A stretch of 32,000 bases of DNA. It comes from Fibrobacter succinogenes subsp. succinogenes S85. Its GTDB lineage: Bacteria; Fibrobacterota; Fibrobacteria; Fibrobacterales; Fibrobacteraceae. The notes under the pieces are model-generated. The model saw nothing but the letters and a program-made list of their open reading frames with translations. It was not told the DNA's origin and did not search any database. Position numbers and translations under genes: made by a program. Location of the stretch: contig NC_017448.1 in assembly GCF_000146505.1 (NCBI RefSeq), positions 1,380,001 to 1,412,000 of the forward strand. Reading direction: 5' to 3'. Shown in pieces: positions 1-32,000 of this stretch (within the stretch, counting starts at the first letter, position 1; every line of letters begins with the position of its first letter).

Positions 1-3000
1 ACCACAGGCGATCAAAAATTCCAGAAGAATCTGACAGTCAACGGCACATGGTATACAAACTTTTCAGCGCACGATTCCCGTGTCGCAGGGAACATGTGCT
101 TAGGGGAAAACGGCCAAGTTCTCATTAGCGAAAAAAATCCCGCACGTGATTTTCTCGTCGGCGGAAACGTTTGGGCAGAATCGACATACCCCATATGGAT
201 TACAAACGGAGAAGACAACGAAGGCGAATACAACAAGATTATTATTGGAAACAAAAAAGATTCCAAAGTTTACATCAAGAGCGCCCACCCCATCGCTGAT
301 TACGTAACACTCAGAAACAACAGAACATTTATCGAAAAGAACACCTATTACAAGGGATCCTATACTTATGGATCTCAAGCCAAATGGGATAACAAGACAA
401 CCCGCCCATACCCAGATTTAAAGCCCCACATGAAGAACAAAAACGACGCCTACTACCTTTACTACTACAACGGTCAAGGCCAAGATGTCGACTACATCGT
501 TTCTAATGCAGGAGGATGGGGCTGGGGCGCACAAGCGTATTACGCTAACTATTATGTCGGGAACAAAATTTTCTACACCCCCCAAAGTGGCTATTGGGGA
601 TCGTATGGCTATACCGCAGAAAAAAACAACTTCTTGAATTACCAGAACGGCACACCGACAGGCTCGCCATACTGCAAGGCGACTCCAGATAAGTGGCGCC
701 CCGAATGCCGAGTTACCCCGTGGTTTAAATCCCAGGGAACCGTATCAAGCGAAATGCCGGCAAGCCAACCTTTTGAATGCGCCGAATCCGTCAAGACCTA
801 TTGCAACAAGCTCTGGAAAAAGAAAGAAGGCTGCGATGGTGCAAGCTACAAAGTTGACGACATTCTCGTAACCGCCTATAACCAATTCATATCGTACGCC
901 AACAAAAACTGTAGCAATGTAACACACTGGGGCGACAACATGAGTCGCTATCTTAACGAATGCTACAAAGAAAATAGCTCCGATCCAACCAAATACAAGA
1001 ACAACCTTTACAACGGCTACCAAGTCGTTGAAATTAAAAACCGAACTGAACTTAAAAACCCCACCACCCCCTTAAAGGGCAAGTTTATCATCGTCGTAAC
1101 ACAGGCTTTAGGACAACAAAATTTGCCGCCGACTACAGCAGATTCCTATGTACTCCTCTATCTGAAAGAAGGAGCAAGCTCCACGATTCAAGCAGCGGTT
1201 GAAAACGGCATATACAATTATTTCATCTACACCAAAAAAGACATTGGCGGACTCCTATTTAACAACTCCACTTTCAGCGGCTCGGTTTATGCCACCGCAG
1301 ACAACTGCGCAAAAGTGGGCGATTTCAAGGCACGCTCCTTGGTATTCAACGACGACATGATGAACGATTTGTCGGCAAACGCCGTCATTTGTAACGCATC
1401 TGTAGGCGAAAGTTCTTGCGGAGGCGCAGCAACGGGAACTTCAGGATCCTCATCGTCTTCCTCAGAATCGACAGAAAAACTATTCGATAGCTATTATATT
1501 TCAATGGCTCCGCAATTGGGCGTAAGACTAGAATCCCAAAACAAGAGTTCAGAAACACCTCCACAAGCAAGTAGCAACAACATCACAGAGCTTTCTCCCT
1601 CATTCATTGTACTCCCGCGAATCATTTACTTGCCCAGCGACCCCTACGGACAGCTGACCGACTACTACAATGTACAAACGCTCAACAGCAATGGTGCGGC
1701 CCTGAGAAAATCAGATGTAAACGTATCTTGCTCCGGGCCGGGAGCACTGTCTACAACCGGCAATCTCTATACGGGAACAGCTCTCAGCAGAGGACTTTAC
1801 ACATGTACCGCTACGGCAAGCAATTACCCGAGCATTCCATTCTGGGTCCACGTCGGAAAAGACACCCGCGGAACAGCGACAATCGTATTTGAGAAAGAAT
1901 CCGAAGAAATGGATGCCAACGACTTAAAAGAAGTCAAGCTAGAAGTCCCAGCACATGCTGCAGAACTCACTGTAAACTTCTATTGCCCCGATGTTGAAAA
2001 CGAAGCCTGGTCCTATGTTTCCTTGGGCGATAACGTCACACGCAACGGAATGTCATGCACACTTAAACTAGCGGCCAATTCTTCGGCAGCCACACCGACT
2101 ATAGCAACCATAAAGACATCAAATGCAGTAAAAGGATCTCTACTGTTCCAATTGCTCCCTGGCGAAGGCTACCTTCCAGGGTCGCCCTCCTCTACAGAGC
2201 TCTACATAGCCTCAAGTGCGCAGTTGCATCGTGAAGAAGCGACATCAACAGACATCAAAGAATACTGCGACAACCATTCTGGAGACTGCCCCTCCAATTA
2301 CGAGACATACTGGCCAGATTGCGATGTTTCTGGAGTGTGGGTAGAACCCTCCGGAACATCATTCATCAACTTGATAGACAATAGCTCTTGGGTCATTACA
2401 GTTGGCAACACACAAAGCGTAACCCTTAGAGCCACCGGCAACAGCAGCGACTGCGCAACGATTATCCCACAAACAGACAACTCAATTGCGGCAAACGCAG
2501 TACAGTCAAACAGAAGCTACACATTGCGAGCAAGCGCCAAGGCCAGGAAAAGAACTTTCACGGTGGGTTTCAATGGTAATGTGGGATCAAACAATCATCC
2601 TATAATAAACCTATATATCGACAGTAAATACGGTAGCCGAAACGAACAATGCCGCTACGATGACGCCAGAACCAATGAAGAAACGTCTACAAAGACGTGT
2701 ACCTTCTCTATTTTCAAAGGCGAAAGCGTTAAGGCAGCCCTCGAAGACAACGATGATGCCGACAAGTTCAGTTATTGGAAATGTTCCGGCGGAAGCTGCC
2801 CAACAAGCGACGGAACAAACACAAGTAAGGAATTTGATTCATTTACACTTTCAGATGACAATACCGAGTTAATAGCATACTTTGGCGAAAACGACAAGCA
2901 CTGCTTCTTTGATGAGTTCAAGCGCAGCAGCGTAGAATGCGGAGATGATATTCAATACTGTATTGACAAATGCAGCAACAATGACATCTATTCTACATGT

Positions 3001-6000
3001 ACAGGCGCCGTAGACGGAAATAGCTTGTACCCGAACGCCAAATGGCACTTGATCTCGGGTTATCTATCACAAATTGTCGTCGGTTCCAGTGGAGAAATCC
3101 ATATTGACAAATCAGCCGTCAAGAAGCAGAAGCAATCTGCCAGGAACCCGGTTATGGTCCTTAGCACAGTGAACGCAGGTATTCTAGGCACACTCAAAGC
3201 CTTAATCAATGTTCCACGCGTAACGACTAGCTACGACAATTCTTCTGCCAATATCAAGAACTCCGGGTTTATGCTCCGCGCAAATACTTATGGAAACGAC
3301 TACTTCATGTTGAACCTGTACGAAAACAGCAGTGGCGCTCTTGAGGCACAGCTCTGGAAAGGTTCGACAAGTCTGACATCCACATTGACCAATAGCAATG
3401 GATACAAGGCATACGTGTCCACATCAAAGATGGTCATGGCGACTATAAGTATTACATCTTCGGGAACCATAGAAGTTCGAGCAAACATCGGAGACTTCTA
3501 TGGAGATTCTCCGTCGGAATATAAATGTTCGTTCGATCTTTCGGAATTCAATAATCCGCTAGCCGATGCTGCCCATGAATACGTCGGCTTTAGCCTCGGT
3601 GACCCGAACTTCAAAATCTATGGCATTGGCTGGAAGAGCGCCACTTACAATTCAGAATGCTACGACACCTACCCCACCGTAAAATGCTCATTTGCCGCAG
3701 TGGCAACAGATGGAGTCATCAAGACGGATACGCTTGTAAAGCCTTGGGTCGGCCATTCTGGATGGTTCGATTCTAAGGGCTGTACACCGCTCTATTATTA
3801 CTACAACGGCAATGACGCCAGCACAACTTGCTCTGGCGAATCTTGCTATGACGGCTACAAATTTGACAAAAGTGGTATTGGCGCTCACGGCTACACCGAA
3901 GCAGGAACCGAATACAAAACAGCAAAAGCATGGCTCGGGAACTGCACAAATGTTGATGAAACAGCCATGGCCTGGGGTGTTTCCGCTAGCGAACAACGTG
4001 CTCATTGCGGCGCATTCTGGACAGGCGAATTCAAGGAGTGCTTAGCGCACCAAGACCTCTTCAGCGGTTCAAAAAGCATCGGAAGCCTTGAAGAAACCAT
4101 CGTTTTCGAAAACAAGCAAAACCTTAGAGCGGCAACGCTCCACGTAACACTCGAAAACACCGACAACAACGAAGTGGAAATCTGGTTGGTCAGCGAAAGC
4201 GAAAACTGGGGAGAATACGATCACGAAAGCCATTCTGTCAGTATGAACGGAACGACTAGATCGTTCAATATCATGCAAGAATTTGCCACAGGTTCAAACG
4301 GATTCGACCCTGAAAACGTAAAGCAAATTGTCTTGAAAAATCACGGTTCAACAAGTGTCACAGTAACATCAATTACAAGTACTTGCGCCAATGCCATCGG
4401 CTTAACCTACTGCCGAGCAGAATACGATGGCGACAATTGGAACGTAACAACACAAGTAACAAACAAGAGCCTGATTTCAAAACAGCAAATCACAGCGGCT
4501 GTCGATGGCTCCAACCTCATCAATGAAACTAAAGACGCCGTGGGTAACGATGGAATCGTATGGAATGGAGACATGGCAACACTCAGCATTCCCGATGCCA
4601 ACGTCTATAATTATCAGGGAAAATCGTACGTCTTTAACGCAACAATCACAGGCACATCCGGCCAAACCGTTTCAAAACAATGCTCGGTCTCACCGGACCC
4701 GATTGGACGCATTGGCGTTGATTGCTCGGTCATTAGCGCTGTAGCAAGTGGAGCAAGATTCCCGACATTTAATGTCAACTTCAACGGATGTCCAGGTAAC
4801 GGCTGTGGCTACGAAATCTATTTGGACAACGGATACACTCCGTTTGCAACAGGAACGGAAAAAACTGCAGCGCGTCATTCTGCAAACCAAAGCGAAACCT
4901 GCGACAGGACCGAAGGTTGCGAACACACTTACACTGTGAAGAGCACCGCAAACCCCGCACTTTTTGTTGACTGTAGCGCAAGCTTCAAAGTTCAAAGAAA
5001 CGCAGACGACATTCCCCCATCAGTAACATGTGGTATTTCGACAAACCCGACCGAATTTTCCTCTAATCCGATATCCGTTTCGGACAATGTGTATTTCCTT
5101 GCTAGAAACAACGAAAGCGTTGAAAAGCAATATCCGGTTACACTGAAAAATGGCGAAATACAATTAGGCACAGCAACATTGAGCAACTGGTCCGGTTTAA
5201 CGAACATCAAAGATTTGGGTACACTAAGCGCAGGTGACTACACTTACAGCCTTTACTACAATAATGAAAAGATTTGCGACATTCCTGTTACCGTAAACGA
5301 AGAATCGGGCGCTTGCCACATATCTGGAAAAATGTACGAAGGGCAAGTGATTTCAATGAACGTGTCTGGGGTTACTAAAAACATCCGATACACATGGACA
5401 TTAAACGGGGATAGCCAACCAATAGACTGTAATCCAAGTAATTGTTGGAATAATACGAGAACCGCTCCTACAACTCCGGGTACTTACAGTTACTCCGTGA
5501 CAAGCGGATCAAGCAAGATATGCGAAGGAAGCGTAACTATTGAACCAATGCTTTCTTGCTCAGTGACTCCGTCTGAACTTAATAAAAAGGCGTATTACAC
5601 ATTCACAGCAACTAGAAATCAAAATTGCTGGAATTGCTATTACACTTATGATTCGGGGACTCAAAGCGTATATTTCCCCGATAACTCGAACACTATTGAA
5701 TTAGCAAAAATGGCAACGGTTGCCGGAGGAAAGACATTAACTTTAGCCTGTACATGCGGAGACAATAATCATGGAGCAAGTTGTTCAAAAAACATCACAA
5801 TTAATAATACGGAAGATCCTTTAACGTGTCCGACAGACCCCAATCCTTATGAATGGGAATGCCAAACTGAAAACGGAGCCGGCAATATCAATAATTGGGG
5901 CACGGGTGCACGATGTGTAAAAATAAAGGCTTCAAAAGTTACTGTACAGTCAAGTAATGCTAATGGGCGTGCATTCTGTGTTAATGGAAATGAAGCTGAA

Positions 6001-6441
6001 ATGAGTGGAAACGATATCACGACAAAGGAGTATTCCGCTGCTGATGATGGCTATATAACAGTGTGTGCTACAGCAGGTGATTATTCATATACGCGAATTG
6101 GGTGGTATAATTGTAAAAAATCTGCAGAGGAAATAACATTTGACTGTAACACCAACAATTCAACAGATCTCACAGGTAGTGGAAATCATTCAGTATCAGC
6201 GAATACTTGTTATTCCTTTAGGTGTTATTTCGGAACAGATGGTGCAAATACAGGCAGTTGGAATTTCTCCGCTCCTGTTGCCGGAACAAAAATGACATAC
6301 ACGGATTGTTCAGGGAATACACAAACATACACGTTCCAATATGATAACTACTGGTATGAAAAGATTAATATTGGAGCCTGTAGAATCTACTTAAAATCCA
6401 CCGCTGATATGACAATTGCAGATTGCGACTGGAAAAACTAA
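1..6441 (+). CDS. Giant Cys-rich secreted or cell-surface protein, 5'-truncated at the window edge (2,146 codons visible). Adhesin-like multi-domain protein of unknown function.
   Basis: Frame 1 is open from nt 1, with no stop before the ATG at 94, so the N-terminus lies upstream. TAA at 6439-6441 is followed by a hairpin plus T8 terminator. The translation is rich in Cys/Asn/Thr/Ser/Gly/Tyr. It has a poly-Ser linker (~1420-1476) and five tandem ~80-105 aa Cys-bracketed modules (~4399-5810). No catalytic motif recognised. Confidence 0.8.
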   Translation, partial: TTGDQKFQKNLTVNGTWYTNFSAHDSRVAGNMCLGENGQVLISEKNPARDFLVGGNVWAESTYPIWITNGEDNEGEYNKIIIGNKKDSKVYIKSAHPIADYVTLRNNRTFIEKNTYYKGSYTYGSQAKWDNKTTRPYPDLKPHMKNKNDAYYLYYYNGQGQDVDYIVSNAGGWGWGAQAYYANYYVGNKIFYTPQSGYWGSYGYTAEKNNFLNYQNGTPTGSPYCKATPDKWRPECRVTPWFKSQGTVSSEMPASQPFECAESVKTYCNKLWKKKEGCDGASYKVDDILVTAYNQFISYANKNCSNVTHWGDNMSRYLNECYKENSSDPTKYKNNLYNGYQVVEIKNRTELKNPTTPLKGKFIIVVTQALGQQNLPPTTADSYVLLYLKEGASSTIQAAVENGIYNYFIYTKKDIGGLLFNNSTFSGSVYATADNCAKVGDFKARSLVFNDDMMNDLSANAVICNASVGESSCGGAATGTSGSSSSSSESTEKLFDSYYISMAPQLGVRLESQNKSSETPPQASSNNITELSPSFIVLPRIIYLPSDPYGQLTDYYNVQTLNSNGAALRKSDVNVSCSGPGALSTTGNLYTGTALSRGLYTCTATASNYPSIPFWVHVGKDTRGTATIVFEKESEEMDANDLKEVKLEVPAHAAELTVNFYCPDVENEAWSYVSLGDNVTRNGMSCTLKLAANSSAATPTIATIKTSNAVKGSLLFQLLPGEGYLPGSPSSTELYIASSAQLHREEATSTDIKEYCDNHSGDCPSNYETYWPDCDVSGVWVEPSGTSFINLIDNSSWVITVGNTQSVTLRATGNSSDCATIIPQTDNSIAANAVQSNRSYTLRASAKARKRTFTVGFNGNVGSNNHPIINLYIDSKYGSRNEQCRYDDARTNEETSTKTCTFSIFKGESVKAALEDNDDADKFSYWKCSGGSCPTSDGTNTSKEFDSFTLSDDNTELIAYFGENDKHCFFDEFKRSSVECGDDIQYCIDKCSNNDIYSTCTGAVDGNSLYPNAKWHLISGYLSQIVVGSSGEIHIDKSAVKKQKQSARNPVMVLSTVNAGILGTLKALINVPRVTTSYDNSSANIKNSGFMLRANTYGNDYFMLNLYENSSGALEAQLWKGSTSLTSTLTNSNGYKAYVSTSKMVMATISITSSGTIEVRANIGDFYGDSPSEYKCSFDLSEFNNPLADAAHEYVGFSLGDPNFKIYGIGWKSATYNSECYDTYPTVKCSFAAVATDGVIKTDTLVKPWVGHSGWFDSKGCTPLYYYYNGNDASTTCSGESCYDGYKFDKSGIGAHGYTEAGTEYKTAKAWLGNCTNVDETAMAWGVSASEQRAHCGAFWTGEFKECLAHQDLFSGSKSIGSLEETIVFENKQNLRAATLHVTLENTDNNEVEIWLVSESENWGEYDHESHSVSMNGTTRSFNIMQEFATGSNGFDPENVKQIVLKNHGSTSVTVTSITSTCANAIGLTYCRAEYDGDNWNVTTQVTNKSLISKQQITAAVDGSNLINETKDAVGNDGIVWNGDMATLSIPDANVYNYQGKSYVFNATITGTSGQTVSKQCSVSPDPIGRIGVDCSVISAVASGARFPTFNVNFNGCPGNGCGYEIYLDNGYTPFATGTEKTAARHSANQSETCDRTEGCEHTYTVKSTANPALFVDCSASFKVQRNADDIPPSVTCGISTNPTEFSSNPISVSDNVYFLARNNESVEKQYPVTLKNGEIQLGTATLSNWSGLTNIKDLGTLSAGDYTYSLYYNNEKICDIPVTVNEESGACHISGKMYEGQVISMNVSGVTKNIRYTWTLNGDSQPIDCNPSNCWNNTRTAPTTPGTYSYSVTSGSSKICEGSVTIEPMLSCSVTPSELNKKAYYTFTATRNQNCWNCYYTYDSGTQSVYFPDNSNTIELAKMATVAGGKTLTLACTCGDNNHGASCSKNITINNTEDPLTCPTDPNPYEWECQTENGAGNINNWGTGARCVKIKASKVTVQSSNANGRAFCVNGNEAEMSGNDITTKEYSAADDGYITVCATAGDYSYTRIGWYNCKKSAEEITFDCNTNNSTDLTGSGNHSVSANTCYSFRCYFGTDGANTGSWNFSAPVAGTKMTYTDCSGNTQTYTFQYDNYWYEKINIGACRIYLKSTADMTIADCDWKN

Positions 6442-6464
6442 AATTTTTCATTACCACCTAAAAA

Positions 6465-6490
6465 GTTCCCCCGCCGGGGAGCTTTTTTTT
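6465..6490 (+). terminator. Rho-independent terminator of the giant gene
   Basis: Stem TCCCC (6467-6471) / GGGGA (6476-6480), 4-nt loop, then GC plus eight T (6483-6490), 24 nt after the stop codon. Confidence 0.75.
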
Positions 6491-6539
6491 GCATCTACTC
6501 GTGCAAGAAAGCCGCTATTTTTCTAAATTTCGCCGTACT

Positions 6540-7562
6540 ATGAGTGAAGCTATTAACAATGTCAAGCAGGCCTTTGATGCAGAACTTGCACAAACGGACC
6601 TCACCAATCAAGAAGCGGTCAATAATCTCCGCGTAAAGTACCTCGGCAAGAAGGGCGCCGTCACGGACCTCATGAAGCAGATGGGTTCCTTGAGCGCCGA
6701 AGAACGCCCCGCTTACGGCAAGCTCGTGAACGAACTGAAGGTTGCCGTTTCCGAAGCTATCGACAAGGCTATCGAAACCGCAAACGAAGCAGCGCTCCAG
6801 AAGAAGCTCGCTAGCGGCGCTGTCGATATCACGCTCCCGGGTACCGGCATCGCTGCCGGTTCTACGCATCCGCTGTACGACGTCCGCGAAGAAATCATCG
6901 ACTTCTTTGCGCAGATGGGTTTTGATGTGGACTTCGGTCGTGACATCGAAACGGATTGGTACAACTTTGAAGCTCTCAACACTCCGCCTGACCATCCGAG
7001 CCGCGACATGCAGGACACGTTCTACGTGGACAACAAGGTCATGCTCCGCACACACACGTCTGGCACCCAGATTCACTACATGGAAACGCACAAGCCGCCT
7101 TTCCGCATGATCGCTCCGGGCCACGTGTTCCGCGTCGACAACGATGCCACCCACGCTCCGATGTTCCAGCAGTGCGAAGGTCTTGTCGTTGACGAAAACA
7201 TTAGCTTCGCCGACCTCAAGGGCGTGCTCCAGGTGTTCATGAACAAACTCTTTGGCGCAGGCGTCAAGACTCGCTTCCGTCCGAGCTTCTTCCCGTTCAC
7301 GGAACCGTCCGCAGAAATGGACGTGAGCTGCGTGTTCTGCGGTGGCAAGGGCTGCCGTCGTTGCAAGGGCACGGGCTGGATGGAAATCGGTGGTTGCGGT
7401 TCTGTGGATCCGAACGTGTTCAAGAACTGCGGCATCGATGCTGAAAAGTTCACTGGCTTTGCATTCGGTTTCGGTCTTGACCGTATCGCCATGCTCCGCC
7501 ACGAGATTCCGGAAATCGGCCTCCTGACCGCCAACGATCAGAGATTCCTGAGCCAGTTCTAA
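6540..7562 (+). CDS. pheS: Phenylalanine--tRNA ligase alpha subunit
   Basis: Class II aaRS PheS motifs are present: FRVDNDATHAPMFQQCEGL, FPFTEPSAEMDV, GFAFGFGLDRIAML. I chose the start at ATG 6540 (MSEAINN...) because the longer ORF from 6489 would begin inside the upstream terminator T-tract. Confidence 0.95.
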   Translation: MSEAINNVKQAFDAELAQTDLTNQEAVNNLRVKYLGKKGAVTDLMKQMGSLSAEERPAYGKLVNELKVAVSEAIDKAIETANEAALQKKLASGAVDITLPGTGIAAGSTHPLYDVREEIIDFFAQMGFDVDFGRDIETDWYNFEALNTPPDHPSRDMQDTFYVDNKVMLRTHTSGTQIHYMETHKPPFRMIAPGHVFRVDNDATHAPMFQQCEGLVVDENISFADLKGVLQVFMNKLFGAGVKTRFRPSFFPFTEPSAEMDVSCVFCGGKGCRRCKGTGWMEIGGCGSVDPNVFKNCGIDAEKFTGFAFGFGLDRIAMLRHEIPEIGLLTANDQRFLSQF

Positions 7563-7630
7563 TAGCTATGGGCGCGGCACTTCGTGCCTCCGAGGCATGA
7601 GGTCGCTCGCTGAAGCTCGCTTTGAGCATT

Positions 7631-7664
7631 AAAAAGCGAACCGTTGAGGTTCGCTCTTTTTTAT
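7631..7664 (+). terminator. Rho-independent terminator after pheS
   Basis: Stem AGCGAACC (7635-7642) / GGTTCGCT (7648-7655), loop GTTGA, followed by CTTTTTT. Confidence 0.8.
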
Positions 7665-7687
7665 TCTTCAACATTACTCTAAATGAG

Positions 7688-7716
7688 AAAGGCGGACCTC
7701 ACGGCCCGCCATTTTC
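7688..7716 (-). terminator. Hairpin terminator downstream of manC (usable in both directions)
   Basis: GGCGGaCC tcac GGcCCGCC (7691-7710). It is flanked by a T-rich run on the minus strand (rc of aaatgagaaa) and by ATTTT on the plus strand. Confidence 0.6.
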
Positions 7717-7776
7717 GCAAAGCAGCTAGAGTTAGGCGATAGCCCTAACCACTAGCCACTGTTTACTAAGCACTAA

Positions 7777-9156
7777 TTACGAGCGCTTGTAGTCGTCCTG
7801 CACGCGGATAATGTCGTCTTCGCCGGTGTATTCGCCGACCTGGACTTCAACAATCACAAGCGGGAGCTTGCCTTCGTTCTGCAAGCGGTGAATCGTTCCG
7901 GACGGAATGTAGGTCGATTCGTTCGGACGCACGTAGAACACCTTGTCGCCCACAGTCACCGTAGCTGTACCGCTCACAACAACCCAGTGTTCCGAACGAT
8001 GCAAATGCTTCTGCAACGAGAGGCGTTCGCCCGGGCGAACAACGATTCGCTTCATCTTGTAGCGGTCGCTAGATTCGAGCACGGAGTACGTACCCCACGG
8101 ACGGTTGACCGTCTGCGGGACCTTCGGCAAGTCGGAGCCGCGAGCCTTGAGCTCGTCGACGACCTTCTTGACCTTCTGGCTGCTTGCAAGAGGAGCAACC
8201 AAGAGAGCATCAGGCGTATCAACAATGAGCATGTTGTCCAAATCAATCGTGCAAATCTGGCGCTGGCCACCGAGCACAAGAGAATTCTTGGAACCAATGC
8301 CCAAGTGCTTTGCGTTTATGTTATTGCCGTTTTCGTCGTGATCGAATTCCCCGTAGAGGGAATCGAATGCGCCGAGATCAGACCAACCGATATCGCTCGG
8401 CACGACCTTCACCTTGGCAGACTTTTCCATCACGGCGTAGTCAATCGAGTTCGAAGGAATGTTCATCATGTCTTCATGATCAACACGGACGAGAGCATCC
8501 TTGTTTTCTTTCTTGGCGTTTGCAAAGGCAATCTTTGCGGCGGTCAAGATATCCGGCGAGTACGTCGAAAGTTCATCAAGGAATGTAGCAGCCTTGAAGC
8601 AGAAGATACCGCTGTTCCAGAAGAACCTTCCGGAAGCAACGTATTTCTTGGCAGTTTCAAGATCCGGCTTTTCGACAAAACGCTTGACATCTTCGCCGTT
8701 CGCTTCGATGTAACCGTAACCCGTTTCCGGACCCGTCGGCGTGATACCGAACGTGACCATGAAACCCTTCTTTGCAAATTCTTCAGCCTTGCGCAAGCAT
8801 TCTTCGTAAGCTTCAGCCTTGCGGATCACATGGTCCGACGGAGATACGAGAACGATATCTTCTGGATCAAGACCAAGGCAAGCAAGGGCAATTGCCGGAG
8901 CCGTATTGCGGCCCACCGGTTCCAAAAGGAAGCGAACATCATTTGCGCCCACTTCTTCAAGCTGGTCCTTGGCCAAGAAATACTGTTCCGCATTGCTTAC
9001 AATGTACTGAGCACTGCAAATACGAGAATTGGTTTTTACTGTACGCTGGAACAGGGACGCACCGTCAAAAAGACGGGCGAACTGTTTCGGCATGAGAGAG
9101 CGGCTAATCGGCCAAAGGCGCGTTCCGCTACCACCACACAAAATCAAGTTAATCAT
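7777..9156 (-). CDS. manC: Mannose-1-phosphate guanylyltransferase / mannose-6-phosphate isomerase (bifunctional, type II PMI cupin C-terminus)
   Basis: N-terminal nucleotidyltransferase motif LCGGSGTRLWP. C-terminal cupin segment RPWGTY...HRSEHWVVVSGTA...G..H.L.N. The 459 aa length is typical of CpsB/ManC/XanB. Confidence 0.93.
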   Translation of the reverse strand: MINLILCGGSGTRLWPISRSLMPKQFARLFDGASLFQRTVKTNSRICSAQYIVSNAEQYFLAKDQLEEVGANDVRFLLEPVGRNTAPAIALACLGLDPEDIVLVSPSDHVIRKAEAYEECLRKAEEFAKKGFMVTFGITPTGPETGYGYIEANGEDVKRFVEKPDLETAKKYVASGRFFWNSGIFCFKAATFLDELSTYSPDILTAAKIAFANAKKENKDALVRVDHEDMMNIPSNSIDYAVMEKSAKVKVVPSDIGWSDLGAFDSLYGEFDHDENGNNINAKHLGIGSKNSLVLGGQRQICTIDLDNMLIVDTPDALLVAPLASSQKVKKVVDELKARGSDLPKVPQTVNRPWGTYSVLESSDRYKMKRIVVRPGERLSLQKHLHRSEHWVVVSGTATVTVGDKVFYVRPNESTYIPSGTIHRLQNEGKLPLVIVEVQVGEYTGEDDIIRVQDDYKRS

Positions 9157-9175
9157 AGTATTACCCTGCTACGGA

Positions 9176-10300
9176 TTATCTCCAGCCATTGTTGTTAATC
9201 AACTGAATTTCATACACGGCCTGAGAGCCAGTATGGACAGCCTGGATGGTCGGAGTAATCAAGCCAAGAAGACGGTTCCACGTAGCGATACCAGAGGCAT
9301 CGACGTACACGATGTCGCGCGGGTTCATTTCAAAACGGTCAGCCAAGGCAAGAGCCATAGCGTTCTTGGCGTTCAGCTGATAAATATCAATCTTGTTCTT
9401 GGCCGTATTTCTAATAACATAGATACTACTCGGAGAAGCATACATGACGTTGACGCCACCAGCTGCAGTGAGAGCTTCGGCCAAAGAGAGGTAATTGTCC
9501 ATGCGGACAATACTCGTCCTATTGACTTCACCCATGACATAGACCTTTCTATCCCTTTCCATTTCGGACTTGAGCGGGATAAAAAGCTGGTCCCCCGGCT
9601 TCACGATAATGCGTTCAATAGGAATGTTTTCCTTAAAAGCACGAACGTAGTCAATATTATAAATCTTGTCACCACGACGGAGCTGAACGAAAGACGGATC
9701 GGCCTTTTCATTAAAGCCACCCACTTCAGCAATCACATCAGGAATAGTCATCGGATGTTCATCGAAACGCACATAGCCCGGTCTGTTCACAGCACCCGAG
9801 ACAAAAGCCTTGCGGCTGTTATAGCCCGTCACACGGACATCAACCTGCGGATCATTAAGGATCTTGTCCGAAAGACGCTTGGTGATTTCCTTACGGAGTT
9901 CCTGGGCAGTGAGGCCCGCAACCTTAAGTTCACCAGCATACGGGTAGAAAAGCGTGCCTTCGGTCGTCACCTTCTGGCCTGCCGGCTGGTACTGGCCCAT
10001 CGGGGATGTGAGTTCCGGGTGTTCCCAGACAACCACCTGCACCTGGTCCAGAGGTCCAATCCTATATTCCAATTCAGGGAGCGTATCCACCATCAGGTCA
10101 GCCAAATTGCCTTCGGACGGATTCGGGATGACCTCTACCGGTTCTCCCATATCTCCCTTTTCAATGGAATGCAACTTGAACGTTACACCATTATAAGTTG
10201 TGGAATCTGTGGGTATGTTCATTCGCATCTGAGGTGCGGCAAAGCAGCCACTCAAGATAGCACCGGCGACACCACAAAGAGCAATACCAATTTTATTCAT
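9176..10300 (-). CDS. wza: Polysaccharide export outer-membrane lipoprotein (Wza / Poly_export + SLBB family)
   Basis: Lipobox LSG-C at the N-terminus. Poly_export-like YRIGPLDQVQVVVW is followed by SLBB-like repeats (VYVMGEVNRTS, PGDQLFIP). It sits between wzb and manC. Confidence 0.88.
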   Translation of the reverse strand: MNKIGIALCGVAGAILSGCFAAPQMRMNIPTDSTTYNGVTFKLHSIEKGDMGEPVEVIPNPSEGNLADLMVDTLPELEYRIGPLDQVQVVVWEHPELTSPMGQYQPAGQKVTTEGTLFYPYAGELKVAGLTAQELRKEITKRLSDKILNDPQVDVRVTGYNSRKAFVSGAVNRPGYVRFDEHPMTIPDVIAEVGGFNEKADPSFVQLRRGDKIYNIDYVRAFKENIPIERIIVKPGDQLFIPLKSEMERDRKVYVMGEVNRTSIVRMDNYLSLAEALTAAGGVNVMYASPSSIYVIRNTAKNKIDIYQLNAKNAMALALADRFEMNPRDIVYVDASGIATWNRLLGLITPTIQAVHTGSQAVYEIQLINNNGWR

Positions 10301-10317
10301 AGGTTACCTTTTTAGAA

Positions 10318-10764
10318 TTATTTCGAGGCTTCACTTTGCCTAATCTTTTCAACCCAATACGGAGTCAGCTTGGAAATAAAGTTCCAAGCCAGGACAAACG
10401 CATTTTCCGGCCTTCTATACGGGTCAGGAATATCGACCTGGTGAGATTCCCCATAACGGAAAACCTTACCTTCGAGCCACGGATACTTGTGCAGAAGCTC
10501 CCTTTTATGGCCATTTTCCATCACCAAAATCAAGTCGGCCCATTTCAGGATATCCAAATTGATTTGGCGAGCCCTATGAGCACTCATGTCAATGCCATGT
10601 TGCAAAGCAATTTTCTGAGAGATTTCATGGGCGGGATTATCGACCAAAGCACCGAGACCAGCACTCATAACATTGAAGTCCGGGCCGAGTTCTTTTTTTA
10701 AAAGATACTCCCCTGTAGGGCTACGACAAATGTTCCCAGTACAAACGACAAGAATATTCTTCAT
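10318..10764 (-). CDS. wzb: Low-molecular-weight protein-tyrosine phosphatase (Wzb-type)
   Basis: P-loop VVCTGNICRSP (C-X5-R-S) near the N-terminus and a D-P loop (DIPDPYRR). 148 aa. Immediately upstream of wza. Confidence 0.9.
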   Translation of the reverse strand: MKNILVVCTGNICRSPTGEYLLKKELGPDFNVMSAGLGALVDNPAHEISQKIALQHGIDMSAHRARQINLDILKWADLILVMENGHKRELLHKYPWLEGKVFRYGESHQVDIPDPYRRPENAFVLAWNFISKLTPYWVEKIRQSEASK

Positions 10765-10797
10765 GATATGTAAATAATAGAAAAATAAGTTTACATT

Positions 10798-11361
10798 CTA
10801 AAGGTCAAAAGCGAAATCAAGGTCCTTGAGAAGAGGATTCTTGGTATCCTTTTCAGAGAGGAGCGGTTCAAAACCTTCGCCCACCGGCCACTTGATGCCG
10901 ATAGCCGGGTCGTTCCAGAAAAGGCCGCCTTCATCATTCGGAGCGTAGAAGCGAGTGCATTTGTAGACAAATGCAGCCGTTTCGGAAAGTACCACGAAAC
11001 CGTGTGCAAAGCCTTCTGGGATGTAGAACTGTTTCTTGTTTTCGGCGGAGAGCGTAACACCCACCCACTTGCCAAAAGTCTTGCTGTTCTTGCGGAGGTC
11101 CACGGCCACGTCAAAGACTTCGCCTTCAATCACGCGGACAAGCTTGCCCTGCGGATTCTGCTTCTGGAAGTGGAGACCGCGGAGAACGCCCTTGCGCGAA
11201 CGGGACTCGTTATCTTGAACAAAGTCTACGTCAATGCCGCCTTCGGCAAAGTCGCGCTTGCTGTAAGTTTCCATAAAGTAACCGCGAGCGTCACCAAACA
11301 CCGTCGGTTCAATAATCTTAACACCTTCGATTTCTGTATTTATAAAGTTGAATTTTGACAT
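10798..11361 (-). CDS. rfbC: dTDP-4-dehydrorhamnose 3,5-epimerase
   Basis: RmlC cupin signature: FGDARGYF.E, RGLHFQ, QGKLVRV..GEVFDVAVD.R..S.TFG.W, PEGFAHGF. 187 aa. Confidence 0.95.
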   Translation of the reverse strand: MSKFNFINTEIEGVKIIEPTVFGDARGYFMETYSKRDFAEGGIDVDFVQDNESRSRKGVLRGLHFQKQNPQGKLVRVIEGEVFDVAVDLRKNSKTFGKWVGVTLSAENKKQFYIPEGFAHGFVVLSETAAFVYKCTRFYAPNDEGGLFWNDPAIGIKWPVGEGFEPLLSEKDTKNPLLKDLDFAFDL

Positions 11362-11364
11362 ATT

Positions 11365-11434
11365 TAGTTGGTAGTTGGCAGAACTTAGACCGCTTCGCTC
11401 TTAGACGAACAAATAAATCTAAGTTCTAAGTTCT
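11365..11434. repeat. Intercistronic rfbB-rfbC spacer built from short tandem and inverted 7-mers
   Basis: TAGTTGG x2 (11365-11378). CTTAGAC (11384-11390) + CGCTTCGCT + CTTAGAC (11400-11406). CTAAGTT x2 plus a partial copy (11419-11435). AGAACTTAGA (11380-11389) is the reverse complement of TCTAAGTTCT (11418-11427). Confidence 0.8.
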
Positions 11435-12565
11435 ATCTCCGTACATTTTTTCGTAATATTTTTCGTAGTCGCCGCTCGTGATGTTGTCCAGCCATTCCTG
11501 GTTGTCCAAGTACCAGCGCACAGTCTTTTCGATGCCTTCTTCGAACTGCAACGACGGTTCCCAGCCGAGTTCCTTCTGGAGCTTGGTGGAGTCGATGGCA
11601 TAGCGGGCGTCGTGACCCAGGCGGTCCGTCACGTAAGTGATGAGGTTCAGGTCTTCGCCTTCGGCGCGGCCGAGAAGCTTATCGACGGTCTTGATGACGA
11701 CCTTGATGATGTCGATGTTCTTCCATTCGTTGAAGCCGCCGATGTTGTAGGTTTCGGCAATCTTTCCGTTGTGGAAAATCACGTCAATCGCACGGGCGTG
11801 GTCTTCGACAAAAAGCCAGTCGCGGACGTTTTCGCCTTTGCCATAAACCGGGAGCGGTTTCTTATGGCGGATGTTGTTGATGAAAAGCGGGATGAGCTTT
11901 TCGGGGAACTGGTACGGGCCATAGTTGTTGGAGCAGTTCGTGACAATCGTCGGCATGCCGTAAGTGTCGTGGAACGCGCGCACGAAGTGGTCGGAGCCAG
12001 CCTTCGAAGCGGAATACGGGCTGTGCGGAGTGTACTTCGTCGTTTCGTAGAAGAAGTCGTCACCGTAGGCCAAGTGGTGTTCCGAACTGGACGCCGTAGT
12101 CGTGAACGGAGGCGTGATGCCTTCCGGGTGGTTCATCTTGAGGGCGCCGTAAACTTCGTCAGTCGAAATGTGGTAGAAACGCTTGCCTTCGTACTTTTCC
12201 GGGAGGCTTTCCCAGTAAAGCTTTGCAGCCTGGAGGAGGCTCAAAGTACCCATGACGTTCGTGCGAGCAAAGGTGAACGGGTCCTTGATGGAACGGTCCA
12301 CATGGCTTTCTGCAGCGAGATGGATGATTCCATCGACTTTTTCGTCTTGCATGAGCTTGTAGAAAGCATCAAAGTCGCAGATGTCCATCTTCACGAACTT
12401 GTAGTTCGGCTTGCCTTCGACATCCTTCAAGTTTGCGAGGTTACCCGCATACGTGAGCTTGTCGAGGTTGATGATATTGTATTCGGGGTACTTATTGACA
12501 AATAGACGAACGACATGACTTCCGATAAAGCCTGCCCCGCCTGTAATTACGATGGATCGTTTCAT
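11426..12565 (-). CDS. rfbB: dTDP-glucose 4,6-dehydratase
   Basis: MKRSIVITGGAGFIGSH Rossmann motif and a YSASKA catalytic Y-x3-K. I chose the start at 12565, which is preceded by GGAGAA. The 26-codon extension to 12643 runs through a terminator-like hairpin. Confidence 0.95.
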   Translation of the reverse strand: MKRSIVITGGAGFIGSHVVRLFVNKYPEYNIINLDKLTYAGNLANLKDVEGKPNYKFVKMDICDFDAFYKLMQDEKVDGIIHLAAESHVDRSIKDPFTFARTNVMGTLSLLQAAKLYWESLPEKYEGKRFYHISTDEVYGALKMNHPEGITPPFTTTASSSEHHLAYGDDFFYETTKYTPHSPYSASKAGSDHFVRAFHDTYGMPTIVTNCSNNYGPYQFPEKLIPLFINNIRHKKPLPVYGKGENVRDWLFVEDHARAIDVIFHNGKIAETYNIGGFNEWKNIDIIKVVIKTVDKLLGRAEGEDLNLITYVTDRLGHDARYAIDSTKLQKELGWEPSLQFEEGIEKTVRWYLDNQEWLDNITSGDYEKYYEKMYGDRT

Positions 12566-12619
12566 GAATTTCTCCAATTTACAGGGGAAATATAGTAAAG
12601 GACAACTTATTCTGCGGGC

Positions 12620-12656
12620 GACAAACACAAAAGAACCCGACAAGGAATGCCGGGCA
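12620..12656 (-). terminator. Possible intrinsic terminator or attenuator between rfbA and rfbB
   Basis: Plus-strand CCCGACA (12636-12642) / TGCCGGG (12648-12654), one mismatch, 5-nt loop. On the minus strand it is followed by TTCTTTTGTGTTTG. Confidence 0.4.
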
Positions 12657-12672
12657 TAAAAAGTAAAAACTC

Positions 12673-12700
12673 TAGTAACTAGTAACTATTAACTAGTAAC
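12673..12700. repeat. Four tandem heptamers: TAGTAAC TAGTAAC TATTAAC TAGTAAC
   Basis: Read directly from the sequence. It starts 10 nt downstream (minus sense) of the rfbA stop codon. On the coding strand it reads GTTACTA GTTAATA GTTACTA GTTACTA. Confidence 0.9.
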
Positions 12701-12709
12701 TCATAATTT

Positions 12710-13597
12710 TTAATAGTGAATCTTTCCTTCGGCAACCTTTTTGAGGTGCTGACCATAAGGCGACTTGCCGTACTTGGCGGCAGATTCCAAGAGCTTTTCC
12801 TTGCTAATCCAGCCGTTCTTGTATGCAATTTCTTCAATGGCTGAAATCTGGATTCCCTGACGGTTTTCGACCATTTTCACAAATTCGCCCGCTTCAATGA
12901 GGCTATCCATCGTACCTGTGTCGAGCCAAGCAAAACCGCGGCCGAGGAGTTTCACGTCAAGTTCGCCCTTGTCAAGGTATGTCTTGTTGAGGTCAGTAAT
13001 TTCAAGTTCGCCACGAGCGCTCGGTTTTTGCACCTTGGCAAATCCAGCCACGCGGTTGTCATAGAAATAAAGACCCGTAATAGCGTAATTGCTCTTCGGT
13101 TCCTTCGGCTTTTCTTCAACAGAAATCACCTTGCCATTATCGTCAAATTCCACGACACCAAAGCGTTCCGGATCTTCGACGTAGTAACCAAATACGCTTG
13201 CACGGCCATTTTCTTCGGCGTTCTTAACAGCAGCCTTCAAAAGCTGGCTAAAGCCGTTTCCGTAGAAAATGTTATCGCCAAGCACCATCGCGCAGCAATC
13301 GTTACCGATAAATTCTTCGCCCAAAATAAAAGCCTGAGCAAGTCCATCCGGACTCGGTTGCACCTTGTAGCTCAAGTTGAGGCCCATAGCAGAGCCGTCA
13401 CCGAGCAAACGCTCAAAGTTCGGCAAATCCGTCGGTGTAGAGATAATGAGAATGTCACGAATGCCCGCCAACATCAATGTTGATAGCGGGTAATAAATCA
13501 TCGGCTTGTCATAGACCGGCAAAAGTTGCTTCGATGTGACCATCGTAAGCGGATACAGACGTGTGCCGGAGCCCCCAGCGAGTACGATTCCTTTCAT
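12710..13597 (-). CDS. rfbA: Glucose-1-phosphate thymidylyltransferase
   Basis: [18 protein letters not shown]...[34 protein letters not shown] is a canonical RmlA N-terminus. 295 aa. Confidence 0.95.
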
Positions 13598-13671
13598 AAC
13601 AATTCTCCTATGATTTCGAAAATAGAAAACTTCTTACGAAAGTTTTTTCAAAAAGTTATTTTTAGCACATT

Positions 13672-16290
13672 ATGGCAGAGCAAAACAAGCGAATCCTCAA
13701 AGATTTTTTGAATGAACTGATTGAGAAGTTCAACGGACACCGTTCCGATATTTCATCCGAAGACGTTTTAGAACAATTTATGGCATGGGCCGAAACCCGT
13801 GGTACAACGTTGTACCCAGCGCAAGAAGAAGCGATTTTGGAGCTTTTGGACGGCAAGAACGTTATCCTCAACACGCCGACCGGAAGCGGAAAGTCCATGG
13901 TCGCGCTCGCTTTGCATTTTGACAGCCTTGTACACAACCGTCGCAGTGTTTATACCTGCCCCATCAAGGCTCTCGTGAACGAAAAATGGATGGCGCTATG
14001 CAAGGAATTCGGCGCCGAGAACGTCGGGCTTTCGACCGGTGATGCAACCGTCAACCGAGACGCCCCCATCATCTGCTGCACGGCAGAAATTCTTTCGAAC
14101 ATGGCGCTCTGCGAAGGCGAAACGCTCACCATTACAGACATCGTGATGGACGAATTTCATTATTACAGCGACAAGGAACGCGGTGTTGCCTGGCAAGTTC
14201 CACTTTTGACACTCCCGCAATCGAGATTCCTCTTGATGAGCGCAACAATTGGCGCTACGGAATTTTTTGAACGCGACATGACTAAGCATACAGGCCGCGA
14301 GTCCGTAACCGTCCGTTCCACGCAACGCCCGGTGCCGCTTGACTTTAGCTACAGCACTACCGAAATTTCGACCGAAGTGCAAAAACTCGTGAACGAAGGC
14401 AAGGCTCCTATTTACGTTGTCCACTTTACGCAGGCGGCTGCTGCAAGCAACGCCCAGAACTTTATGAGTCTTGACCTCTGCACCAAGGAAGAAAAAGTCA
14501 AGATTAACGAGGCAATTAAAGAAGTCCGTTTTGCAAGCCCGTATGGTCCTGATGTCAAGCGCTGGCTCAAGCAGGGCATCGGGCTGCACCACGCAGGACT
14601 TTTACCGAAGTACCGCATTCTCTGCGAAAAACTCGCCCAGCAAGGTTTGCTCAAAGTCATTTGCGGAACAGACACGCTTGGCGTGGGCGTGAACGTACCG
14701 ATTCGCACCGTGCTTTTTACGCAGCTCTGCAAGTACAGCGGTGACAAGACCGCCATTTTGACCGCTCGCGACTTTCACCAGATTGCAGGCCGCGCAGGCC
14801 GTAAAGGTTTTGACAATGTCGGCTACGTTGTCGCACAAGCGCCCGAACATGTCATCGAGAATTTGAAGCTTGAAGCGAAGTCGCGCACGACAGGCAAAAA
14901 ATTCCAGAAGAGGAAACCGCCTGAACACGGTTACATTCCGTTTGACGAAAACACGTTCAAGCGTTTGATTGAATCCGCACCGGAACCGCTGACATCAAGC
15001 TTCCAGGTGAATCACGGGATGCTTTTGAACATCTTGAGCCGCCCGACCGACGGTTGCCGCGCTATGCGAGCACTCCTCAAGGATTGCCACGAAAGTGCAG
15101 CCAGCAAGAAGCAGTTGCAGCACCGCGCATTTTTGCTGTTCAGGAGTCTCGTCGAAAAGAAGATTATTGAGTTCGTGCCTGCCGTTGCCGAAGGTTACAG
15201 CCACTTGCGCGTGAACATGAACTTGCAAGATGACTTTTCGATGAACCAGCCGCTTTCGCTGTACCTGCTCGACACGCTCCCGAAGCTTGACAAGGATTCG
15301 CCGGAATACGCACTGGACGTGATTACCTTGTGCGAAAGCATCCTCGAAAATCCCGAAGCGATTTTGCGCATCCAGCAGAGCAAGGCTCGCGACGCCCGTA
15401 TGAACGAGCTCAAGGCACAAGGCATGGAATACAACCAGCGCCTCGAAGAACTTGAAAAAGTCGAATACCCGAAACCACTGAGAGACTTTATTTACGACAC
15501 GTTCGATGCTTTTGCCGACATTCATCCGTGGGTGGACGAAAACATTGAACCCAAGTCCATCGTGCGCGAGATGTTCGAGAATTTCACGACGTTTAGCGGT
15601 TACGTAAAGCAGTACAACTTGCAGCGCATGGAAGCGATTTTGCTTCGCCATTTAAACGGCGTTTACAAAGTGCTTTCGCAGACCGTGCCTGACGGCTACA
15701 AGAACGAAGAACTCTTGGAAATGCAGGACTACCTCAGCGAAATGATCCGCCGCGTGGACTCCAGTTTGCTCGAAGAATGGGAAAAGATGGCGCACCCGGA
15801 AGATTACCAGAAACGCTTGGACGAAGGCGCTTCCGAAGACGAAGTCGAAAAGGCATTCGGTGCAGACAAGGCTGCCGCCGACATTACCTACGACAAGAAG
15901 CGATTCCTCAACATGGTACGCCAGCGCATTTTCCAGATTATGATGAGCTTGCAAAAGCAGGACTTTTCGGACGTTCTGGACAGCCTCGCCGACGACCTTG
16001 CCGAAGGCGAACTTTTGGCGGATGATGAAGGTACGCCGTGGACCGAGAAGCGTTTGCTTGAAACGATGGCCGCCTACACTGCCGAGCATCACAAGTTCCG
16101 CATGGACGTGGAAGGTCGTGCTCTCAGCCATACCATCGTCACGTACGAAGGGAACATTATGCAGATACAGCAAATGCTCCAAGACGAAGAAGGATTCAAC
16201 GACTGGAGCATTGATTTCACGGTCAATCTCGACGAAAGCCGAGAAGCCGGAATGCCATTGTTAAAGCTTGCAAGAATCGGCGAAGTTTAA
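13672..16290 (+). CDS. Superfamily-2 DEAD/DEAH-box (Ski2-like) helicase with a long helical C-terminal extension (DUF3516-like)
   Basis: Walker [10 protein letters not shown] (aa 67-75), DEFH box (aa 160-163), SAT motif, motif [12 protein letters not shown]. The ~450 aa acidic/helical C-terminal half matches my memory of DUF3516-containing helicases. Confidence 0.88.
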
Positions 16291-17849
16291 GCCTCGCCGG
16301 CAAATTCAAAGCCAGCTTCTTCAACTGCAGTTTTTAAAGTCGCCACGTCGATATCATCATCGTCGTGCCATTCCACGTGCAATGACTTGCTCGCGACATC
16401 GGCTTCGGCAAATACGACTCCATCGAGCGGGCGCACCGCTTTTTCAACGCACACTTTGCAGTGGCTGCAATTCATGCCGTTCACGCGATACGTTTTAGAG
16501 ACGGGCTCGGCATGTTCGTGATGATGTTCATGATGGTCATGTTCGCCGTGTTCATGGCATCCACAAGATTCGCCGCATTCGCAGTGGTCATGATCGTGAT
16601 CATCTTCGCAAGAGTCCGCGCACTTGCAAGAATCTCCGCAACCGCAGCCACAACCGCAATGACCGTCACAACCCTTATGCGCGAACTTTGCATACAGCAT
16701 GAATGCTGCCAAGAGTCCAGCGCAAACGTAATCAAACACGCCTAAAGCCTCATGTCCATGGCAATCCGCAGCACCTTGCGGAAGCATAGCCGAGAGGAAC
16801 GTATCCATAAAGAACGTATCAACAATAAAGCCAAAGAACATCGCACCAAACGCAATCGAGAACAAGTAAGCAGCGAGCGTGCGTTTGCCAAAAGCCTTAC
16901 CGACCACAAGCATCGAAGCGATACTCGTTGCAGGCCCCGCCATCAAAAGCACAAGAGCTGCCCCCGGGGTAATTCCCTTCGCCACAAGCGCGAGCGCAAG
17001 CGGAATAGAACCCGTAGCACACGTATACATCGGCATAGCCAAAAGCAACACGCAGACCATACAGAGAATCGGGTATTCACGCAATGCAAGGAACAGTTCA
17101 TTCGGGACAAATGCAGAAATCAGAGCACCAAGCACAAGGCCAATCATGAGCCACTTGCTCACATCGCCCACCATGTTCACAAGGCCATAGCGGAACGTCT
17201 CTTTAACTTTATCCGAGAATGTCGCGGCAGACGCATCATGGTCATCTTCGCAACAACAACCGCAATGTTCGTGTTCATGATGGCGCTCGCCACATTCGCA
17301 ATGATCGTCATCATCGCGGTCATGATGGTGTTCGTGGTCGTGGTGATGATGTTCATGATCGTGATGTTCGTGCTTTGCCAAATCGCAGTGTACACCCGCA
17401 GCCGCATTCCCAGCAGATTCGTTACGATCCGTTTCTCCGCGAGTTGCAAAGTTCGTCAGCACACCGCCAAACAGCGCCGTTACAAACGCCGCCACCGGGC
17501 GCAAAATAGCGAACGGGAGTCCCAACAGCGAATACGTCGCCAAGATGGAATCCACCCCCGTCGCAGGAGTCGAAATCAAGAAGCTCACGCTAGCGCCCTT
17601 GCTTGCGCCTTCCTTGCGAATTGCAATCGAAGTCGGAATCACGCCGCAGCTACAAATCGGAAGCGGGACGCCAAAAATTGCCGCCCAAAGCACCGATGCA
17701 AAATTCGACTTTGCAATTTTAGGCACGTACAAATGATTCGGCACCCAGACATGCAAAATTCCAGCGAGCAAAAAGCCAAGCAGCAAAAACGGAGCCATCT
17801 CCGAAAAAAGTGTGATAAACTCCCAGACAAAATCAGTAACCATGTTCAT
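16287..17849 (-). CDS. ArsP/DUF318-type permease (SO_0444-like Cu/Zn efflux family) with two His/Cys-rich tracts and a C-terminal HMA metal-binding domain
   Basis: Multi-pass membrane protein with PICSCG and YTCATG permease motifs. His/Asp/Cys tracts at aa 154-205 and 391-446. The C-terminal ferredoxin-like HMA domain carries GMNCSHC (aa 452-520). It lies directly downstream of an ArsR-family gene. Confidence 0.85.
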
Positions 17850-17851
17850 TT

Positions 17852-18172
17852 TTAGACCTTCTTCTTATGCAAAATGTGAGCAAGCCCCGTATTGAAAATC
17901 TCGCCGATATGTTCGTCATCGAGTGAGTAATAAATCTTGCGACCGTCACGAGTCGGCTTCACAAGATTCGCCGTGCGCAAGATACGCAGCTGGTGGCTCA
18001 CCACGGACTGTTCAAGGTTCAACTTTTCGGCAATGGCACTCACAGACATCTCACCCGAAAGCAACAAATGAATCACGCGAATGCGCGTCGTATCGCCAAA
18101 GAACTTGAAAAACTCGGACAGTTCAAACAGCGTATCGAGCGAAATATTTTGCGTATTCGGTTCTTTATGCAT
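17852..18172 (-). CDS. ArsR/SmtB-family metalloregulatory repressor (alpha5-site, Zn/Co-type by motif)
   Basis: The winged HTH (FKFFGDTTRIRVIHLL...VSAIAEKLNLEQSVVSHQLRILR) is typical of ArsR. The C-terminus has D86-x-H88-x10-H99-x2-H102. The stop is 2 nt from the permease start codon. Confidence 0.9.
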   Translation of the reverse strand: MHKEPNTQNISLDTLFELSEFFKFFGDTTRIRVIHLLLSGEMSVSAIAEKLNLEQSVVSHQLRILRTANLVKPTRDGRKIYYSLDDEHIGEIFNTGLAHILHKKKV

Positions 18173-18197
18173 ACTTATACCTGTTTTAATAGATTAA

Positions 18198-18222
18198 ACA
18201 TATGAACAACAATTCATATATA
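18198..18222. promoter_or_regulatory. Candidate ArsR/SmtB operator
   Basis: Inverted repeat ATATGAA (18200-18206) - 6 nt - TTCATAT (18213-18219), with a TGAACA...TTCA core. It is 28-50 nt upstream of the arsR-family start. Confidence 0.6.
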
Positions 18223-18368
18223 CATATTTTCATTTAACATGGCAAGGGTATTACCCCCTCCAAAAAGGCCCATTAACATCCATTACGACAATAAGATAAA
18301 GTCTTCTTTATTATATTTTCATTACAAGTTAGGGTCCACCACTAGGGACGCCACAAAAAGGAGTTTTT

Positions 18369-19193
18369 ATGAAGAAATTTGCAGCAGGTATTTTGACCGC
18401 ACTTTGCGCAACAGCCATTGCAACCGCACAGCCGATTGACCAGCCCATTGAAAACGCACCGCAAGCAGTTTCAACGCAAGCAGCCCCGGCTCAAGTAGCC
18501 CAGCAAGCAGTCGCTCCTGAAGCACAAAACAACGAAGCCATGCCCATCGACGAACAGCAAGCCGCGCCCGCCCCGAAGAAAAATGCAATCGGCTTCGGCG
18601 CACGCGCCTCGTTCATCTACGGTAACTTCTGGGGATTCAAGGACATGGATGACCTGGACGCCCCCAGCGGTTTCGGCGCTGACTTCGGCGTCGCAGCCCA
18701 CTTCCCCATCACCAACGGGCTCACATTCACTCCGGAAATCGCCTTCCGCCTTTTCTATCTTGATCATGGCGATGACGACTACACAAGAAACTTTGACATG
18801 ACCTTCCTTGACTTCGCATTTTATGTTCGCGGAGCCATCACAAAAACATTCTACCTTGAAGTCGGCCCGCAATTGTCGATCAACACTAGCGGCGATTACA
18901 CCATTGAAAACCAGAGCGGTGCTTACGATAATTTCGAAAACATCGAACAGACTCCCGTTGAATTCGGTATCAACATCGGTCTCGGCTACAACGTCCTGGA
19001 CAACTTAAGCGTCGGTTTCCGCTGGTACATGGGCTTCAACGAAGTTTTCCCTGATGTCAAGTACCTCGACGAACTCGGTCCTGAAGATTATGACGGCTCC
19101 AAAATCAAACATGGCGTCAAGTGCTCAATTTCCAACCTGAAGGGCGCCCACACGATGATGTTCAAGCTCGGCATCACTTACTGGTTCATTTAA
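18369..19193 (+). CDS. Outer-membrane beta-barrel protein (small porin/OmpA-like barrel family)
   Basis: AAGGAG SD. Signal peptide MKKFAAGILTALCATAIATA-QP. A Q/A/P-rich linker, then alternating amphipathic strands. C-terminal aromatic signature ...GITYWFI. Confidence 0.72.
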   Translation: MKKFAAGILTALCATAIATAQPIDQPIENAPQAVSTQAAPAQVAQQAVAPEAQNNEAMPIDEQQAAPAPKKNAIGFGARASFIYGNFWGFKDMDDLDAPSGFGADFGVAAHFPITNGLTFTPEIAFRLFYLDHGDDDYTRNFDMTFLDFAFYVRGAITKTFYLEVGPQLSINTSGDYTIENQSGAYDNFENIEQTPVEFGINIGLGYNVLDNLSVGFRWYMGFNEVFPDVKYLDELGPEDYDGSKIKHGVKCSISNLKGAHTMMFKLGITYWFI

Positions 19194-19199
19194 TAAAAA

Positions 19200-20930
19200 A
19201 TGCGTTCGCTCCAGTCCTTAAATTTGCAACCGATTCTTTCAACCGAGGGCATGCGTAATCTTGACGCAGCGTCAAAAGAATTTTTAGCAAAAAAGACAAC
19301 GAGCGAACCTTCTGAAAAAGACGTTATCCAAAGCGGATACACGTTAATGCAAGAGGCCGGGCTTGCGCTATTCAAGTTCGTAAAAAAAAGAATAGGAAAC
19401 GACTACGGCTACCATAGCGGTCCATTCATCGCCATTTTTATTGGTGGCGGGAACAATGGCGGAGACGGCCTCGTACTTGCGAAGCACCTGTTACAAGCAG
19501 GAATCAGAGCTTTCGTTTTCAGCCTCGCTCCAGCAAGCAAATTCAAGAATGAAGCCAAATTAGCGCTTGACGACTTTTTGCAAGCGGGCGGGGAACTTGA
19601 AGAATCCGCAAAGTTCGTTGAAAGTTTCGGGAAAAATCTTTATTCTCTTCGCAAAACTTTTCCGTTTGTCGTTGATTGCATGCTCGGCAACGGAGCCAAA
19701 GGAGAGCTCCGCTCTGAATATGCAAAGATTGTACAAATCATCAACGAAAGCAGACTCCCCGTTATAGCCGCAGATGCGCCAACCGGTTACGATTCCTCAT
19801 TGCACATTTGCAACAACATTTGCGTTCATGCAAAAGAAACAATGTTGTTCGGATTTCCGCGTCTGGACGCTTACACAAAAGAAGGCGGTCCCGCATTCGG
19901 GAAAGCTGTCGTAGCCCAGCTGAACTACCCCGGCGAAGTCATCAAGCAATTTGATGAAAAGAATTACCTCATCACAGAAGATTCTATTTCGCAACTTTTA
20001 CCCCAACGTAACGAATGGGGAGACAAGCGCCATCAAGGAACAGCGTTTATCATCGCAGGCTCCAAGGATATGCCGGGAGCAGCCGCGCTCTGCACAGAAG
20101 CAGCCCTCCGCAGCGGAGCAGGACTTGTCACGCTAGCTACGACCGAAGCGATTACCCCGATCATACAGGCCAAGCTTTCGGAACCTGTATTTTGCAGTCT
20201 TGAAGATAGAGCAGTCGAAAATTGCCGCGACGACGCTCGCAGCAAGAATCATGGAGTCCTGCAACCGCATCACATTCCAACTTTACTGGATCGAGCAAAA
20301 CATGCAAGCGCAATAGCCATCGGGCCAGGGCTTTCAACAAACTTCGGCACGTTTGAAACAGTCCTCGCATTACTCCCGCAGCTCAAGGCTCCAACAGTCA
20401 TTGACGCCGACGCCTTAAACGCAATTGCTATGTTGGATGACGCAGAACCCAGATGCGGTATGGTATTTCATGACGAGAAGTCAAAAATTCAGGCGGTCAC
20501 CGAATACCTGCGCAGTTTACAGCAGCCCGCCATTTTGACACCTCACGTACGAGAATTCGCAAGACTCTTCGGAGAACTTCCAAACAGTAGCATGGCCATC
20601 CCGAGCCGCTTAAGAGAAATCGCAACAAATACAAATAAAGTCATTTTGCTAAAAGGCGCGCCAACGTATATTGCCTCGCCCGATGGAAACGTTTACATCA
20701 TTCCTGTCGCAAATTCTGGGATGGCAAAAGGCGGCAGCGGAGACGTTCTTTCGGGAATTATCGTTGCACTCCTTGCACAAGGTTTGGCCACCCCCGAAGC
20801 AGCCGTACTCGGCGCGCTTTTGCACCAGAAAGCAGGCCGCATCGCCCGAGAAGAACTCGGCGCATTCAGCATGCTCCCCAGCGACATCATCAAGAATTTG
20901 CACAAAGCGTTTGTCCAAAACAACGCATAA
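19200..20930 (+). CDS. nnr: Bifunctional NAD(P)H-hydrate repair enzyme (epimerase / ADP-dependent dehydratase)
   Basis: YjeF_N motif IGGGNNGGDG and C-terminal carbohydrate-kinase-like motif GGSGDVLSG. At 576 aa it is somewhat longer than typical, with two apparent insertions. Confidence 0.88.
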   Translation: MRSLQSLNLQPILSTEGMRNLDAASKEFLAKKTTSEPSEKDVIQSGYTLMQEAGLALFKFVKKRIGNDYGYHSGPFIAIFIGGGNNGGDGLVLAKHLLQAGIRAFVFSLAPASKFKNEAKLALDDFLQAGGELEESAKFVESFGKNLYSLRKTFPFVVDCMLGNGAKGELRSEYAKIVQIINESRLPVIAADAPTGYDSSLHICNNICVHAKETMLFGFPRLDAYTKEGGPAFGKAVVAQLNYPGEVIKQFDEKNYLITEDSISQLLPQRNEWGDKRHQGTAFIIAGSKDMPGAAALCTEAALRSGAGLVTLATTEAITPIIQAKLSEPVFCSLEDRAVENCRDDARSKNHGVLQPHHIPTLLDRAKHASAIAIGPGLSTNFGTFETVLALLPQLKAPTVIDADALNAIAMLDDAEPRCGMVFHDEKSKIQAVTEYLRSLQQPAILTPHVREFARLFGELPNSSMAIPSRLREIATNTNKVILLKGAPTYIASPDGNVYIIPVANSGMAKGGSGDVLSGIIVALLAQGLATPEAAVLGALLHQKAGRIAREELGAFSMLPSDIIKNLHKAFVQNNA

Positions 20931-20958
20931 ATTTTGAAAATTTTGTTTTTTGCCGTTT

Positions 20959-21000
20959 TTTACGTGAAAGAGCCATAGATCGGAAGATTATTCACGTAAA
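20959..21000. repeat. Inverted repeat TTTACGTGAA - 22 nt - TTCACGTAAA
   Basis: Perfect 10-bp arms at 20959-20968 and 20991-21000. A T5 run follows. Confidence 0.85.
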
Positions 21001-21157
21001 TTTTTAAACAAATTAAATTCGTATTCTCTAAAAATGGATATTTTTCCAACTTTTAGCTTTTTTCTTACGAATCTAAGCTCCGTTTTCAGCACTTTTATGG
21101 ATAAAACACCCCCAAAACAGATTTTTAAGCAAAAACATCACAAACAACATTGCAAAA

Positions 21158-21197
21158 TTACGTGAAACAAATCCAAAAGAAACACTTTATCACGTAA
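21158..21197. repeat. Second copy of the inverted repeat: TTACGTGA - 24 nt - TCACGTAA
   Basis: Perfect 8-bp arms at 21158-21165 and 21190-21197. Same orientation as the first pair and 198 bp downstream of it. The loop sequences are unrelated. Confidence 0.85.
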
Positions 21198-21279
21198 ATT
21201 TCGTCATTTTTCAGAAATTTGATTTTTTCATGGTCTTACACAACAAGCACTTTTCACCCTCCATTTACTTCCTACCACA

Positions 21280-21323
21280 TTCTTTAGTCTCTCGTCTGTA
21301 GGGCGAAGCCCGTTCTTTAGTCT
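21280..21323. repeat. Direct repeat TTCTTTAGTCT x2 flanking a GGGC-GAA-GCCC mini-hairpin, just upstream of polA
   Basis: Copies at 21280-21290 and 21313-21323. GGGCGAAGCCC at 21301-21311. Confidence 0.85.
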
Positions 21324-21343
21324 AAATTTCTACATTCCCCAGT

Positions 21344-24262
21344 ATGGCAGAAAAGACTTTATTACTTCTCGATTCTTTCGCACTCGCGTTCCGCATGTTC
21401 TACGCTTACAGCCAGAACCCACTCGTCAACAGCAAGGGCGAAGACGTTTCCATGATGCACGGCTACTGGGGCGCAGTTCTCCGCATTTTAGCAAAGCACA
21501 AGCCCACGCATTTTGCGATCGCCCGCGATGTCGCGCACACAAAGACTTTCCGCCACGAACTTTACCCGGACTATAAGGCCAATCGCGGCCCGATGCCCGA
21601 AGAAATGGCAGCCCAGATGCCGCTCCTTTGCGAATCAATGGAAGCGAGCGGCATCCCGCTTTTGTCAGAACCCGGCTACGAAGCCGATGACGTGATGGCA
21701 AGCGCCGCCGAAGCCGCCGTGAACGCCGGTTTCGACCACGTCGTGATTATCAGCAAAGACAAGGACATGTCGCAAATCGTGACTGACAAAATCCACCTAT
21801 TCCATTTGGAAAAAGGCGCCGACGGCATTGATTTTGGACCGCAACAAGTCCTTGAAAAATACGGCATTCCGCCTGAAAAAATCCGCGACTATTTGGCACT
21901 CATGGGAGACTCGAGCGATAACGTTCCGGGCGTTCCAAAAGTTGGCCCAAAGACCGCCATTCAGTTGTTGACCGAATACGGCGACATGGACAACATTTAC
22001 GCAAACCTCGACAACATCAAGAAGAAAGGTTTGCACGACAACCTCGCGAATAACAAGGAACAGGCATTCCTCAGCCGCGAACTCGTGACGTTACAGACAA
22101 AGCGCGCTTACCATGGCAACCTCGATGCCCTTGAATTTTGCGGTCTCCACAGCGATACGCTCGAAGGTATTTTTAGGGAACACGAAATCAACAGCCTCAT
22201 TCGCCTGCTCGAAAACGTTCCGAGCAAGACCGGTTTTGTACGCAAAGACGACTCCGATGACTCCGCGGCAGGTTCCGAGAGCAACGGCACCTCCGATGAT
22301 GCATCCGGCGACTCTAGCAACAGCAAAGTCGTAAAAGCAAGCTTCCCGGCGGACCTCCCGCCCACCTACATCTGCGTTGATAACGATGAAGTTTTTGAAC
22401 AGATGAAAAAGGAATTTGACGAAGCGACCGAAATCGGCATCGACACCGAAACCGATGGACTTGACCCGATGCAATGCAACATTGTCGGGCTTTGCCTTGC
22501 CGCAGCCGCAAAAGACGGAAGCGTCCCCAAGGGATATTACATTCCGCTCGGCCATACCGACGATATCGGATTCCCTTACCCAGCCGGCAAGGGCGGCAAC
22601 TTCGACTTTAACGCCACAAAGAAGTGGTTCATCGATTTTTGGAACGATTCTTGCACACTCCCCGGCGACATTTCCGACAGCGGATCCAAGCAGCCCGACA
22701 GCGCAAAGCGTTCCCTTGTATTCCACAACGCCAAATTCGACTTACACGTTCTCGCCCGCACCTTTGGACTCACGCAAAAGCAAATCGATTCCGCCAACAT
22801 CATCGATACGCTCATCGCCGCATGGATGCTCTCGCCAGGCCAAACCGGGCTCGGTCTCGACAATCAGGTCATGCAGCTTTTGCAGCACGAGATGATCCCG
22901 ATCGAGAATCTCATCGGACGCGGCAAGAAACAAATCACGTTCAACCGCACGCCCATCAAGGACGCGACCGAATACGGCGCCGAAGACGCCGTCTACACGC
23001 TCCGCCTCTGGGCTCCGCTCCGCGCCAAGCTCCAGAAGTACGACTACGAAAAGTACTTCTTCAGCCAGGAAATGCCGCTTCTCAAGGTGCTTTACCAGAT
23101 GGAAGGTGTCGGTGCATTTGTCGACACGAAGATTCTCAAGAAATTGCAGACCGATTTGGAACACCGCATCGAAAAGCTCGAAAAAGAAATCTGCGACATG
23201 GCGGGTTGCGAATTTAACATTGGCTCTCCCAAGCAACTCGGTGAAGTGCTCTTTGACACGCTCGGACTCCCCGAAATCAAAAAGCGCAGCACCGATGCCG
23301 CCGTCCTTGAAGAACTCAGCTTCCGCAGCGCACACCCGATTGTTTTCGCCGTCATCGAGTACCGCGAACTCAAGAAGATGCAGAGCACCTACGTTTCCGT
23401 GCTCCCGACACTCGTGAATCCGGACACCAAGCGCATCCACACAAGCTTCATCCAGTGGGGTACAGCAACAGGCCGCCTCTCGAGCCGCGACCCGAACTTG
23501 CAAAACATCCCCGTCCGTAGCGATCTCGGCAAGCAAATCCGCGCCGCATTTGTGCCGCAGAACCCGAACAACGTGATTCTCGCGGTGGACTACTCGCAAA
23601 TTGAACTCCGCATGCTTGCCCACCTGAGCGGAGATGAAGCGCTCATCGAAAGCTACAAGGAAGGCATCGACATCCACGCCCGCACGGCAGCCGCCATCAA
23701 CCGCGTAAGCCTCGAAGACGTGACCGCCGACATGCGCCGCGACGCAAAGGTCGTGAACTTCGGCGTGCTCTACGGCATGACCGCCTTCCGCCTCTCCCGC
23801 GACCTGAAAATTCCGATGGCACAGGCCAAGAGCTTCATCGATGGCTACTTCGAAATGTACCAGGGCGTACAAAAGTTCATCGACGACACCAAGGCCGCCG
23901 CCCACCGCGATGGCTACGTTGAAACGCTTTCCGGCCGCCGCCGCTACATTGCAGGCATCGACAGTTCCGACCGCATGGAATCGCAAATGGCAGAGCGCAT
24001 GGCCGTGAACACCCCCGTGCAAGGGAGCGCCGCCGACCTCATCAAGATTGCCATGATCCGCATCCAAAAGCGCATCAACGACGAGAACCTCCCGCTCCGC
24101 ATGATGCTCCAGGTGCACGACGAACTCGTGTTCGAATGCCCGAAGGACCAGGTCGAAGCGCTTTCTGCCATGGTCAAGTCCGAAATGGAAGGAGCAATGG
24201 AACTTAAAGTTCCACTCGTCGCGAGCGTCGGATTCGGCAAAAACTGGTTAGAGGCGCATTAA
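21344..24262 (+). CDS. polA: DNA polymerase I (5'-nuclease, 3'-5' exonuclease and polymerase domains)
   Basis: Exo motifs IGIDTETDGLD, HNAKFDLHVL, YGAEDAVY. Pol motifs A DYSQIELRMLAH, B RRDAKVVNFGVLYGM, C QVHDELVFE. 972 aa. Confidence 0.97.
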   Translation: MAEKTLLLLDSFALAFRMFYAYSQNPLVNSKGEDVSMMHGYWGAVLRILAKHKPTHFAIARDVAHTKTFRHELYPDYKANRGPMPEEMAAQMPLLCESMEASGIPLLSEPGYEADDVMASAAEAAVNAGFDHVVIISKDKDMSQIVTDKIHLFHLEKGADGIDFGPQQVLEKYGIPPEKIRDYLALMGDSSDNVPGVPKVGPKTAIQLLTEYGDMDNIYANLDNIKKKGLHDNLANNKEQAFLSRELVTLQTKRAYHGNLDALEFCGLHSDTLEGIFREHEINSLIRLLENVPSKTGFVRKDDSDDSAAGSESNGTSDDASGDSSNSKVVKASFPADLPPTYICVDNDEVFEQMKKEFDEATEIGIDTETDGLDPMQCNIVGLCLAAAAKDGSVPKGYYIPLGHTDDIGFPYPAGKGGNFDFNATKKWFIDFWNDSCTLPGDISDSGSKQPDSAKRSLVFHNAKFDLHVLARTFGLTQKQIDSANIIDTLIAAWMLSPGQTGLGLDNQVMQLLQHEMIPIENLIGRGKKQITFNRTPIKDATEYGAEDAVYTLRLWAPLRAKLQKYDYEKYFFSQEMPLLKVLYQMEGVGAFVDTKILKKLQTDLEHRIEKLEKEICDMAGCEFNIGSPKQLGEVLFDTLGLPEIKKRSTDAAVLEELSFRSAHPIVFAVIEYRELKKMQSTYVSVLPTLVNPDTKRIHTSFIQWGTATGRLSSRDPNLQNIPVRSDLGKQIRAAFVPQNPNNVILAVDYSQIELRMLAHLSGDEALIESYKEGIDIHARTAAAINRVSLEDVTADMRRDAKVVNFGVLYGMTAFRLSRDLKIPMAQAKSFIDGYFEMYQGVQKFIDDTKAAAHRDGYVETLSGRRRYIAGIDSSDRMESQMAERMAVNTPVQGSAADLIKIAMIRIQKRINDENLPLRMMLQVHDELVFECPKDQVEALSAMVKSEMEGAMELKVPLVASVGFGKNWLEAH

Positions 24263-24289
24263 GGCGGCGAATCTCGCCCGCGCCGCCCC

Positions 24290-24305
24290 AAATGTTCTCA
24301 AAAAA
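24290..24305. repeat. 16-mer AAATGTTCTCAAAAAA, copy 1
   Basis: An exact second copy lies at 24486-24501. The sub-motif GTTCTCAAA also occurs at 24307-24315. Confidence 0.8.
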
Positions 24306-24485
24306 AGTTCTCAAACAAATGTGATTTTAACCACGTTTGTTCTTACAAACTTGTTATTTATTTCTATGTAAATAATTTTTCAGTTGCGTTTCAAGCCTTT
24401 TTCATATATATTACTAGGCGTACAACGGGTGTATTCTTGAGTGTATGAGAAAAAGGGATGTTTGAGATTGGGCAAAAACGCTCGA

Positions 24486-24501
24486 AAATGTTCTCAAAAA
24501 A
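24486..24501. repeat. 16-mer AAATGTTCTCAAAAAA, copy 2 (about 70 nt upstream of the GH5 start)
   Basis: Exact match to 24290-24305. Confidence 0.8.
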
Positions 24502-24569
24502 TTTCTAAAATCACTTAAATTTCACAAAATAAGGCACCCAATCACAAGTCTCAACAAGGAGTCTTAGAC

Positions 24570-26750
24570 ATGAGATTGAATACCTTTGGCATCGCATGCA
24601 GCTCGCTTCTCATGGCAGCATCAGCATTCGCCGCCCTCCCCAAGGCAACCGCATTGGTCGAACCGATGGGCATGGGTTATAATATCGGCAACACCATGGA
24701 AGTGCCGGAAAATCCGACAGCATGGGGTAACCCGCTCCCGACCGCAGGCTACATCAAGGCCATCAAGGCAGCCGGTTTCAACACCGTGCGTATTCCTTGC
24801 GCTTGGTATTCCCATTCTGACGCTCTTACCAAAGACATCGCCGCAAACGGCGGTACCGCAGACAACGGCAGTTACACCCACGTAGGCAAGGCCGCCGACT
24901 TTACCACCCCGACCATTGACGCCGCATGGCTCAAGCAGGTGAAGGACGTGGTGGACATGGTCATCGCCGAAGGCATGTACGTCGTCTTGAACTCCCACTG
25001 GGACGAAGGCTGGCTCGAAGACCGCGTTTATGAAGGCACGGCCAATCCGCGTAGCGGTTCCGGCGACATCGCCAACTCTTCCGCAACGACAAAGGCCCGT
25101 CAGGCCGCTTTCTGGTCTCAGATTGCTTCTTACTTCAAAGACTATGATGAACACCTCCTCTTCGCAGGCGCCAACGAACCGGGCGTGAACGACCCGTGGG
25201 GTTCCAGCGGACAGTGGGTATTCGACGACTCCCGTATGCAGATTTTGAAGGGCTACTACGACGCATTCATCACTTCCGTGCGTAGCGCAGGCGGCAACAA
25301 CGACACCCGCACCTTGATTGTGCAGGCTCCGCGTACCGAAATGGACAACGCTCCGATGCTCAGCAAGAACTGGCCGACCGACCCGGCTGGCGATGGCTAC
25401 ATGATGGCCGAAGTCCACTATTATCCGTATCAGTACTCCCTCATGACCGCTGACGAAGATTGGGGCAAGCAGTTCTACTATTACACCGGACTTTCCAGCA
25501 CGAATGACAAGGAACACAACATGGGCTGGAACGTTTACAGCAAGAGCATCGACAACTCCGCTCTCGGCACCCCGAACCAGATTGCAAAGGCTTTCGGCGA
25601 ACTCAAGACGATGTTCTGCGACAAGGGCATTCCTGTAATTATCGGTGAACTCGGCGCCATCAAGCGCACCGGTCAGATTACCGACGCCGCAAACCTCAAG
25701 CTCCATTTGCAGGGCCGCGCCCTCTTCTACGGCGAAGTCGCTAAGAACGCCAAGGCTAACGGCATCGTTCCTTACGTTTGGGACACCGGTGCTGAAGACG
25801 ACGGCAACATGACCATCATCACCCGCCAAAAGGGCACCTACGAAATTCTCGACCCGGATGTCTTGAACGCATTGCAGAAGGCATACGGCATGGAAGGCAA
25901 CAACAAGAGCAACCTCGACAGCCTCGTCAAAGAAAACGAAGTTCCTGAAACCGCAGACGGCAAGGGCGTCCTCATCACCTACACGAGCAAGACCGCTGAC
26001 TCTAGCGAAACCGGCACGCTCCGCATCAACCTCTCCGGCACCGCTAAGGATCTTTCCAAGTACGTCGGCCTCGAAATTCGCATGAAGGGCGAAGTCGCTT
26101 CTGCAGGTCCTTGCACTGGCGCAAGCGACGGCTGCGGCGAATACGGCTGGACCTCCATGGACCTCTTCATGATGACCGGCAGCGCATGGGCATGGTTCGA
26201 CGCAAGCCTTTTGGAACAGGCCGACCAGCAGCTCGACGCCACCACATTCCAGACATTCAAGGTTTTGTGGACCGATTTCCGCACCGAACCCACGGGCCTC
26301 AACTCTGCTAACGCTATTGGTCTCAACCTCTACGGCACACAGGTTTCCGGCACCATCACGGTCGACTACATCAAGGGCATCAAGGCTGACGGCTCTACCG
26401 TTATCATCGATGACTTTGACAAGAAGCCCTCTACCGAAGGCACCGCTTCTAGCAAGATCGTCGCCGTCTCCGGTTCCGGCTCCTCCGCCATCAAGGCAGT
26501 CGCCGCCAAGGCAACGGGTCTCCGCCTGAACGTCGCTCAAGGCTCCGTCACGGCAATGTTCAATGCCAACAGAGCTACTCGCGGTACGGCTATGCTCATG
26601 AACTCCATGGGCCAGGTCATCGCTCAGAAGAACTTCAACGCCCACGTCGGTGCAAACGAAGTCCAGTTGAGCACAAGTGCACGCGGCGCTGCAGTCCTCA
26701 TCGTCAAGATGGGCAGCCAGAAGAGCGTACAGCAAGTCCGCCTCCGCTAA
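24570..26750 (+). CDS. Secreted glycoside hydrolase family 5 endoglucanase (cellulase) with a CBM-like beta-sandwich module and a C-terminal sorting-type domain
   Basis: AAGGAG SD. Signal peptide ...AASAFA-AL. GH5 signatures: NSHWDEGW, the acid/base Glu in FAGANEPG (E203) and the nucleophile Glu in VIIGELGA (E360). A ~150 aa module at aa 462-615 (W..F, G.TITVDYIKGI). The last ~80 aa resemble a T9SS-type CTD. Confidence 0.9.
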   Translation: MRLNTFGIACSSLLMAASAFAALPKATALVEPMGMGYNIGNTMEVPENPTAWGNPLPTAGYIKAIKAAGFNTVRIPCAWYSHSDALTKDIAANGGTADNGSYTHVGKAADFTTPTIDAAWLKQVKDVVDMVIAEGMYVVLNSHWDEGWLEDRVYEGTANPRSGSGDIANSSATTKARQAAFWSQIASYFKDYDEHLLFAGANEPGVNDPWGSSGQWVFDDSRMQILKGYYDAFITSVRSAGGNNDTRTLIVQAPRTEMDNAPMLSKNWPTDPAGDGYMMAEVHYYPYQYSLMTADEDWGKQFYYYTGLSSTNDKEHNMGWNVYSKSIDNSALGTPNQIAKAFGELKTMFCDKGIPVIIGELGAIKRTGQITDAANLKLHLQGRALFYGEVAKNAKANGIVPYVWDTGAEDDGNMTIITRQKGTYEILDPDVLNALQKAYGMEGNNKSNLDSLVKENEVPETADGKGVLITYTSKTADSSETGTLRINLSGTAKDLSKYVGLEIRMKGEVASAGPCTGASDGCGEYGWTSMDLFMMTGSAWAWFDASLLEQADQQLDATTFQTFKVLWTDFRTEPTGLNSANAIGLNLYGTQVSGTITVDYIKGIKADGSTVIIDDFDKKPSTEGTASSKIVAVSGSGSSAIKAVAAKATGLRLNVAQGSVTAMFNANRATRGTAMLMNSMGQVIAQKNFNAHVGANEVQLSTSARGAAVLIVKMGSQKSVQQVRLR

Positions 26751-26825
26751 CTTAAACCCCCTTGCATGTTGGAGTGTTTACAGCAAGGGAATAACAGAGA
26801 GACAAATCTCCTGTTGTTTTGGGGA

Positions 26826-26859
26826 AAGGGCCCGGCAATCGCCGAGCCCTTTTTCTTTT
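26826..26859. terminator. Bidirectional terminator between the convergent GH5 and lipoprotein genes
   Basis: GGGCCCGGC aatc GCCGAGCCC (one mismatch) followed by TTTTTCTTTT. It is preceded by GGGGAAA, which gives TTTCCCC on the minus strand. Confidence 0.75.
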
Positions 26860-26895
26860 CCTCCTAACAATTTTCCGCTTTCTATTTTCCGTTTT

Positions 26896-28437
26896 CTATT
26901 CGCGATTCGTTCCAAGCGCTTTCAGGAAGAAGTTTCCTTTATCGCCCGCTTTACCCGTTATAATGAACCTTATGGTAACGACTCGCTTGAGCACATTTTC
27001 AACTGTAGTTTTATACTTTTCGCCATTCGGGACTTTGTCCAGGTAAGCTTGTTTAAAATCGTCCCACGCATAACACATGGTCGATTCTCCAGAAGTCACC
27101 GGTAACGTTACAGATGGCCACTTGTAAATTTCATAGTCATCTTCTTCAACGACAAATCCTGCCGATGCCGTATCGAAATCCACCTCCAGCGAAACAGGAT
27201 CCAAATCGAGCACTATGGGAATATCCGTTTTATAAGTAACGCAGACGCCGTTCCAGTTTGTGACATCGACAGCCTTGACCACGCCCGATTCATTATTCGC
27301 CAGTTGGAAACCGAAGAGCGCCACCGGATCCACCTCAGCCGTCCCAACAAGCTTGACACTACTGCACAAGCCACCACACTCATCAATCACCTGTTCAAAG
27401 TAAAAACCTTTATGGTCATCATACGCCTTGTACTTCCACCAGCCAAAAGACGAATTTTGGTCCGTATAGTCATACCATTTGCCCCTTGCTAGAGATTTCC
27501 AGGAATTATCCGCATAGAGCCCCGTCTTGACGGTCTTATCGCCCGCAGCTCCGTCCCACAGGTCCGCAGGATTTACCACAGCCGGTTCCGCACTTGACGA
27601 ACTTTCACCTTGCTTTGCCTGAAAATCCGCAAGCGTTCCCAAGCTCTTGATATTGAACTTGTACTCTCCAGGAGAGGCTGAGATCACAAATCTGAATGCG
27701 ACCAGTTGCTTAGCGGCCTTTTCTCCAGAATTTTCAAGCCAGTATTCCGGGACACCCGCAACGGCGGCAATCCAAGCAGGATACTTAAAATCGCTCCACT
27801 TAAAGCACTTTGTCACAGGGCCCGTAGTCACCGTCTTGGGCAAGGCAACCGCAGGCAAGGCTTCTCCAAGCAACGCATTCACGGAATCGCCCAAATCCAA
27901 TTCCAAAGCGGGCGCCGCCTCCGATTCGTACGTCATGCAAACGCCTTTCCAGTCCGTAACATCAACAGGAACAGGCTTACCATTGTCATCCTTTGCAAGC
28001 GTAAAGCCAACACCCGCAAACGGATTATAGGTCAAAGAATACTTCGCCAAAGATACGGTTCCGCAAATGCCATCGCACGATTCGACAACGGTCCGTTCAT
28101 CCTGTACACCGACCAAATCAGTCGGCCAGACCACAGAAGACGTTCCACCCTTTTCAGCATCCGTTTCCAAAGTCCAACGACCATCCGCTTTTGCATTCGC
28201 GGGAAGCTTTGCGGCATAGCGAGCGACATTGAGCGAGAAGCCGCCCGCGCTCGGATTCCACAAGTCGCCTTCGCGAGCATCAAAAGAACTGGACGAAGGA
28301 GTATCCACCGAACTTGATGAAAGCTCCCCAATTGTATTCGGTTCGACCGAAGTTCCGACAAGGCGGCCGTTATCATCGGAACATGCCACAAGCGCAATTG
28401 CCGCCGCACCGCACGCCGTATAAAGTTTCTTATTCAT
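26896..28437 (-). CDS. Dual-module lipoprotein, 513 aa, paralog of the upstream gene; family not recognised
   Basis: GGAGGG SD 4 nt upstream of the start codon. Lipobox LVA-C19 followed by SDD. GTSVEPNTI motif and poly-Ser linkers. Two ~215 aa modules (nt 27634-28266 and 26908-27564). Ends LGTNRE. Confidence 0.82.
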   Translation of the reverse strand: MNKKLYTACGAAAIALVACSDDNGRLVGTSVEPNTIGELSSSSVDTPSSSSFDAREGDLWNPSAGGFSLNVARYAAKLPANAKADGRWTLETDAEKGGTSSVVWPTDLVGVQDERTVVESCDGICGTVSLAKYSLTYNPFAGVGFTLAKDDNGKPVPVDVTDWKGVCMTYESEAAPALELDLGDSVNALLGEALPAVALPKTVTTGPVTKCFKWSDFKYPAWIAAVAGVPEYWLENSGEKAAKQLVAFRFVISASPGEYKFNIKSLGTLADFQAKQGESSSSAEPAVVNPADLWDGAAGDKTVKTGLYADNSWKSLARGKWYDYTDQNSSFGWWKYKAYDDHKGFYFEQVIDECGGLCSSVKLVGTAEVDPVALFGFQLANNESGVVKAVDVTNWNGVCVTYKTDIPIVLDLDPVSLEVDFDTASAGFVVEEDDYEIYKWPSVTLPVTSGESTMCYAWDDFKQAYLDKVPNGEKYKTTVENVLKRVVTIRFIITGKAGDKGNFFLKALGTNRE

Positions 28438-28446
28438 ATTCCCTCC

Positions 28447-30519
28447 CTATTTGCGATTCGTTCCAATCGACATAATATTGAACTCATACATCCCAGGTGC
28501 AGACTGCATCTTGAAATTCACCTTCGCCAAATGCTTGGATGCCAGCACACCAGCGCTATCCAGCCATCCAGAAGTTTTTAGCCAATCCTGGTCTACATTA
28601 GGTGAAGATTTCGCCCACGAAGGCAATTTAAAATCACTCCATTCAAAGCATTTTTTGTTAAAGCTTGCAGACTTCGAAAGAGGCGCTGCCGGCAAAGCGA
28701 AGCCAAGCAAAAAGCTTAACGAATCACCTACATCCAGTTCAACATTAAGCGAAATAGTCGACGTATAGCTAACGCAAATTCCACCCCAATTCGAAACATC
28801 AAGAGGGATAGATTTGCCCGCCCCATATTCATCAATCGCCAACGAAAATCCAATAACCACATACGGCTGGTAAGACAACGTTCCCTCATCCAAGACAGCC
28901 GTTCCGCAGACACCTCCGCAATGATCAATCAACGGTTCAATCGCACCTTCATTAAAGTCATCGCCAAAATCCACTGGCCAGTACACATCGGACTTGCCCC
29001 CATCAATGGTATCAGTAGCAAAGAACCAGACCCCATATTTCACGTCATCCCTGCGCGATTCAACAAAGCTTCCGACATCAACATCTACAGTATACCCGTT
29101 CCACAAATCTCCATCGCCCGAAGGAAGCGTGCAACACGGGAAGAACGAAGAACTGCTCGAGTTGCCAACCGATGATGAAGACAAATTCATACAGCTATCA
29201 ACGCGGTCCAAAAGGACCTGTTTTCTGGCAAGTGCATTTTCTTCAACAATATCATCATATCGCGATTTCACAGACGCAAATTCTGGAGAATAACGGAACG
29301 AGCCATCGGCACATTGCATTATCTTGGGCTGTGCATTGTCGCAAGGCAGATTCTCCGTCGTGATGAGAGGCATTTCCAATGTAGAACGCATCCACATTGC
29401 ATTGACGCATGTATTTTCTGCTAACAAACTTTGGCCCCAAATACCCCTAGCCTCATCAACCGCATTCAAATGCCCTAAACGGGTACCTTCATAGGCGGCA
29501 TTGGAATCCGCATAATTGCACTCGCAGAAATGTTCAACAACAGTCGGAATAAGGCAGGATTCATCAACTACTGGGAGGTTTTCACCGTCCAACGCTCTTC
29601 GACCGTTCGCAGTAGCAAAGCGCCCGAATCGAACAATCTTAAAAGACAAAGTTGACTTATCGTAATAGCCGTTTATCTTAAAGTGGACTCCAACTAAATG
29701 CTTTACCGCATTTTCAACGCTAACGGCAGGCTCACCATCACGTACAACGTTTTTGGCATAATTCGCAAAATCGGCCCACGCAAAGCATTCTTCACGATAA
29801 TCCAAGTCGTTCAATTTTTCATTGACCGTAGTTCTATTCAGTATTACTCTATAAATTTCATCACCCAACAAAGCATTGACAGAATCGCTAAAATCAAGAG
29901 ACATCGTGATTAAGCCGTTTGACGCATAGCCCACGCAAAAACCGCCTAACCCACTAGCGTCAACTTCATCAAATCGCCCAAATGCGTTTTTACCTGCCAT
30001 GCTAAAAGCGATATCAACGGACGCAGGCTTTTCCACACTCATAAATTCATAGTCAAAACCATTTACGCCATCAACCGCATTAAAACGCGCCTTGCCGCAA
30101 ATAGAACCACCACAAAGTTCAATCACATCGCTCATGGCCAAAGAATCGTAATCTTGTCGAGCAGTTCCCGTCCATAAAACACTTGGAATCAGAACTTCGT
30201 TTGTATCCAACGTCCAATACCAAATGCCAGACGTATTCGTTCCGTTATCAAAACCAGTATGGACGCGGTTTCCAGATTCCGGATTCCACATTTCAGCAAA
30301 CCAGTCGCAACCGGCAGGCGCATTTTCCATTTCAGACACGCGACATAGTCTTGGTTGACCATCCCTCGGGAAAGTCCCGCTGCTCGACGAATAACTTGAC
30401 GAGCTAAGCGCAATCGTATTCGGTTCCACCGATGTCCCAGAGACACTATCATCCGAACAGGCGGTAGCCCACAACGCTAGCGCCACAGCACCGCACGCCG
30501 CATAAAGTTTATTCTCCAT
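28447..30519 (-). CDS. Dual-module lipoprotein with a Cys-rich insert, 690 aa; family not recognised
   Basis: GAGGAGG SD lies inside the end of the regulator ORF. Lipobox ATA-C21 followed by SDD, then GTSVEPNTI and poly-Ser. Modules at nt 29623-30294 and 28459-29112, separated by a 169-aa, 9-Cys insert. Ends IGTNRK. Confidence 0.82.
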   Translation of the reverse strand: MENKLYAACGAVALALWATACSDDSVSGTSVEPNTIALSSSSYSSSSGTFPRDGQPRLCRVSEMENAPAGCDWFAEMWNPESGNRVHTGFDNGTNTSGIWYWTLDTNEVLIPSVLWTGTARQDYDSLAMSDVIELCGGSICGKARFNAVDGVNGFDYEFMSVEKPASVDIAFSMAGKNAFGRFDEVDASGLGGFCVGYASNGLITMSLDFSDSVNALLGDEIYRVILNRTTVNEKLNDLDYREECFAWADFANYAKNVVRDGEPAVSVENAVKHLVGVHFKINGYYDKSTLSFKIVRFGRFATANGRRALDGENLPVVDESCLIPTVVEHFCECNYADSNAAYEGTRLGHLNAVDEARGIWGQSLLAENTCVNAMWMRSTLEMPLITTENLPCDNAQPKIMQCADGSFRYSPEFASVKSRYDDIVEENALARKQVLLDRVDSCMNLSSSSVGNSSSSSFFPCCTLPSGDGDLWNGYTVDVDVGSFVESRRDDVKYGVWFFATDTIDGGKSDVYWPVDFGDDFNEGAIEPLIDHCGGVCGTAVLDEGTLSYQPYVVIGFSLAIDEYGAGKSIPLDVSNWGGICVSYTSTISLNVELDVGDSLSFLLGFALPAAPLSKSASFNKKCFEWSDFKLPSWAKSSPNVDQDWLKTSGWLDSAGVLASKHLAKVNFKMQSAPGMYEFNIMSIGTNRK

Positions 30520-30520
30520 T

Positions 30521-31354
30521 TTACGCCTCCTCTTTTTTCACAATTTCCTTTGACAGCGGAAACAGCTGTAAATTCAACCTGTAAACTTGCGTGATATCGC
30601 TACATTCATTTGCAATTTCAGTAATCTTTTTGCGGCACTCGTCAAGTACTGCGACAATTTTTTCGTACGCCTCACGATTCACGCCCATCGTAATTCCCGT
30701 AACGTTTCGCACGTCCGGCGCAAAGCGGTTCAGAGAATCTACCGCCAAATTTCCCATGGCACGATGCATGGAGCGGATGGCAAGCGGCAATCCTTCCTTG
30801 GAGCCCTCCACAGACTTTTCAGTTTGTTCGTAAACATTCTCGCGGACTTGTTTCAGGAATCCTGCACGTTCCAGGAAAGAGAGCGACTTGCGGACATCTA
30901 GCGCTGAAACATCTTGCGCACAGGCTTTTGCAATATCGCCCGGCATCGCTCCCGGCATCAAAGGCGCCAACTCTCGCACCACCGGATTTTTCCAGGTATC
31001 GTAATACTCAAACGCATCTTTATCTACAATGCGGACCTTATGAGACAAAGCCATTGAATTCATTTGTTCCAAGAACTTTTTCTTTTGTTCGTCATTCTTG
31101 GCATTACCAAACTGCACCATCGTTTCAAAATATTCGACCTCGTAACCCACAAGCCCAATCGCCTGGGCCACACGACCCATGGTCACCTTGCTCAAATTCG
31201 TCTTGCCTTCGCAAACCATCTTGAGATACGACGGCGAGACAAAACCCGCAATTTTGGCAAACTCGCGCCACGAGAACGCAGAAGTTCTCTTGCGCTCTTC
31301 GTAGTAGTCGCTCAAAAAAGCGTGGTAGTCCTGATATTCAACAATCGGCTTCAT
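30521..31354 (-). CDS. HTH DNA-binding regulator resembling the Fibrobacter paralogous family TIGR02147 / DUF4423
   Basis: N-terminal XRE-like HTH (SWREFAKIAGFVSPSYLKMVCEGKTNLS). A second winged-helix-like segment (IAKACAQDVSALDVRKSLSFLERAGFLKQ). 277 aa. The family assignment is from memory of the TIGR02147 N-terminal pattern (Y..YL.DYY...K). Confidence 0.72.
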   Translation of the reverse strand: MKPIVEYQDYHAFLSDYYEERKRTSAFSWREFAKIAGFVSPSYLKMVCEGKTNLSKVTMGRVAQAIGLVGYEVEYFETMVQFGNAKNDEQKKKFLEQMNSMALSHKVRIVDKDAFEYYDTWKNPVVRELAPLMPGAMPGDIAKACAQDVSALDVRKSLSFLERAGFLKQVRENVYEQTEKSVEGSKEGLPLAIRSMHRAMGNLAVDSLNRFAPDVRNVTGITMGVNREAYEKIVAVLDECRKKITEIANECSDITQVYRLNLQLFPLSKEIVKKEEA

Positions 31355-31463
31355 ACTTATAAATATACCTTTCCGACTATTTCCACGTCAATATTTTATA
31401 GTACAATTTCTTTAAAATTCCTCAATTTTAAGCAATTTTATTTAATATAAAAACACAATTTTA

Positions 31464-31475
31464 TACTATATAGTA
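31464..31475. promoter_or_regulatory. Perfect 12-bp palindrome TACTATATAGTA in the regulator-operon upstream region
   Basis: Self-complementary by inspection. The related string ATTTTATAGTACA recurs at 31393-31405. It is ~110 nt upstream of the start codon at 31354. Confidence 0.3.
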
Positions 31476-31493
31476 CATCCCGTACTGTATACG

Positions 31494-31526
31494 AAAATCG
31501 CCGCAGTTTTACCTGCGGCGACTTTT
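31494..31526 (-). terminator. Terminator of the malic-enzyme gene (hairpin flanked by A/T runs on both sides)
   Basis: Stem TCGCCGCAG (31498-31506) / CTGCGGCGA (31513-21), 6-nt loop. AAAA precedes it and CTTTT follows on the plus strand. Confidence 0.8.
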
Positions 31527-31563
31527 AAAAAGCAACTAGAATCGCGGGCGCGAAATGCGCTGA

Positions 31564-32000
31564 TTACCAGATCTTGTCGAACTTCTTCTTGTTCTTTTCT
31601 TCGTCCTTCTTTTCCTGAACGATGGCGTCGATGACGGCGGCCACCGTCAGGTTGAAGATATCGTGGACAGAAGCGTCGGAGTCGGTGAAGTGCACCGGCT
31701 TGTTCAAGCCCATCTGAACAGGACCGATGGATTCGCCAACGCCCATTTCCAAAAGCATCTTGCAAGTGGTATTTGCAGAAGAGAGGCACGGGAAGATGAG
31801 CGTGTTCACGGTCTGGCCCTTGATCTTGTTGAACGGATACTTCGTGTCACGAAGGTCCTTGTCAAGCGCCACGTTCACCTGCATTTCACCATCGAGAACA
31901 TAATCCGGATACTGTTCGTGAATCGTCTTCACGGCTTCGCGGACCTTGTTCACGGTGCCACGAGCAGCTTCCTTGTCGCTACCGAAGTTTGCGTAGCTGA
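31564..32000 (-). CDS. maeB: NADP-dependent malic enzyme, C-terminal phosphate-acetyltransferase-like domain (3' fragment; the gene continues beyond the window)
   Basis: The frame stays open to nt 32000; the track 'M' at 31953 is a GTG inside the ORF. SYANFGS...DGEMQVNVAL...NTLIFP...IGPVQMGLNKPVHF matches the MaeB-type PTA-like tail (GEM..., KPVH) better than bona fide Pta (KPVNDLSRG). Confidence 0.7.
   Translation of the reverse strand, partial: SYANFGSDKEAARGTVNKVREAVKTIHEQYPDYVLDGEMQVNVALDKDLRDTKYPFNKIKGQTVNTLIFPCLSSANTTCKMLLEMGVGESIGPVQMGLNKPVHFTDSDASVHDIFNLTVAAVIDAIVQEKKDEEKNKKKFDKIW

Follow-up and report, generated by a model that had tools for sequence, protein, structure and literature searches.

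The three-gene locus described here lies in the window (i.e., the whole 32-kb stretch of Fibrobacter succinogenes S85 DNA that was analyzed), and its best reading, which we consider on balance probable, is a self-regulated, exchangeable cassette that encodes CBM-like lipoproteins, variable between strains and displayed on the cell surface. This rumen bacterium degrades cellulose very efficiently, and its surface biology is little understood, with most lipoproteins and large paralogous families unassigned. The first-pass annotation of this DNA had proposed a regulator gene followed by two lipoprotein genes, tail-to-tail with a GH5 cellulase gene, and this arrangement of four open reading frames was borne out. 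The regulator gene FSU_1231/Fisuc_0789 (30521..31354; 277 aa), the lipoprotein A gene FSU_1230/Fisuc_0788 (28447..30519; 690 aa), and the lipoprotein B gene FSU_1229/Fisuc_0787 (26896..28437; 513 aa) are all on the minus strand, and the GH5 gene FSU_1228/Fisuc_0786 (24570..26750, plus strand) converges with them as the conserved right-hand flank, outside the cassette. As read from the sequence, the regulator stop codon (TAA, 30523..30521) is separated by 1 nt from the lipoprotein A start codon (ATG, 30519..30517), and the lipoprotein A stop codon (TAG, 28449..28447) by 9 nt from the lipoprotein B start codon (ATG, 28437..28435). Each downstream start has its own Shine-Dalgarno (SD) sequence on the minus strand, GAGGAGG within the 3' end of the regulator ORF (30526..30532) and GGAGGG in the 9-nt gap past the lipoprotein A TAG (28441..28446). 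In published RNA-seq data covering 14 chemostat conditions, the three genes co-varied with r=0.99, and Fisuc_0787, 0788, and 0789 all fell in expression cluster 12. With one strand, minimal gaps, no internal terminator, and co-expression, the earlier claim of a single operon with translational coupling is upheld. The locus neighbors are malic enzyme, GH5, PolA, and YjeF; no SusC/SusD pair is among them, and the locus is thus not a Sus-like PUL. The cassette matched none of the PADLOC models of known anti-phage defence systems and no PHROGs phage protein family beyond a weak generic regulator match.

Upstream of the regulator gene lies a sigma-70-type promoter (31362..31391, minus strand), consisting of TTGACG (31391..31386), an 18-nt spacer, and TATATT (31367..31362), with 10 of 12 consensus matches in its boxes. 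The -10 box is exactly 7 nt from the regulator ATG, which has no preceding SD. Because of this short distance, the regulator mRNA probably has no leader, or one of ~1 nt (the transcription start being deduced from spacing, not mapped), so that translation of the first cistron is probably leaderless and weak. Of the 58 distinct upstream regions compared, 56 keep the arrangement TTGAC-17 nt-TATATT-7 nt-start, and the 7-nt distance from -10 box to start occurs in 51 of these 56.

Two candidate operators accompany this promoter. The distal one (31466..31490, minus strand), ~122 nt upstream of the regulator start codon, contains the imperfect palindrome AGTACG (31486..31481), GGA, TGTACT (31477..31472); a copy of the distal motif is present near -122 in about 50 of the 58 distinct upstream regions, and the type-1 consensus of the palindrome is AGTACA-N3-TGTACT. 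The string TGTACTATA occurs twice in the window (expected 0.05). The proximal candidate, the half-site TGTACTATAAAATA (31392..31405, minus strand), abuts the -35 box and matches the regulator subtype. The candidate operator motif, located near -50 and -122 and palindromic at the distal site, differs by regulator subtype, being TGTACT with EYQDYH regulators and TGTATCA with EYxDYR regulators, and cross-type occurrences numbered zero in the 58 upstream regions, including those of genomes with both cassette types in tandem. More distant regulators have the same upstream layout with different motifs. The covariation of motif and regulator may be due in part to common descent within each cassette lineage. 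At either end of the cassette there is a hairpin. The one followed by a T-run, GTCGCCGCAG-GTAAAA-CTGCGGCGA-TTTTCG (31492..31522, minus strand), is 3' of the upstream malic-enzyme gene and reads as an intrinsic terminator, which would shield the cassette from read-through of genes further upstream. The other, the GC-rich GGGCTCGGC-GATT-GCCGGGCCC (26828..26849, unstranded), lies between the convergent operon and GH5, has T-rich flanks on both sides, and by its letters looks like a bidirectional terminator; a simple terminator scan left it unlisted.

FSU_1231 matched TIGR02147 (Fsuc_second; NCBIfam) with E=2.2e-90 and 302.8 bits (cutoff 50) over residues 1-269 of 277, and DUF4423 (PF14394; Pfam) with E=4.5e-25 and 88.8 bits (cutoff 30). 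The earlier family assignment is thus correct, both models being matched above their curated cutoffs. The AF2 model (pLDDT 89.4) has two HTH-type domains, with a predicted XRE-type HTH (aa ~10-85) and a winged HTH (aa ~120-180) followed by long C-terminal helices. In Foldseek searches at the domain level, the XRE-type HTH superposed on C.AhdI, NHTF, and DdrO (2-3 Å over ~65 residues), and further fold matches were MarR, MecI, and CzrA; Foldseek returned no structural match to the full-length model. An HTH fold is supported by the AF2 model, these domain-level matches, and an HTH_3 match under the Pfam cutoff (E=4.6e-4). From the sequence features above, FSU_1231 is probably an autoregulator of its own cassette. 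Our search found no literature on the TIGR02147 family, and TIGR02147/DUF4423 gains here a concrete hypothesis: such a protein would autoregulate its own cassette, for which operators, promoter, and start site are predicted. The UniRef label for FSU_1231 is "Cellulose-binding protein", an unexpected name for a protein that should bind DNA in the cytoplasm.

Both lipoproteins carry a signal peptide with a lipobox (..LWATAC with Cys21 in lipoprotein A; ..ALVAC with Cys19 in lipoprotein B) and are predicted SPase II substrates, and cleavage of the FSU_1230 signal peptide at 20-21 was reported in an envelope proteome. Shortly past the lipid Cys, lipoprotein A has the motif VSGTSVEPNTIA (aa 26-37; nt 30409..30444) and lipoprotein B the motif LVGTSVEPNTIG (aa 26-37; nt 28327..28362), each followed by a Ser-rich linker. 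Across ~100 related loci, the pattern (V/I)(S/A)G(T/S)(S/A)xEPN is found 6-9 residues past the lipid Cys and is kept whatever the C-terminal domains. It is conserved as protein, because codon use varies within it (four codons for Gly and two for Asn). We infer that this motif, a possible sorting signal, directs the lipoproteins to the outer membrane, cell surface, or vesicles. Published proteomics detected Fisuc_0788 in the outer-membrane and extracellular fractions and Fisuc_0787 in the extracellular fraction only, with neither found in the periplasm fraction, and this fractionation supports such a destination.

Lipoprotein A comprises module 1 (aa ~75-300; nt 29620..30297), a Cys-rich region without family assignment (aa 301-462; nt 29134..29619), and module 2 (aa ~463-690; nt 28450..29133), and lipoprotein B comprises module 1 (aa 56-270; nt 27628..28272) and module 2 (aa 290-513; nt 26899..27570). 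Cross-module blastp (E = 5e-43 to 6e-9) confirmed two copies per lipoprotein, i.e., four in total, and the shared layout listed earlier reappeared in a four-way alignment with 23 invariant columns, including W, CxG.C, G.C..Y, and C..W.DF. A module HMM run over 120 homologues found one copy in 46, two in 53, and three in 21; four Cys are near-invariant, and Trp and Asp residues are conserved. Lipoproteins A and B had no Pfam or NCBIfam match at E<=1, 35 module sequences had no Pfam match at E<=1 (CBM_11 and CIA30 (PF08547) included), and the module profile matched nothing among PDB sequences. The module thus lies outside any named family, as had been suspected, and turned up in Fibrobacter alone in the searches made. 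The analysis defines it as a new ~215-aa CBM-like domain family. Its HMM weakly matches CIA30-like modules of another Fibrobacter GH5, and the module is also present on T9SS-CTD proteins, i.e., secreted cargo.

The AF2 model of lipoprotein B module 1 (pLDDT 91.5, pTM 0.88) is a beta-sandwich, in agreement with an earlier guess of a CBM/CIA30-type fold. Its best PDB fold match by Foldseek was NDUFAF1/CIA30 (E=8.7e-6, TM 0.54), followed by CBM11 (E~1e-4 but TM only 0.35-0.42) and, at lower ranks, many other CBMs; among viral structures, it matched tail fibres and CenC-type CBMs. On this predicted model, the fold matches are modest, and the top one is to a mitochondrial assembly factor rather than a lectin.

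Whether such lipoprotein genes systematically follow TIGR02147 paralogues had been raised as a check, and the survey bears this linkage out. Among the 26 genome-derived loci, a lipoprotein gene lies directly 3' of every regulator, and the module is on the lipoproteins of all of these loci except L020; of 92 regulators in metagenome loci, 83 are followed by an ORF that starts -32 to +3 nt from the regulator stop, with a lipobox-like Cys in 83 of 83 of these ORFs and the strict motif in 74 of 83. Over the ~100 related loci as a whole, translational coupling to a lipoprotein holds for almost all regulators. A lipoprotein also follows regulators of just 36%, 32%, and 28% identity, one of these lipoproteins having Fib_succ_major.

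Across loci, identity is 76-96% for the regulator and 81-98% for PolA, and 28-58% for the lipoproteins, close relatives aside. Between S85 and UWB11, homology covers the regulator, ends ~125 nt into the lipoprotein gene, and resumes just past the last stop codon, in flanks that are 87-92% identical. Loci hold one to three cassettes in differing combinations, and related regulators pair with lipoproteins of wholly different, Pfam-less C-terminal regions. Comparison of these loci shows that mature lipoprotein bodies were swapped as a block between Fibrobacter lineages, with the regulator, promoter, signal peptide, and motif retained. The promoter and 5' coding region showed no sign of a phase-variation device, be it invertible repeats, homopolymer tracts, or tandem repeats. 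Such a strain-variable surface-protein island beside a core cellulase is relevant to strain typing and bears on phage, protozoan, and host interactions in the rumen and on antibody-based manipulation of rumen bacteria.

We propose that transcription starts at the conserved sigma-70-type promoter placed 7 nt from the regulator ATG, as its conserved layout suggests, and that a regulator dimer probably binds the palindrome ~122 nt upstream together with the half-site at the -35 box; binding at both candidate sites would restrict its control to the cassette that encodes it. The lipoprotein cistrons, each with a strong SD, would be translated by coupling, and their products would be exported, lipidated at Cys21 and Cys19, and then sorted by the post-Cys motif, a route that is partly shown. 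Judging by the predicted fold, the Ser-rich linkers may display 2+2 disulfide-containing CIA30/CBM11-like beta-sandwich modules, whose most likely ligand is a glycan, though not crystalline cellulose; candidates include, for example, a soluble beta-glucan or oligosaccharide and glycans of microbes or of the host.

The first-pass annotation had instead seen a cellulose- or plant-glycan-adhesion system cooperating with the adjacent GH5, which we now consider unlikely. The GH5 does adjoin the cassette in all syntenic loci, it matches Pfam Cellulase (E=4.8e-43) and is an active cellulase (PMC3079729, from which the locus tags were also taken) that is up 1.47-fold on cellulose, the module fold is predicted to be CBM11-like, and the UniRef name of FSU_1231 points the same way. 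However, expression of the operon correlates with that of GH5 at r of only 0.12-0.17, compared to 0.99 inside the operon, and the two units converge on a terminator-like hairpin. Operon expression was lowest on cellulose in the published RNA-seq, where the largest change (about 16-fold) was seen on glucose at D=0.019/h, a single chemostat condition, and FSU_1230 was 1.52-fold lower in the envelope proteome of cellulose-grown cells. The suggested likeness of the module to the GH5 C-terminal module also failed at the sequence level (module HMM E=0.69 with filters off; blastp E>0.3), same-kind cassettes sit at non-syntenic sites without GH5 (L022, L023), and GH5 is merely a conserved right flank, as PolA is. 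Neither a functional tie to GH5 nor a cellulose-directed role is therefore supported, given the lack of co-expression and the low levels on cellulose in RNA-seq and proteomics, and position beside GH5 is no ground to assume cellulose adhesion.

A somewhat doubtful, though more serious, competitor is a variable surface coat, in which the modules have no lectin function, their beta-sandwich serves purely as a stable scaffold, and turnover evades phages, rumen protozoa, or host antibodies or provides a decoy. Replacement of whole lipoprotein bodies at sharp breakpoints between strains with ~90% identical flanks, the one to three cassettes per locus in varying combinations, the entirely different Pfam-less C-terminal regions driven by related regulators, and expression independent of polysaccharide substrate would all fit. 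Yet the module core of four Cys, Trp, and Asp is strongly conserved over one to three copies per protein, its fold neighbors are overwhelmingly carbohydrate-binding, neither a phase-variation device nor a PADLOC or PHROGs match accompanies the cassette, and a coat is compatible with glycan binding rather than exclusive of it. By analogy with CIA30/NDUFAF1, the top structural match, the lipoproteins might face the periplasm, as lipoproteins often do as a class, and help to assemble or chaperone envelope complexes; their recovery from outer-membrane and extracellular rather than periplasm fractions, the presence of the module on T9SS-secreted proteins, and a strain-level hypervariability unlike that of housekeeping assembly factors make this quite improbable. 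We give hardly any weight to the idea of cryptic enzymes (e.g., beta-jelly-roll glycoside hydrolases or lyases), as the few weak fold matches to GH11, GH12, and GH50 proteins have low TM (0.2-0.4) or fall on CBM parts of enzymes, the near-invariant residues (W, C, G, D, Y, F, P, S) include no conserved acidic catalytic pair, and there is no Pfam or NCBIfam family match.

The favored reading, an exchangeable cassette for CBM-like lipoproteins, shares features with several known systems. The module resembles CBM11 (as in C. thermocellum) and CIA30 (PF08547), beta-jelly-roll galactose-binding-domain-like proteins, in its predicted beta-sandwich fold (TM 0.54 to NDUFAF1/CIA30), and has weak profile similarity to the CIA30-like modules appended to a Fibrobacter GH5. 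In contrast to these 150-170 aa domains, it is about 215 aa long with four conserved Cys and no sequence match at E<=1, is confined to Fibrobacter in the searches made, and is carried in one to three tandem copies by lipoproteins or T9SS cargo that lack a catalytic domain. Bacteroidota SusE/F-type SGBPs are alike in N-terminal lipidation (predicted here), acidic residues past the Cys, tandem CBM-like beta-sandwich domains, flexible linkers, high strain variability, and co-transcription with a dedicated regulatory circuit. Unlike SGBPs of PULs, the cassette lacks SusC/SusD neighbors and is expressed lowest on the polysaccharide tested, and its first cistron encodes a small TIGR02147 HTH protein, whereas PUL regulators are HTCS or ECF-sigma proteins. 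Mycoplasma Vlp/Vsp systems combine a conserved promoter, signal peptide, and N-terminal region with a hypervariable mature part and multiple paralogues. The cassette likewise has a conserved 5' end, a variable body, and paralogues, but no repeats, invertible elements, or homopolymer switches, and each cassette has its own regulator. XRE-family controller proteins (C.AhdI, C.BclI) and lambda CI-type autoregulators have a similar N-terminal HTH (C.AhdI, NHTF, DdrO), are encoded by the first gene of the unit that they control (as is probable here), and have operators upstream and beside the -35 box (candidates here) and a layout suggesting a leaderless transcript; FSU_1231 differs in its extra winged-HTH/DUF4423 half, in having no full-length structural match, and in its probable lipoprotein targets.

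A second paralogous lipoprotein family of F. succinogenes, Fib_succ_major (TIGR02145/PF09603), is likewise encoded directly 3' of, and overlapping, TIGR02147 genes (L111/L112; L020). These proteins have a related N-terminal leader and an unrelated C-terminal domain, and the cassette module has no PF09603 match. We tentatively extend our hypothesis to TIGR02147/DUF4423 proteins in general, which might be the dedicated, leaderless-translated autoregulators of a modular system so far undescribed, each recognising its own palindrome and driving a coupled lipoprotein; the EPN motif would be a new Fibrobacterota signal for sorting to the outer membrane or surface, and the products individually switched, recombination-exchangeable surface proteins that include a new CBM family. 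If true, this would join the TIGR02145 ("major") and TIGR02147 ("second", per model names) families of F. succinogenes in one system. TIGR02147/DUF4423 proteins form about 7,000 clusters at 50% identity.

The four ORFs described in the first-pass annotation all exist as described, and exact-sequence look-up identified them as the regulator FSU_1231 (30521..31354, minus strand; ACX74399, UniRef A7UG64), two proteins each named 'putative lipoprotein', of 690 aa (FSU_1230, C9RNF2; 28447..30519, minus strand) and 513 aa (FSU_1229, C9RNF1; 26896..28437, minus strand), and the neighbouring GH5 (FSU_1228, C9RNF0; 24570..26750, plus strand; GH5 family match E=4.8e-43). The S85 record CP001792.1 encodes the 513-aa protein verbatim at about 950-972 kb, and the GH5 is given as Fisuc_0786/FSU_1228, with cellulase activity demonstrated by Suen et al. 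2011 (PMC3079729). The tight junctions were also borne out: the regulator stop codon (TAA, 30523..30521) lies 1 nt from the ATG of the 690-aa gene (30519..30517), with GAGGAGG at 30532..30526, and the stop codon of the 690-aa gene (TAG, 28449..28447) is followed by 9 nt containing GGAGGG and then the ATG of the 513-aa gene (28437..28435). Between the operon and the GH5 gene, which converge, lies a GC-rich hairpin (26828..26849) that carries T-runs on either strand, and another hairpin with a T-run (31492..31522) lies 3' of the upstream malic-enzyme gene; no Rfam match was found in the operon or its surroundings. Right after the 513-aa stop codon and before the terminator-like hairpin come 2.2 copies of a 14-nt unit, ATTTTCCGCTTTCT (26870-26900).

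Expression data came from the chemostat RNA-seq of Neumann et al. 2018 (PMC6204037, Table S2; 14 conditions). In this supplement, Fisuc_0787 and Fisuc_0788 carry the annotation hypothetical protein, and Fisuc_0789 that of 'hypothetical protein, TIGR02147'; because gene order and size agree, we equated them with the 513-aa, 690-aa, and regulator genes, respectively. All three belong to expression cluster 12, and their pairwise correlations over the 14 conditions were 0.991-0.996 (0.974-0.989 without the one extreme condition), so the three genes act as one unit, in line with the co-transcription originally proposed. Operon expression peaked (rlog 9.6-11.3) on glucose at D=0.019/h, a roughly 16-fold peak seen in this chemostat only and with a low replicate CV. 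Several unrelated genes (e.g., Fisuc_0003-0006) were likewise up in that condition, and slow-growth stress or a population switch could be the cause.

The regulator's membership in TIGR02147, previously proposed, was confirmed over its whole length (302.8 bits, E=2.2e-90), alongside a DUF4423 match (E=4.5e-25). An exhaustive search returned 7,001 representative clusters at E<=1e-3, and TIGR02147 is therefore a large family. We found no literature on the function of this family, nor any mention of TIGR02147, FSU_1229-1231, or their accessions in paper texts, and the one paper found for 'DUF4423' has it only as a Bdellovibrio entry among up-regulated proteins. The AlphaFold2 model of the regulator (pLDDT 89.4, pTM 0.66) begins with a five-helix HTH of the XRE type, continues with a winged HTH (residues ~120-180), and ends in long helices. 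In Foldseek comparisons that were domain-level and statistically weak, the first domain resembled C.AhdI, NHTF, and DdrO (2-3 A over ~65 residues) and the second MarR, MecI/BlaI, and CzrA; no PDB sequence matched the regulator. The TIGR02147 protein probably binds DNA and would regulate its own cassette. UniRef100_A7UG64 nevertheless names FSU_1231 'Cellulose-binding protein', and Raut et al. used the accession range A7UG44-A7UG68 for several envelope proteins, some with their reference 4 cited (PMC6851124). The name conflicts with the role of a DNA-binding protein in the cytoplasm and may be a carry-over. Its origin is presumably that reference 4, which we take to be Jun et al. 2007, reportedly a study of outer-membrane cellulose-binding proteomics; a cytoplasmic HTH protein within a cellulose-bound outer-membrane fraction would be unexpected.

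Regulator and lipoprotein genes travel together well beyond S85. Across 26 compared loci (18 from species genomes, four that are copies of the S85 locus, and four around module proteins), a lipoprotein gene lies directly 3' of each regulator, at a spacing from +1 nt or a few-nt overlap up to 18 nt, and all these lipoproteins carry the ~215-aa module except at locus L020, where the lipoprotein is 507 aa long and matches Fib_succ_major below threshold. A metagenome scan with a 14-sequence regulator alignment yielded 79 loci with 92 regulator genes (52-100% identity); for 83 of these genes, an ORF begins downstream at -32 to +3 nt relative to the regulator stop. Another five have no usable downstream ORF or lie too near a contig end, the regulators of L061 and L083 have no ORF within 400 nt though ~0.8-4 kb of sequence is present, and in two the downstream ORF is distant and unrelated. 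All 83 coupled ORFs encode a lipobox-like Cys, followed, mostly 6-9 residues on, by a motif with the consensus (V/I)(S/A)G(T/S)(S/A)x(E/D)PNx(L/V)A (EPN motif), which is strictly kept in 74 of them and present as close variants in most of the other nine. The module was present in only 39 of these metagenome lipoproteins, and seven module-less ones that were scanned contained no Pfam domain. The linkage of TIGR02147 paralogues to lipoprotein genes, raised earlier on the basis of the S85 locus, thus holds family-wide, together with the conserved N-terminal motif. Codon use in the motif is varied (all four codons for the invariant Gly, 17/10/8/7; both for Asn, 26/15), so its conservation acts on the protein level, and the motif may have a role in sorting.

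Paralogues more distant than 52% identity were sampled by a few single look-ups, in which regulators at 32% and 28% identity had lipoproteins downstream of them with G-x5-N-like motif variants. At L111/L112 (4001-6356), the gene of a 505-aa Fib_succ_major (TIGR02145/PF09603) lipoprotein shares an 8-nt overlap with a TIGR02147 gene (36% identity), which is a physical link between the paralogous Fibrobacter families TIGR02145 and TIGR02147. The TIGR02147 annotation occurs at least 28 times in the available part of the RNA-seq supplement, where at the two further S85 loci examined the TIGR02147 gene shares an expression cluster with adjacent hypothetical genes (Fisuc_0366-0368, cluster 10) or an adjacent hypothetical gene (Fisuc_0495/0496, cluster 17) (PMC6204037); Fisuc_0495 was detected in the extracellular fraction (PMC4668043).

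The regions upstream of the regulator genes share a conserved promoter with subtype-specific repeated motifs. Among 58 distinct 200-nt regions, 56 have the layout TTGAC(N), usually 17 nt, TATATT, 7 nt, and start codon, the last distance being exactly 7 nt in 51 of the 56. The S85 copy (TTGACG, 31391..31386; TATATT, 31367..31362; ATG from 31354; minus strand) was the best match of a generic promoter scan, and no SD precedes the regulator ATG in S85. With a normal -10-to-start spacing, the transcript would start at, or one nt before, the A of this ATG, so the regulator would be a leaderless or near-leaderless first cistron. The motif abutting the upstream side of the -35 box varies with regulator subtype: TGT(A/T)CT accompanies regulators starting with EYQDYH (type 1), and TGTATCA those starting with EY(K/N/T)DYR (type 2). 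In about 50 of the 58 regions, this proximal motif is repeated 72-73 nt farther upstream as a palindrome (AGTACA-N3-TGTACT in type 1, AATGATACA-TT-TGTATCATT in type 2), and the other subtype's motif was found in none of the 58, even in genomes with both cassette types side by side. Within the window, TGTACTATA occurs exactly twice (31397..31405 and 31469..31477; expected 0.05), and more distant regulators keep the layout with different words (GTTGCATA, TGTATAA, AGTATCAT). We propose that a dimer of the regulator would bind the distal operator and that the proximal half-site would touch the -35 box; the two candidate operators could then give cassette-specific autoregulation, by either activation or repression.

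Neither lipoprotein had a Pfam or NCBIfam match, even at E<=1, and the four modules recognized in the first-pass annotation are genuine, matching between and within both proteins (blastp E 5e-43 to 6e-9) with 23 invariant alignment columns that include four Cys and the W/D/F positions noted before. The 513-aa protein retrieved 151 relatives, none with a Pfam domain and all those with an organism name from Fibrobacter; among 120 listed relatives, the module HMM found one copy in 46, two in 53, and three in 21. A profile built from 35 aligned module sequences returned 82 proteins, again Fibrobacter wherever an organism was named, including about ten of ~320 aa (P0323-P0333) in which one module copy occurs together with a T9SS C-terminal sorting domain (PF18962) in place of a lipobox. 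Being carried by lipoproteins or T9SS-tailed proteins, the module is therefore consistently exported. In published fractionation, Fisuc_0788 was detected both in the outer membrane and in the extracellular medium, Fisuc_0787 in the latter alone, and neither in the periplasm fraction (Burnet et al. 2015, PMC4668043, S3 Table), and FSU_1230 was quantified in the envelope proteome and predicted to be outer-membrane (Raut et al. 2019, PMC6851124); the lipoproteins thus exit the cell interior. A Cys-rich stretch of ~160 aa (29134-29619, minus strand; aa 301-462) without a Pfam match lies between the modules of the 690-aa lipoprotein, an architecture shared with some homologues (P0073, P0077, and 889-894-aa versions in loci L034, L036, and L052).

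The near-invariant module residues are four Cys, four Trp, two Asp, and Gly/Tyr/Phe/Pro/Ser positions, with no conserved catalytic-acid pair among them. AlphaFold2 modelled the module alignment as mainly beta (pLDDT 91.5, pTM 0.88), and the top Foldseek match in the PDB was the complex I assembly factor NDUFAF1/CIA30 (E=8.7e-6, TM 0.54), joined by C. thermocellum CBM11 with mixed-linkage glucan (E~1e-4, TM 0.35-0.42), by lower-ranked CBM6-like, CBM61, CBM22, CBM29, CBM30, and CBM32 matches, and, among viral models, by tail fibres and CenC-type CBMs (TM up to 0.45); the module profile matched neither PDB sequences nor Pfam. The module is thus a new sequence family, Fibrobacter-restricted in these searches, and is predicted with high model confidence to have the CIA30/CBM11-like beta-sandwich fold, as the CBM/CIA30-type guess had anticipated, and its fold neighbours suggest that it may bind carbohydrate. 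The supposed likeness to the C-terminal module of the neighbouring GH5 was rejected (module HMM E=0.69 with filters off, blastp E>0.3). At L020, a 902-aa Fibrobacter GH5 (12774-15482, minus strand) ends in a T9SS tail and has two C-terminal modules weakly matched by the module HMM (i-E 2e-6 and 2e-4), one of them also a sub-threshold CIA30 match (E~1e-4); it was the only sequence bridge found from the lipoprotein module to enzyme-appended CBM-like modules.

In every syntenic locus, the cassette is flanked by the malic-enzyme gene on one side and GH5-PolA on the other, but its content varies. The S85 island holds the regulator with the 690- and 513-aa proteins, that of UWB11 two cassettes (regulator with 535 aa, regulator with 542 aa), and that of another F. 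succinogenes lineage regulator with 496, 263, and 248 aa and regulator with 313 aa; the remaining islands carry a regulator with a three-module protein, or three cassettes. Amino acid identity to S85 is 76-96% for regulators at syntenic loci (67-69% for subtype-2 or non-syntenic copies), 81-98% for PolA, and 28-58% for the lipoproteins, with close relatives at 79-98% (L009, L016) or 70% (L026). Between S85 and UWB11, the flanks share 87-92% DNA identity, and homology extends across the regulator into the lipoprotein gene for its first ~125 nt (signal peptide and EPN motif), is then lost, and returns about 20 nt past the last lipoprotein stop codon; the close relative RUG13674 is 93.4% identical to S85 over the whole region, lipoproteins included. 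This breakpoint pattern indicates that mature lipoprotein bodies are replaced as blocks rather than by uniformly fast point mutation. Searches for invertible or slippage-type switches (inverted repeats around the promoter, tandem or homopolymer repeats) and for defence systems (PADLOC) found none, and PHROGs phage families gave no meaningful match. The GH5 beside the island falls into two forms that diverge deeply, at 84-96% or 45-51% identity to that of S85 (L001-L025), and because these sit with a PolA that is 81-98% identical, GH5 may in some lineages belong to the variable region. Three loci (L009, 8769-9806; L011, 8213-9271; L018, 9219-9821) have, between the malic-enzyme gene and their first cassette, an additional lipoprotein gene that encodes one module, has no regulator of its own, and is absent from S85.

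Overall, we lean towards a composite model in which the operon is a cassette that regulates itself and encodes variable lipoproteins displayed at the surface and binding glycans. In its main rival, which we regard as rather unlikely, the modules form a variable coat without lectin function. The earlier reading of a cellulose-directed adhesion system linked to GH5 had the tail-to-tail position of that gene in its favour, and the published data speak against both of its elements. In the RNA-seq table, operon genes correlate with GH5 at only 0.12-0.17, and their mean rlog was lowest on cellulose (5.7-7.0, adherent and planktonic), compared with 6.8-8.4 on cellobiose and 7.2-8.6 on glucose (PMC6204037). 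In the envelope proteome, FSU_1230 was 1.52-fold lower on cellulose and GH5 1.47-fold higher (Raut et al. 2019, PMC6851124). The operon is thus not cellulose-induced and is independent of GH5 regulation, the hairpin dividing the two convergent units, and we consider a cellulose- and GH5-linked adhesion role quite improbable relative to the glycan-binding cassette.

Elsewhere in the window, a giant 2115-aa ORF without a Pfam match at E<=1e-5 occupies the left end (94-6441, plus strand). A surface-polysaccharide gene cluster (7777-13597, minus strand) encodes a mannose-1-phosphate guanylyltransferase/isomerase, a Wza-like exporter with SLBB domains, a dTDP-4-dehydrorhamnose epimerase, a GDP-mannose dehydratase-like enzyme, and a glucose-1-phosphate thymidylyltransferase.
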